A stretch of 64,000 nt of DNA from Psammoneis japonica. Taxonomy: Eukaryota. How positions within the stretch are numbered: the stretch's first letter is position 1; each line of letters begins with the position of its first letter. The position numbers and the translations under genes are program-made. Below the pieces are notes generated by a model, which made no database searches, was not told where the DNA came from, and saw only the letters and a program-made list of their open reading frames with translations. Shown piece after piece: positions 1-64,000 of the stretch. The stretch is taken from NCBI GenBank assembly GCA_008632985.1, contig QPGO01000029.1:1-64000 (forward strand). Direction: 5' to 3'.

Positions 1-1
1 A

Positions 2-1261
2 ATGAGCGAACGCCATCATTTACGTGATCGTACTCTTATTCTCCGTGTCCTGGTTCCTTCTCTGGAGACGCGTCTTCGTGACAAGATGAAAATGGCGGAA
101 GAACAGGCCAAACGCGCCAAGAAACCTGCTGCCGGTGACTCGTCGTCGTCCTCGGCCTTGTCTTTTATGGATCTCGATGGAGTCACGTGTGAACCAAGTC
201 GAGACGGATCGACCTTGTGGAACTTTCACTGTGACGGGGCTGTGTATCCCGGTCGTCTTGTGAATTTGCCGTGTCCGGGTGAGTTAAAGAAATTTATAGC
301 GAGGCAGAGGGAGACACGTTATTCTCTCTTTTCCTCGCTCTGATTCGTGCTCGATCTATTGAATTTCTTGCTCGTCATTACACATTACTTACTTATATCA
401 CTTACATTACACATCATTTGCTTCTTTTTTCTTTTTCTCGTTTCAGTCGAATTACACAAGACGCACGATCACGCTGTTTATTTCAAGTCGGTCGATGTCG
501 CTCAGCTCTTGATTGTGTACGAAGATCGCATGGAAATGGAAGAGGCCGAAGCCGCACCGGGTTACAAATCGGAAAGCTTTCCCAGTTATTACCATTCGGG
601 TTTGACCCCACCCATGAAGCGCGTCGTGGAACGCCGCTACGAAGCCCGCGATCACAAGGCGGTCCCACCGCCACGACTGGAAGTTCAACAAGTCGAGGAT
701 GAACTCATTACGCTGATTGAACGCGTCAGCAAGGATTCTGGGAAGGGCAGTGGACGAGGTAAAAAGAGTAGCAACAATTCCACGGTGGCACATAAAGTGA
801 TTGAAGAAGTTGTGGAAGATGTGGTGGATTATGAACCGTGGATGGATGATTATGGACGAACGCCGTATGGAATTGAAATTGATGAAAAGGATATCATGTG
901 CAGCAAACATCCCGAATTGTGGATTGATACACAAGAAGTGGCGAAAATCAAAAAGGAACAAACGGAAAAGGAGGACGCGGCCAAGAAGAAAAAGGAAGAA
1001 AAGGCTGCCAAGAAAAAGGAGAAAAAGGCTAAAAAGGCACAAGAAGAAGCCGCCGCCGCGAAGAAACCTTCCGTCAAGAAGGGCATTCCGGCCAAAAAGA
1101 ATATGGAACCCTTGGACGAAGTCGGTCAAGCTGCCGCACAAATGTCACAAGAAATGGACGATGAAGACTTTCTCGAGTATGACCTGGGTTTCAGTTTTGA
1201 TGGGGATGACAAATTTGAAGAATCGTCCGTGGTGGGAATCAATTTGGATGATCTGAGTTAA
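2..1261 (+). CDS. TAF7: TFIID subunit 7 (TAFII55 N-terminal domain) with Lys-rich/acidic tail; exons 2-278 and 447-1261
   Basis: Motifs LILRV...YPGRLVNLPCPVELHKT..YFKSVDVAQLLIVY...YYHSGLTPPMKRVVERR; GT(279)-AG(446) intron joins the two ORFs in frame. Confidence 0.88.
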
Positions 1262-1358
1262 AGAAGGACAGTTTTATTTTGATACGGATATATCTAGAGA
1301 GTTGGCCAGGACATTGCTCCGAGGGGACGCACTGAACGAGGCTTGACGAGAGGTTCCT

Positions 1359-3062
1359 TTAGTGTTTGATTCTCTTGGTTTGAGGGGCTACATGGATATT
1401 CAGCAGGAGCTTCATCAACCACAATTGAAGACTTGCGTCTGATCCTACGCTCGTAAAACTCTGATTGACGGCAGCCGTGGCTTCACTTGGTTTGTCGTCG
1501 GGCTGTTGCGTGGATGAAGCAAGGCTATGAAAAGTCTCGTCGTCGCCAAACTTGGACGTCGCCCTCTTTGGCGACGAGGCGGGAGTGGATAGAACAGGCA
1601 CTCCATTTTGGCTTGCTTGTGACTCAACATCCTCGTTGGCCTCGCTTGGAAACACATTCCGTCCTGGCTTGTTTGGGCTCAGCATCGTCCACGTCCTTGC
1701 TTGGTGAAGGCGGTAAGGAATCATCCACCGATTCTGGATCTGGTCGAGACAAAAATACGGGCCCGTAATCGTCACCAAGATCCATGGAAGAAGGCAATTC
1801 TGTATCCAGATAGGGCAGAACGGGCTCAACCTTGGCTATCTCCCTTGACGTATCCTTCTCGGAAGACGAGCACTCGTGGAGGCCTCCTCTGTAATCATGG
1901 CGAGACGACTCGCCGTGAGGGACGGAAGAGATCTCTTACTCTTGCCAGAGTCGGACGTAAGGTCGGATACGCTCCAGGTGGCAGAGCGAGTCTCTAACTG
2001 ATTCCCCACATGGGATCCTCCATAGGAACTCAGTTTGCTGTCGCCATCATCAATCATTTTCTCAAAGTAATTGCCACTCCGACGCCGAATTCCAATTTGT
2101 CCCGCTAGCGGAGATTTCTTTTGCTCCTTCAAGAGCTTGGTGTTTGATGTTCTTCGCCGAAGAATTCCATAGGTGAAAATGGCGGCAATGACAAAAAAGG
2201 TGGCCGCCATGGAGAGTGCCACCGTTGTGGTCGCCGAGGTGGAGTCTCGGCTCGTGCTACTATCGACGTCGTCGGGAAGAATGGAGAGTGTCTCGAGAAG
2301 AGCGTAGCGGAAATCGGCTCGTAGTATGTCGGAGGAGTACTGCTCAAGCAGCGTATCATTCGCCAGGACGCCTTCAATGGCCATGTAGGCAGTAAACTTG
2401 GCTCCGGTGGCACCTGTGTTTGTAAGACCATGGGCATCGCTGGTATGAGTTTCTGTTAAACTGTGAATAGTACCTTTTCGTTGTTATAAAATGTTCTTGT
2501 ACCTACCTTGGTTGAGAAAGATTGCATTGTATCCGCTAACTATCTGACACGTATCTGACGGTATCAAGCACGTTTCTGTCGTTGGGACAAACATGAAAAC
2601 AACAGAATTAGGTTGAATGCATTACAGACGAACCTTCGACCTCGTTCCTTCCAGGCTGACTCACCATTCGAGATGAACTCATCCGAAAGGGCTGCATCAA
2701 TTAGGTACATTGGACTATCATAACTGTCACACGTATCAAGAGATGAAACTATGGCGTGAAGAATGGCCAGTTGTACCTTCTCGAGTGCATCGAGAGGATC
2801 ACTGCCCTCGGCAACGTCCAACTCGTACTCGTAGTTCAACTCAAGCTTCGCTCTGTACGTCTGTTGGGTGATGTTGTTACAGTTTGTCGTTGCAAGTCTA
2901 GTCAACTCTCGATAAGAATCAAGTTTATTCGATTCATAAGAAGAATGAAGTCTTCGAGCGCTCATTTGCGTGGATCGGAGAAAAGAGCCACTGGCAAGCG
3001 CCACATTCGCGAGAAAAAGCATAAGCATCATTGTCATTGACGCACGTTTGTTGGCAGCGTTC
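1359..3062 (-). CDS. Hypothetical single-pass membrane protein (signal peptide, TM helix, Ser-rich tail); introns ~2576-2664 and 2414-2506, apparent frameshifts near 1860 and 1650
   Basis: Hydrophobic N-terminus MMLMLFLANVALA; spliced exons read FISNE-TCLIPSDTCQIVSGYNAIFLNQG-ATGAKFTAYMAIE; TM segment VALSMAATFFVIAAIFTYGIL followed by RRR. Confidence 0.6.
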
Positions 3063-3563
3063 ATTTTGCCGTTGTGCTCGTTTGATCGTTCCAGGATGAA
3101 ATAAATTGATCGTTTGAATTGGAGTTGTCGCCGCAATGCCATTTGGTAAAGAGTAGGAGTTGTCTCCCTCAAAACCTGGTTTACCATGTGCCTTGCATTC
3201 AAAAATGTGATCGAATCATTCTGGTTCGTGCCGGCGCGACATGTCTGTAGAATGTACACGGTTTTTGTACCAGATGGGTCGCGCCGTACGGCTTTTGAGT
3301 GAGTCCCGCGAGCCCAAAAATTCCCGCCCATTATTCACAAGATTTGAAATTCAATCACTTGACGACTAAGTATGGATTATGTGCAACGGCAACGTTCCAA
3401 CGTTTCATTCATGAACGACTCTATTTTCAAATAGTTTGACTGGTACGAAGGATTCCAAATGCATTTCTTTGTTGCTATGACAATATCAACGATCAAAACG
3501 AATTCGACGTGTTGAAGATTTGCGACCCGTCCATGAGAAAGGAGATCGTTGCTGTAACAAGTC

Positions 3564-4866
3564 ATGGAAAAGTCATTTCTTACTCAGACAGAATGGTCTC
3601 GCTGGTTGACAGAAAAAGCGACGGATGCGTGGGAAGATATTACGTTCAATTCCGACTCTTTTGAGAACAACAAAGCCCCCGAGCCTGTCGTGTCCTTCTC
3701 AATCGGTGCCGGGTTGGCGGGAGTTACAGCCATTTGGTGGTTTCTGCGGTGGAAGAAGCTCGTAGAGTCGGATGAGTTGACCAAGCAGCTTAGAAGTTGT
3801 GAAGGGAATATGTTTGTTTGGTCGTTGGCTCCCTCTATTCGGGCCCTGAGCACCAACGATTCGTAGCTTTCNNNNNNNNNNNNNNNNNNNNNNNNNNNNN
3901 NNNNNNNNNNNNNNNNNNNNNNNNNNNNNNNNNNNNNNNNNNNNNNNNNNNNNNNNNNNNNNNNNNNNNNNNNNNNNNNNNNNNNNNNNNNNNNNNNNNN
4001 NNNNNNNNNNNNNNNNNNNNNNNNNNNNNNNNNNNNNNNNNNNNNNNNNNNNNNNNNNNNNNNNNNNNNNNNNNNNNNNNNNNNNNNNNNNNNNNNNNNN
4101 NNNNNNNNNNNNNNNNNNNNNNNNNNNNNNNNNNNNNNNNNNNNNNNNNNNNNNNNNNNNNNNNNNNNNNNNNNNNNNNNNNNNNNNNNNNNNNNNNNNN
4201 NNNNNNNNNNNNNNNNNNNNNNNNNNNNNNNNNNNNNNNNNNNNNNNNNNNNNNNNNNNNNNNNNNNNNNNNNNNNNNNNNNNNNNNNNNNNNNNNNNNN
4301 NNNNNNNNNNNNNNNNNNNNNNNNNNNNNNNNNNNNNNNNNNNNNNNNNNNNNNNNNNNNNNNNNNNNNNNNNNNNNNNNNNNNNNNNNNNNNNNNNNNN
4401 NNATTCGTGATTTTCAGTTTTGGGGGAAAGTATGGCGGGTGACTTCCTCATCCTCCAAGGCGCAGTTTGAATATACACACAGCGCCAAACAAAAGGAACA
4501 GTCCATTCCGTTGCAAAAGGGGGATCCCGTAGTTTGGCTTCGGTTTGGTATGACCTCTTTTGTCAATGGATTCGGGTACCACACTTTGAATCACTTGATC
4601 CCCATCTTCGCTGCTTCACAAGCTACTGTTGCCATGGTGTAATCTCAGTCGCTCTCGGCATTGGATATCTCTTCAGTCTCGACAAGTCGTCGGGTGGCTC
4701 GGATGTACGCCTTGTCATGGACGATGGAGTGAAGCAAGACAAAAAGGATGCATCTGATAAAAGCGACGGTGAGAATGGAAAGTCTGCCAGCAGTAAGGAC
4801 GCTGCGACACTGATCAAGGAGGCACAAGAGCAGGCGCGGCTTGTTGGAAAAAGAGATGGCCGAGAA
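3564..4866 (+). CDS. Fragmentary hypothetical membrane protein interrupted by assembly gaps
   Basis: Coding-like ORF pieces (3564-3866 with a TM segment; ~4403-4866) flank an N-run; no family recognised. Confidence 0.3.
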
Positions 4867-6114
4867 NNNNNNNNNNNNNNNNNNNNNNNNNNNNNNNNNN
4901 NNNNNNNNNNNNNNNNNNNNNNNNNNNNNNNNNNNNNNNNNNNNNNNNNNNNNNNNNNNNNNNNNNNNNNNNNNNNNNNNNNNNNNNNNNNNNNNNNNNN
5001 NNNNNNNNNNNNNNNNNNNNNNNNNNNNNNNNNNNNNNNNNNNNNNNNNNNNNNNNNNNNNNNNNNNNNNNNNNNNNNNNNNNNNNNNNNNNNNNNNNNN
5101 NNNNNNNNNNNNNNNNNNNNNNNNNNNNNNNNNNNNNNNNNNNNNNNNNNNNNNNNNNNNNNNNNNNNNNNNNNNNNNNNNNNNNNNNNNNNNNNNNNNN
5201 NNNNNNNNNNNNNNNNNNNNNNNNNNNNNNNNNNNNNNNNNNNNNNNNNNNNNNNNNNNNNNNNNNNNNNNNNNNNNNNNNNNNNNNNNNNNNNNNNNNN
5301 NNNNNNNNNNNNNNNNNNNNNNNNNNNNNNNNNNNNNNNNNNNNNNNNNNNNNNNNNNNNNNNNNNNNNNNNNNNNNNNNNNNNNNNNNNNNNNNNNTAC
5401 TAGCTAGAGAGAGCCTCTGTTGANNNNNNNNNNNNNNNNNNNNNNNNNNNNNNNNNNNNNNNNNNNNNNNNNNNNNNNNNNNNNNNNNNNNNNNNNNNNN
5501 NNNNNNNNNNNNNNNNNNNNNNNNNNNNNNNNNNNNNNNNNNNNNNNNNNNNNNNNNNNNNNNNNNNNNNNNNNNNNNNNNNNNNNNNNNNNNNNNNNNN
5601 NNNNNNNNNNNNNNNNNNNNNNNNNNNNNNNNNNNNNNNNNNNNNNNNNNNNNNNNNNNNNNNNNNNNNNNNNNNNNNNNNNNNNNNNNNNNNNNNNNNN
5701 NNNNNNNNNNNNNNNNNNNNNNNNNNNNNNNNNNNNNNNNNNNNNNNNNNNNNNNNNNNNNNNNNNNNNNNNNNNNNNNNNNNNNNNNNNNNNNNNNNNN
5801 NNNNNNNNNNNNNNNNNNNNNNNNNNNNNNNNNNNNNNNNNNNNNNNNNNNNNNNNNNNNNNNNNNNNNNNNNNNNNNNNNNNNNNNNNNNNNNNNNNNN
5901 NNNNNNNNNNNNNNNNNNNNNNNNNNNNNNNNNNNNNNNNNNNNNNNNNNNNNNNNNNNNNNNNNNNNNNNNNNNNNNNNNNNNNNNNNNNNNNNNNNNN
6001 NNNNNNNNNNNNNNNNNNNNNNNNNNNNNNNNNNNNNNNNNNNNNNNNNNNNNNNNNNNNNNNNNNNNNNNNNNNNNNNNNNNNNNNNNNNNNNNNNNNN
6101 NNNNNNNNNNNNNN
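3872..6114. other. Assembly gaps (N runs 3872-4402, 4867-5397, 5424-6114)
   Basis: Runs of n. Confidence 0.98.
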
Positions 6115-6851
6115 CCTCCTTCTTCATATTCATACCCTGTCGCAACTAGGAGCGGAATGTCGTATCGATCCGGAACGCGTAAAATCTCCTTGACTCGTCG
6201 CGCATCGAATCCTTCCATGATGCACGTTGCCAAACCATGGCTCGTGGCTGCTAAAACATAGGTTTGAGCCATGAGCGCTGCATTTTTATAACTCCATGAT
6301 TGAATGGGCTCCACCGATGGCATGGGTTGAACCTGTGACAGCACGTCGGTGGCAATCGTTTTCGCCAGTGTGGCCGCGTGTCCTTCTCCAGTCAGAAAGG
6401 ACGATGCGACGGGCAACACCGCCATGTAATTGATATCTCTCATGTTTGCTTTGGTTTCTAACTCAATGATTCGATTTATTCGTTTTCCCACCTCCAAGTC
6501 AGCCAAAAAGACAGCCAAGGTGGAAGCGTCTCTGGTTCGAAAGTTATTGCCGGCACCCAACATTGCATTCTTGGAAAGTGATTCTTTGATTTTTGGGCAT
6601 TCCACCATGAGAACTTGAGTTGGTTGGAGATTGAAACCTGAGGGAGCTCTCTATTTCGAAAAAGAAAATGAGGACAGGGCCGTGAGAATCAACGGATGTA
6701 GTAGCAGCTGGGTTGGCAGAAATGCAGATATTCATACCAGTGTCGACTCGAGAACGTCGGCAAGAACTGATCTGGGGATNTCGATCTGTTTGGAATCTTT
6801 TGTGGAGTGTCTGGCTCGAGCGATTGCTCGAAAGGATGATGCGTTTGACAT
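6115..6851 (-). CDS. Nitroreductase family flavoprotein (3' end lost in gap; intron ~6652-6737; possible upstream start at 6971)
   Basis: FRAIARARHST..F, RAPSGFNLQP, NAALMAQTYVLAATSHGLATCIMEGFD..VKEILRVPDRYDIPLLVATGY. Confidence 0.88.
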
Positions 6852-7144
6852 TGTTGGGTAAGGGAGTACTTTTTGGTCGAGAAGGGAAAGTTGAAAGTAA
6901 TGACGAGGTTGCATGCGGTGCGTGCCGATCATTGTCGGTCGTCGTTCTGGCTCCGCGATCCGCGTCCACATTGCCTACTGATCAGAGCTGTGACAAGAGC
7001 TCGCACGAGAAAATAGAGAAGGAACCTGGAATCTTAACAGATTCTGATTTTGAAATATCTTTCGTCCAGCCATCATGGATCAGCCATCCCAAAAAACAGA
7101 CACAAGAAACAAGAATGGGATGTTGAATGTTATGAGATTGCACC

Positions 7145-8283
7145 ATGATGTTTGCTTTAAGAGTTAACCAGCATCACCGCAGCCTCGTTTGGCTGCTACT
7201 GTTGTGTTTTGCTTTTGGTATTGTGCTGGATTTACTGCGAGGACGTCGTTTCTGAGACCCTCCTCATCCTCCACAAGGTCAGCAGATTGTTCGATGGCAC
7301 GGGCGTAGCAAAAGACTATTCGTGGAGAGAAGACGCGCTCGAGATTGAAATCACTGTTACTGTTCCAGCGAGAGTTCGTGCTAGGAATGTGGCCTTAAGC
7401 TAAACAAAAGTCGATTGATTTGAGACTCAAAGCCGATGACGAACACGAAGAGGAGATTTTGTTGGACGGAGACCGAGAAATGAGAGGAAAAGTGTGCTTT
7501 GATGGGACGTACTGGGTGATTGAGGAGAACGAAGAGGATCGGACCAAGAAGGATATCACAGTGACAGTGGAGAAGAACATGAGGCCTCCCAAGGATGACT
7601 TTGAGATTATTGAGTACGACTGGAAAGGGGTTTATCTGGATGATGAGGATGAAGTTACAGAGCGAAAGTATGAAGAACCTGAAGAACTTAACGTCAGGGA
7701 GTATGCTGCTAGTATGGGAGTGGATATTGATAATATAAACATGTCAAAGGTCGACAAGTCAATGTTCTCATCAGGGCTCAATATGACACGGCGGACGCTC
7801 GACGAACTCACCAAGGCTGGCTATGTTCAAGAGGTTACTCAACAGGCGGACGGCAAAGAATTCACGGAAGGCGAAGATGGTGAAGCAGTGCCTTTCTCCA
7901 TGCTGGGAGACAAAATTGGGCACGAAGAAACCGAACCAGCACCCGGTACTGCAAAGATTCCATTTTTAGACACTGCATCACCATGGCACAAATCTGTACC
8001 CGTTGAAGATCTAAAGTATGACGGGCCTGAAACGATGGATTCAAATGTGCCTGCAGCAGAACAAGAGGTCGTTGAAGAGGCAGTAGAGGATCCTGCAGAC
8101 AAACCCTTGGATTTACGAGAAGCTATTGATCCAATTGATACACTCACAGTCAAACGCCTCCGAGAGGTACTTCGAGAGCAGGGTCTCAAAGTATCGGGTA
8201 AGAAGCAAGAACTGCGCGACCGCCTTCGGAATCATGTGCAAAGCTTGATGCGAGAAGACGACAATAAAACCAGCCAAGGATAG
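7145..8283 (+). CDS. CS (p23/NudC-like) domain + C-terminal SAP domain protein with N-terminal signal-like presequence; apparent frameshifts in the 5' part
   Basis: YSWREDALEIEITVTVP...IDLRLK...LLDG..MRGKV..DGTYWVIE..ITVTVEK (CS); IDTLTVKRLREVLREQGLKVSGKKQELRDRL (SAP). Confidence 0.72.
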
Positions 8284-8337
8284 CGCCAACTAACGAACTC
8301 TCCCTTACATAATCTTTTTTTTTCATCTTGATTTACT

Positions 8338-10922
8338 TCAATCACAAACGTTTCGTTTCCACTCTTGAGGGATGGTCTTGAGGATGGTTGCCATCCTGTG
8401 ATCACCAGGCCTTCGTGTCTTTGGTATTCCGAGAAGCTGCCGGAATTGCTTATCTGAACATGCATTCCGGACTTGAGTTAAAACAAAACTGTCTACCTGG
8501 CCGTCGTCGCAACATTGTTTGAAGGTAGAGGCCAATAATTCTGTTCGCGACTTGTCTGTAGGTGTCAGATTTGATATTGCTTTGAACAGTGTCCCGTACG
8601 TGATAAAATTAGGACGTTCCACTTTGCAGAGCTTTCGAAATGTCCTCATGGCGCAGCAAACGCATCGCGTTTCTTTCTTGGAGGGTTGCCAGCGCCCTGG
8701 TATGCAGCACAGTTAATCACAGACGAGTAGGTTGTAATGTCTGGGCGTAATCCATGCGGATCAGAACGATACCTTTCTTCTAACTTCTCGAGTATTCTTT
8801 CGGCGCGATGAATTGCATCTGGTTCCTTGCTTCTTCCCCATGCCTTGATGACTATATTGTAGCACACAATAGATTGGTGAAAACCCCGTTCCTCTACCGT
8901 CATCTCTTCTAGATGATCGAGAAGCTGCTGTGCCCGCCGAGCGCCCCCATTGCGTGCTTGATTCGCCCACGCATTCAGCACACCGCAAAACGTCATATGA
9001 TCAGGCCTGACAGACTCATCTCCGTTTCTATACTCAGCTTCCATCCACTTTACAATCTTTTCAGCCTGTACCGCGGCTTGACGATGGTCACTTTGAGACC
9101 ACGCGTTGATTAGAGCATTGAAAACTATCCGGCTCGGCTTCTCGAAGCTACTATTCTCCGTATGGAGTCTCATTACACGACGCACTGTTTCTTGTGCCCG
9201 TTGTGCAGCGACAGTCTTATCGCTAATCTTGCGCTGAAACGCGTTTATCATCGTCACATAAGTGATGGCGTTTGGTTTCAAGTCTGGATCTCCGGTCTCG
9301 GCAAACTTCTGTTCCAAACGTTTTAGAATATCTTCGGCACGATCCACGCCATCTTCATGCCCACTGTGACTCCATGCTCTCATAACCGTCGTGTAGCAGA
9401 CAACATTGGCTCGAATTGAGACTTGACCCATTTCGAAGAGCTGCTCGAAATTATCCAGAACGCGCTGTGCATTCTCGGCCGAGTCCGGAGCCCCGCTCTC
9501 CGCCCATGCCATCATGACGCCACTCCACGTATGAACATCTGGTTTGACATCCACTTCACCCTCTCGAGCTCGTTTTTCCATTTCCACGAGAATGCTCTCG
9601 GCTTTTTGCGCGTTTCGTCGCCCATTCTTGGATTTTATTCTGGCAAACGCTGTAATCAGTGCATTAAAGTTTGCAGTGGTGGGCTTGATACCGGCAATTG
9701 AACCTGCCTCATGCAAGTCATACATGTGCCGCAACACCTGCTCTGCAAGTTTAGCGGCGTTAGGAGAAAGGCTGTTGCCAATCGCGTTGATGCAAGTAGA
9801 GTAGGTGATTGCACTGGGCTTCATGTGGTACTGATCCTTGGCGTAGAGCCTTTCCATTGTCTTTAGGTGAGCCATTGCTTTCGAAGCTGCGATCATTTTC
9901 TCCTTGTGATTCTTTGTTTTAGCCCATGCGTTGATGAGAGCGGTATACGCAACCATATCTACCTCCACTCCATTTCGTTTCATCCTTTCTAACACTGCTT
10001 CTGCCTGTTTTGCCGAATGCGGTTCTCTGCTTCTTGCGTATCCGTTAATAACACTTGTGTAAGTGACGATATTCGGACGAATTGATCCGCGGTGTGTTCT
10101 ATACGACGGAGAATCGTCGTCTTCGGGAATCACTGTAACGTTGGCGTTTTCCATCTCTGTCAAGAGGCGTTCCACATGACGCATCGCCCCTCTCACATTT
10201 CCACTGATTCTGCACCAAGCATTCAGAACTTTTGCATACATGGTGCCGCTTGGGACCATGTTTCGACTCTTCATTTTCTGCAAGATTTCCTCTGCTCTCT
10301 CGGCGGACGTGCCTGTATGCAAGTCACAGCGATCATCTGCCCAAGCTTGGCACACCAGCATGTATGTTACAGCATTCGGCCTGATCGATTCGTCGTTGGT
10401 CTCATTGTACAAAATTTCCATACGATTCAACAAGGCTTCAGCATGCAGGACTGCATCATCATGGCTTGATTGAAGCCAACCGTCAATAACTGTTGTATAA
10501 GAAGCTGCGTTTGGTCTAATGAATAGCGCCGATGAGTTGGTTGCGTTTTGTTGAATGTGAGTGTGGTTCATTTGTTGCGCTCGATATTTTTCTTCCATTA
10601 CCTCCAAGGCATCTTGAGCCCATTGCGGGTCTTCTGAGGCCAAGTTTTGCAGATCCATATTAAAGCTCGCCGCAGACAAAGGTTCGTCCAAATAGCTGAA
10701 AGAAGTGTGGTGTTCTGCAGCATCGTTCTTGTGATGCGTTCGCATCGAAATTTCTTCGCTCGAATCCTTTATCACTCTTAGAAATGTTGCTGACATATAG
10801 GTACGTCTAATTCGAGGGGTGACAAGGCCCCTTGAAGTGAATGGCTCGACGCCATCACGCTTTACAAGTACGAAAACCCCGGCAGTGACACACGCTCGTC
10901 CTGCAAAGCGAGACCTTCTCAT
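8338..10922 (-). CDS. Pentatricopeptide repeat (PPR) protein; frameshift near 8650 joins the C-terminal repeats
   Basis: Many PPR motifs: PNAASYTTVIDGW, PNIVTYTSVINGYA, PDVHTWSGVMMAWA, PDITTYSSVINCAA, PNFITYGTLFKA. Confidence 0.93.
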
Positions 10923-11321
10923 TTTGTGTCGATAAACGCGAAGACTGAAATTCAGAACGAGACTATCTCATCCTAAGCCCTATAGAGACCCCAATATCTT
11001 CTCTAGGTTCCTAGAGATGGCGACCAAGAATAAGAAACCCTGATGCCTCCCCGAACACCATCTCCACTGTTCTGCTCGGAATGCGAAACGAAAGCGAAAG
11101 CATCACGCATCACGCATCAGAGAAATGTGTTATGTCGTTTAGATGCTTGTGCTGCGATTTTTACCTGTAGGGGTCGGTCGGTCGGTCTGTTTTGTTGAAG
11201 TTACAGTCAGTGGAGAGTTTGTTGTCTTAAAATGGTTATCATAGCATAGCAATGTTTAGAAATTTTGACACGTCGAAAGAGAAGCGACTATTGCTAGTCT
11301 AGAACAAAAAACTTGTTGATT

Positions 11322-12372
11322 TCAACCCAGTAGATGCAAACCTCCCGCAGCAACCACCAAACCGGATACCATCATGGCCATGTGGGCAACAACCGAAGCG
11401 CCACATTCCTTCACATCCCCTCCGATAAATGTAATGTGAATCAAAGCTGCTACCCATGCCAAAGAAGCGAGCGCAACCGACGGCAATGGGTTAATTTTCG
11501 GATTCCACAAGGATGCCCACAGTACGGCCTGTGTCAATTTGTATGCAGCGGCAAGCCGCGTAAACATGCTCTCGTGCGCTGATGGGGTCTGGTCCTCTTT
11601 AAAGACAGTAGCGGGCTTGAAAAAAGACAAAAGGCTCAAGAACGACACCGCAGCTAGATCGCATGTGATAAACAGATCGGGCAATAGTTTTCCAGTTGAA
11701 AGACTAAAAGCCAGAAGCAAACTCTCGATCAGAGCTACACTCAAACCCATTTTGGTCGATCGAAGCTTTGAAGGCGGGTCCATAAAGAGACATTGAGATA
11801 GAAAGAAAATTCGAGGAAGAACGCCGATTCCCAACGCTTGTCGAATCTCAGGTACCGTGGGCAAGTGACCTAGTGCCTCGACTTCAGACGCAATACCAAA
11901 CGCAGCAGTCAAACCTATTCCACAAGCAAGAGAGCCAATAAATCGAATTAAAATTCTTCCTGTAGTCTTGTCCTTGTCGTTGAAACCATAAAAGAGTCGA
12001 GCGGACTTTTTGGGCGCAAACCCGCAGGCCAAGCCAAACATCATGGATACCAACGAGAAAAAAGTACCCGCAAGATGCTGACCGAACGTTATCATCTCCT
12101 CACCCGCTAGTACAACAGCTCCTCCCCGACAAGTTAATGCAAGAGCGCTTGGTGATTCAGCTTTTGCATCCGAGAAAAACAAAGTGCTCGGTCTCACATT
12201 GTGGCTGCGGTGGATCCACCCCGGACGACAAGTAGCAGCTGTTGGAGGGCTTCGTCTCACCAAGATTGGATCCGAGTGTCTTGATAATAGGTATGATGGA
12301 GTCGCCGTGTCCTACTCTCAGTATAGCTAGCAGCAAAGGTAAACAGAAAAGAGTTGCAGACATCATCGTCAA
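11322..12372 (-). CDS. Hypothetical multi-pass membrane protein with probable signal peptide (frameshifted N-terminus)
   Basis: 313-aa ORF with several hydrophobic helices; upstream signal-like ORF 12157-12372. Confidence 0.55.
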
Positions 12373-12770
12373 CTACGGTATTGCGCAAGATTGGATTGCA
12401 AATCTGGAAATCTGCGATCTTCGGGTGTCATCAAAACGCCTTAGCGTTTTTGAAGTAATTCTTATCAAACCCATAACTACATTTGCATTTTTTAGACGCT
12501 GGGAAACTTGAGTTCGGTCGTGACTCGTCGCGTTCGTGACCCGACTGCCACCAATCTAGAGTGATGCCAGCTGTCAATTCAAATACTACCGTACCGGTAG
12601 GGCCTCTAGAGGGCTAGAGGAGTCTACTCTAGTCAACGCAATGGATATATTGTAGTAATAATATCGACTAAGATAATGTTGAGAATGGCACCGTTGGTAA
12701 ATATCAAATTATGAATCATAAGGGCGAGTGTTGCTTACAGAAGCACGCATGTGGACGTTTACGCTGTTAC

Positions 12771-13568
12771 CTACAGTTCCATTTGGTCAGATAACGACGC
12801 AACAGAAGGAGTATCAGATTCCGACAGTTTGTCACTCGCTTCGTCTGAGTCGTTTGAGTCTTGCTCAGATATTGCTTCTGTTGAGAACGTTTCTTTGATT
12901 TCGGGTGCCTCAATGTCAAGCCCGTTCGTTGTAAAGCATGTCCCGGGATACTCTTTATCGTCGTGCGTGTGTCTAGCCATTTGTATTGTCGAGCAGCAAC
13001 CGCACCAAAACATAATGCAGCAATCATCAGCCTTTGCCCCAAACATGCTACACATGGGCGGTATTTCATAGTTCTCCCTCATGTATCCTCTTGCGTTGGT
13101 TCCAATGTATACCCATAGCATCCAGAATCCGAACGCTGCAATTGGGCCGACAATCGGAATCATGAATAGGTAGAGCACTATCACGAAGGTAATTACCAGA
13201 ACATTGAATGTCATTGATGCTTCTTCCAGAGTTCCTTTCTGACCCTTCCAGTTGAGGCTCAATCGTGTCAGTATCTGTGCCAAATGGATCGGGCAAAGTA
13301 GACAGCCCATCCAGAACGTGGCTTGGGTCAAAACGTCGCAACACGAGAAAAGGCCATGGCGCCATTCTCCAACGGGAGTATCTAGCTCAATCTCCTCTTT
13401 CAACGACTCCTCCTCCTCCTCTTCATCATCAGGATAGGGAACTTCAAACTCCTCGCCCTCCTCCACATGCTTTGGTACCGTCACAGTGAATGTTTTTCCG
13501 TCGATCGTCGCGTCAAATTTGTAACCAGCTTCAAGAGTAGCCGGGGCGATCACTTTCACTACATACAT
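12771..13568 (-). CDS. PLAC8 family Cys-rich membrane protein
   Basis: GEWRHGLFSCCD...CPIHLAQILTRL...DDCCIMFWCGCCSTIQMARHT; N-terminal VKVIAPATLEAGYKFDA extension. Confidence 0.88.
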   Translation of the reverse strand: MYVVKVIAPATLEAGYKFDATIDGKTFTVTVPKHVEEGEEFEVPYPDDEEEEEESLKEEIELDTPVGEWRHGLFSCCDVLTQATFWMGCLLCPIHLAQILTRLSLNWKGQKGTLEEASMTFNVLVITFVIVLYLFMIPIVGPIAAFGFWMLWVYIGTNARGYMRENYEIPPMCSMFGAKADDCCIMFWCGCCSTIQMARHTHDDKEYPGTCFTTNGLDIEAPEIKETFSTEAISEQDSNDSDEASDKLSESDTPSVASLSDQMEL

Positions 13569-14210
13569 GGCAAGGGAACAATCTACTTTTTCTCTTATGT
13601 ATGAATTCCTTGCAGACCTTGTTGCTTTGACTTCTTCACAACCTCCTTGCACAAGTATTCGTTGCTTTTCCCGCGGAATTTCATCCGATTTCGAATTCAA
13701 ACTGTCACCTGCCAATATAATATATGGTATTCAAGCTTACATATGCTTTAGCAGGTTTGTATCGAAATAGAGAACTAAATTATTCTTTATTTTCATATTC
13801 ATAATGGAATAACGCTTACTGTGCGTTTGCTTCGGCTCACATTTCTGTGAAAAAAGGACGAAGAATTGTGACAGACAATCGATTCCATGGTAATCAGACA
13901 CATTGTTATTCCAAGAGTCAAGCACGCAGAGAGGTGAATGGAAGGGTAAGCCCAGTCATGCAGCAGTAGAATTCACCAGCAGCTACCATACGACTTCGTA
14001 TTGCACAAGCGTTCGTGCTCATGTCATAACAGAAATGGGTCGACTGAAAGATGTCAAGACTGCACTCAGTGATCAGGTAGATCTAACAAACTGATAATGA
14101 TTCATGGCTGGTGAATCCCGGTGGCGGAAATCTTTTGTTGTGTCTTGGATTAAAATCCGCAAAAACGCTTTCGTCGGGTATTGAGGGAAAGGAGGAATGC
14201 GATCCCTATC

Positions 14211-16327
14211 CTATGATCGAGCATTCTCCTCCACAGTTTTCTGGAGGAACTTTACAGCATCAAAGATGTTGATCCGCTTTGATGGATCATGCTCCCAGCA
14301 CTTCTCCATCAACGAGACTAGTCTTCCCTCGCCGAAGCTTCTGTTGCGGTACCTGTCGTCGACGTACGGGAGCTCGCCAGCAATCACTTTATCCTTTTGC
14401 CAATAGACAAACAGCAAATAACAACACTATTCGTTATCGCGAAGATTCAATGGATAGACACATTTCGGATGTGACTCTACAGCGTCTTACCTGTTTTACC
14501 CCATCGTCATCAATAGTATAATACACCCACAAGCCCGTTAGCAAGGCGTATATGTTGTTTCCAAAGCTGAAGACATCAATCTGCTCATCAAGATCCAGTG
14601 CTGCGAACTCTTCGGGTGCACGATACTGCAACGGGGAAAATAACAGTAAAAAGGGTGAGGCCACTAATTTCCTGGGAAAACGCGACGCTGTGCTATTTGA
14701 ACTTACTTCTCCGAATCCCTCGCCGTTGTTGTGTTTGCAGTAAGCTTGTTTCTCCTCACTCCAGTTCATGATTTCCGCACGATTAAAGTCTCCCAATTTC
14801 ACCTTACCATCTTCAGCCCGCAACCACTGACACGGTTGCACATCATCGTGTACAATGACTCCGTCCTAAAATGAGAGAGTAAGACAATGGTTAAGTAACA
14901 CAAGCGTATACAGAACTCTTGAAAGACGAATGACATCTGTGACTCCACCTTGAAACCATGTAGGTCTGCTAGTGACTCAGCCATGTCCAATGCAATCTGC
15001 AGTTTTCCTCTACTGTGTAACTATTTTTTGGGTTGACATCTTGAGAATCGTCCAATTCATCTTGCTTGGCAGTACCTTCACCAGGTACGATAAACTCTTG
15101 AACTTCGTAAAGCACTCGCTCAACCTGAACGCTTGTTGCGCAATGACCATAAATATCGACTATTCTAGGCGAAGACGTGAGCCTTTCCATCACTACTGCG
15201 TCTTTCAGGACATTGTACATAGCGCGATGGTCAAACTTGTGCTCCTTAGTACGAAGCGTTTTGAGAACGACATTATCCTTTGATCGGGTGTTCAAGCCCC
15301 AAGCATCCCTGAAATACCCATGGCTGAATCAATAGAGGACCGTTTATCAACAACTCTTGTATGCAACATACTAGAAAGGAAAAAGAAAAGTAATGCCTTA
15401 CCTGAAATAAAATGTCTGGTAATCGGTAACGTCCACATTCGTCGTGACCTCCATTTCGACGCTTCGACTTAGGTCAAACTCATGGAAGCTATTGCAATTT
15501 GGATAGTACGCGGATTTCCAGTTAGGCCGCCTGCATTCTTTCTGAACGAATTCGATTTCATCGTCGTGGAGATAATAAAAAGAAACCTTGTGCGAATCCA
15601 TTTCCTTTAGCTGCTTTCGTCGTTCCTCCTCGTAAGTGTCGTCGTCTTTTGGGTTTATTCTTCGTTTAAAGTTGGAGATGGACGCATCCGCGAGGGAATC
15701 GAACAAAAGCCCGCCGTAATCTGGATCAAAAGTAACACCATCCGTTTCGGAAACGTCCTCAGAATCAAGAATATTTGCAAGCGAAAATCTTTCATCTAGG
15801 GTAGCGAAGCGATGGGCGCCGTATATCCAACCGCCAACATCTTCGATTTGTTTATAATCGAACAGCCCAATCGTGACAGGAATTCTTTCTAAATGCCAAT
15901 CGGATCTTGGGCGTGAGATCCATTGGTTTCCATCGCTTTTCAACAACCATAGAACAGCAACAAAAAACACCACTAATAGAAACCCCAGAAATCTGTTTTC
16001 TCTCGAAAAACGTCTTGGACGTTGTGAAGACCGCTGCCACTTGTCGGTTAAAAGAGGAGCAAAGATAGGCTGTAGTACATTCTGAAAACATATCTGTACC
16101 GACCTTGTGAGACATAGACAAGGATTCAAAAAGAACTTTCCCAAGGAACACGCAGCACCATAAGTTTGGGCAGAATGATGTCGTGGGTGCTTGGCGTTGC
16201 CTCCCTCCTCATCGTCCGAGTCCGAGTAGCCTGAGCCAGACTGCACCAACAACGTGGATGAATTATCTGATAAATTAGTTGCTCTTCGACGACGTGGGCT
16301 ACCCGTTTCGGTGAAGTCAAGAGCCAT
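14211..16327 (-). CDS. Type II membrane, PKDCC/POMK-like atypical protein kinase (multi-exon)
   Basis: N-terminal TM FLGFLLVVFFVAVLWLL; YPNCNSFHE; VVLKTLR; AVVMERLTSSPRIVDIYGHC; VIVHDDVQPCQW; KLGDFNRAE; YRAPEE; DVFSFG; CWEHDPSKRI. Confidence 0.82.
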
Positions 16328-16642
16328 AGTGGAGACAATGGCATCGAAAAAAAATAAAAAGTGGATACAAGTAAACCTTTTTTAGTTTTTTAGTAATGGC
16401 GATCCGAGTGAAATCATGGATAGTCGGTTGTGCTTTTTTGCGTAATCTTCGCGCCAAACTCGCGCGGAGATTTGATCCGCCAATGGGTGATCCCGCTTGA
16501 TCCGCCATGATCCGTTCCCGCTTGTTTTCAAAGAGTTGCAGCAAATGATTACATAGTCTGTCCTCTTTGAAGTCACTTTCCGCAACATAGTCATACCAGT
16601 GTCAAACCTGCTTTTTTCAAAGATCCAATCTCAACGACAACC

Positions 16643-18498
16643 ATGGCATCTGTGCATTTAAACCAAACAGAGCTAGCCATCGTCGCAAAGGCGCACGGAA
16701 CTGACGGTGGAGGAGCATTACTGAAGGAGATTGCTGAGCTCTGCTCCAAGGTGACTACCACTGGGCGAGACAGTAGGGATGGAGAGATTGTTGGGACCAG
16801 GACGCGTGCCAATCTCTTGTAACACTCATCACTGCCATGTCCCGACAAACCGGGTTTGCCACGTCCCTGTTAGCGTACACAGATGGCGATGCTAATCGTT
16901 CTCACTTTGTCGCCGCGCTACGATATTTGATGGAAACCTTGAGGAACTGTAGTCTCTTGTGGTGGAAAAACATTATCGTTGGTTTTGCCAAATATGGATT
17001 GGATGGCAAGAACCATGACGAGAATTGTCGGCTGGCGGAATCCATCCTGGAGGAATACCTAGCAAGGAAGGCGGCTGATGACGAGATCCAGAATCGTTTG
17101 GATTCTTTTCAAGAGCTTCATGATATTGATGATCTCGCTCTCAAGATAAAGAACTTGGAAGACCTATGGACCATCCTACACTGCTGTCTGCATCTCAACT
17201 CTGCAAGCCGTTCAAGTGGCATTTGTATAGGTGGCCTAGAACTTCCCAAGAAGAGCTGGCAACCAGATCCCCGTCCTACAGAGCTTTGCCCGCCCGCAAT
17301 TGAGCGGTTCCTTTTAGAATCTCCGTGCATTGACCCTCAAGAATTTGCTTCCTGTCGTGGCGCCGAGCTTGCCTTACACTCCAATGGTGGGGTGAAAGAA
17401 GGCCGAGATGGTCGGCCCGACGTCATGGCGAACCCAACACTCATGACCCAACTCCTGTCACTGCGGCATCCAATGGCACCCGTCCTAATGAAGCACGACG
17501 GCATCAAAGAGGCCCTCCTTCGATTGTTTCTCCAGCATCGTTGCAGCTTGGACACGAACGTTGGTGTCACGTCATCCGATTGTCGTCTGTTGTCCATGTA
17601 TTGTTCTAGTGTCGACGGTGTGTTTGAGGAGGAAAAGTGGGAGCATGTCTGTATGCTTGCTAGTTCCGAACTGGTGTTGGGACCAGCATTCGACGACAGA
17701 ACTCGATTTTATCTGCGAACGCTTTTGAAAACAAATCCTACCAGCTCTGATTGCGATTTGGGTCCACGCCTTAAAGTTTCGTTCTTGCCTAACGGACAAG
17801 CAGAACCCGAGAATTTTGGTTCGCACGGTCAATGGACACGGGTGTATCAGTCAAAGATAAAAGTCTTACTGGTGGCAACTGGGCTATTTCGTCTAGAAGT
17901 ACGAGGATCGATAACACACGATGAACGAAATGGAGAGGTCAGATCGACCGACAGTCTAGCTTCTGTCTTGGATCTTTTTGCAGAAATTCCTTGGTTCGTG
18001 TCGCAGTCAGCTTCTTCCCTCCATCCAATGCCCAACGTGCGCCAACATGTAATCACTGTGCTGCTAGAAGGAATGAAACGGGATCCAGATCGATTCAAAC
18101 CCTACTGGAAGTCAGTCCTGGGCATGGGCGGCGGCCCGCCAAGTGTCTGTAAGCGTGGATTCCAGGGAAACATTTTTGATTCCAACTGTTCAAGTTGCAG
18201 AATGCCAGCTCGACTTTGTCCTTCGATCCTGCGACTCGGATCCGAAGTTAACAAATGGGCCATGGAGCCAACGGACGCTTCCTCCCGGCTCCATCGAGCC
18301 CCTGCCAAAAACCCATCAACAAGGGACTTGGTTCGAATGGTAAGTCGGTTCCAGGGAACCGTACCTGATAAGAATAATTGGGCAACGGTACCTGTTCTGC
18401 ATGAGGCAGCCAACCACTTCCTCAAATCAAAACTTGTGGTTGTCGAAGGATCTGGCCAAGTTCCTTGGCGATTCTCGACGCTTAGCGTCGACCCGTGA
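16643..18498 (+). CDS. Hypothetical protein (553-aa ORF 16837-18498, probably extended to ATG 16643 by an indel)
   Basis: Long uninterrupted ORF with gene-like composition; no motif recognised. Confidence 0.6.
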
Positions 18499-19226
18499 AC
18501 AGATGTACTTGTGTTGCACCACGTCACAGACGAGATGCATGCAAGACCATGTGAATGAATCTTTCTAGTAGCAATGCAACAGTTACATGTCATGTAAATA
18601 CAGTAGATTTGGGTGCACAGTTTCCGGAATCTAGTTGCATAGAGTGAAAACTCACTTCTTGGTGAGGCGCAGAAACATGAGTATGTTCCCAGGCAGAAAA
18701 GAATCATCGAGTGAAGTTCGCATGGAAGTGGCAGAGAATCGAGCATAAACAACTTTAGGCTATGTGCAACATTCGCTCGTTTGGTGACCCAAAGAATTCA
18801 GATGAAGGACAAATGATTGAAATTGTCCAGACCCATTGTCGTCTGAGGAAGTCTTGCGACCAGATGAAGTATCCCATACGAATGAGGATCCAGCATCAGA
18901 TGATAGCGGCAATGTTGCGACACAGACACAAGTGCGGACGTCAATGACAATGAAGATGAGCCAGGGTCCGACACAGGTGACAGGCATCTAGCGACTAAGA
19001 GAGCTGATTTTCAACATATCTTTCTCTATCAAATTTTTTGAACAGCGTTTGAACAGCAAAAACGAAGGTCGCTATCATACATGACAGACCGCCGGTATTC
19101 ATACCTCTCCGCAAAAGTGAGTTTGCTTCTCACATTTTTCATCACTACTGTTCCGCGATCGCTTCTTTCAAGGGACCCCAGATGGAGTGAGAGATTAGAA
19201 ATGATTTACACACATTTGTACTAGCT

Positions 19227-21078
19227 CTACGTTACCTCCGAACGTTGCTGGGCAAGGTCCTGTTCATCCAGCGGAAGAAAGCCGCAGATGTTTAACATCT
19301 AAAGAAAGAATTTCGAATGGAACGATACAACACTATTCAATCTTACCGCGTACTTCTTCCAGTCAGAAGTGAGAACAATAGCACTGTACAAAATAACCAG
19401 AACGAAATATCCTATTGCCATTCCAGTGTATAGTGCAAACAAATCATCTCTCCAGTAAGTTGTAAGGAGGACCACCGCAGGAACTTGGGCTGGAATCGAA
19501 AGAGTTTAGAGAATAGATGAGACGGGGCAACAGAAAGAGAATGGAAAATACGGTATAGGTAGTAGCTCACCGACCCAACTGGCAATAAATCCCATCCAAA
19601 ACACTTCCGCCGTTCGACCCATCGCGTATGGAATTCTCTCTATTGCGACGGCCAGGCACATCAAAAAGAGAGTGGCGGTAAATGGCAGTCGGCTGCTCTC
19701 GAGAAGGTCAAGAAATTCTTCATCTTGGGTAAAGATTAGACCAATCAATCGCATTCTAGTCAACACGATAATTGCAATAATGACGAGAAAGAAAAAGGCA
19801 AGGCAAATACCGACATTTCCAGCTTGACGAGCTCCAATCGCGTCTCCGTTTCCAAGGCACAGACTTACTTTGATGCCGCTTGCCGTGGCAAGAGAGCCGA
19901 CAAACACGAGCGTTATCCACATGACACGGTAGGATGTGTTGAAGATTCCTACTTCCACCTCACCGAGTCGCGCTGCGACGACACCAATCACGCCTACACG
20001 CCAATAGTCGGACGCTGATCCGAGCGCTGCAGGCACGTACAATTGCGAGAATGTCATGATGCGCTCTTTTGAAATAGCCTCCCATGACCAGCCATCCCAG
20101 CTGGGGGCGTGAAGCTTCTTCAGGTAGATAAAGACAAACCACAGGACGAAAATTTGAACATAGACCACAATAGTCGTGACGATCGGACAAGCTGTGAATC
20201 CATATCCAGACCAATTCTTGATCGGGATGCCAAGCACAAAGAACAAGCCCAGAGCCAGATTGAGAGATAGCGCAATCAAAGAAGCAATGACTTCAGGGTG
20301 CATGATTCGCTGAGCAGAAAAGTACTGAGACAACTGGCTGAAAATAACCAGACCCGGAATTGAAAAGGCGAGAACTCTTGCATCTATGTGCGGTAAAGGG
20401 CAGATGAAAACGATATCACGATCAGCTCCGAAATCGGCAAATCGCAAAATCAACGCCGTGTCATCGATGGTAATGGGGAGACTTACAGTATCCTGCGTCA
20501 CTCGAAATGTCTTCGGCTTGTCCAAAGAACATCCATATTTCTTTTGTAAACGTCCAGGATATAAAGACTGCGACTGAAAGAAGTCCGAGCACAACAAAGG
20601 AAACTTGAAGGTAGACACCCGCCAGCTTTGGATTCCCGGCACCCACAGCCTGACCCACCAAGATCCCGAGTACTCGGCCTTGTATGAGAACACCAGTGCA
20701 CATGGACCACAAATCAGAAAGGGCCGCAGCAGAGAGTGCTTCAGCGCTCACGTGTCCCAGCAGCGCCGAGTCGGTCGTTTTCATCTACAAAGAAACCAGA
20801 AGAGGAAGCGCGTGAGACTAGAACGCACAACACTACACTGACTTGATCCTTATTTCTTTGTATCTTTTGACACGTACTCCGACCCATGAAAGCCTTGTAA
20901 AAAGTATCGGTACCCCTAAATTGATTGTATCAACAACATCATGAAGAACGGAATGATGCACCTTATTCACGTTGTTTGATGCGGCTTCTCTTGTTCCCGC
21001 CAGCAGCGGAAGTCGTTCTCCTGAGCTGGTTATTCCATCCTTGTCAGCCTCAATGTCTTTTGTTTCAACGACCGTCAT
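19227..21078 (-). CDS. MATE family multidrug/toxin efflux transporter (multi-exon)
   Basis: MKTTDSALLGHVSAEALSAAALSD; GQAVGAGN; YFSAQRIMHP; IKVSLCLGNGDAIGAR; about 12 TM segments. Confidence 0.9.
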
Positions 21079-21719
21079 AGTCTATATGGATGCGTTAGAT
21101 GCCATTTGTGAAACAACACTCACACTCCAGCACCGGCAACAAGGTTGATTGATTTTATGGTGATGGGATTTGTTGACAAATTGACAACACCCATCACATC
21201 CAACATCACACCCAAGCTGGAAGCTGGGGGACGTCTTTGGAAGTGAGACTGTCGAAGAAAGTTACCGTACGTAGAATTTGTACTAAAACAGTCTGTCAAT
21301 CAGTGCGATTGGGGTATTTGGGAACGCTGGACAGATCCTACGTGTTTTCTTGTGCGTACAAATTGTACTGGAAATACCCCCAAACGCACTGGCGATCAGA
21401 CCGCCTTCGTCGATCTCACTTCCAAAGACGCCCCCCAACGTACGGTAGGGTCTATCACGTCAAAAAATTTTGATATCTCGCGTAAGTCTCGGGCGCGCGT
21501 TGGCGCGCGCTAAGCACATGATGTAAACAGCACATGTGCCTAAAGAGAAAAGCGATTATCTGTACGGTCAGGTCACACGACCACCAACGTGCTCGTGCAA
21601 CGTACGTGCAACCAACAACCAGCGACAAAAAATTGAAAATCGACAAACAACTACGGTACACAGTAACAACCCATAGAAACCTCTTACAACGATCGAAAAC
21701 AAAACAATATCTAACCAAG

Positions 21720-22802
21720 ATGGTTCAGGGAATGGCATTTCTCTCCAAAAAGCGGTTCAACCCGCAGAACCTCTACAACCAAAAGGCGGTATGGGAAGCA
21801 CGACAGGAAAAAGAACACGAGGCCAAGCGATTGCAGGAACGAGCCGAACAGTTGAAACGAGAACGAGATGACGAAGAGTTGGCTCGTGCTCGTGGTGGTG
21901 CTCGGGGAGGCAATGAGGCGGCGTTGCGTTTCATGTATGGACCACCACCGGGATTGCCGGCAGAGGAAAAAAAGAAGAGCAATTCGTCAAGCGAAATTGC
22001 TGCGGATGTTTCTGAAAAGAAAGCTGCTGAAACACATGATCGTAATGACTTGACTCGGCGTCAACCTGGCGATGATGACGCCGCCGCTGAGTTTCGTCGA
22101 ATGCTTGCAGCAGCCAGTGAGCCTGCTGAAGACGGTTCAGAAGTTGCGGATCAAGCAAACTCAGCCAATCAATCAAACAGTATCAGCGGAGCTGCTCTTG
22201 CGGGCACAACAATTGAAGCTGCAGCCAAGGGCAACGAGAGTCTTTCGGCGTTGGAAAAGGCGGTTGGGCGCAAAGATGCCAACAAGAGTCTCACATTGGA
22301 GGAACAAATTGCGAGGTTTCCTCAGCTGAAAAATGCGCCAATGGCAAGGGGTATGAATGCGACGAATGTCAATGTCAATTTCAAACCGCTAGGGACGCAG
22401 TTGCGGCACATTCGATGCATGGCTTGTGGAGTCTGGGGTCATAGTCGAGGAGATCGTGAATGTGAAAAGAGTGGATGGAATCCATTTGCTTCAACGTCAA
22501 CGGCCAAACCGGTTGCAGTCAATAACGAATTGCAGCAAGAAAGTAAAAGTGGTTTGATCCCAGATAAAAAGTCAAAGAGAGACCGGAGCCGCGACAGGGA
22601 GAATGACAGTAGCAGCACTGATAGCAGTGGCGAAGAGGCATATCGACGCCGAAGAAAGCGCGAGAAAAAGCACAAATCATCTTCTCGTCGCCGCAGACGC
22701 GAAGAAAGGCGACGACGAAGATCGCGGTCCCCTTCCGAAGAACGCAAGTCCCGAAAGAAGTCTCATAAGCGCAGAAGAAAGCATTCGTCCAGAGACGACT
22801 AG
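21720..22802 (+). CDS. CIR1: CIR1/Cwc25-like spliceosomal/corepressor protein (Cir_N domain, Zn knuckle, RS/K-rich tail)
   Basis: FLSKKRFNPQNLYNQKAVWEA; LRFMYGPPPG; FPQLKNAP; IRCMACGVWGHSRGDREC. Confidence 0.82.
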   Translation: MVQGMAFLSKKRFNPQNLYNQKAVWEARQEKEHEAKRLQERAEQLKRERDDEELARARGGARGGNEAALRFMYGPPPGLPAEEKKKSNSSSEIAADVSEKKAAETHDRNDLTRRQPGDDDAAAEFRRMLAAASEPAEDGSEVADQANSANQSNSISGAALAGTTIEAAAKGNESLSALEKAVGRKDANKSLTLEEQIARFPQLKNAPMARGMNATNVNVNFKPLGTQLRHIRCMACGVWGHSRGDRECEKSGWNPFASTSTAKPVAVNNELQQESKSGLIPDKKSKRDRSRDRENDSSSTDSSGEEAYRRRRKREKKHKSSSRRRRREERRRRRSRSPSEERKSRKKSHKRRRKHSSRDD

Positions 22803-22951
22803 AGTACCATGGAAAATACAAGTAAAATAAAGAAATACTTTGTTTTCAAATACTAGAAGTAGCAGATACCGTACAATCCCTTATGCATAGAAGCCGATCC
22901 GTGCGTTACGATACTTATGAAAAGCCCCTTTATAAACCATAGCCCCCGTTT

Positions 22952-24349
22952 TTAATCATAACTTACAAAGAATGCCCCATTGTCGCCAAAGTCAATAAAG
23001 CTAAGAAACCTGCCGGATTCCAATAACCCTTGAATGAGCTTGTCAAGATTCTCTGAAATACCGCCCCACCACTTGGCAATGACAAAGCAGGAGAGATCAG
23101 AGTTAGAACAATGAAATACATTTCGGAGATTGCAGTACAGCGACGTGAGCAAACAGACTCACCATGCGCCCGTTCTCCACCTTTACAAACCACTCCCCTT
23201 TCGGACCTAGCGTTACACAAACCAAATCAGGTCGATCTGCACGGTCTTCGAGCTTGTCCTTTAGTTCCTCTGGAACGCCCCTTCCATTGTACTCCCAAGA
23301 CCCATCATGGAACACTACGAAAAAGGAATCAAAGCTAGAACCAAACGCTATAGATCTTGGTCTTGGGTGCTGCTTTTTCACTTCGCGCTTTCCCTGTTTA
23401 AGTGGTCGTGCAGATGAGGACCCCATTGTCACTTTTCTCATACACTTGTCAAAGGCTTTCGGTCCCTTCCACTCGGCCGTGCCATCGTTGAACCCAATAT
23501 AATAGCGATCTCGGCTTCCCAACGAAACATAGCAAGGTCTGCTTTCGATTGACTGAGCACTGCCCTTGGCTTTTAATTTGCTAAAGAGAGCCTTTGGGAT
23601 ACTTGGTGTAAATGCGACACCCCCCTTTCCATACAAAAAGACCGTGCCTCGGCCATTGGTTGCCACGCACGTGACTGGCTTTTCTTGACGGTGGATGTCA
23701 GCCAAACACAGCTCGACGTGCTTCATACTCTCGGGTGGCAAGGCGAATTCAAACTCAATCCCCGACCTGTCTCCTTCTTCTTTATTGACTTGTTCATCTT
23801 TTTCTTGCAAGGCTTCCAAATGAGACTCTAGTCTCTCCTTTTCTCCCATGAGTATGCACACACCCACCTCTGCCAGTTCCATCTTGGAACGTCGTGCCCG
23901 AGTTGCCTCGTCCGTGTTTTCGGAAGAACCATCGTTTCCAGTCGCTGACAAGTACGCAGCATCTACCAGTCTATTGTCAATAGTCATGAGTCTAGGTGGA
24001 TCTTCCAATGTGTGCTGCACCACATCAAGTGATGTCACGTTCCGTCGAAATGTCTACAGAACAAACACATCACGTATTTCATCAACAAAAGAGTTGAGAC
24101 GAAACGACCGAATCGGAATACAGCAACACATAAAAAATCTTTTACCTGTCGAACAACTCCATTCAACACACGGCATGTTGCAATCGTTCCCGAGTCAATG
24201 TAGATGTTGATACGGGCGGGTTCTGCGCCATCCGTTACCAAGAACGAAAGCACCATTGGCAACTCTGCAGGAACCTCGCGACATCCTGGGACCACTTTTG
24301 CAACCTTTTTGATTGCGTCAGGATCTAACTTTATTTGCGATACAGACAT
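22952..24349 (-). CDS. Hypothetical multi-exon protein with repeated beta-strand motifs (VSLGSRDRYYIGFNDG / IAFGSSFDSFFVVFHDG / VTLGPKGEWFVK)
   Basis: ORFs 24035-24349, 23103-24038 and a final exon near 22952-23080 separated by GT..AG introns. Confidence 0.65.
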
Positions 24350-24499
24350 GGTAAGTATCTCAATGGAAAGAACTGCAAGAGCGGCGGGAAGTGAAGCGTG
24401 TCATGGCGAGGAATGGAGTGAGGGAGTTTGTTCCTTTTTTTCTTGTCTCCTTCTCGCTCAATTTTCAATGATCCTCTAAAGACATGAAGGCACTTTATT

Positions 24500-27229
24500 C
24501 AGAAATACCGTGAATCCATTCTCTGCACCGTATAATAAACATATGTATTTATATCCCGTCTTTTTGATGATTTTCATTTTGATTTACTCCAAATCGATTT
24601 TTTGTCGAATTGCTCAGAAAGTGCATCATTTCACTGCTCTGACGTTGCAAAAAAGCAAAGAAATGAGCCCTTTTGGATCGGGAAGACGTTGTGTGGTTGC
24701 AGTGCTGCACACATCCAGAGCCGCACTTGAAGAAGCAACCAAACAAGTTGCAATCGACCCGCATGTTTCACCGACAGGTTCTTGTTTCGTCATCCAGAAA
24801 AGTGGGCGGCAAACATGTGCATTTGTGCCCCGTCTTTTTGATGATTTTCATTTTGATTTACTTGCTCCAGAGTCGATTTTTGTCAAATTGCTCAGAAAGT
24901 GCATCATTTCACTGCTCTGACGTTGCAAAAACGCAAAGAAATGAACCCTTTTGGATCGGGAAGACGTGTTGTGTGGTTGCAGTGCTGCACACGTCCAGAG
25001 CCGCACTTGAAGAAGCAACCAAACAAGTTGCAATCGACCCGCATGTTTCACCCACAGGTTCTTGTTTCGTCATCCAGAAAAGTGGGCGGCAAACACATGC
25101 ATTTATGTCCCATCTTTTTGATGATTTTCATTTTGATTTACTCGCTCCAGAGTCGATTTTTGTCAAATTGCTCAGAAAGTGCATCATTTCACTGCTCTGA
25201 CGTTGCAAAAACGCAAAGAAATGAACCCTTTTGGATCGGGAAGACGCGTTGTGTGGTTGCAGTGCTGCACACGTCCAGAGCTGCACTTGAAGAAGCAACC
25301 AAACAAGTTGCAATCGACCCACATGTTTCGCCCACAGGTTCTTGTTTCGTCATCCAGAAAAGTGGGCGGCAAACACGCGCATTTGTGCCCCGTCTTTTTG
25401 ATGATTTTCATTTTGATTTGCTTGCTCCAGAGTCGATTTTTGTCAAGTTGCTCAGAAAGTGCATCATTTCACTGCTCTGACGTTGCAAAAACGCAAAGAA
25501 ATGAACCCTTTTGGATCGGGAAGACGCGTTGTGTGGTTGCAGTGCTGCACAGGTCCAGAGCCGCACTTGAAGAAGCAACCAAACAAGTTGCAATCGACCC
25601 ACATGTTTCGCCCACAGGTTCTTGTTTCGTCATCCAGAAAAGTGGGCGGCAAACATGTGCATTTGTGCCCCGTCTTTTTGATGATTTTCATTTTGATTTG
25701 CTTGCTCCAGAGTCGATTTTTGTCAAGTTGCTCAGAAAGTGCATCATTTCACTGCTCTGACGTTGCAAAAACGCAAAGAAATGAACCCTTTTGGATCGGG
25801 AAGACGCATTGTGTGGTTGCAGTGCTGCACAGGTCCAGAGCCGCACTTGAAGAAGCAACCAAACAAGTTGCAATCGACCCACATGTTTCGCCCACAGGTT
25901 CTTGTTTCGTCATCCAGAAAAGTGGGCGGTGCCTGGTGCTGCCTGGGCCAGCTCCTGCTGCAGCTCTGGCCTTCAGCGCAGCCACCGCCACTTGGAGATC
26001 ATCGCCCCCAATGAGCTTTTTCAGTCGCTTGCCATGGCAGGACCACCACGCCTGTCTTTGTTGCAGTGTTGATGGTGTGTGAAAGGCAGACAGTGCACAA
26101 AATTCTTCCAGCACCACTGTTGCCACAACAAGCACCTCACATCAAAGAAGAAGAGCCACCATCTGTGAGCAGGCACATTGTGCATTTTGCCAAGCAGGTG
26201 CTGGCAAGTTTCTCATCTTGTTTGGAGCCCCCTTTTTTGTTCCAGATGACAGAGGCAGGCAGCTAACATGGGGGGCAAAGTGCACAAAAAAAACTTTCTT
26301 TGGCGGTGACTTGTGCAGAAGAAGCAGAGCAGAGAGTTGCACCCTCCACAGCAAACTGGGGGGAGGCACTTCAAGGGGATGACACAAAGCATGAGGGTCA
26401 TCACAGCAGATGACCAATTGTCCTTGAGAGACCAAAGAAAACATTGTCAAAATGAGATCTGACATTTTGTGAAAAGTGGCCCCCCTGTCACATCCCCTTG
26501 TTGTCGTCATTGCGCACCAGCACTGCAGTGGTGGGTCATGCACAAAACTGCCCCTTGGCTGCGTTGTCATTGTCAGACAATGCAAAGCACACAAGGATCA
26601 CAGCAGATGACCAATCATCCTTGAGACTGAAGAAAATGTTGTCAATGAGATCCAACATTTTGTGAAAAGAGACCCCTTTCACATCCTCACCTTTGTTGTC
26701 GCCATTGTCAGTGCTGCTGTTGCTTGCATTGTTGTCATGGAATGCTGTGGCACAGCATCATTGTCACATTCTGTTACAGCAGTGATGGGATTTGCAATGA
26801 GGGCAACACTGTTTTCTGCATTCTGCCATCTCAAACAACAAACAATGAGTGGTGCCTGTTGGCTGTGAGTCCCAACTCAAAAGAGAGCCTTCCAATGACA
26901 GGGCAGTTCAAATCATCAACATCATGTTTGTTGATGGGGCAGTGCTCAGCTCGAAATGTGACATGGCATCACATCATTTTGTGCTGTTGACATCTGAGCC
27001 AATTGGGACGAAGAAGGAAGCAACCAAGCGCCGCTGGTGTCCATGCATCGCAGCATCTTTAAAAAGCTGCGAGTGCATCCAATGCGGCATCGGGATCTTC
27101 CTCCAATGGAGCCTAGAATGCCACTAATGCGTCATCAAAGAGTTTGGGTGAGGCATTGCACGTTGCACGGAAACTGCAAAATACACTCAACGGAAAAGAC
27201 CAGAGCAGCATTCCAGTGCCGTATTTCTG
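24500..27229. mobile_element. Putative non-autonomous or degenerate element containing the 280-bp array; TA-depleted interior
   Basis: Composition shift bounded by inverted CAGAAATAC (24500-24508) / GTATTTCTG (27221-27229); no TSD seen; internal direct repeat 26400-26512 / 26597-26707. Confidence 0.45.
24537..25929 (+). repeat. Tandem array of five ~280-bp units (starts 24537, 24811, 25091, 25371, 25651)
   Basis: Unit aaacaYRYGYatttRtRYccYRtctttttgatga...catccagaaaagtgggcgg repeated at 280-nt spacing (first unit 274 nt). Confidence 0.97.
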
Positions 27230-27405
27230 TGTCGTGTTCCAAAACACATTAAAGATCTACATGCGTTTACTGTGCTTGTGTTGGAATGATACTCGAAGTA
27301 GCTGTAGACTACAACAATGAACACGATTCGCCTTGTATTATTTCGTTGCTACTACTAGAAAATTGCAACTACGTCTCATTCGTTTGTTCATCGTATCACC
27401 TCTCC

Positions 27406-27888
27406 TCATGCAAAACTTCCAGTACTGCGTTCTGCGGCCTCCCTCGCACGATGCTGCATGACGGAGTGTTCAAATTTGCGTACAGCACGCTTTTCTCCCG
27501 TCCGGCAAATGGTACGTGCCAGAGCGGCACCTCGTACACCCCCAAGGACAGCACCCACCGGCCCTAGTACCAGTCCTCCCAACACAGCGCCGCCAACAGC
27601 AGCACCGGCCGTTCGGCGGCGACGTTGTTGCTTCATTTGACTCTTAAGGGGATGCTTCGGATTGATGGCGTCTATATGACTGTAAGGGACAAGTTCATTA
27701 TTTGATGAGACTGTAAGCGCAGTAGGAGAGTCGTGGTAGTAGTAATCAAAATCGGAGGCCGTCTGTGAGGCTTCGGGGCTGTAGTACCCTTGAGAGGCAG
27801 ATTCGGAAGCGGCGTAGGAAGTGTTGTAGCCTCGATCATCATGGTGTTCGACGATATAGTCGTAGGGAACGAGAGCCGTGGAAGTCAT
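27406..27888 (-). CDS. Small hypothetical protein with glycine-zipper motif
   Basis: RRRRTAGAAVGGAVLGGLVLGPVGAVLGGV; Tyr/Ser-rich N-terminus. Confidence 0.6.
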   Translation of the reverse strand: MTSTALVPYDYIVEHHDDRGYNTSYAASESASQGYYSPEASQTASDFDYYYHDSPTALTVSSNNELVPYSHIDAINPKHPLKSQMKQQRRRRTAGAAVGGAVLGGLVLGPVGAVLGGVRGAALARTICRTGEKRAVRKFEHSVMQHRAREAAERSTGSFA

Positions 27889-28631
27889 GGCTCCCGATAG
27901 ACAGGTAAATGAATAGGAAACACCTTCGTTCCTTCGCGCGAGGAGTCGAACGAAAGTGGGTGGGCGATGTTGGCGAGTTCGTTTTGCGGGCGAAAAAGAC
28001 TGCACAGGTTTCGTGATTCAGTCGTGCCGCGGCGGGCGGGCGCGGACGGGCGTGGCGGGCGCGCGGACCGCGAGTGGAAGCGCGACAGACTACGGTGCAT
28101 AAGTAACTGTAGCATGTTCGAGTAAGGTTACTAGAGCTACTACTAGAGCTAGCTAGAGGTTGGTTCTTGGTCAGTCACGCTGAGCATTCCAAGGCAGACT
28201 GCAAGAAGATCCTGGAATGAGCACTTTTTGTGCAGGTGGAGTCGCTGGTAACTCTCCAGCTTCGGAGACGGATTGCTGCTTTGCGCTTTCTTGTTTAATG
28301 TCCCAGTTCTGACTGACAGTGTGCCGCCAACGCCCACCAATAAGCTCTTACATGGCACCCCTTGTATACTAGTAGCATAGAATCGATGACGAGCTTGTCG
28401 CTATGTCTATCCATATTATTCTTGGTCTCGCGAAAATGGAGGGAATGATGTCCCATGCGCTGTGGCCCAAACCAGGATGCAGAACCACATTGTTCTTGTA
28501 ATCAAATCTATTCTTTGATACTTAAATGTGTACCGTATATAGCTTCCTCTTGATGACACTCACTCATACTCACCAAATCGAGCGATTTCCGACAAGAATG
28601 TACATAGCATGGGAAATGTACCATCCTACAA

Positions 28632-29237
28632 TTACATAGTCTCGGACGGTGGTTCTTCGGAATCACTATTGCTTTCTCCAGTGGCTTTGACTCTCTCTTC
28701 TTCAGCTTCCGTGAAAGTTTCTGTGTTTGCCTTGAATCTTTGCCCAACCATGTGCCAGAATTTGGGCCGGAGAAAGAAGAACGCACCATACTGTATGAGC
28801 ATGGTCAAAAGAGTGGCCATCCCTCCGATGATGTAGTAGCCATATCCTACGGCGGTTCCAATGGAAGCCACCACCCAGACCCCAGCAGCCGTGCCCAAGC
28901 CACGAGCTCCTCCAGTCGTTGAGTCTTTCATGATAGTAGCCGCTCCCAAGAATCCTACTCCAGAGACAATGCCCGCAGCAACTCGCGAAGGATCACCAGC
29001 CATAGTTGCAACCGTGTTCATAACGGACGTTCCGATAAAACAGGCGGCACCGGCACCCACCAACATGTGCATACGGACACAGGCGTTCGGGTTATTCATC
29101 TCGCGTTCAAATCCAATCATGGCTCCGAACGCGGCGGAGATGCAAATGCGAGCAACGAGCTCCCATTCACCCACGCTTCCGTCAAAAGTTCCTGTAACCA
29201 TCGAGGCGTTTGGATCGTCCCCACTCCCGTCGCTCAT
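28632..29237 (-). CDS. mgtC: MgtC/SapB family membrane protein (intronless)
   Basis: RICISAAFGAMIGFERE..ACVRMHMLVGAGAACF..DPSRVAAGIVSGVGFLGAATI..GLGTAAGVWVVASIGTAVGYG. Confidence 0.88.
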   Translation of the reverse strand: MSDGSGDDPNASMVTGTFDGSVGEWELVARICISAAFGAMIGFEREMNNPNACVRMHMLVGAGAACFIGTSVMNTVATMAGDPSRVAAGIVSGVGFLGAATIMKDSTTGGARGLGTAAGVWVVASIGTAVGYGYYIIGGMATLLTMLIQYGAFFFLRPKFWHMVGQRFKANTETFTEAEEERVKATGESNSDSEEPPSETM

Positions 29238-30238
29238 TCCATTGGTGTTATCCTGGGTCCTCTCAGAAGAACGAAAGGTACCGCAGCGTTGAGTGTCTGC
29301 TCACCTCGAAGAATGAACGATGAGCAAAAAATGAGAACACGAAAGCTGTCATGGGCGATGGACAGACGCAATCTGTTTTTGCGCGCGCGGCGGGCGCCCG
29401 CGACCCGCGACCGATCATGGAATAATCACCAAATCATTCAGATCGCATTGCTCGTACTAATGCCGTTCTTGTTTGTGCTGCTCCTGTGCTAATACCGCTT
29501 TGACACCTCTGTACTGTACCCGATACTTGAGATTACAATAACTAAATAATTAATGTTTGCTTGCTTGAGAAAGAGACAAGGCAATGGGAAAGGAAAGTCG
29601 CAACAAACGATGGACTTCGCGCTACCCAAAATGACATGTGTTTCCCGTACTTGTACAAGCAACGGAGCATGCTCATGCATATGGTGTACCAGAACTGCTT
29701 GGGCGGCAGGACGTGGAGGATCTCGTAATCAAGTCAAGAAGGACAAGCGAGAAGTATCTCCCATGAACAAGGCGCGTGCCGCATTCCTTGAACGCGTCAT
29801 GTTCCCAGAAGTGCCTCCACTACAGCTCCCATCAAAAGTATGGGGTATAGGATTTGCAGCTGAACAATGGACCATACTGCATACTCGCATTGGATAGGGC
29901 AAACTTTGAATTTGCGATGCATTCTTTGTCACATTGTTACTCTCTCAGTCAGAGAGCTGTAGCATGTAGCTGATGCTGCCTTCACTCTCAAGAGATCGAG
30001 GTGATGCTTTGATTGTCTGATTCGAATCAGAGAATACTGCTTGGCCTAGTGACACGTCACCCACCATTCATGCTTCGTGAATGCTAAGCTTCTGTTGGCC
30101 ACGTGCTACAAACGCCTGCCTCTGCTCTCCCGCATCTCTCAGGCAATCTAAATGCGTCGTTTAACTTCACACTGTAACCGACAAGAATTCAGATAGCATA
30201 TCCAACAAGCAAGAGTGTCTTTCGGTATTCCTTCAATC

Positions 30239-30805
30239 TCAATCAATAGTTCGAATCAAGTCTAATCGTTCGTCCAACTCCTTCACAAGTCGATCCACAT
30301 GCTTCTTATCCAATTCGCTTTCTATTTCCCGCCGAAACATTTTTCGTAGCTCCCTCATCGTAGTCAGCTTTGACGTCCTTGCGCAACCATTGACGGCAAT
30401 GATAGACAAACAAACTCTTCGATTCCCAATTTGGGTAACTAATGTAATGGCTGCTCGGATCATGGCGGAAAACTCTCGGGGTACACGAAGCATGGCCAAT
30501 CTCGAGCGAGAATCAAAAAATCGCACTTTTATGCATAAATATAAGTGCAGAAAAGAATGAGATGAGTGTCATTGAAAGGAGTCAACATGCAAGCTCTCGA
30601 TGAAAAAATTACCTTGAATGTCTTGAGCTGCTCCGCTGGATGCCACTCCGAAATTCAACAACAGGCTGCCCTGAACACATTTGAAAACATCTTTGGTCGT
30701 TAAAGCATCCACTCGATCGTCACGCGCCAATCTCTGTGGCTGTTTTACGAGATCTGGTGTGAAATCAAGACGGACCATCAGCCAACGCGTCTTGTGCCGA
30801 ACCAT
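30239..30805 (-). CDS. POP5: RNase P/MRP subunit Pop5/Rpp14; intron 30526-30612
   Basis: MVRHKTRWLMVRL...LNFG...VRFFD...AMLRVPRE...IRAAITLVTQI..VCLSIIAVNGCAR. Confidence 0.8.
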
Positions 30806-31199
30806 TTTGTGAAATCGGACTTTGAAAAAAGAGTAGAGACGAAGTGATCTGAGGGTTGCTTTGTCCTTCTTGCTTTCACCAGTCAGCTAAATTTAAAAGA
30901 ATGATGATGTGACACCCACGATGCTTTTTACGGAGATTTGGAGTGTCTTCGCTTTCCAGAGCATTCGTTTGAAGTTGAGTTCATTCATTAGACCCTCCTG
31001 TAGGGCCCTAGACTGACTTCATCACCGATCATTGTCATCATTGTCGCTTATTCCTTCCGCAGGCCGCGGGCCGCGGACAAAGTACAGACGGGAATTCACT
31101 TTTAACTTGCTCGCTTGCTTGCTTGGCTTGTTGCTTGTTGCTTGTTGCCTTGCTTGCTTTGAACTCCTTCCTTTGGGGGGACGTTGGGCGAGCACTTAG

Positions 31200-32400
31200 A
31201 GCAGACGATAGCTGCAAACACCAATGAATGCACTTGCACACCATGGAAATTGTCAACTTGTCATGTTGCACTGCCTGGCTTCATGTGAAGAGTTCTCCCC
31301 AAGTCGTCCGGTGGCGGCTGGCTTCTTTGCACCACACATCATGGAACAACTGCTTGTGTTGTTGTTTCCATGTTTCTTCCTGCATGTTCAAACTTTTTTT
31401 CTGTTCCTGCCTCCTCTCTCTGCCAGCACCAGCACATGTTCGTCAATGCCATTCAACAATGTGGAGAAACTGTCGCACACAAAGCTCGGGCCTCCTTCTG
31501 AGGGCGGTCTCTCTCTCTCTCTCTCTCTCTCAGCAAGTGCCACACAGCAGCAGTGCTGCTGGGAGTCAAGAAGATGTGTGCATAGAGTGGCACCAGGTTT
31601 TGTCACTTCTTGTTTGTAACTTGCAACACTGGCGTGCACTCAACAAAAACGTTCACATGCTTCATTTTGTCCATGTCTGCTGTGTTGGTCCGTGTGCAGA
31701 CACGTGATGGCCAAGGAGCTGCTGCTCACTTGTGAGCACCAAATGCAGGAGTTAGCTCATTGGTCTTTGTGGTGATCATGATGTGCTCAGATTTTTCCTG
31801 AGAGTGGACTTGCAGCCAGATGAATTTGGCAAATGCAGGTGTGCGTTGCAGGCACACTGGTCAGTTGCAAAGGCAAATTGCGATGCTCTCTGGCACACTG
31901 TTCCTGCACACCAGACCTTTTAAATCATTTACAAATCAAAATCAAGATGAAATTGACAGGTCAGAAAAAAATGTTCGAGTTGGCAGGAGGCTGGTCAGTG
32001 CCAGAGGGAAAGAATGTCAGGGTGAACAGCCAGTGAACAGAGCCAGTGCTCAACCCTTGAGTTCCCAATGCTTGAACTTTTAGATCTACAGAATCTTTGG
32101 AATCACAAAGAAATTGACAGGTTAGAAAGAATTATTTGGGTCACAGTTGCAGGAGGCTGACCAAATCCAAGCGCCAGAGGGAAAGAATGTTGGAGAGTGA
32201 ACAGCCAGTGTGTCCTTGAGTTCCCCATCCTTGCCTGGACAAGAAAGACAATCAGCTCCAAAGCCCTCGGCACACTGCACTCTCAGGTTGTCGCAACATG
32301 ATCAGTGGCTTGGCGGTTGGGGCAAAGAAGTCTCGAGCATTGGCACACTGAAAGCAGACAAGAAGGGGCTGTTTGGTCAGATCCCACACGCGCCTGCAAA
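31200..32400. repeat. TA/CG-depleted degenerate repeat island with (CT)n microsatellite (~31509-31531) and internal duplicate ~31948-32075 / ~32110-32232
   Basis: TG/CA-rich, Tyr-poor ORFs in all frames; duplicated gaaattgacaggtYagaaa...gccagagggaaagaatgt...gtgaacagccagtg. Confidence 0.6.
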
Positions 32401-33449
32401 TCGCTCCAAAGGATACACTATGTTTGCGGTGGGGAAGAATGTCACCAGTTTGATCTTTTGAACTTATGAAACAATTGCAGCTTCGACGCAGCTTGATTTG
32501 AGAGCTTCTTAAGTCTCGACAAAAGAAAGGGCACCCTGCTCAAGTGTTGGGCGTCGGCGCGTCCATGGTAAATTTCTGGATGGAGGGCGCCTAGGAAGAA
32601 GCGCTCCAACATGCTGTAGATGCAAAAAGGCGGTGTCTGGCAGAAGCGTTACGGTGTTCGCAAGGTAACATCTGATGGAGACTTGCTTAGCTGTTTCTTT
32701 TCTACTTGTCTTCTTGCCTCTTGCTCTTGCGTGGTGTGGTTCGTGGTCGCGTGTTAGTGGTCGCGTTTTTGTGTTTTAAGTCGTGATTACGAGGTGAAGT
32801 ACGAGGAACGATGCCTGAGGAAATGGTCACCTACTCTTGATCACTTCACTACCGTCGTCTTTTTGATGGAAGACGACAAATGCGTGTGCCAACCAACGCA
32901 TCTTAGTGTTTTCCGCAGAAACCGGCGAATTGATTCACTACTTGTGCTCTGGCTCGACCTACATTGAAACTGCCTTAGACCATGATGGCCATACCATCAT
33001 CTTCTTGGACTGTGCCTCCTGATATGAATCACACAACAGGATTCAGTCGTTCGATGTTCGAAATGCCGAAACGTCCTGGAGCAAGGACATTATAAAATTG
33101 TTTTTGAAAATCTTTCTGCAATTTGTAACAAACGCCGTCTACCTAAAGAACGAACACTTTTGAGTGTGTCGTCGTCGAATTGGTGTTTGCACTCTAATAT
33201 CGTGATGCACGCAGGGATGCATAGAGATAGTTGTTATGCGTGGAGATTCGTACAAGCCGATGGGAGCAATAGTAGCTATTCGCACGAAGTAATACTCTAC
33301 TCACATCACCCTACGTTTCTGTTCGAGGATTGCTTGTATAGGTGAAATTAACAATCTGTACTGTAGTTGAGGACTGCTTGTACGTGAATTTAAAAAGCTG
33401 TAGTTGAGAAAGCACACCCCGCAAGAGGTCGGACCAGCTAAAATCCAGT

Positions 33450-36400
33450 CTAACCTTTCCGTTTAGATAAACGCCACGAATCCTTAGGATTAAACCGATC
33501 AAAGAGGGGCTCAATCTTTTCTCTCTTCTTCGCTCTAGTCATCTTGTTTGGATCGGCAGATTTGTAGAACGCCGGTGCGAGTTCAATCAACCACTTTGCA
33601 TCAATAACCATAACGTTCCTCATGTACTCTTTTGTGGTCAACACGAGCTCGTGGTAGATGACCCACTCGGGATTCTTGTTGAACAAGGCTGACGATGGAT
33701 GGATATAAACGGGGTTTTGGTCTACCAAGGTGCGATATCCTTCTTGCGGATCCTTTTTGGCTGCATGAGTAAAGAATCCAGCAGTGATTGCTCTACAGAT
33801 CTTCTTGTAGTTCTTTCCCGCACTCACCAAATCCAGCTTGTACCTATCCATAATGGTAACAAGCTGCTTTCGCACATCTTGTGCGCGTCTCATGCTCCTC
33901 GCTTGGACGAAATTCTCAAAACACCATGGGTTGCTAAACTTTGCTGCTTCCCACCCTTTGTATACCTGAAGTAGTGTGATGTGATCACCCTCCGCCTGAT
34001 TAAACTTGGCCTTCTTCATATCTGCTTGTGCTTGCTTATCTTTTGGTCGAAAGAAGGGGTTCTCCACACTAAGCAGCGCAGTAATGGTGAGTATCTCGTC
34101 CGAGCAGCCGAGATCAACCGACAGGATAAGCATCTTTGATAGATTGGGATCCAGTGGAAACTCCGCCATCTTTCGACCAAGACGCGTCAGGAGACCCTCA
34201 TCGTCAAGTGCTCCGAGGGCATGTAAGGACTCCATCGCACCAACTAAGGTGGCGACAGGGGGCGGGTCCATGAAGTCGAAACCAAGCAAATCGTTAATCC
34301 CCATGGCCTTTAGCTGCAGCACAACGTTCCCAAGGTTGGTTCTCTGGATTTCGGGTATATTAGTTGGCAACATTTCAGTCTTGTACGCAGCCTCTGTGTA
34401 CAGCCGGTAAGCCTTTCCTGGTCCTGTACGGCCAGCACGACCGGCTCTTTGTCTAGCGGACGCTTGCGAGATAGGAGTGACGACAAGGGAATCCATACCA
34501 AGCTTTGCATTGAAAGCCTTCTGTTTGGAGAACCCCGGATCGACAACGTAGTAGATACCATCAATGGTAAGAGACGCTTCCGCAATGTTTGTAGCCACAA
34601 TGCATTTTCGTGCTCCTTCTGGTGCGGGCTCAAATATACGAGACTGCATCTCTGACGGCAATGCAGAGTAAACTGGCAAGACAATTAATTCAGGTGCCAA
34701 GTCTCCCAATGCCTGCATTCGTGTATACAGTGTTTCACAGCACGTGTCGATTTCTTCTTGACCAGTCAGAAACACCAGAATATCACCTGCAGGTTCCGAC
34801 AAGTGGATCTGCATTACAGTTATCAGCGCTGCATCCATATAGTCACTCTCTGGTTCCTTCGTGTAGAGGATTTCGACAGGGAATGTCCTTCCTGGAATTG
34901 TAAAGATGGGACATTGAAAGAAGTAGGTTGAAAACTTCTCGGCATCCAGTGTCGCACTCGTCACAATAATTTTGAGGTCCGGTCGTCGACGACAAAGATC
35001 CTTGAGCAAGCCAAAGAGAACATCTGTGTGGATAGTACGCTCGTGCGCCTCGTCGAGCATTAATGCCGAGTATCGACCAAGATCATTGTCGGCCAAATAC
35101 TCTCTCATGAGCATACCATCCGTCATGTATTTGATAATTGTCTCTTTAGAAGTCACGTCTTCGAAACGGATCGAATACCCCACCTGTTCTCCCAGTGAAC
35201 AACCGTACTCCTCGGCAACTCTCTTGGCGACACTCACGGCGGCTACTCGACGAGGTTGAGTGCAACCAATCATTCCTTTCTTTGCGAGTCCCAATTCAAC
35301 CATGTACTGAGTCATTTGGGTAGTTTCTAAAAGTAACAAAGCAAAACAAGCATGATAGTTAGCTTTCGGTAGTGCGCGACAGAACGACGACATTATCCAC
35401 ACACATCGGACTTACTTCCACTTCCTGTTTCACCAATGACAACTAGAACTTGATTGGTAGCAATGGCACCAAGGAGCTCCTTCTTCAGCCTGTATATTGG
35501 GAGACCTTCTCGTTGTTCCTTGATACTCTTGTTTGAAATGATACCGTACGAAAGAGTTTTACTTTCTGCCTTTTGCTTCCACTCGGGTGCCCCGTCAAAC
35601 GAGCTCATGTTGATGCTTCGCAACTCTTGAGCAAAATGCCTCTCCCCCGCTTCGGGAAGGGGGTCCTCCCACGGTCGCGACAAATCCTTTGGAATCGAGT
35701 CAATGAGCTGCGTCGCTTGGGCTTGACGTAGCTCGCGACGTTCCTTAGCAAGAGTCGACTGCTGCATGGCTGCTCTCTGTAGCGAGCCATCTGGATTCTT
35801 GACAATTTTGATGGGACTCAAGTCTCTGCCACTTCTACGAGTTTGACCCTTGAGAAAGGCAGGCTCGACTTCGGCCAATTCCACTTCCGTCTCTTCTTCG
35901 GTTTCCTCTACTGCCAACATACCCAAACCACCCTCTGCATCGTAAGTGGGATACTGTTCTACTGGAAGTACCCCCGATCGAATGAGTTGCTGTGCTTCGA
36001 AAAGTTCCTGTTCTGTCAGCTGCTTGGCTCGACGAACCGTCGTATTCGAACCCGATGCAGCCGCGGGTCCTTGTCCTCTGGAATATGCACGGTTCGCTTC
36101 CTCCTCGTCCTCTTGTCGTTTGAGTGCTGCCACATCCAGACCTGGGTGCACCACGGCAGCCGAGGACATGGCGCTTCCAGATCCACCGACATTGTCACGT
36201 CGCGAAATCCCCGAGTCCGATTCAGCTCGTGCGGCCGACCGATGAGGCATCAAATCTCGACCAGTCTCCTGATCCGCGTCTTTGGTACTCAAGATTAGTT
36301 TTTGATTGCTTGTCGAGATAACCTTGACCCATACGGTTTGACCGCGTTTAAATCCTGCATCAGAAGCTCGTTCCACTCGCGCTTTTGCTACATGGGAATT

Positions 36401-37210
36401 GTGGACCATCCCTTCCGTTTGGAACTGAGGCAAGTCCACCACCATGCCAAACTGCAATATCTTTTTGACAGTTCCCCGGTAAATTCCGTGCAGAGTTGGT
36501 CCAGACTCTTCGTTTGTGCGCATTCGCTTTGAAGCGGGATCGTCGCCAGCCTCCTTTTTCACCATCCACGCCGGAAGATTGGACACTCCCCTTCGCTGGC
36601 TTGTTTCGGTTGGAAGACGGCTAGATGGTTCCTCCTCTTTGGCACCCCAACGACTTTTTCGCTTCCTGTCATTTTCCACTTCTTGCTTGGAATGTTCGTA
36701 AAATTCTCCCTCTTCCAACTTTACAGAATGAGACAGATTCTTTACAGCCAATCCTGGAAAGCTCTGGCCCAACTCGGCTTTGCGCCCAGATGACTCAATG
36801 CTGCTCAAAAGCGGAGCCTCCTCATTGTCGCCAGATGATTTGACTTGCGCAAGCTTTTTCTGTCGCTTCTTTTCCAGACTTGCTTCCAATCGAGCCATGC
36901 GCGGACTCATGTCCAACACTAGATGCAGTATATGGGATACCACACTCAGCGGAATGTCGGCGGCACCATTCTCCGTCAAGGTTTTTCGCAACGACTGTGC
37001 AATTTCCACGTCCAAGTCACGCTTGCCACTCTTTAGAAAGGGCTTCAATTGTCCTTCGGCTAACGATATAACAAATTCGGCCAGAGTCTTGTCTTGAATT
37101 CCCAGGTGCTCTGCTAGCTCGGCGCTCACCTTGGTCACCAACGATAATGCCTCAAGTCGCTCGACTGCAGTCAGTGGTTTCGATTCTTTTTTCTTTGAGT
37201 CTTTTCCCAT
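33450..37210 (-). CDS. PRP22: Pre-mRNA splicing DEAH-box helicase PRP22/DHX8 with S1 domain; intron 35327-35415
   Basis: S1 domain ([18 protein letters not shown]), GETGSGKTTQ across the intron, [18 protein letters not shown]-terminal SWRLSKRKG. Confidence 0.97.
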
Positions 37211-37738
37211 GTTTACAGTGCTTTTTTTGAAACTTTCGTAAGGTTGTTGAGTTGTCAATTAGTAAATGCAATAGAGGTAAGTCGATGATAAAGAAGCTGA
37301 ATCCCATTGTCCCATTGAGGAGTGCTGGGTCGCGCGCGCGGATGGCTGGAGTGGTAGTCCCTGGTTTGGTCGACGTACAGACACACTGTATTGTTCATTC
37401 TTTAGACCTAAATATTTTGTATTTATTTTAACTACTACTACCGGTACAGCATGCGTTGAACGCACTTATAGGTATTAATACTTGAATAAAAGATTAAACA
37501 TATTCTATTTCTACAACTCTGAACATTTTCAATTTGATGCTCGCCTCCACTCACAATTTCGTTTCAAAGGCAAACATAAAGCCAACAGCGGTGCACCTCA
37601 ATGAAGCAAAGACGACCGAGCGCTTTCTTTATTTGTACATCGTTTACAGCGCAGCGCTCTCACACAGCTGACCAATCATCGACGAAGACCGCTGGGACTT
37701 GAGGGTGTCGCTTTGGTTTGTTGACCTTTCATCTGCCC

Positions 37739-39884
37739 ATGGATCGTTATTCCAAAGCAATCCGAGTCGACGGTAAAGGCAGTCCGACCAGCGTCTCTGG
37801 CTTTGACTCCCATGTTTCTCGAGTACAAGACCAGCGTCATGGAGATGACTTGAATGAATTAGAACTGCCGAACTTGACACCACCTCGCCATGATCTGCAG
37901 CAACGGGACACTCACACAAGTTTTCAAGATAATGAAAGCATAAAATCAAACAATGATACGCACAAGATTCAAAGCCTCCTAGACGAGGCTAAGCAACTTT
38001 CAATGCGGGGACATGAACACCAAGCCATTGACATGTACAATCGAGCCCTCGAAATGGCTCTCAACATTTTGAGCAACATGAGCCCTCGTGCAAGAGGAAG
38101 CAGAGATGCAATGGTGTCAGTGACTGCAGTCATTTACAAGAGACTAGCTATAGAAAACGAAAGAATGGAGGACTACGAAACGGCAATCGAAATGTGTAAT
38201 GACGTTCTCGATTTGCATCACCGCCACGGGTACCGAGAAACTCGTGGTTGTTTCCAACAGGATCTAGAAAGCGTTTCCTCGATGATGCGACGCATCGGAA
38301 GTGCCAGAGACAGTCAAAAGAGACGATCTTGGTTGAAAGAACACGCCGAACACATCTACAACAAGGCAGTCGCAGTTCATGATCCTCGACAAGAGCAAAA
38401 ATGCTTGAGAGACATGCACCACGCTGAGGCAGCTACTGGATTTGGAACGCGCCAGTCTAGGGGAGTCTCATCCTTGTGTTGCAACGACGCTTGTTCAATT
38501 GGGGACGTTAAATCTTGAAATGGAAAATGTTGATGCAGCTCGGGAGCAACTTCACGAGGCTGTCGATACACTGGTTGACTCGCTAGGACCATTTCATCCA
38601 AGGGTCGGTAGTGCCTATCAACTCTTGGGTGCCGCGTATACCAACAACCCAACAGACTTGGACAAGGCCGTGGACTACTACAAGAGAAGTATTGCGGCAT
38701 TTGTTGAATCACTTGGAAAAAATCATGTTGCGGTTGGTCGTACTTTGAATAACATTGCTGCCATTTACATTGAACAAGACAAGTTCGACCTGGCCGTGGA
38801 GACTCTTAGTGATGCGTTAGCCGTCTATGAAGGCTACGATCCAAACGATGAGACTCATTTGGACACTGCCTTTATATGGAAGAATCTGGGGAACGTCTAC
38901 TATCAACAGGAGCTTTGGGAAGTTGCCATTCTATCGTATACTGCCGCCGATGGACATTCAAATGACGCACCAGAACACCACGGTATCACTTGTCAAGAAG
39001 ACGATTCACAGAACGAATGGATGGGAGACGAATGCCTCGCGGATACCCTGGAAAACTAGGTCGGGCCATGGCTGCAGTCGAGAGGAACGATGAAGCAAAG
39101 GAAATTTTCAAATGCGCCTTGAAGATTCGACAAACTGCACTGGAATCCGCGGAAAGTGCCAGCGAGAAACGGGACGCCGAAGCGCACATGGCCTTTACGT
39201 TGCTTTGCCTCGCCAAAGTTTGTGAATCTCTAGAACACCTCACCGAGGCTCTATCGTACTATGGGCACTCTCTGCGACTGGGCCGGTCTGTTGGAAACGT
39301 AATTGATTGTGCCGTGGCACTCACAGGGATCGGTTCGGTTCATGTCAAGGCCGGAGACTTTGACAAAGCGATTGACACACTCCAAGGCGCCCTGAACATA
39401 TTTGAAGGGAGTGGTACGTGCAAAACCATGCTAGGTTGTGTTCAAGAGAGCATCGTATTACTCTTTATATTTGAGTGCTAACCTCTCTTGTCTCTCTTAA
39501 TCAGGTTTACCCCGGGAGCACGAGGCTGTCAAGTATGCCAAGATGAAATACGTGGAAGCCAAATTTTGTAAGAAATCATTTCTTCGACACGTCACCACTG
39601 TTTCAGCACTAAAGAAGCAGTTAGAGACGATTACAGAGCAGCTTGAGGAACAGCAAGAGGAGAATAATAGATTACATCACGAATTACGAGTGAAAGAGAA
39701 GAACGAGGGACCACGCGCATCACCATGTAGATCCGGAACAAAGCAGGCACCGGGCAAAGATACTCCGGAGACCTCTGAGCTGAACAAGAAACTGGCTGGA
39801 CTTGCATTGAGAAACTTCCAAAGGGAGCGTCCGACGAGAATTCCAAAAGTGAGGCGTCAGCAAGATCTCACTGCACTTCTCTAG
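37739..39884 (+). CDS. Tetratricopeptide-repeat (kinesin light chain/nephrocystin-3-like) protein; apparent frameshifts ~38410 and ~39055, intron ~39414-39505
   Basis: SLGESHPCVATTLVQLG, SLGPFHPRVGSAYQLLG, SLGKNHVAVGRTLNNIA TPR motifs. Confidence 0.78.
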
Positions 39885-40525
39885 CAGACTACCTTTGTGA
39901 AAATACATCCAATAATGGATTGCCCGTCAGCGTGGACGAGGGTACGTTGGACTCCAAGAAGCGCTGTCTTCAAATGGTGCACTCCGGTAAGGATGGTTTC
40001 ATTCAAAACATTGACTTTGAGCGATTGTTTCAACGAGAGCTTGCAGAAGACGACACTAACGACGCGGAGGCTACTACCGTCGACAAGGACGCAAAATCAC
40101 AGCCAAATATCGAGGAAGAGGAGCAATCTCTCTCGTCCTTTCTACAACAAGCACGACAAGAAGCCTTGCCGTTGGAGAGAGCCAGAGATTACGACCTGGA
40201 TTCGTTTGGAATCTCGATTGATAAGTCGACATTGTCCTTCTTCTTATCGGCCGGTTCCAGTTCAGTTGACGTGACTAGACATTGAAACATACATTAGAGT
40301 AAAGACGATGCGAGGTGTCATAGTTTCGTCTAATTTGCGTGCGGTGGATTCGGACAGCAACATTTTTCGTGCTTTGTTCCTTCCAGTATCCTAATCTAGA
40401 TTGATGTTGCATGACCGAATAAAAAGATGAGAGATTTCTGAGTGAAGCAAAAAGTAACCGTTCACAAAAGGAGTAGCTTCAGAATGCATCGAGCAAGCCA
40501 CAGAATTTTCATTTGCCGTCAAGAT

Positions 40526-40883
40526 TTACCAACTGGTCCCCCATTCACCACCACTGCCACTACCACTCCCGTCTGTTTGTTCAATCGTTTGATCCACAAC
40601 CAATTCTTGCTCATACATGTCCTCCGTGGGTTCCGAAGAAATCACCTCACCCAGAGCCTCATTAATCTTTTCCGTAACCTTGTGACAATTGTTTCCCCGA
40701 ATACCACGAACCGTCTCTTCCACACGACCGTCGGGGTAAATCTTGAATTCGATTTGCTCCACTCCACCATTGTCATTGTGTAGCTGCGTCGCGGTGCGTT
40801 GCGCAAAAGCGTGGGCGCAAAGGCATGTGCGGTCGAAATGCCAATGGCGAGGCAAATCATTGAGAAATCGGACGACGAAACAT
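40526..40883 (-). CDS. DUF2997 family small protein with plastid-type presequence (frameshifted)
   Basis: IEFKIYPDGRVEETVRGIRGNNCHKVTEKINEALGEVISSEPTEDMY; signal ICLAIGISTAHAFAP in adjacent frame. Confidence 0.75.
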
Positions 40884-41387
40884 GATGGATTTGTTTGGTG
40901 AGAGAGAAATTAAATACAAAGACAGTGATTGCTCGAATGCAGTAAGCTGAAATCCTCTGGCACGCGTCGAGCACACTTTCGAGGCAACAAAATGCCCTGT
41001 CGCAAAACAGAAGAAGCACTCGGCATCTGTTTTTCTCGGCGCCACAGTACATTCCGCGCCATTTTTCCTTCGTTCATTCAATGTCTATCGACATGAATAG
41101 TTTTATTAGTCTGACGTTGGAGCGAAAAATATGATTTAGTGCGTGGCTTGAAGTCGACGTCAGCATGACACGTCGTGAGTGTCATTGTATTTAGGGCACA
41201 AAACATCCATGGTTCAGACACACTCATAAACGCAACGCCACTCGTTTTTACGCGGGAAAAAACGAAGCGCAACGACCGCACCGAGTTCCATTGCTTTCTC
41301 ACGTTTTTGTTGTTTGCCTATTACATACATCTCTTCCTGTTTGTCATCTACCTGTTGTATCCATAAGACCTCATCCTTGGTGTAATC

Positions 41388-42810
41388 ATGGCGTCCATCA
41401 TGGCATCTTCACCGTCGGCCGTAGCAGCCGCGTCCAAGATGATGATTCGCCGTGCTGGAGCAAGGACTGCACTCTGCTCGGTGGGAACCTCATCTGTCTT
41501 GGTGGAGACGAGTAGGAGCACTACGGACTCTCAAGTTCGCTGCTTTTACGTGATGAGTAGCAATCGACAAGAAATATATCGAGTGGTACCGACTGTTCAA
41601 AGTAGTAGGAATTTTTCGTCTGGCGGCAAGCGTGATTTCTACGACGTGCTGGGCGTTCCTCGAGGTGCAGATAAAGCAACCATCAAGAAGGCCTATTTCA
41701 AGCTTGCAAAACAATACCACCCGGATCAAAACAAGGTAAGAAGTTAATATATGAATGGGTGATACGAAGGCTTATTCGGTCATCTAATCTGCTGTTTGTT
41801 TTGTAGGACGACGAAGCGGCGGCGGAGAAATTCAAAGAGTGCACAGAAGCATACGAGATACTTTCGGACGATAAGCAGCGGGAGCTTTACGATCAATTCG
41901 GACATGCCGGTGTGGATCCCAACAGTGGCTTTCAACAGGGTGGAAATCCCTTTCAGGGAGGTGGAAATCCGTTTCAGGGATTTGACTTTGGCGGCGGAAG
42001 CTTTCATTTTTCGTCCAGCGGAGGACCGGGTAGCGAAATTGATGCGGAGGAATTGTTTGATGCCTTTTTTGGCGGTGGTCGACGACGGCCGCGGGGACCA
42101 CGGCGTGGAGCGGATCTTCAAATGCATGTGCGCTTAAATTTTAAAGAAGCCGTCTTTGGGACGTCCAAGGATTTGCATTTGCGCTATCAAGTTGTCGATA
42201 GCAACACTGGCGAGGCGTCGGTGAAAGAGCGCGATGTTACTGTAGAGATACCAGCTGGTATTGAAAATGGAATGAACCTGCGATTGCAAGGGCAGGAGCA
42301 GAGGGTGATCCAGGAGCACCCAAAGGGAACTTGTTTGTGCAGGTGGTTGTCGATGACGATGAGTACTTTGTTCGTGATGGAGTTGATGTACACACCGAGG
42401 TGCCGATTAGTCTGACGCAGGCTGTGCTGGGCGGAACCGTGGATGTCAAAACGCTTACGGGTGAGGTGGAAATGAAAATTCCAAAGGGATGTCAGGTTGA
42501 GAGCAAGTTGATGCTTCGTGGAAAGGGTATAACGAGACTGCACGGCTCCACGAAAGGAAACCATATTGTTCACCTAAAGATTGAGATACCAAAGAAAATT
42601 ACAGAACGACAAGAGGAGTTGCTCCGGGAATTCGATGAAGAAGCAAAAGCCAGCGGATTAGGAATCTCTGGTCGGTTGTCCAAGGCGGCGAGCTCCGCGT
42701 TTGAAACAATCTTTGGCAAGAAACACAAAGAGAAGAAACAAAAAGAGAAAGAAGACGATCACCACGACGACGACGACGAGATAGAAAAGAAGCAGGCTGC
42801 ACAAGGATAG
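41388..42810 (+). CDS. dnaJ: Mitochondrial-type DnaJ/Hsp40 (J domain, G/F region, DnaJ C-terminal domain); intron 41735-41806, indel ~42295
   Basis: [30 protein letters not shown] repeats; [35 protein letters not shown]. Confidence 0.9.
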
Positions 42811-43148
42811 TAGGACAGAAGGTGCGCAGATTAGCAAGACTTTAAATGTAAAAATGAGACCAACCTTTTTGGATGATGCTTGTACGGTACGAGTACGTTG
42901 AGTGTGAGTCAGACACTCCTCTATCTTCACTTACTTCCTATACAGACGAGATTACGCACCGCATCGCAGAAGCAAATAGCATGAAGAAAGCGATCCGCCA
43001 ACTCTAGGCGCGTCTACGGTTTTACAAAAAAGCACAGGCTAGTTCATGCCTACTGACATGGCTAGATTGAAAACTTAGCTATGTGTATCTACCCGGCCCC
43101 ATCTTCCACAAGTCTACCAGTGACTTTCGAGAAACCCGAAAGCCTGGT

Positions 43149-44119
43149 CTACTTTCGTAACGATCGAATCACCCAAGGATGGTTCGGGATACTCTTGAGG
43201 GACATGCGCTTCCGAGGGTCTTTCTGAAGCAACCTTCTGATGAGATCTTGTGCGTCTTCAGCAACACCATAGGGGAATTTAAGGTCGACGCGGGAGATTC
43301 TTCTGTAAGTAGCCGTGTGCCCTTCAGCCTCGAATGGTGGGTTGCCTACAAGAAACTCATAAAGGAGTACCCCAAGACTCCAAACATCCACCTGTTCGTC
43401 GTGCTCCCGTCCTTCCACCATTTCGGGTGGCAAATAGTCGAGTGTTCCGCAGAGGGTGTTTCTGCGCGACGTTGGTGCATGAACCGACCACCCAAAGTCC
43501 GCAATCTTGATTTCTCCGTGGGGACCAATGAGAAGATTCTCTGGCTTGATGTCTCTATGAATAATATGCTTGGAGTGACAGTAGTCCAGTGCTCGAGACA
43601 AGTCGGCAATGTATTGTGCCGAGGTCTTTTCGCTGAAGCGTCCCCGGTTCGTGAGCTTCTTGTACAGTTCTCCTCCGGTGGATATTCGAGGATAAGATAG
43701 ATCCTCTTTGAATCAAAGAAGTATCCGTACATGCGTAGAATGTTGCGATGACGTAGATGGCTCTGAATTTCAATCTCCCGGCGAAGCTGATGCTCGACTC
43801 CAGCTTTGAGCAGTTGCGACTTTTCTAGGACCTTTATCGCAACAATAAACTTGGTACGCCTCTCTCGAGCGAGATACACAGATCCGAACTTTCCTCTTCC
43901 AAGAGGCTTACCAATCTCAAAGTCATTGAGGCACCAATGGTTGCCGTTCTGAGCGTTTTTCTTCTTCACAGCAGCCGCAGACGTGTCGCGGATGTTGGCC
44001 TCGCGTTGCGTAAGGGGGAGACCCTTACTGACAACAGGCAGCGTCCGCTTGATTCCCAACTTTATGTCATCGGTGTCATTCTCTTTGTTCCGTGTATCCG
44101 ACATGGTTGAAGCCATCAT
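43149..44119 (-). CDS. AURK: Aurora kinase (1-nt indel near 43680)
   Basis: [76 protein letters not shown]. Confidence 0.95.
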
Positions 44120-44507
44120 TGTTGTTGCTGCTTCGCTGAAGTTTTGCAGCGATTTTGAGCAGATAGAGAGAGGTGCGCTACCCGCAAAAGTCCGTTGGGA
44201 AGGCGCGTTTTCACTATCGACCGGAAAGATCGAATTGATGGCAACGGCAGTTCTTCGCGCGCATTTTAGAGTTCGTCGTTAACGGTCTTTACATACATTT
44301 CCTAAGACATACAAAAAATGTCAATTAATAAGCTACATTTCTGAATACAAATGATATCGATATGTGAACGATTTCAAAAAGCAGTGCCGGAATGCCAATG
44401 AAGAGCGTGAATGAACCTACTGTACCGTACCGCTTGCTCAAGAATCGCCGTATCGTTTTCTTCTGTTTAGTGCGAGCAAAGATCTACAGTAGCTTCATTG
44501 AGAAACA

Positions 44508-45340
44508 ATGGGAGCAGTCCATGGAGTTTATCTGAAGTATGTCGCTCTGACGGCTCTTTCGTATGCTGGCTATGCTTCACTGATGGAGGGTGTGGACCTC
44601 GGGGCGACGACGCGGGTGACATATGAATCGCGTGCTCTTGCTTCTCTAGTACCTGCTGTCGGTAGCTGGATGTCCAACTGGAGGCTTGTTTCGGCATATA
44701 TATTGGGGTATTCAACCTTGGTGAATGGCGTGATATCCGTTTTGTTTCGGTTAGAACGGGGAATGGCTCTCATTGGCAAAGACCCCAAAACAGGTCAAAT
44801 ACCAATGTGGAGTTATGTACTGTTCTTCCCATTTCATCTTCCAACCATGTTGTATACTTATATACACACTCGCCACGGACTACACAAGGCCGACCCCAAA
44901 AAATTGTTCCCGTGGCGTCTGAAGTTCAGCCGGGGTATTGGGTCGGGGGATGTTATGCGTACGAGTTGAATCGCGATTGGGGCGGAGTGATTGATCTCAC
45001 CGTCGAATTTCCAGAAAATTGTATTTCTCGTACAGATTCATACCTCCTCATCAAGACTTGGGATGGTGTACCAGCAACACCGGATCAACTAGAGCAAGCC
45101 GCCAACTTTGCCATTGCGGCGAGAAAGACGGGCGACGTCCTTGTGCACTGCGCTCACGGGCGGGGCCGCAGTACTACCGTAATGTGTGCCTGTTTGGTGA
45201 AAGCTGGTCTTTACGAAACGTGGAAGAAGCTTTTGAAAAAGGCATAAAACCGGGACGTCCTGTCTGCAAACTCAACTCCAAAATGAGACGTGCCCTCACA
45301 GCGTGGCAGAAACAGTATGTTGATGGAAGAAAGGACTGTG
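44508..45340 (+). CDS. Membrane-anchored dual-specificity phosphatase-like protein (indels ~44900 and ~45220; 3' end uncertain)
   Basis: N-terminal TM segments; VIDLTVEFPE; TWDGVP; catalytic VLVHCAHGRGRS. Confidence 0.82.
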
Positions 45341-46007
45341 AAGACTTCATGGTTTCACGGTTTGCTTTCATCGAGACTTTTGGCGGGAAGAATGTGCAAT
45401 TGCTTCTCCAAGCCTCCAATGTATCCGCGACAAGTGTGAAAGCCATGCCAAACGAAAGTTTTCATCGCATTAGCTCTGCAATAATTTTGTTAAACCACAC
45501 AGAACGAAAGAAGTTTTTCATTGGATTGTTTTTGATGAGCCATGGTCACATCAAAAGGACCTTAGTTCTTAGTTTAATTTAGAGCTTCAGGGTGCCAGGG
45601 GGGACGGATGAAGCAACGAGGAAGGATGGATCGATCGACCGGACCGACGGATAAGGTTTGAACGCCTTTCGTAGATCGAAATGTGTGACTCAGCCGCGCG
45701 AGCTCCTCACTTTTTCTTTCGGCCTTCGGCAACTTTCGTCTCGATCATCCGCCCATCAAAAGGAGCGAAGAATGCAATGATGAATCACTCGAAAAAGAAT
45801 ATCGAAAGAATTCTTTTCGAATTCCTATGCGTCATCTTTCTTCGTAGTCGTGTACGTTACGAAACGGATAGCGTTGGAGAGGAACTTCTGCTGATGTCAG
45901 CGGAGACTCATTGTGACGGAATAACCGCGTAATCAGCGGAAAAAACGTCGAACCTCTCTTCTCACAATTTGAATACAAACAGCGTTCGACAAGTCTTACC
46001 TAACAAA

Positions 46008-46805
46008 ATGAAAATCTCCACTGCCTTTGCTCTCGCTACCGTCTCCACTGCTCGGCCTTTGCGCCGAGCAAGGTCAATCCTGCTGGCCCGTCATCTTCAG
46101 CGCTTCACATGTCTGAAATGCCAATGAGAGACGAATGGAAAGGATACTACACTGACTATGACGATAGTCAAGTAATCAAGACTGGCGCCGACCGTGACTT
46201 TGACCCTCTCGGATTTTCACAGACCAACGCAGGCTTGTTCTTCATGCGTGAAGCCGAGATCAAGCATTGCCGCATTGCAATGTAAGCGTCGATCTTGTCG
46301 CATTTTTTGCAAGTCTGGTGTTCGTTATCATTTTTATTATGAACGACTCACTCGGCCTTTCTTTTGCAATCTCCTACTTCATAGGCTCGCGGCTGCCGGT
46401 TGGCCTCTAGCTGAGCTATTCGACCGTCCTCTCGCTGGCCTCATCGGTCAACAGCCTGTTGTCGATGCCATGGACCGGAGCCCCAGTGTCTTGAATGGTG
46501 GACTTGACAAGATCAACCCAATCTACTGGGCCGGCATTCTTGTTGCGGCAAGCGCAATTGACCTTTACCAAATCAACAAGGCCAACTCAGATCCGGAGTA
46601 TTTCCCCGGCAATCTCGGATTCGATCCCTTTCGACTCTACCCCAAGGACGAAGCGGGACAAAAGGAGATGATTGCCAAGGAACTTCGGAACGGACGTCTT
46701 GCAATGATCGCCATTACTGCATTTGCAGCTCAGGAATACGTTACTAACTCGGGCGTCATTGATGAGACTCCATACTTCTTCAAGTTTCTTGGAGGCATGT
46801 TCTAA
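46008..46805 (+). CDS. Chlorophyll a/c light-harvesting complex protein (probably Lhcz-like); intron 46282-46384
   Basis: MKISTAFALATVST..AFAP presequence; DFDPLGF; REAEIKHCRIAMLAAAGWPLAE; GFDPFRL; KELRNGRLAMIA. Confidence 0.92.
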
Positions 46806-48125
46806 AGAAAGTTTGGAGTAACTCCGTACATGATTAGCGGTATTGTAGATATAAAAAGATTAGTTTGCTCTAGAGATATGGAATGTATCACATTATTTTC
46901 AATTTGCTCAAAACTGAGCAGCTCGTCCGTTGTGAAATGATGTTGTGTGTCGTGGACGACATGCAGTATGAGAATTGTTTGTCGTAACAGCACATTCGGT
47001 AGTAACAGGTTCACATGGCTGATTTTTATCTGCAGCGAAGTCTCGCAATTGCATTGGTAGTGCGAATGGGGAACCGGCACTCCAGATTCAAGATGAAAGA
47101 CGTGTAAACAATCCCTGGCGGATCTTGCGAATTGAAAAATGACTTGACAATGTCTTGGATATTTTAGAAACATTTAATAAGTATTCATTCATTAGTCTAA
47201 TATGAGTCATTATGACTTCCTTCTCAATAAGTACATCGAAAAAAGTCATCGCTGATTTCACAGAATTGAAAGTCGCAGCAAAGCACACACAGAACCGTCT
47301 TTGCGCAACGATTGTGTTTTCCTCAGGTAAGAACGACGTCGTTTCCCTGTATCGCTTTCATCTCAGTAGTTTCATGATTATTGTTGTAACATTCGTATTG
47401 TCGGCTGAGTTATGGGAAGCTGTCGGCTGTCGATGTATGGAACAGTGACTTCGGCGCACCGACGTGAGCTCAGCGCGCGTTGTTGATCGTACGGTCATTA
47501 CCGGTGGGCGGGTGGACTGTGGAGACATCCTCTTCTGTTCGTTCGTTGCGTTGTTCCTTTCTGCATTAGGGTTAACTCGGTTTACGTAGCTTTTCGTACA
47601 GTCCTACCTCGTTTTCATTTTATCCCAACAACAATGTTTGTTTTGGGGCGCGTTCTGATGTCTGAAAAGAGTGTGCTGCGTCCGTGTGACAGATTGACTT
47701 TCCAAAAATAATACTCGCATTCTTACGGCATCCGTTGTGAATCATGTTTGTTCTGATGTGAAAATTTGCATTCGTATTCAATTTTCTTCAACAGTGTTTA
47801 TCTTTCAAATGCTTATGTTTTATTCAGAGATGCTTTATGGTTCTGATATTGAGCCTTAAGATCATATAAAGCAAATATCCTCGTAATACTCATCAAGTGC
47901 ACCTCACTTTGTTTTCCCCTCATTGTGACCAGTACGATACCGCGTAGAATTCCACGACAGATCCCAAGAACGTCGACTGTACAGTACAAAACGGTACGTA
48001 GCACGTCGTAGGTCGTAGCGTAAGGGTCGAAGTGAAGGCGCTCGAACGAAAAGAAAAACATACCGTTCGTTGCCTTCGCAGGTCGCAGGGTGTTTTGGTT
48101 GGTGTTGAACTAACTCATTGTGACG

Positions 48126-51100
48126 ATGCACTCCCACCACAGAGGCGGCAGCAACCCGATGAGTTCCTCGCAGCAATTGCAGGAGTTGCAGAAAATGCAG
48201 CGCATGCAACAGCAAATGCAAGCGCAATTACAACAGGCTTCGAGTCAGCAGATGTTAGGATCAAACGGAGGCATGGGGGGTCTGCCAGGCTTATCGCAGA
48301 TGTCTTCCCAGATGGGCTTTGGGAATCAAGGATGGTCTGACCCCAGTAATCAGGGATCCGGAGGATCGCAGCAACATCGCAATTCCATGACAGGGATGAA
48401 CAGTTTTATGATGCAACAGAACAATCCCTCTCAGTCAATGTATTGGAACCCTATGCAGAACAAAGGCTCGGCAGGGTCATCGAACGATGGGGGCATGTCG
48501 AGCTCTTCTATGAAGAATGTTGGAGGAAGCATGATGGATACTTCTATGCAGGGGTTACAAAAAATGGGGGTCGGCGGAAATCAGCAGAATCATCAAATGA
48601 GAGGTCAGATGAACCAGCAAGGTTTTGGAGGAGGCTCCGGTCACGGGCAGGCCGATCTCTCAAACGCAATGTTAGCTTCAGCTAATGCTGTGCTAAATGC
48701 GGGGGGAAACAACGTTTCGGGGGGGATGGGGGGAAATGCTGGAATGATTTCATCAGCGAGCAATAGTAGCGCCCAGCTTCTTCTTCAGCAACAAAACATG
48801 ATTGAGGATCTCAAGCGTCAACTCGAACAACAGCAAAGAAAATCGGGAAGCTCGAATAGCAATGGCATTCCTCAGGCCAGTAGTATGGAGCGTCGCTCGT
48901 CTTCGGGTTCCACCCAGAGTAGTCTCCTTCCCGGTCAACAGCAAGCCTCGATGATGCAAAACCGTGGGTCTTCTTCTTCTTCTCAGATGCTTCAACAGAT
49001 GCGCTCCGGTATGATGCAAGACCAAAGTATGTCGGGTTTAACGGATATGCAGCAGCAACGTCGCAGATCGTCGTTGGGTTCTACAGACCAGAATATGTTC
49101 TCGCTAATGGGATCGCAGAACCCGGGACAACAGATGCGTCGAACAAGCAGCACGGGTGGAAATAGTTTCATGGGTAACGTCTTTGGTGGCCCGGGAGGGG
49201 GAATGGGCGGGACCGGCAATGGCGCAATGCTTGGTGCTAGTATGCCAGGAATGTCACAGCAGCTCCAGCTTTCGCAGATGGCGGGTCTCAGCAACGACCA
49301 GTTCCGGGCTCAACAGCAACTCCTCGGTACAACGGGTATGACTCCAATGAGCCAAGACATGAACGTCCTTAACAAAACAAAGCAACTTCTAATGGGACAA
49401 GACGATAAAAGCTCCGATTCCAAGATAAGTAAAGGAAAGGGTGTGGCAGGTAGTAAAGGCAAAGGCCGCCGAAAGAGTTCGTCAAGCAAATCGAAGAAAG
49501 GCTCCGACAAAGCTGGCGAATCTACCCAGGGTCAACAGTCGTACCTTGATGGTACCTTTGCTGGGGGGTGGCAGTCCAATGTTGACCTCCCTGATCGCCG
49601 ACAGATTATATTCAATATTGTCAAGGTTATCGAGCAGATGAGACCCGATGCGAACAAAATGTCACAAAAGTGAGTGTGTCTCTGTTCTGCTGTTTTCTAT
49701 TTGCGTCGAGTTGTTGGCGGTGGCTTTTTGCTCACTCATATCTCATTGTGCTCTATCAACTCAGGCTTCCAATGATGGCAAAGAGACTCGAGGAGCATCT
49801 TTACCGATCGGCTCAGACGAAAGAAGAATACTTGGACCAGTCGACGTTGAAAAAGCGACTCCAAATGATTGCTCATGGGTTGGAAGTTCATAGGTCAACA
49901 TCATCCGGCTCGAATAAGACGTCCTCGAAAGGCGTTCCTGACATAAAAACAAGCGACAAGCTCTCTTTGGATCAGAAAACACACGGAGACCACGAGTACA
50001 CGAGTGAACAGCAGCTGCAGCAGCAGCTTCAACAACTGGAACAGCTGCAGAAACTCCAAGAACAGCAGAAGTTGTCAGGAGGCCAAGCTATTAACCCGAT
50101 GGGCATGGTCCCTTCTCGTGGCGGCGCTAATCACGATGATTTCTTGAGACAGGGGGGTGTTCCCAATGTGTCCCTTGATAAGCTTCGTCCACAGGACAGC
50201 GTTCGAGACGGCCACGTGCAGTTTTCCGAGTCTCAAGCGCGAGGGGGGTCGAGCAATGCAGGGATTCTGAAGACTGACAGCGCGAAGTACCAAGATTCAA
50301 AGTCCGCCCAGAAAAAGAAAGTGATTCGACAACAGCAGCAAAGGCTTCTTTTGTTGAGGCACGCAAGTAAGTGCACCGCTGGTTCGTCTTGTACGACAAA
50401 GTACTGTGCACAGATGGTTTCTCTTTGGAAACATATGAAGAAATGCAGGGACAAAAAGTGTAAAACGCCTCACTGCTTAAGCAGTCGTTGTGTTCTCAAC
50501 CATTACCGCATATGCAAGGACGAAAAGAAGACGTCAACTTGTGAGGTTTGTGCTCCAGTCATGAAACAAATAAAGCTCCAAAATGAGCAGTCTGATCTAG
50601 AATCACCCCTGGATGTGTTTTCAAGAGATCCAACCGGAGATGCTCAACCCGAAGAAGAAACTCTATCAAGCTCAGCATCAACCCTTAAGCAAGATAACCT
50701 TACTGTCGCCGCCCAGCAAAAGCGTAAACAACTCGAGGAGCTTCAAGCAGCTCAGCAAAAGCTGCAACAGCAGCAACTTCTTTTAAAGCAGCTTCAACAG
50801 CAACAGGCGCAGCTACTGGAACAACAGAGACAGCTTCAGCAACAACAGCAACACGTGCTTCCACAGACGCCACAAGGCCAGCAATTGCAACAGCAAGAAA
50901 TGCTATTGCAGCAGCTACAGCAGCAGTTTCAGCAACAGCAATTACTTCTACAACAAGAAGTCCTTCGCAAGTCACAGAATTCCGAAAATAGCCAGATATC
51001 GAGCTCCGCCTCTCACGGCGGCGAATCTGGAAAGTCGAAGAAGCGAAGAGGGAGTAAGAAAGCCCTTGCAACCGGCAAAGGTAGTCGGAAGCGGTCGGGT

Positions 51101-54100
51101 AAAGGAAAAAGTTTGGGCGCCATGGACACGGCAGCATCGGAAGTCAATGAAGAAACTTCCACTCGCGACTCAGCAGAGTCATCGAAGAAGCGTTCTGCCG
51201 GCGGCGAAACGGACGAGTCTCAGCCAAAGCTCGTAAAGGCCGAGCCAGACGTCTTAGAAAAGCCGCAGGAAGGACAGTTGCCAGGTGGTGAGACCGCAGA
51301 GAACGCGTCACCTCAGAAGAAAGTCTTGCAACAGGGGACCGAGGAGCACAACACTGCTCTGATACCTTCAATGACGGTAGAAGCCATTGAACGACATTTG
51401 GAATCCCTCAACAATAGCTTGCACTTGACTCCGCGGACGATTGCTCAGAAATGCGCGCCTGTCCTCAACACTCTTCTCGAGGATCCTTTCGGATGGGTGT
51501 TTCGAGACCCCGTCGACCCAGTAGTACTTGGATTGCCGGATTATTTTGACGTTGTCAAACACCCGATGCATCTTGCCCTTGTCGCGGAAAGGCTCGAAAT
51601 TTGTGCCTACAAAGACATGGAATCGTTTGCCAGTGATACGAAGCTTGTATTTGAAAACGCTATCTTGTATAATGGGGATGACAGTGAAGTTGGTTCGATG
51701 GCGCAGAGTATGCTCAATCGCTTTGAGAAGGAATTCGGCGCTGTACTGAAAGGTATGCTCATCGTTGTTCCCTGACTGCTTATTGTGTTATACTCTATTC
51801 TAAGTTCTCGTCTTGTTGCGTGGAAAGCTATTGAAGCTGAGGGGCAAATTCTGAAGAAGAAAGAAGATTCATGCTCGCTGTGTGGCTCTCAACGTCGCCT
51901 TTTCGAGCCAACAGTTCTCTACTGTAGCGGCGCTTGTGGGATGCAAAAGATTCGTCGCAACGCGTCATATTACACGGATCAATTGAAGCTCAATCACTGG
52001 TGCAGCCCATGTTTTGCCTTGCTGGAAGATGAGGATCCGATCGTACTTGATGATGGGAAGGAGATTCGAAAGAGTGAGCTACAAAAGCTGAAGAATGATG
52101 CGCTACCAGAGGAAGCCTGGGTTCAGTGCGATGACTGTCACAGTTGGGTTCACCAGATTTGTGCTCTTTTCAACGGACGAAAGAACAAACTGGATGCTAC
52201 GTACACGTGCCCAAAGTGTCACATCGGAAAAGTTGAGCAAGGGGAAGGAGTCAAGCCGGAGCAGATCATGAAATGTGCCAGGGATTTACCGCATTGCAAA
52301 ATGAGTTTGGCCATTGAAGAAGGACTGCATGCTGAATTGGAGAGAGCTTACAAAGCGCGGGCATTGGAGATGGGAGTCAATGTTGACGAGGTTGAAAAGG
52401 CGGATGGTCTAACAGTAAGAGTTGTTTCAAATATGGAGAAAACTCATTATGTTCGAGAAGAGGTGAGTGGTGGTAGTCGATGTCGTTAGCTTTGCTCCCC
52501 CCCACCCCCTACCAGCGACTCATTGCTTCTTTCCGCGCTCGCACTCTTTGTATGCTCATAGATGTGTGCTAGATACGCTAAGAGTGGCTGCCCATCGGAA
52601 TTTCCTTTGCGATCGAAGTGCATCGCATTGTTTCAGACTGTATGTGGAGTCGATACGCTCCTATTCGGCCTCTACGTGTACGAGTATGGACAGTCATGTC
52701 CTGCTCCAAACCGAAGGCGCGTATACATATCATACCTAGATTCTGTGAACTATTTCGAGCCCAAAGCCTACAGAACAATTACGTACCACGCCATCCTTAT
52801 CGAATACCTTCGATATGTGAAAGCCCGAGGATTCCATTCAGCGCACATTTGGAGTTGCCCGCCTTCGCCTGGTGATGATTACATCTTTTACTCTCATCCT
52901 TCGGAACAGTTGATTCCTCGTGACGAGATGCTTCGCGCGTGGTACCACAGTATGCTGGACAAGGCCAAAGGCAAGGGCATCGTTTTACAGACCCGCACCC
53001 TGTACGACGAATATTTCAAGAATGGAGGAATGGATGCTACGGTGGGACCTGCAATTGATCCCACTAGCCTTCCCTATTTCGAAGGTGACTACATTCCCGG
53101 AGAGATAGAAAACATTATCAAAGAACTCAACGAACAAGAAGACGAGAAAAGGAAGGACGGAGCTGCCAACAAAAAGACCGGCATGAAGGTAGGCACAAGG
53201 TCAAACCCGGGAGAACTCATCAGTTTTGGCCAAGATAAGGTGATGATGAAGCTCGCCCAAGCAATAAGTAATATGCGACAGAATTTCATGGTCGTTCACC
53301 TACGCTCCAGGGCGTTCGCAGCTGCCGTCGAAAAAGGCGAGGATGTATCTAACTGGATAGACGAGGCAGACGAAGATGTGCAGACCCCAAGTAAGAAAAT
53401 TAGGGCAAGTGACGATGAAGCTACAACCCCTGCCGTTGCTGACGAAAACAAAAGCGTTGAAAAGGCTGGCATGAACGGAGTTGGAGCCGTCTCTCACGCC
53501 TCCAAAGATGCCGACAACAAAGGCCTTGGTACAGCAGCCGTGCAGAGAGAAGGGGAAGAATTCGCTTTAGGTGATGTAGGTTTGAGCAACGACGTGGCTG
53601 GTATGTCCGAGGATGGAAAAGAAACGGATCGATCATCCGCTGAAGCTCCTGAAGCCACCAACATCCAAGATGGCGAGCCCGTCGTGAAAAGTGACCCTGT
53701 GATCGAGAATGGCGACCCGAGGTTTGATGCAACGTCCGGAGCGATCAAGGACGAGCCCCTCGATGTAAAAATGGAGGATGTCACCAAATGCAACCCTGCA
53801 CGTATGCCACTTGCTGGTTCTACCGCAGACGGTGAGGCCTTGGATGCCCTCAAGGTCGACGCCCGAGGCACGCCGCTGGAATCGGATTCCGCTTTGCAAA
53901 CCGATATGAATGACGACGGGATGTCTCAGAAGATTCCCCCCAACGGCGATGGCGCAAGAATTGTCAAAAAGGAAACCGAAGACGCAAGAGACGGAGGCGC
54001 AGATGAACCCAGTCCTGGTACCAGCGACGATCCACTCCCGGGTGCTGGGGCCGAAGAGAAAGCTTCTGAGAAGCTGTCTGCTGAAGCGGATGACACAGCC

Positions 54101-54982
54101 ATGGATCTAGAGCCCGTCGACGTGGCTAGCATTGGAAACATGCTTCCAGAACAAGAATTTACGCCCCCATCAACTGAAAATAGGGAATCAATGTCTTCGA
54201 AGCGCAGCTTTGACGAAATCGAATCGACAGATCCTGTTAAACGCGAGCCTGTTGCTTCCACAGTGGACGAAGACGAGCCGATCGAAAACGAGATGTTTGA
54301 ATCTCGGCAGCAGTTCTTGAACTATTGCCAGACAAATCATTTCCAGTTCGATGAACTGCGGCGTGCCAAGCACACAACCATGATGATTCTGTTCCAGCTC
54401 CACAACCCAAATGCACCCAAGTTTTTGCAGCAGTGCGGTTCTTGCTACCGCGAAATCACGCATGGCATACGTTATCACTGTACCAGTTGCTCGAATTTCG
54501 ATCTTTGCCAGGATTGCTATGAACCTGTTATTACAGGCTTGTGGGCTCAGAGAGACGCGCGTTTCGCTCATGACAAGAGCCACTCGTTTACTCCCATCAA
54601 CATGGAGGCACCTCTCGACACTCAAAAGAGCAGGGAAGAGCGTGCTCAAGCCCTCAAGGTGCATCTTGAGCTTTTGGCGCATGCCGGTAGCTGCGAGGGT
54701 CCTCCAGATTGCACGCTAAAGAACTGTGAGAAAATGAAGAGTATGTTTGAGCACGTAAAGTCATGTGAAGTCACGTACAAGAAGGGCTGCAAGAAGTGTG
54801 CTAGGCTTTTGTCGTTGATAACAATGCACGCTCGCCAGTGTACGACACGCGGCTCGTGTCCAATTCCGTTCTGCGATAGGACCAGGGAGAGAAACCGGCG
54901 TCTGCGCCAGCAACAACAGCAAATGGACGACAGACGGCGAAACGCTCAGAACGAACTTTATCGTGAAAGGGGTTCCGCGTAG
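48126..54982 (+). CDS. CBP/p300-type histone acetyltransferase: Q/M/G-rich N-terminus, KIX-like, TAZ, bromodomain, PHD, KAT11 HAT, ZZ, TAZ2; introns 49670-49764, 51753-51827, 52463-52561
   Basis: LPMMAKRLEEHLYRSA; QQQRLLLLRHASKC; WVFRDPVDPVVLGLPDYFDVVKHPM; WVQCDDCHSWVHQICALF; RRVYISYLDSV; IWSCPPSPGDDYIF; LPYFEGDY; HFQFDELRRAKHTT; CSNFDLC. Confidence 0.96.
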
Positions 54983-55562
54983 GACGGTTGTTCGGGTGGG
55001 AATAAATATATTTTAATAATGCTGCTTAGAGTTAAGAAGATGTTGGTGCTTATCCTCTACAGGAGAACAAAATGTCATCGGTGCCTCAATGGAAAAGTTT
55101 CACGGTCTCACCTTTTGCCCACGACGAGCCAAAGCGCACTATTTTGTCCGAAATATTTTACTATGCTCCCGTTGCAATCATCTCTTTCAGGACACTGTGA
55201 CGGGTGCTGGACAACCAATGTCACTTAGGCTCTCTACTCTCTCTAGTAGCTAGCTCTAGCTCTAGAGAGTAGAGCACTACTGTAGAGCAAAAAAGTGTGC
55301 GACCAGTTCCGATTACCTCGTCCCGCCCGCCCGAAAACTGACCATTTGTGTCTGTCTGTCTCACCGGGTGTGGTTCATCCATCGGACACCAAAAAGATCG
55401 CTGGCAACCTCCGTCATTCAACATCTTGAATGGCAGCATGGATGGAAACAATCCCCATGCAAAAATGCATGGGAAAGTGTGCGTGTGCAAAAATGTTGAA
55501 CCAGCAAGTCAATGTCACCAAAAGGGAATCCCACAAGGCTTCCTGTGCTGCTGGCTGCACTT

Positions 55563-55800
55563 GCCACCCCGCAAAAGAACTCTGGAACAACAAATTTGTG
55601 TGGAAACAGTGCCAGGGCCTCAGCGGAAATGCCAAAAAAGTCTGGAACATGGAACATCAAGAAACTGCATGGGATCCATCTTAGATTCAGTGCCAGGGAG
55701 GTCAAAAATCACAAAATTCTGGACTTTTTTTGCATTTCTGCTGGGGCCCTGGCACTGCTTCTGCGCAAATTTGTCATTCCAGAATTTTTTGAATGGTGGC
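55563..55800. repeat. Imperfect inverted repeat (~75-85-bp arms, 55563-55647 / 55717-55800)
   Basis: ctctggaacaacaaatttgtgtggaaacagtgccagggcctcagcggaaatgccaaaaaagtctggaa vs reverse complement ttctggaatgacaaatttgcgcagaagcagtgccagggccccagcagaaatgcaaaaaaagtccagaa. Confidence 0.85.
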
Positions 55801-56276
55801 TTGCCCTGACCACTTTGGCAGCCATGGTTTGCCCAGAAGTTGTTGACAAACTTCAAACTTGCAATGTGAAACAGGTGCCTTCTGACGCCACAAAGCAATT
55901 TGTGCAAAACAGATGGTTCGCTCTAAAGCCCAAAGAGTGAGAGGTGGGCTGAAAGGCAAGTGAGATCGGCGACGATCCACTCCAAATGCAATGAGTCACC
56001 AAGTCCACCATGCAAAGATCTTCACCATCTTCTTTTCAACACACCCAGGTTCTCAATTTTCCTGTGACCCAGATGCTCCAGCAAAAAAAAGCAAGAGAAG
56101 CATGCAAGGAGCGACACAGACAATCTCGCCATGTGGGAGTCCACACTGTGCTCCATGCTGCTCTGTCACTCTTTTGTTTCCCATCCTCTTCTCATGGCCA
56201 GCGCACTTCCAGCAGCCAGCTCAGTGTGATCTCTGGTTTCTCTGTTGGCAGCTGCACAAGCTGCGCACATCTGCTC

Positions 56277-56721
56277 TGCAACACACAGCTGCCAACAAGA
56301 GTCAATGCATCACGGCGACGTGTCACAGCCTTTAAATGTCACAAAGGGCGTGACAAAATGACCTTTTGTCTGCATGCATGCTGCACTGTGAATTCACAGC
56401 GGAGTGGTTCATCGCAACCATCAGGCAGGAGGCCAGGGGTTCGAAACCCTGAGTGGGAGTTGTCTGCAGCAACGTTGATCACTGTCGAACGCGCAAAACT
56501 CTGTGCAGTTCTGCACGTTCCTTCGCACGTGCCCACACTGTTCCGCCAAAACCGTGCAGTGTCAGTGCACGTTAGCAAAGAGCCGCATGGACGCGTGACA
56601 CATGGGGAGGAGTGCAACACACAGCTGCTGATGAGAGTTGATGCATCACAGCGACGTGTTGCAGCCTTTAAATGTCACAAAGGGCGTGACAAAATGACCT
56701 TTTGTCTGCGTGCATGCTGCA
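56277..56721 (+). repeat. 109-bp direct repeat (56277-56385 and 56613-56721)
   Basis: Ungapped match differing at six YR dinucleotides only. Confidence 0.92.
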
Positions 56722-58888
56722 GCTCACTTCAAGCCAGGACAGCTTGTTTCTTTCCCAACATCATGGCTCAAGTCTCTGCCAGCTTTGTTTTGAGTGTGCA
56801 CAGCAGGTGCAAAAAACATCCACAGCTCTTCACTGACTTCTGACAGGAAGACAGCAACAGCTGGTGGCATGCCCATCAGCAAGTGGCGATGACCCAGCTG
56901 CAAACCCCACACTCTGCCACCATTCTCATTCACCTTGATGCACTTCAGTGACAAGAAGCATGGTGCCTGACAAGCAGTGGCAGGAGCCGCAATCATGACA
57001 GTGCTCCTTTTTTCTCTTTTGCTGCAATCTGACCCACTGTGCTGGCAAAAGCAGAGCTGTGCTTGGCAAAAAGCCACTGTTTTGCAACTGTCAGTGCAGT
57101 TGGCACAGCTGCTTTGTGGTGTGAGGTGGCAGCATTTCTGTCAGTGGCGGCATGCTGTCTCTCATCTCATGGGGGTCCAGACCATCATTTCCCCCAAAGT
57201 GCCAATTTTTAGAAAGTGCGGGCAGCATCTAAAAATGTTGAATGGAAAGCTGACTTTCATCCATTGAGGAAGAATGTTTGGGAGTGAATTGTCTTTTGTG
57301 GTTGCACACATTTTGCATTTTGTGAATGACTGCTGCCAAAAGTGCTTGCTTGGAGAGCGTGCAGTGCCACAGCCCACACATGCCAAGGGGCAGCAGCACC
57401 TGCCTGCGCATGAAACAGCTGCTGTTTTCTTCTGTGTTTGAAAGTGCAGCCAGGTGCACACATCCTCATGGTGCCACTGCATGTTGTGTCCAGAAAGTTC
57501 TCCAAATGAGAAACATGTCAGCGGTGATGTGTGCCCAGTTTTCTGGGGGTTTTGCTGCACAGTGTGTGAGAGAGACACCTTTTTTGGTCAAACTTCAAAC
57601 AATGTGGCACATTTTTGGGTGTGCAACAGTTTGGTTTTGTGGGCACATGGAAATGGTGGCCTTGTCTTGCCTGTGCCCAGGTTGCTGCTTTTGATCTTTC
57701 AGAAGTGGTGTCTTTGGATCATGAGAAAAGTCTTTTTCTTTTTTTGTGGTGCACCAGCAGGGTTTCTGATGCATTGATGACAATGCGCTCAAATGGCAAC
57801 TCATGGTGGAGTCAACACATGCTTGGCTTTCTCAGCATTGAAGAGGGAATTTTGGTGTCAGGGGCAGAGCAATGTCAACAACACCAGAGTGGCTGACAGC
57901 GCTGACTGGGACAGCAACTTGGCTCAAAAACCAACATGTCTCTTGAAAAAGAGGCATTGACAGCTGGAGGAAATTGCTCAAAAGTGCACAATCTTGCCCC
58001 AACCAACAGAGCTGCACTTCAATGCAGCTCTGTTGTGCTGTGATTTGACCTTTGTCAAGGGCACAAATGGAGTCCTCAATCTTTGGGGTTTCAACAACAA
58101 CGCACACAATGCCCCCAAGTGGCAAAGAGGCAATCATCCATTGAATTGGCTGCTGCAAATGACAAGTGTTGTTGAGATGCTGCCTTTGACTCTGTCCTTG
58201 AGCCCTCACTTCTTGAGAGCTCAGTTGGAGCTGTCATCTGTCTTAAAGTGATTTTGTTCCAAAAGCAATTTTGAACTCACATCAACAAAACAGCCAGAAG
58301 TTGAATCTGCGGTGCTGCATCCTGACATTCCAGTCTGCCAAGGTTTTGAAAAGCAAGGTCCAGACCAAGATTCCAAGCTTGGAACTTGCAACAAGTGTTG
58401 CCATTGTGGGTGCTGAGGGCATTGGAAGTGAACCTTGTGCCACAAAAGATGGAGTGCAAACACCTCCATTTTTTGAAATCTTGTTCAGCATTGGGTGTCA
58501 TTCATCACAGGAAAAAAAGAAAGGGAACAATGGAGCACACTAAAAGTGGCAAAGAAAAGGACCATGTTCTCACAGCTAAAAGCCACATTGTTTGTTGTTG
58601 TGGCAATGGCAAATCACACAAGTTGCCACACCGGTGCCATTTTCTTTTTGACCAATCTGAAACACAAGTTCACAGAAATCATGGCAACACCAATTTCTGT
58701 GGTCTGGATCTGCTGCAGTTGCCACTGCAGCTTCATCACAGAAAAAACCTGTTATTGTCCCAATCTCTGCCAGCCACACTTCTTTCCAAGTTTCCAAGAG
58801 CCAAACTTGTCTGTTTTTGTGTGTGTGAATTCTTGCAAAAATGATCAAAGGCATCTCAAAGCATTCTTCATTCCTCATTGATGCAAGC

Positions 58889-59040
58889 CTGATTGCAGCA
58901 ATCAGGGCATTGCTCCAGAAACCAGTGAGCTTCTTTTTTCCAACAGCTTCCACCCATCCTCAGCTGATTGCTGCAATCAGGGCATGGCTCCAGAAGCCAG
59001 CAAGTTTTTCTTTTTCCAACAGTTTCCATTCCTCCTCAGC
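58889..59040 (+). repeat. ~76-bp tandem duplication
   Basis: ctgattgcWgcaatcagggcatKgctccagaaRccagYRag...ttccaacagYttcca...tcctcagc twice. Confidence 0.8.
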
Positions 59041-60475
59041 ACATGCTTCAACACAAAGCACCCCAACTCAAATGAGGAAGTTCACTGTTCTTCAAAAGTG
59101 GGGAGCCACAAGAGACACAACAACACAAGCCATTCACTGGTGAAGCCATGTGGACTTCCTCAAGATCCAACTCCCACACTTGCCTGCACTCAGTGTGGCT
59201 GTCATGAAGCTTCAAATGCTTCTCAGTCAGGTCCTTCTTTTGTCTTTTCTTTTTGTTGTTGGTGGAGCACTTGGATGAGCTGCAGGCAACAATCCTCAAG
59301 TCCAAGGAATGCACCAACTCCACACTGCACTTTGAGTTAGTTTGTGACAAAATTTGTGCTGAAAAGTCTGCAGAGCTGACTGTTTTGCTGCAGCATCCCC
59401 AACATGAACACCAGTTGCTTTTCCTGCCCTCATTTGTGCAGTTGCCCAAGTCTTCAACCAAGGATGACAGCCAAAAATGACCAAACACCAATGGAAGATG
59501 CACAACACAGCAGCCTTTCTGCATTGTCCAGGGTTGCTTGCCGCACATGCTTCCATTGATGATGCAGGCCAGACTCTGTTTTGGGGAAACACTCTGGGTT
59601 CTCCAAGAATTTTAAGAATTTTGATGCTGATGCCACATGCTGCTGAGCACAACTTTTCAGCACTGGTGGTTCCATGGGGGTTTTGGGTGCTGCAGCCATC
59701 CTCCATGCTGTCAAAGGGCTTAACTTGAGCAATGTTGCTGATGCCAGGAAGAGTGTTGTTTCAGAGATGGAAAGAGAGTGCCCACCCACTTGTGTTTTGG
59801 ATGCTGTTTGGCTCGATTTGGGGTGACAACACAAGATCCAGTGGGCTGTAAAATTGGTGCAATTGATGTGCTGGCAAACACAGACTTGGACTACATTGTC
59901 ACTTCAATTCTGAGAAACAACATCACACAAAGGTTGCAAAACAATGGAGAGAGCAGGAAAGCCAGAAGCAGCTTGGGTGACTGTTTGCAAGACAAAAACA
60001 ACATGATGAATGATTTGGGTGTCAAATGAAAGCTCAGGATGGGGTGGTTGATGGAGGCAGAGTGCAACAAGAACAAAGTCAGGGAATGAAAAAGGCTCCC
60101 AACATCAATTCATGCAGCAGAGAAGCTTGGTGAAAAGATGCCTCCTCATGGTTTTCAAGTCTGTTGGGGGATGCAGTGGATGAGTGCTTGGTTGAAAAAG
60201 CAGAGCATGCAGTGTGTTTGTGGTTCTGGTGTGCACCAAGCCAACTCCATCATTGCCAAGCCAGTGCAAGACAAAATGATGCCAGTGTCATCATTGCAAA
60301 ATGACCCTGATTTTTCACATGTTTTTTGATGTCACTTTGCACACATCTGCGTGGTCATTTCCCTCATCTGGGAGTCATTGTAAATGTTCAATCTCAGATG
60401 GAAATGGCAATTCATCTGCACGGCCACCAGTGAGTTCCTGCCAGAAAAATTGTGACCACAACTTATTCCAATTTT

Positions 60476-63400
60476 TCAAACTTTTAGGATGGGATCAATT
60501 TTCCCTCCATCTTCTTTCCGTTTGTCAAAATTTTGACTTGCTCCATCCACTGCTTGGTCTTGTGCACCCACTCTTTCACAGCTCTGGTCACATGCAGCAG
60601 ATCTTGCTGACTTGCCACAAGTTTCTGGCATGATTTCTGCACAAATCTGTGATGAAATCTTCATCCAAAAAACTCATTTCTCTCTCACAAAACCCCGGTT
60701 TTGCTTTTTTGTTGCACCCAGCTTTCTTGTCTCCTTTCAACCTTCTGTCCTGCCATGGCTGCCAATGTCCTTGCTGCAATTGAGCATGGCAAAACTTCCC
60801 CACCAAGCATTTCTTGCAGTTGGGTGCCAAGGATGAGCTTTTGCTCAACCAAACAAAGCTCCTTGCACTCTGTCACGACACCAGCTCTGCCATCACTGAC
60901 TTTGTGCATGGTCAATTTGACCAGCTCCTCATGTTCCACAAAGGTTGCAAAATCATTCCAGTTGCAAAACCTGCTCCCTTCATCAATGGTGCTGATGAAG
61001 TCAAGTGCTCATGCAGCTTCTTTGATGCTGTTGGTGAAGTCACTCCCATGTCAGGAACTCACCAACATTTTGGGGGACACTTTGTGTCATCAGCGCTCCA
61101 AGCTGATGCAGCAACGCACAGCTCACCTCATGCTGAGACTCCTCCAGATGACATTAAGTGCCCTCCACAGCCCAACAGTGCCAACAATCCTCTGTCCTTT
61201 CAACGCCTCAACTTTGGAATCCTGCCATGGCTGAAGAACAAGCAGTCCTCATGCTGCTCCCCCCATGGCTTTTCCTCTCCCTCCAGGCCACTCCTTCTCT
61301 CCGGAATTCATTCCTGGAAATGATTGTTCCAATCTTGCTGCCAACTTTCACCAGATGTGTGGCAGAAGGCTGTTGGTTGCATCCAACAGCACAATGGAGG
61401 CTGATTGCTTGATCAAGGTGGACCTCTTTTTGATCAAGCTGCTGATGGTCTCCAAGAGTTGTTGATGATTTCATGAATGTCAATGTTTGCATCTTTGGTG
61501 ACAATGATTTCCAGGTGGTTGCACCCTTTTTGCTGGACAGTTGTGCAAGTGTCCAAAACACCATCAGGACATTGTCTGACTTGACCTGGCAGACTTTGGG
61601 GTCCACGGACCACTGACAATGCAAACAGAGGGATCTCAGAGGCAGGTGCAGCTGCAGCTGCTCAAGGCCCCACTGCCATCAATGTTGATGCCCCTGAGAC
61701 CAAGAAGGACAAGGATCTTAGGAAGAGGGCTGCTGACATTCAGTCTTGGCACTCTTTGTCCTTTTGCCACAAGACAGCAGGCTCCAATGCCATTGCTCTT
61801 GGTGCACTCAAGCCAGTTTTCATTGACACTCTGCAGGAATCAAACAAGACCAAAAGGAGGGCTCACTCTCTCTGTGAGATTGTCATTGTGGCTCTCAACA
61901 GCAGGAAGTTGATGGATGTCTTTGATCAAGTTGTTGCCTTTTGCTCTGCTTGTGCAAACAAGGCTTTTGCTGATGGCATCTGCTGCTTTTGTCTTGCTGA
62001 CCAGCCTCCAAATGCTTTGGTCACAATGCATCTGAGTGACATCAACATCATGAACTTCCTCACTCACCACATGGATGACACAGAGCATTCCCAGAAGGTC
62101 AAAGAAGGCCAAGAGATCTCCAAGCATTCTCTTGCAATGGACTTAAGAGTGCAGCTGCTGAGCCAATCAAGAAATCCACCCTCTGTGACAAGGGTGGTTG
62201 TGCCCGTGACTCCTCAGATGTTGTTTTGTCAGCTCTCAGCAACTTCAGGCTCGTCTTCAATGCCCTCATCAAGAACTTTGATGAAACAGCTCTCTGGCAG
62301 CAGCTTCTCTGCTGTGGCCATGTTGCTTTTGGCAAGAGTGGCAAGCAGTTGATTGCAAATGATGGCAACACTTGTGAAATTGCTGTGAATGTGCTCAATG
62401 ACATTCAAAACATCATCCACACCTTCTTCCAACTTGGAGGCATCCCAAACTGCCACAAGGTCATTTGTGATTTGCAGGATGTCAGTGTCCAGGCTTTGGA
62501 CATCTCCAAGTGCTTGACCAATCAGTCAATTCAGGATCTGGAGATCAACATCAGTCATGGTCCTCCCAGAACTTTTGGCAGCAAGTGCCTGCTCTGTCAG
62601 CAGCTTGCTGCAGAGTTGAGTGCCACTTTGACCTCTGGCAAGCATTTGGCTGAATGCCCTGGCTGCAGCTTCTCTGTCCAAGAAGCCGGGCTCTCCCTTG
62701 TTGTTGTTGGACATGGAGCTGTGCAAGAAGATGGGTCTCCCAGTTGTCTCTGGAAACCCTGATCAGCTTTCTTTCATCCCCACTGTGGCTGAGAAAGGTG
62801 CAGATTCAAGCACTGAAAAGCATCTGTGTCCTGTTTCATGATGCATGGGTTCCATTGCAGCTGTCCCAAGTGCAGCAAGCCTCACATTGCAAACTTGCAT
62901 GGCCTTCCCAAAGCAAAACATGATGAGTTGATCAAGTTTGTCAACAATGCTGGCAACCTTTCCTTTGCCAAGGGAAAAGGCCCTGGTGGTGCATCTGCTT
63001 GGTTTTGTCTTGTGACAAACTGGCAAATCTGTTGTTTGACAATGTCATCTTACACTGAAATTCATTCTAGTTTTTGTTGACCTTGCTCCACCGGCTTGCA
63101 TTGTTGATTGGGCTGTTGTGAACTCAGATGAAACTGTGGGTGTGGAATTGCTGGATGGTGTTGAAACATGAGCTGAGGATGATGTTGCACCTCCACTTCC
63201 TGCTGGGGACAAGCAGAGGCTGTCTGAATCCATGGGTTTGGTGCCTCAAGATGTTCCGGATGCTGCACCTGTCTCTTTGGATGAAGTCAAAGAGTTCCAC
63301 CCATTTTTGGCACCATGAACTTGTTGAGTGACACTTGCCTCCTCCCCTGTCCCAAACATCAACAACAGCTCTTTAAGAAAGGCGAGCATGAAGAACAATT

Positions 63401-64000
63401 CTGTCAGATTGGCTCCAGTCACAACTGGACCAACCCTTTGGCAAGGATGACATTTGTCAGTTGTTTGTGCATCTGAAGCTGTTTTTTGTCATGCACTGCT
63501 GCCCCTGTGGAAGTCTGGTTTTCTGCAGGATGTTGCTGGTGCAAAGAGCATTCTTCTCTCCAGGTTGTTGGTTGTGTTGCCACCTGGGATGACCTGTGCT
63601 GTGTGGTGTCAGATGCTTGGCACCCAAACAACCTCCTCCGGGAGTGCAGAGATGTTGACTTCAACACCCTGCAAGGACACCCTTTGGAGTGGGAGAAAAA
63701 AAGGGCCTCAATGGGGACCACATGATGCAAAAAACCACAGCAGCTCTTCTCCATTTTGATGGAGACATGGCATTGTGAGTGGGGTGGGTCAGGGGCCTGC
63801 ACATTGCTGTGCACTTCAAGGTCAACAAGATCATGTCGTTTTTGGAAGGCAAAGTTGATCTTGCTGTCATTTCAACTGTTGGGTGCATCTGCCAAAATGG
63901 TGTTCCGGCTTGTTGTGATGGACACAATGATGTGCAAGAAGAGAACTTCCAAGCTTGTCTTCAGCATGGAAACTGTCTCTCCATTGAGATTGGACCAGAG
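60476..64000 (-). pseudogene. Fossil long coding sequence of unknown function, broken mostly by TGA stops
   Basis: Same-frame ORFs 63045-63233, 62763-63026, 62526-62726 and 62229-62456 each end at TGA; no Tyr, excess His/Cys. Confidence 0.6.

Follow-up and report, generated by a model that had tools for sequence, protein, structure and literature searches.

A 280-bp minisatellite just inside a TA-free zone of a diatom-like genome supports TpA as the state being lost

To our knowledge, targeted transition hypermutation of silent DNA has been described for cytosine only, in the form of CpG decay, RIP and APOBEC footprints. RIP, which operates in fungi, consists of C>T changes mainly at CpA and creates TpA. 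Adenosine deaminases act on other substrates: ADAR on double-stranded RNA and TadA/ADAT on position 34 of tRNA in a U-A-C context, and TadA base editors act on DNA only after engineering. Thymine hydroxylation, the source of 5-hydroxymethyluracil (hmU) in dinoflagellates and of base J in kinetoplastids, takes place in a TpA context, and 5-formyluracil, which arises by further oxidation, mispairs with G and so leads to T>C. We know of no mutational erasure of TA in organisms with hmU or base J. In diatoms, transposons carry CG methylation that depends on DNMT5a, and many species have RID-related DNMT4 genes of unknown function, according to PMC9998398; for dinoflagellates, PMC6313786 reports hmU in place of 12-68% of thymidine. 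Among the matches listed for literature naming diatoms together with 5-hydroxymethyluracil, all concerned dinoflagellates, and none of the best-ranked titles and abstracts described TA- and CG-free, TG/CA-rich zones or TpA-erasing hypermutation, in diatoms or elsewhere.

We compared these systems with one window, a 64-kb stretch of DNA from one sample of a diatom-like eukaryote, which constitutes the whole case. The features of the window outside the array are as follows.

23170..24350, minus strand: protein-coding gene of no known family, from translations, with its ATG (24350) separated from the array by about 190 bp, and an intron at 24054-24145
24556..27181, no strand: TA-free zone 1, with the array inside; 6 TAs are left past the last RTAY-type TA at 24552, none of them RTAY
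26050..27008, no strand: CG-free core of zone 1, nested in the TA-free zone; CG observed/expected ratio (o/e) 0.13-0.19, TG/CA o/e 1.7-2.1
26400..26707, no strand: local duplication, copies 26400-26512 and 26597-26707
31100..32450, no strand: partly erased zone, with 14 TAs (RTAY 1, mixed 7, YTAR 6) and CG o/e 0.3-0.6
55315..64000, no strand: TA-free zone 3, reaching the window end; CG-free from about 55413 save for a small cluster of CGs around 55900-55999 and for the island in the next line
56277..56721, no strand: TA-free, CG-normal island in zone 3, flanked by 109-bp direct repeats (56277-56385 and 56613-56721)

Three zones of the window are depleted of TA and CG and enriched in TG/CA. In the depleted core (9.0 kb), o/e was 0.04 for TA, 0.10 for CG, 1.79 for TG and 1.82 for CA, compared with 0.57, 1.00, 1.14 and 1.13 in the other 49.5 kb of the window. 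Taken together, the four YR steps kept the same frequency in core and remainder in each of the 16 flanking contexts, in a mass-balance test whose premise is that the depleted zones arose from an ancestor similar to the rest of the window, which is mostly coding. The core therefore has the signature of CpG decay, a CG deficit balanced by TG/CA excess with YR totals conserved. As in decay by 5mC deamination, TG/CA has replaced CG within non-genic zones that have sharp boundaries, and variation in the array is highest at CG sites; unlike in CpG decay, TA has also been lost here, more completely and over a wider footprint. TA-free territory overhangs CG-free territory at all three sharp boundaries.

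The few surviving TAs follow a strict context order. With the array left out, RTAY was observed 0 times against 111 expected, mixed contexts 7 against 193.5 and YTAR 20 against 65.2 (chi-square p = 3e-13), and the partly erased zone repeated this order. The counts fit independent survival on each strand, at 0.065 for TAY and 0.55 for TAR. The products are asymmetric in the same sense: YTGY+RCAR and YCAY+RTGR occur in the core at 72.4 and 48.4 per kb, respectively, a significant excess of the former (p = 7.6e-5). A model of A>G in 5′-TAY, which sends all mixed-class TA to the favoured orientation and splits CG evenly, predicted 73.0 and 47.8 per kb, whereas splitting TA evenly gave 63.3 and 57.5. 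In both survival and product asymmetry, then, the zones carry a deaminase-type footprint, with A>G changes in which the 5′ base is constant and certain 3′ bases are favoured. TA loss follows a strand-wise context rule, A>G in 5′-T-A-Y, which equals T>C in 5′-R-T-A on the other strand, so that the mutated base may be the A or the T. We conclude that transitions at YR steps, occurring in place, turned ordinary-looking DNA into the depleted zones.

RIP resembles these zones in that a compartment-limited, dinucleotide-specific burst of transitions ruins non-genic DNA, and in that each duplicated segment is mutated independently. The direction, however, is opposite: a RIP footprint would show TpA excess and CpA/TpG deficit, whereas TpA is destroyed here and CpA/TpG accumulate (TG/CA o/e 1.8). 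In addition, zone 1 is single-copy by read depth (55-61), so that repeat dependence is not evident, although old diverged repeat families could remain. ADAR and TadA/ADAT share with the zones A>G with T/U required at -1, and the native UAC of TadA, as generally understood, resembles the pyrimidine preference at +1 that we computed as the TAY rule. These enzymes act on RNA or were engineered for DNA, whereas here genomic DNA is affected, symmetrically on both strands and within zones. Thymine modification shares the TpA context.

Duplicated segments within the zones record the same process. The copies vary chiefly by TG<->CA double changes, of which we found nine, distributed over three of the four pairs examined. 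The copies of the 109-bp repeat differ by four CA<->TG doubles and two CG/CA changes, with no other substitutions, and four TG<->CA doubles make up 8 of the 10 transitions between the copies of the local duplication in zone 1. Such doubles imply an ancestral TA or CG that was resolved independently in each copy. We rejected passive biased repair of replication errors as the sole cause, since the duplicates vary at YR steps with few or no other substitutions, which implies that the forward mutation rate itself was raised.

Read-derived contigs at single-copy depth (55-61) contain the CG-free core and bridge both edges of zone 1. Inside zone 1 they differ from the window by 11 substitutions, all transitions and 10 of them at YR steps; opposite a TG or CA in one of the two versions, the other had CG at five places and TA at one, and there was one CA/TG double. 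The neighbouring intron differed by five transversions and four transitions. Allele pairs at half depth show that the sample is heterozygous. A sequencing-chemistry artefact as the origin of the zones was rejected by argument only: in short-read sequencing, 5mC, hmU and 6mA appear as C, T and A, and the zones lie in normal-depth read contigs with half-depth alleles. In run X2, a spliced contig skips 24054-24145; this run behaves like RNA, as the intron of the neighbouring gene is spliced. The same run had no contig on the array or zone 1, which says nothing about expression.

Searches for function or for relatives of the zones gave no matches within their scope. The neighbouring gene had no Pfam match. 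In a search for transposon remnants on which Tyr>Cys/His changes could be tested, 0 of 22 and then 0 of 126 zone ORFs scored above Pfam cut-offs, and two sub-threshold matches were at chance level. A tRNA scan of the whole window returned none, and no dispersed repeats were shared among the zones within the window, a scope that old diverged families could escape. We also sought an outgroup by synteny in 74 related loci around the DHX8 gene, whose DNA identity was mostly 65-78% (up to 83%) even in coding sequence; none of their flanks aligned to the zones. Among the 62 loci of at least 3 kb, no similar zone was found: three 500-bp windows had TA o/e below 0.12 (L030, L031 and L058), and none of these combined CG below 0.6 with TG/CA above 1.5. 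Since no such zone appeared in these 62 loci, the process may be confined to one lineage or to DNA that is rarely recovered in metagenome contigs.

Just inside the left edge of zone 1 lies a tandem array that TRF found at 24537-25929 (period 280, 5.0 copies, 96% matches, score 2504). A 41-nt core of the array occurs five times in the window and never in 100 shuffles. Alignment delimited the units as follows.

24537-24810: unit C1, 274 nt
24811-25090: unit C2
25091-25370: unit C3
25371-25650: unit C4
25651-25929: unit C5
24537..24560, no strand: start of unit 1, with four TAs (ATAT, GTAT, TTAT, ATAT), running on from the TA-rich flank 24496-24536

Head-to-tail copies of constant period and high identity are what defines a tandem repeat, and neither a coding nor a structured-RNA function was indicated: none of the five array ORFs matched Pfam and the scan of the whole window, array included, returned no Rfam match (absence of a match only), and a unit length of 280 is not divisible by 3. 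The array is non-coding and, as minisatellites go, ordinary; what is unusual is its setting. It is best explained as a young 280-bp minisatellite, intergenic and upstream of a minus-strand gene. No further copies of the unit were present in the 64-kb window, a 26-mer scan of metagenome contigs gave no matches, and the window, those contigs and the 74 related loci yielded no outgroup copy.

The sequence-only reading had reported five units of a 280-bp array at 24537..25929 and had quoted their starts, and both descriptions agree exactly with TRF and alignment. So do its by-eye TA counts of 5, 1, 2, 0 and 0 for C1 to C5, and its estimate of about 11 CG in the fifth unit (12, 12, 12, 14 and 11 along the array). 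The site that it had described in all four states was located at alignment columns 6-7, with TA in C1, TG in C2 and C5, CA in C3 and CG in C4, and its gattTAc in C1-C3 versus gattTGc in C4-C5 corresponds to A versus G at column 50. The inner four units have TG, CA or CG wherever the start of unit 1 has its four TAs.

The interpretation placed on these counts fared less well. They had been read as an inward gradient; the series is instead a step plus two further sites, made up of one 13-bp cluster adjoining the TA-rich flank (24542-24553, four of the five TAs of C1), an A/G site common to C4 and C5 by descent, and one TA kept in C3, and C2 is more erased than C3. The array had also been offered as the most direct evidence for the direction of change. 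Five units without an outgroup cannot root themselves, since the number of steps is equal under either polarity; TA to TG/CA is indeed the better reading, but the decisive evidence for it comes from the surrounding zones. A further step on to CG found no support: the CGCG of C4 needs two T>C changes if TA was lost, and could just as well be ancestral. Uncoupling of TA loss from CG loss held spatially, in that the array has TA o/e near 0 and CG o/e about 0.9 and the two territories are offset at every sharp boundary. CG decay in the array is nevertheless not absent but under way and far from complete, as the units disagree at 18 of the 39 positions that belong to CG-capable steps, against 6 of 144 non-YR positions. 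Sixteen of the 20 transition sites in the array are at YR steps (p = 0.004).

We assign a probability of roughly 60% to the reading that zone-local transitions turn TpA and CpG into TpG/CpA and that the array sits just inside the left edge of one such zone. The array supports, without proving, that TA is the state being lost. Across the inner units, TA has gone from all 12 cells of its three RTAY sites but survives in 3 of the 8 YTAY cells (p = 0.049, from units that are not independent). Columns 7, 15 and 18 require parallel changes whichever the polarity, which fits a hypermutable TA, where parallel loss is expected. The starts of C2 and C5 are identical, and so homogenisation or common descent was involved, not purely independent erasure.

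An unlikely alternative is ordinary edge decay, in which an inner state (TGTG..CA.. or CGCG) is ancestral and unit 1, having escaped homogenisation, gained its TAs by C:G>T:A, whether RIP-like at CpA or by plain deamination. So read, all five C1-C2 differences in columns 7-18 are C:G>T:A, the commonest spontaneous change; singleton parsimony within the array makes the TAs of C1 at columns 10 and 17 derived, which counts against TA loss; and C1, which has three indels, diverges more overall than any other unit. The last is familiar from the concerted evolution of tandem arrays, as is the sharing of states between neighbouring units (C4 and C5 differ at three sites only). Edge divergence alone, however, predicts neither four TA/non-TA differences in 13 bp nor the context rule. 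Decay would have to create TA at four of six TG/CA sites in columns 1-19 and at 0 of 46 elsewhere in C1 (p = 5.5e-5), and to do so in parallel in C3, deep in a zone otherwise erased of TA. The rest of C1 is balanced, with changes towards G/C (columns 75, 135, 243) and away from it (columns 60, 122, 183), and the zone TA o/e of 0.04 is the opposite of a RIP footprint.

We also considered, and judge rather improbable, an assembly artefact, in which more units and two haplotypes were collapsed, or merged as a mosaic, into the assembled array interior and the TA series has no positional meaning. Mis-assembly had been named beforehand as a possible failure, and the check gave a divided result. Over 24177-24584 the window is matched base for base by a read-derived contig of single-copy depth (63), which shows the TA-rich start of C1 to be real. 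Over the interior (24706-25375) there was no contig among those listed, which by itself carries no evidential weight, and none of those listed confirmed the starts of the inner units; a 261-nt contig at depth 157, 2.6 times single-copy, combines G at column 50, A at column 77, C at column 182 and T at column 64, a combination found in no assembled unit. The order and number of the inner units are therefore provisional, and heterozygosity of the sample adds to this concern. Against an artefact, the C1 start and both array flanks hold at single-copy depth, C1 starts TA-rich and the inner sequence is TA-free whatever the order of the units, and the zone-level evidence stands apart from the array.

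GC-biased gene conversion during concerted evolution, which would push inner units from A/T to G/C and leave a less recombining unit 1 AT-richer, appears very improbable. GC content is 0.427 in C1 and 0.446-0.471 in C2-C5, and inner array units are those that exchange; yet the non-TA sites, relative to C1, show five changes towards G/C and seven towards A/T and hence no G/C bias, the zones also lose CG (G/C to A/T), single-copy DNA is as strongly affected as the array, and a strict TAY rule is unexpected from conversion bias. That the zones never bore TA or CG, being born so or selected, for example as foreign or virus-like DNA that the array merely copies, is scarcely credible: RNA viruses and some mRNAs do avoid CpG and UpA with excess UpG/CpA, but TG<->CA doubles demand a TA or CG ancestor, product counts match the missing TA and CG context by context, read contigs show CG or TA at some TG/CA places of the window, and the ORF and Rfam scans found no coding or RNA function in the zones.

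Returning to zone-local loss of TpA and CpG, a local mutational process would convert these two self-complementary pyrimidine-purine steps to TpG/CpA. The progenitor unit was probably already TA-poor apart from its first 18 bp, which would have lain outside the zone edge at about 24555. Rightward duplication would then have placed copies of this TA-rich start inside the zone, where they may have lost their most susceptible TAs independently, to TG in some units and CA in another, while unit 1 would have kept its TAs either through its position beyond the zone edge or through belonging to the promoter of the neighbouring gene. The TA-poverty of the array would thus be mostly inherited from the progenitor, and the five units are for that reason not independent witnesses. 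CG decay presumably covers a narrower territory and proceeds more slowly than TA loss, which would explain why the array lacks TA but remains rich in CG.

For CG, the most likely cause is deamination of putative 5mC in methylated silent DNA. As to the chemistry of TA loss, our best guess is that adenine in DNA may be deaminated with a preference for T-A-Y like that of TadA; alternatively, thymine could be oxidised at TpA and then mispair with G. We put forward only tentatively the more specific proposal that a diatom-like genome runs a territory-bound, TpA-erasing hypermutation that is several-fold faster than CpG decay and covers more territory, a mirror image of RIP in which the driver would be a putative enzyme of silent chromatin that deaminates adenine in DNA or oxidises thymine.

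The array matters solely as a natural experiment, in which the same 18-mer occurs once outside the zone and four times inside. If the reading is true, it records a TA-rich 18-mer that was copied across the territory edge and then erased, and the process would depend on position, not sequence. Zone-restricted removal of TpA would then be a new mutational force, and the context rule and nested TA/CG boundaries give concrete, testable predictions. In such genomes, biases in dinucleotides, scarcity of stop codons and inflation of ORFs would be read differently, as only TGA stops remain in the zones. Diatoms would, on this evidence, have an unrecognised DNA-modifying activity, of possible use as a natural A:T>G:C editor.

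The only strong tandem array in the window lies at 24537-25929 (TRF: period 280, 5.0 copies, 96% matches, a consensus path without indels), and its 41-nt core occurs exactly 5 times, against 0 in 100 shuffles. It is intergenic, starting ~190 bp upstream of the ATG of the neighbouring gene, and it borders the first of three zones of unusual composition that were located on a 500-bp dinucleotide profile of the window.

Array, neighbouring gene and depleted zones
24054-24145, minus strand: intron of the neighbouring gene (GT..AG), removed exactly in a spliced contig of read run X2
24350, minus strand: ATG of the neighbouring gene (no known family), immediately left of the array
24537-24810: array unit C1, 274 nt; 5 TA, 12 CG
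24811-25090: unit C2; 1 TA, 12 CG
25091-25370: unit C3; 2 TA, 12 CG
25371-25650: unit C4; 0 TA, 14 CG
25651-25929: unit C5; 0 TA, 11 CG
about 25000/26050 to 27000: zone 1
31100-32450: partly depleted zone
55400 to window end: zone 3

What the sequence-only reading had seen in the array was confirmed, and its interpretation was supported in part. The unit alignment reproduced its TA counts of 5, 1, 2, 0 and 0, its estimate of ~11 CG in C5, the exact unit starts, the four states TA, TG, CA and CG at one site (columns 6-7 of the alignment), and the TA-to-TG site at column 50, where the first three units have A and the last two have G. The counts do not form the proposed gradient: they are not monotonic, and resolve into one cluster, one site common to C4 and C5, and one TA retained in C3. 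The units differ by 20 transitions and 3 transversions, and 16 of the 20 transitions fall at pyrimidine-purine (YR) steps, which occupy only 136 of 280 columns (p = 0.004). Pfam gave no match for the five array ORFs, Rfam gave none to the array, and its inverted repeats are short and chance-sized only. The array is an ordinary repeat; the compartment that it borders is not ordinary. A contig at depth 157 carries a unit type missing from the assembly, and among the read contigs listed none lies over the array interior (24706-25375). At 25949-25950 the sole read contig there has TG at full depth where the window has CA: either the haplotypes differ by a CA/TG double or the assembly is in error.

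In the three zones TA and CG are nearly gone, while TG and CA reach 1.7-2.1 times expectation. Observed/expected ratios in the most depleted 9.0 kb (the core) are 0.04 for TA, 0.10 for CG, 1.79 for TG and 1.82 for CA, compared with 0.57, 1.00, 1.14 and 1.13 in the remaining 49.5 kb of ordinary DNA. Introns and intergenic DNA adjoining the zones are TA-rich, which makes the zones a distinct compartment and not merely unconstrained DNA. Both edges of zone 1 are bridged by read-derived contigs at single-copy depth (55-63) with half-depth allele pairs, so the zones are real single-copy genomic DNA and no assembly chimera. Coding remnants were not found in the zones (0/22 and 0/126 ORFs above Pfam cut-offs), nor were dispersed repeats common to them within the window.

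TA loss and CG loss differ in territory. The TA-free zone begins at ~24556, directly past the last RTAY-type TA at 24552 (R, purine; Y, pyrimidine), and CG persists to 26049, so the array lies in a TA-free but CG-normal part. The CG-free zone is nested within the TA-free zone, which reaches further at each of the three sharp boundaries: by ~1.5 kb on the left of zone 1, by ~170 bp on its right (CG returns at 27009, the first non-YTAR TA at 27182), and by ~100 bp on the left of zone 3 (last TA at 55314, CG up to 55412). Two processes of different reach fit better than one. The earlier claim that TA loss is independent of CG loss stands with respect to these overhangs, but CG decay is present within the array, where 18/39 positions in CG-capable steps vary among units vs 6/144 non-YR positions. 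A second TA-free, CG-normal or CG-rich segment lies inside zone 3 at 56277-56721, flanked by 109-bp direct repeats. It holds a tRNA T-arm-like GGTTCGAAACC at ~56440, although ARAGORN called no tRNA, and may be a SINE-like insertion. A (CTTG)n microsatellite (31106-31159, TRF) sits where the partly erased zone starts on its left side. CTAG/GTAG words cluster densely at 55226-55290 (ctctctagtagctagctctagctctagagagtagagc), ~30 bp ahead of the final TA to the left of the large TA-free zone; they may represent a boundary element or low-complexity sequence that arose by chance.

The direction of change was addressed with evidence from outside the array. Summed TA+CG+TG+CA frequency is nearly equal in core and ordinary DNA within each of 16 flanking contexts, and base composition hardly differs, as expected from in-place transitions limited to YR steps. 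In 9.6 kb of zone, with the array left out, 27 TAs survive, and relative to normal density they comprise 0 RTAY (111 expected), 7 of the mixed class YTAY/RTAR (193.5 expected) and 20 YTAR (65.2 expected; chi-square p = 3e-13 for the context order). The partly erased zone shows the same class order (1, 7 and 6, respectively). Survivors fit independent hits on each strand, with survival of 0.065 if the A precedes a pyrimidine and 0.55 if it precedes a purine. Under this TAY rule, mixed-class TAs should end as YTGY/RCAR and not as YCAY/RTGR. The core has 72.4 and 48.4 per kb of these products, close to the predicted 73.0 and 47.8 (starting from ordinary DNA, with mixed-class CG split evenly); an even TA split would give 63.3 and 57.5 (binomial p = 7.6e-5 for the observed excess). 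Surviving CGs have no R/Y order and are located in G/C-rich flanks.

Four local duplications within the zones were also aligned. TG/CA double differences between copies numbered four for 26400-26512 vs 26597-26707 (8/10 transitions), four for 56277-56385 vs 56613-56721 (with two CG/CA differences and no other substitutions), one for 58889-58964 vs 58964-59040, and none for a pair in the partly erased zone. Such a double reads as an ancestral TA or CG resolved once on each copy, and the near absence of other substitutions indicates that the YR rate itself is raised. Read contigs differ from zone 1 by 11 substitutions, all transitions and 10 at YR steps: among them, five have TG/CA in the window and CG in the contig, another has TG and TA, respectively, a CA/TG double accounts for two, and one is non-YR. 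In the neighbouring intron the contigs differ from the window by 5 transversions and 4 transitions; two half-depth read contigs (depths 33 and 34) at 24066-24206 are separated there by 9 substitutions plus 6 gap letters, which marks a strongly diverged allele of the diploid sample.

Within the array, the information on direction lies in the first 18 bp of the unit. In C1 this stretch, with ATAT, GTAT, TTAT and ATAT, runs straight on from the TA-rich flank, and TG/CA sites that are TA in C1 make up 4/6 in columns 1-19 vs 0/46 in the other columns (p = 5.5e-5). In 12/12 inner-unit cells the three RTAY sites have been converted, and the two YTAY sites are retained in 3/8 (p = 0.049, with units that are not independent). 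At columns 6-7, C2 and C5 have TG and C3 has CA; the identical starts of C2 and C5 reflect descent or conversion. On the tree that the remaining columns give, (C1,(C2,(C3,(C4,C5)))), columns 7, 15 and 18 require parallel changes under any ancestral state. A hypermutable TA is expected to be lost in parallel, but parallel TA gain in C1 and C3 is not expected; C3 lies deep within the TA-erasing zone. The proposal that TA is ancestral and was lost to TG/CA fits the zone survivors, products and duplicates, but step counts among the five units alone are the same for a TA, TG or CA root and one higher for CG. Further conversion to CG lacks support, since C4 could have reached CGCG by two T>C changes or have kept it from the ancestor. 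Searches for an outgroup found no copy of the unit in metagenomes and no orthologue that aligns among the related metagenome loci. The product asymmetry of TA erasure is present in every unit (95:50 across the array, ordinary DNA ratio 1.17; 18:10 per single unit, not significant alone), so most TA loss predates amplification and the units are not independent witnesses. If the erasure reading is right, inner units would have lost ~85% of five TAs vs roughly a fifth of CGs, making TA loss several-fold faster there.

On the sequence evidence, TA and CG are converted to TG/CA within the zones only and in a context-dependent way. For the TA part we know of no counterpart. It may be adenine deamination preferring T-A-Y, a preference resembling the native U-A-C context of TadA, or thymine oxidation at TpA, the chemistry of hmU and base J, with the product then mispairing with G. 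GC-biased conversion can be rejected, since CG too is lost from the TA-depleted zones, and RIP fails on its defining footprint, the creation of TA. The CG part would be deamination of 5mC; in the account of PMC9998398, CG methylation of diatom transposons requires DNMT5a, and many diatoms have RID-related DNMT4 genes of unknown function.

No description of such zones or of TpA-erasing hypermutation was found in the literature, larger topics being judged on top-ranked matches. Such a zone is absent from all 62 related loci of 3 kb or longer (out of 74 fetched), which is weak evidence since metagenome contigs favour gene-dense DNA. TA ratios are 0.53-0.88 in 61 of the 62, similar to ordinary window DNA. 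The exception, metagenome locus L031 (21875 bp, 81% helicase identity), has TA at 0.39, TG/CA at 1.34 and CG at about 0.9 throughout; its TA deficit is milder, evenly spread and not organised in zones.

The window encodes PPR, MatE and CIR_N proteins, a DHX8/Prp22 helicase (ORF identity 85-91% to named diatom proteins of Fragilaria and Seminavis, 93% to unnamed ones) and a CBP/p300-type acetyltransferase, and is by this content eukaryotic and diatom-like. The acetyltransferase (49595-54982; TAZ, bromodomain, KAT11, ZZ, TAZ) is divided between two long ORFs and ends ~330 bp ahead of the large depleted zone. Coding sequence of the CIR_N-domain ORF at 22001-22500 has TA at 0.17 and CG at 0.97, which probably reflects codon effects or low complexity rather than the process at work in the zones. 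N runs at 3872-4402, 4867-5397, 5424-6114 and 6780 (531, 531, 691 and 1 bases) are assembly gaps or masked stretches. Without TA, the zones cannot form TAA or TAG, leaving TGA as the sole stop. Many chance ORFs of 100-280 aa occur on both strands of the depleted zones, e.g., at 55480-64000, and gene finders would over-call there.

Follow-up and report, generated by a model that had tools for sequence, protein, structure and literature searches.

The 64-kb stretch of diatom DNA analysed here (the window) contains bounded blocks from which the dinucleotide TA, and to a varying extent CG, has nearly vanished, and the question it raises is what has removed them. The reading favored here, with a probability of roughly 70%, is that two transition processes confined to these islands rewrote diatom DNA in place: hypermutation at TpA and decay of CpG. 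The first would be a rapid A:T-to-G:C hypermutation of TpA that depends on sequence context, changing 5'-TAY-3' to 5'-TGY-3' (on the other strand, 5'-RTA-3' to 5'-RCA-3'), acting on both strands about equally and eliminating some 95% of TA. The second would be a slower decay of CpG to TpG and CpA, as from deamination of 5-methylcytosine in CG-methylated diatom repeats. Because both processes would feed TG and CA, these dinucleotides nearly double at constant base composition.

TA-poor islands among ordinary diatom genes

Island C (55315..64000, unstranded) is a domain erased of TA and CG, as judged from the counts of both, which starts ~330 bp past the stop codon of a CBP/p300-like gene and continues past the end of the window. 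Between 55279 and 64000, TA occurs 27 times against 593.0 expected (25 of these within 55315-64000) and CG 80 times against 498.4, while TG reaches 979 (549 expected) and CA 960 (538 expected); the segment 57230-58244 has zero TA. Over the whole island the observed/expected ratio (o/e) is 0.04 for TA, 1.78 for TG, and 1.79 for CA. In 1-kb windows from 56001 to 64000, TA ranges from 0.02 to 0.07, CG from 0.04 to 0.45, TG from 1.70 to 1.82, and CA from 1.73 to 2.08, whereas the remaining 1-kb windows of the 64 kb (excluding two with an N gap) give 0.31-0.88 for TA and ~0.7-1.4 for CG. The TA o/e of 446 background 1-kb windows has a mean of 0.57, a standard deviation of 0.11, and a minimum of 0.24, and none of 1000 mononucleotide shuffles of 55315-64000 had fewer than 534 TAs.

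The same signature is found in two further domains, with no sequence common to the three. Island A (24553..27124, unstranded), a TA-erased domain amid host genes, holds 9 TA against 177.7 expected and 79 CG against 144.8 (counted over 24551-27124). Island B (31104..32464, unstranded), smaller and less completely depleted, holds 13 TA against 89.0 and 27 CG against 80.9, with a TG o/e of 1.58 and a CA o/e of 1.73. The CG o/e is 0.16 in C, 0.33 in B, and 0.55 in A, compared to 1.00 outside the islands. The edges are defined to within tens of bases: TA is dense through 55314 and next appears at 55682 on the left of island C, and on island A it is dense through 24552 and resumes at 27125. The flanking genes show a TA o/e of ~0.45-0.8 and a CG o/e of ~1, and all three islands sit between normal host genes on one sequence; to the right of island A lies an MgtC-family gene (28632-29300). 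The host is a diatom, as the earlier note had assumed, since a flanking DHX8 exon has its closest named relatives in Fragilaria crotonensis (91%), Rhizosolenia (89%), and Seminavis robusta (85%).

The island signature is real and lies well past chance level. It also reshapes the six-frame translation of 55315-64000, where Tyr drops to 0.04% (background 2.3%) and His, Cys, and Gln rise to 5.0%, 6.2%, and 6.4% (background 3.3%, 3.7%, and 4.0%), and where TGA accounts for 437 of 481 stops, compared to 625 of 1197 in the background. These results bear out what the earlier note had described, namely a TA- and CG-poor, TG- and CA-rich block, two further bounded blocks at 24.6-27.1 and 31.2-32.4 kb, normal neighboring genes, and Tyr-poor, His/Cys/Gln-rich frames ended mainly by TGA; the block that it started at 55400, however, begins at ~55315.

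The earlier note had allowed that raw reads might not support the sequence. Only one public DNA run holding the block was found (X1), and it may be the source sample of the window and thus not fully independent. Contigs of X1 recover the island C block at a depth of 57.7-66, compared to 56.8 for the flanking gene, and its k-mer contigs in the island are ~99.4% identical to the window and equally devoid of TA and CG. An artefact, whether from modified-base miscalls, poor long-read polishing in repeats, or a mis-joined contaminant, is scarcely credible in view of this agreement and of three separate islands amid host genes on a single sequence. What speaks for it is that the window differs from X1 at 40 positions over ~7.0 kb of island but at one in 7,269 of gene, a ~40-fold excess that is unpolarised and may include assembly error, and that there are 12 one- or two-base insertions as well, mostly adjoining runs of the same base. 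The window thus probably has some consensus errors in the island.

Bookkeeping, direction, and context of the changes

With the rest of the same 64-kb window as background, the losses and gains nearly cancel. Per kb of island C, a TA deficit of 35.7 and a CG deficit of 48.1 add up to 83.8, against a TG+CA excess of 80.8; the corresponding deficit and excess are 61.8 and 67.3 in island A, and 66.2 and 64.0 in island B. The total of YR steps in island C is 234.5 per kb compared to 237.5 in the background, conserved within ~1.3%, and the fractions of A, C, G, and T approximate those of the background, with a GC content of 47.8% inside and ~47.8% outside. Dinucleotide use outside the four YR steps is also close to that of the host. 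Since both the YR total and the base composition resemble the rest of the window, the islands appear to be host-like DNA rewritten by transitions. Both strands are represented (TG 976, CA 958), and the order of TG and CA in island C is random (runs test z = -1.0), without strand-coherent runs.

The two losses can be told apart, as the earlier note had held. In 25001-26000, the left part of island A, the TA o/e is 0.03 with CG at 0.77, whereas in 26001-27000, on the right, TA is again 0.03 and CG 0.16. Likewise, CG loss is partial in 55315-56900 (0.24-0.58), and 56277-56900 combines a TA o/e of 0.09 with a CG o/e of 0.58. This shows that TA loss can happen with little CG loss. The CG loss reported earlier for the blocks is seen, but only partially in 55315-56900 and at 24.6-26 kb.

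The direction of change can be approached within the window through a tandem array of five ~280-bp units (24537..25930, + strand) that spans the left edge of island A. A comparison of the units showed that the outermost one, at the edge, keeps TA at five of five sites, while the inner units keep it at 1/6, 2/6, 0/6, and 0/6. The 29 cells formed by six sites and five units read TA in 8 cases, TG in 12, CA in 6, and CG in 3, and the same site can read TG, CA, or CG depending on the unit. For a site that reads TG in some units but CA in others, TA is the ancestor that requires the fewest changes; the three CG cells require a second hit beyond TpA. Among the four full inner units there are 16 variable columns, 15 of them transitions and 12 within such YR steps (as counted from the listing). 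The array thus provides a test of mutation direction within the window, pointing from TA to TG, CA, and CG. The variety of outcomes at single sites also counts against the miscalls considered above, which predict one fixed outcome per site.

A second line of evidence comes from a copy of a high-copy genomic repeat in island C (56010..57077, unstranded), recognized by its summed depth of 28,000-44,000 in X1, compared to ~57 for single-copy DNA. At 56531, 56567, and 56576, where the window reads TG, TG, and CA, other copies have TA, with depth shares of 15,803/24,744, 24,628/45,846, and 10,143/24,353. These are the three multi-contig variants listed for the repeat, and all three set TG or CA in the window against TA elsewhere. 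The earlier note's proposal of two transition processes ending in TG and CA is upheld by the mass balance, the array, and these copies. The direction from TA to TG and CA accordingly rests on the array (six sites), the repeat family (three sites), and bookkeeping within the same window.

The lost sites also point to a target context, 5'-TAY-3' (5'-RTA-3' on the other strand), which is newly proposed here. The three islands together keep 40 TAs. YTAR accounts for 25 of them, compared to 17.6% in the background, and RTAY, at 30% in the background, for none. Compared to the background per kb, island C retains 0 of 11.6 RTAY, 0.7 of 20.2 half-sites, which have TAY on one strand, and 2.2 of 6.8 YTAR. 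Half-site losses in island C amount to 19.5 TA and 25.3 CG per kb, and the products YTGY+RCAR gain 29.7 per kb, whereas RTGR+YCAY gain 12.8, equal to an even share of the CG losses alone. This difference implies that half-site TAs changed nearly always on the TAY strand, assuming equal CG half-site decay on both strands; by flank, the share of changes on that strand is ~100%, 80%, 92%, and 100%, and the result is unchanged with a non-coding background. The product asymmetry of all six island segments (13.5-31.3 per kb) exceeds the background mean of 6.8 (sd 10, n=20), although one 2-kb background window matches it (maximum 40 per kb). In the array, the mutated half-site cells are TG in five of five cases, as the TAY rule predicts, and six of the seven TA-related differences between the window and X1 follow it as well. 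As YTAR sites, too, retain only about a third of their TA, the preference is relative, at ~5-fold or more.

Since TA is palindromic, sequence cannot separate A from T as the attacked base, and every TA result reads equally well as RTA changing to RCA. Thymine could thus be the target instead, with a JBP/TET-type dioxygenase or another thymine-modifying enzyme marking the T of 5'-RTA-3' in silent chromatin, and with 5-hydroxymethyl- or 5-formyl-uracil, for example, mispairing with G or undergoing error-prone repair to turn T into C. Dinoflagellate DNA carries thymine hypermodification with a preference for TpA, and 5-formyluracil favors A:T-to-G:C changes. Even so, this alternative is considered improbable: no result obtained here points to thymine modification in diatoms, and the sole study of the signature favors an adenine deaminase, by argument alone in the text of that preprint (bioRxiv 10.64898/2026.01.13.699255).

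Contents of the islands

Six-frame read-through of all three islands gave no Pfam family at E <= 0.05, and a search with 91 of the 107 ORFs of at least 70 aa gave none at E <= 0.1 above cut-off. No frame of any island yielded a reverse transcriptase or any other domain, so the transposon origin supposed earlier is not supported. The designation "repeat-targeted" is not supported either, because high copy number is limited to 56010-57077, depth in X1 is 2-3x at 60.3-63 kb, and 57.1-60.3 kb has the depth of single-copy DNA (at a likeness of >=90%). The islands are best described as diatom DNA without genes, repetitive in part and presumably silenced.

The high-copy repeat includes an internal duplication (56277-56385 and 56613-56721, 336-bp spacing). 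Four of the six differing sites in this 109-nt duplication are adjacent CA/TG double differences, for which CG and TA are equally good ancestors; with TA as the ancestor, two of four half-site outcomes violate the TAY rule. The region ~56400-56450 has, judged by eye, what we take to be a tRNA-like A-box/B-box look, and no tRNA or Rfam family was called in 56010..57077.

A long inverted repeat (55572..55795, + strand) with 74-nt arms that are 82% complementary lies at the left border of island C, and three of the ten sites at which the arms differ are adjacent CA/TG double differences. As RNA, this hairpin folds at -122.3 kcal/mol (z = -12.0 against 200 shuffles). Such stability would suit RNA-level editing, in which double-stranded retroelement transcripts undergo ADAR-like A-to-I hyperediting and are then reverse transcribed and re-inserted, or in which the DNA strand of RNA:DNA hybrids is edited; ADARs, moreover, disfavor a 5'-neighboring G (PMC8586724). 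They do, however, accept A, C, or U at -1 according to the same source, and of the NA dinucleotides in island C only TA is depleted (AA o/e 1.32, CA 1.79). The changes are also equal on both strands and lack strand runs, no reverse transcriptase or other domain was recognized in the frames, and the depth over most of island C is that of single-copy DNA. Finally, the array units differ from one another where they stand, with the edge unit unaffected, which fits a chromosomal change and not a re-inserted copy. RNA-level editing is thus very unlikely, and ADAR-type hyperediting was rejected on the -1 preference and the runs test.

The lack of a family match for the islands and of a homologue for the ORF at 61585-62349, for which a search found none, leaves room for a reading without any local mutator, in which foreign (viral or horizontally acquired) DNA arrived already poor in TA and CG, or selection purged these dinucleotides, for example as a nuclease or transposon target site. 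The hypermutated regions of Bigelowiella natans discussed below are in fact viral insertions. This reading is nonetheless most improbable. DNA from another source would not be expected to show host-like composition and a conserved YR total, the edge unit of the array keeps TA that the inner units have lost, other copies of the high-copy repeat have TA, and three islands without common sequence carry one signature; selection, for its part, does not account for a 96% loss without recognizable coding sequence and with such sharp edges, defined to within tens of bases.

Known systems and candidate agents

The earlier note knew of no description of such a process, but one exists for the chlorarachniophyte Bigelowiella natans (Rhizaria), in which TpA-to-TpG/CpA hypermutation of integrated viral DNA has been reported and compared with RIP (bioRxiv 10.64898/2026.01.13.699255). 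In two integrated viral regions, 230 of 231 mutations were A-to-G or T-to-C, with the GC-biased ones all at TpA and a rate of ~6e-7 per site per generation, and TpA-poor, CpA+TpG-rich windows form 124 clusters in the genome, the footprint also appearing in clusters with transposon-type domains (same preprint). A local mutation rate ~1000-fold above that of the genome is taken as one mark of this kind of process. As described there, the process shares with the diatom islands TpA-restricted A:T-to-G:C transitions yielding both TG and CA, bounded regions with ordinary flanks, and a long-term low TpA with high CpA+TpG. By analogy, the TpA process proposed for the diatom may be of the same kind as that observed in B. 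natans mutation-accumulation lines, and would be enzymatic, guided by chromatin or small RNA to foreign or repeated DNA.

There are also differences. The B. natans process was directly observed in 11 of 15 mutation-accumulation lines, whereas that of the diatom is deduced from sequence; active regions in B. natans keep much TpA (Rho 0.45 in the giant-virus region), while erasure in the diatom is near complete; and the targets are recognizably viral in the former, in contrast to islands without recognizable domain. The text of the preprint gives no +1 preference and does not mention CpG, although its figures or supplements may hold a motif, and the TAY motif and coupled CpG decay of the diatom islands are unlike that description. 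A literature search found no report of TpA hypermutation for diatoms. Hence, as far as that preprint goes, the kind of footprint is already in print once, in an unrelated alga, and the diatom case and the TAY target would be new.

Fungal RIP resembles the diatom process in being a dinucleotide-specific transition hypermutation that ruins bounded repeated or foreign DNA, leaves neighboring genes intact, and shifts stop codons and amino-acid content region-wide. Its C-to-T changes, mainly at CpA, create TpA and lower GC, and it requires duplicated sequence and a premeiotic stage. In the diatom both the array and the high-copy repeat show the erasure, but so does the stretch of single-copy depth at 57.1-60.3 kb. 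RIP, given as C to T in the Discussion of the B. natans preprint, is ruled out by its opposite direction, with TA depleted, CA enriched, and GC unchanged.

CpG decay, on the other hand, would account for the second process, as the loss of CG to TG and CA is symmetric and limited to the islands, and diatom transposons are CG-methylated by DNMT5a (PMC9998398). Deamination of 5-methylcytosine cannot remove TA, and CG loss trails TA loss in two island sub-regions.

For the TpA process, the most likely enzyme class would be a DNA-acting adenine deaminase of TadA/ADAT type, even if the odds fall somewhat short of even. An absolute requirement for U at -1 is described as the shared mark of TadA/ADAT editing, and the pyrimidine at +1 of the bacterial motif UACG resembles TAY (PMC10027721). 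The T at -1 found here may be taken as a working resemblance, given that T could itself be the target. These enzymes differ in working on single-stranded RNA loops and not on chromosomal duplex DNA, and ADAT-type editing of fungal mRNA favors A or G at +1, the opposite of TAY (PMC10027721). ADAR and APOBEC are related in function, as defenses that work by editing. Action on DNA has been reported for ADAT2 in amphioxus and Trypanosoma, in work cited by the B. natans preprint. More tentatively, diatoms and chlorarachniophytes might share an old chromatin-guided defense base editor, deaminating chromosomal adenine at 5'-TAY-3' and erasing TpA from invading or repeated DNA alongside CG methylation. 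If so, the system would occur widely across the SAR supergroup and would not be an oddity of a single alga.

TA-depleted islands and their mass balance

A scan for 300-bp stretches with no more than two TA each recovered three islands: island A at 24551-27124 (9 TA observed against 177.7 expected, 79 CG against 144.8), island B at 31104-32464 (13 TA against 89.0, 27 CG against 80.9), and island C at 55279-64000, which runs past the window end (27 TA against 593.0, 80 CG against 498.4). The joint loss of TA and CG and gain of TG and CA that the earlier note had read in this last block is confirmed (TG 979 against 549 expected, CA 960 against 538), and its two further bounded blocks are islands A and B. 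From 56001 to 64000, the observed/expected ratios (o/e) of 1-kb windows are 0.02-0.07 for TA, 0.04-0.45 for CG, 1.70-1.82 for TG and 1.73-2.08 for CA, and 57230-58244 holds no TA at all; outside the islands, 1-kb windows of the same stretch show about 0.3-0.9 for TA and about 0.7-1.4 for CG. The TA o/e of the background is 0.57 +/- 0.11, with a minimum of 0.24 (n=446 1-kb windows), and none of 1000 shuffles of island C had fewer than 534 TAs, where the actual sequence has 25. The edges are sharp: dense TAs continue until 55314 at the left of island C, where the next one lies at 55682, and until 24552 at island A, to resume from 27125.

The stretch at 21791-22389 (~600 bp) was rejected as an island: TA is low (4 against 32.9 expected), but CG is normal (42 against 39.0) and the sequence is coding. 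It shows only mildly raised TG and CA and lies within the coding ORF 21522-22802, which carries a Cir_N domain; its low TA probably reflects codon or amino-acid composition. Elsewhere, 1,754 consecutive N at about 4400-6200 mark a scaffold gap, and ORFs drawn across it are artefacts of the N, while a (CT)n microsatellite of about 15 units occupies 31503-31532 inside island B.

The remarks previously made on the reading frames of island C also hold. Its six-frame translation contains 0.04% Tyr against 2.3% in the background and more His, Cys and Gln, and TGA makes up 437 of the 481 stops (625 of 1197 in the background). Since TAA and TAG have been lost, the long ORFs of the islands are a by-product rather than genes, and gene callers may report them.

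Among the sixteen dinucleotides, by far the largest changes are those of TA, CG, TG and CA, and the base composition of the islands equals that of the background. A moderate rise of GC and a moderate fall of AT are the effect expected from conversion of TA within ATA/TAT and TAC/GTA contexts. Per kb, the deficits of TA (35.7) and CG (48.1) in island C sum to 83.8, against a TG+CA excess of 80.8; the corresponding deficit and excess are 61.8 and 67.3 in island A, and 66.2 and 64.0 in island B. Pyrimidine-purine (YR) steps taken together amount to 234.5 per kb in island C and 237.5 in the background. With the YR sum kept and the deficits matched, the islands resemble DNA of the host type whose TA and CG have become TG and CA by transitions.

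Two processes, not one, have been at work, as TA is erased where CG is largely kept, at 25-26 kb (TA o/e 0.03, CG 0.77) and at 56277-56900 (0.09 and 0.58); at 57600-64000 both are gone (0.04 and 0.07). Either TA loss is a much faster process than CG loss, or the CG-keeping parts are unmethylated DNA, and TA loss can precede or outrun CpG decay. The CpG loss itself has a ready cause, as DNMT5a is described, in the text available of PMC9998398, as CG-methylating diatom transposons.

Host and read support

The genes flanking the islands are ordinary eukaryotic ones, encoding a PPR protein, a DEAH-box helicase, a CBP/p300-type acetyltransferase and an MgtC-family protein, the last sitting between islands A and B. 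The CBP/p300-type gene (48114-54982; TAZ, bromodomain, HAT_KAT11, ZZ and TAZ domains) consists of several long ORFs, and a spliced contig lacks three GT..AG introns, at 49669-49765 (95 nt), 51747-51823 (75 nt) and 52460-52560 (99 nt). This contig comes from X2, an RNA-like public run which, in splicing out the introns of this flanking gene, behaves like RNA; it derives from the same sample as the DNA run X1. The closest named proteins to the helicase exon are those of Fragilaria crotonensis (91%), Rhizosolenia (89%) and Seminavis robusta (85%), with pelagophytes and oomycetes at about 80% or less. This supports the diatom host assumed so far, and, with diatom proteins as the nearest relatives, the window is not from Bigelowiella. 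Two loci related to the flanking CBP-like gene were found, both without downstream DNA, and an exact 27-nt pattern of the high-copy repeat in island C had no match in metagenome contigs.

X1, the one sequencing run found with the block of island C (a DNA run; no RNA run was listed), contains 0.78 of its sampled words; X1 contigs are ~99.4% identical to the window over island C, and their depth over 57.1-60.3 kb is 57.7-62.2, against 56.8 in the flanking gene. Gross sequence error is ruled out by this comparison, which is not a fully independent check, X1 being perhaps the source sample.

Island contigs of X1 differ from the window at 40 places over about 7.0 kb (0.57%), the gene at one in 7,269 bases. 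Transitions account for 31 of the 36 single-copy substitutions listed; among the listed substitutions, nine have CG in the window and TG or CA in X1 (three in the opposite sense), three have TG or CA in the window and TA in X1, and one pair sets CA against TG. Differences so much denser in the island than in the gene, and mostly transitions, fit ongoing fast mutation in island C. Consensus error in the island sequence of the window is also likely: X1 carries twelve insertions of 1-2 bases in island C, most of them adjacent to homopolymers, and none in the 7.3 kb of the flanking gene, suggesting that the window consensus is less well polished in island C.

Direction of change, target motif and related systems

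An array of five ~280-bp tandem units (24537-25930) spans the left boundary of island A. In the outermost unit TA persists at 5 of 5 sites, in the four inner units at 1/6, 2/6, 0/6 and 0/6. Over the 29 cells, the states are 8 TA, 12 TG, 6 CA and 3 CG, and a single site can be TG, CA or CG depending on the unit. No other ancestor fits by single steps, which argues for TA as the ancestral state at these sites; some of the array CGs appear to have arisen from TA via double hits. By the author's count, the four full inner units differ in 16 columns: 15 of them show transitions, and 12 fall within YR steps.

The high-copy repeat at 56010-57077 (summed depth 28,000-44,000 in X1) points the same way. 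Among the variants listed, at least three repeat positions covered by multiple contigs all have TG or CA in the window against TA in other copies, and TA takes 64%, 54% and 42% of the depth at three listed positions. The family is therefore not TA-free by nature; intact or young copies already lacking TA would, according to the earlier note, have refuted its proposal. The core of that proposal, local TA-to-TG/CA transitions plus CpG decay as what shaped the islands, holds up, indirectly, through the mass balance, the array and the repeat copies. Adjacent CA/TG double differences also occur at 4 of the 6 differing sites of a 109-nt duplication within island C and at 3 of the 10 between the arms of a hairpin at 55572-55795, and may go back to TA or to CG; the four in the duplication were withdrawn as proof of a TA ancestor, since a CG ancestor fits equally.

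The TAs that survive reveal a context. Of 40 in the three islands, 25 are YTAR and none RTAY, against background shares of 17.6% and 30%; in island C, no RTAY is left, and the half-sites (RTAR/YTAY) retain 3.5% and YTAR 32% of the background level. If A is hit solely before a pyrimidine, half-sites should give YTGY/RCAR alone. This class gains 29.7 per kb in island C, and RTGR/YCAY 12.8; half-site CG loss is 25.3 per kb, or 12.65 to each class if split evenly, so that removing the CG share leaves about 17 against about 0 per kb for 19.5 half-site TAs lost. The remaining two product classes match their sources (+19.9 against 21.4; +18.4 against 17.5). By flank, the TAY strand takes about 100%, 80%, 92% and 100% of the changes, and a non-coding background leaves the motif result unchanged. 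The asymmetry in six island segments is 13.5-31.3, in all of them above a background mean of 6.8 +/- 10 that reaches 40 in 1 of 20 windows. All five mutated half-site cells of the array are TG, as the rule TAY to TGY demands, and it is obeyed by 6 of the 7 differences that involve TA when X1 is set against the window. The sequence patterns thus suggest TAY as the target (RTA to RCA on the other strand), a motif wider than TA and new here. The preference would be relative, roughly 5-fold or greater, because YTAR has also lost two thirds of its TA. TG and CA are equally frequent in island C (976 and 958) and randomly interspersed (runs z = -1.0), and the runs test found no strand-coherent tracts there; both strands were hit, and no long one-strand tracts are left.

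A mutator of a single dinucleotide acting on chosen chromosome stretches belongs to a rare kind of genome defence, a role that for these islands is putative. To our knowledge, fungal C-to-T repeat-induced point mutation (RIP) was the sole known system of its kind before 2026, and it runs in the chemical direction opposite to the TA loss of the islands. That no description of the reverse process was known is now outdated, as it is in print for a rhizarian, Bigelowiella natans. According to the text of that preprint (10.64898/2026.01.13.699255), the mutation rate in two integrated viral regions is about 1000 times that of the remaining genome, with 230 of 231 changes A-to-G or T-to-C and all on TpA; hypermutation occurred in 11 of 15 lines, 124 clusters of TpA-poor, CpA+TpG-rich windows are present in the genome, and an ADAT2 homologue is proposed as candidate enzyme. 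The same text, figures and supplements apart, mentions no diatoms, no CpG and no +1 preference. A literature search turned up no paper describing diatoms that lose TpA or undergo A:T-to-G:C hypermutation, and in the available text of a Phaeodactylum tricornutum mutation-accumulation paper (PMC6604790) the words "TpA", "hotspot" and "transposable" are absent.

TpA hypermutation itself is thus already known; the islands would add to this newly reported phenomenon a more exact motif, TAY, and an end state at saturation. The occurrence of that end state in a diatom suggests that the process is more than the peculiarity of one species. They display its long-term outcome (TA o/e 0.04, Tyr codons gone, stops almost all TGA) and constrain the enzyme and its guide: a TAY/RTA target, both strands without runs, and an action that may precede or outrun CpG decay. 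ADAR-type editing is disfavoured as a model, its specificity at -1, as described in part of PMC8586724, being too loose to spare AA and CA, both untouched here. TadA/ADAT editing, as far as PMC10027721 describes it, resembles the islands in strictly demanding U at -1. At +1, bacterial TadA takes a pyrimidine, as in TAY, but the ADAT-type editing of fungi has a preference for a purine. Should the agent be a natural DNA adenine editor, it would interest genome engineers. Such islands can be detected in any assembly by scanning for low TA with high TG+CA.

Content of the islands

The three islands share no sequence similarity with one another and are non-genic, probably silenced DNA. Pfam gave sub-threshold noise alone for 91 of 107 ORFs of at least 70 aa; read through in six frames with X for each stop, island C yielded no Pfam family and islands A and B hits that were all below cut-off, and none of 5,749 candidates proved homologous to the ORF at 61585-62349. 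Rfam at gathering score returned no RNA family across the whole window, and at E <= 1 two weak, chance-level hits in island C; ARAGORN called no tRNA. No convincing terminal inverted repeats bound island A or island B. The repeat-targeting proposed before is at most partly borne out: the array and the high-copy repeat are affected, but multi-copy sequence makes up just a portion of island C. The islands blur repeat families, so that repeats are under-annotated.

A copy of the high-copy repeat at 56277-56900, whose summed depth in X1 corresponds to hundreds of copies, has an internal duplication with 336 bp spacing, and a 226-nt X2 contig matches 56392-56617. A tRNA-like A-box/B-box pair seen by eye at 56400-56450, uncalled by ARAGORN and Rfam, gives the impression of a SINE. 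The long inverted repeat at 55572-55795, on the left margin of island C, folds as RNA into a very stable hairpin with a stem of >80 pairs (-122.3 kcal/mol, z = -12.0) and a weak MIR408-like Rfam match (24.5 bits against a gathering score of 64); as a lead, it could be a source of dsRNA or small RNA, or a MITE-like element.
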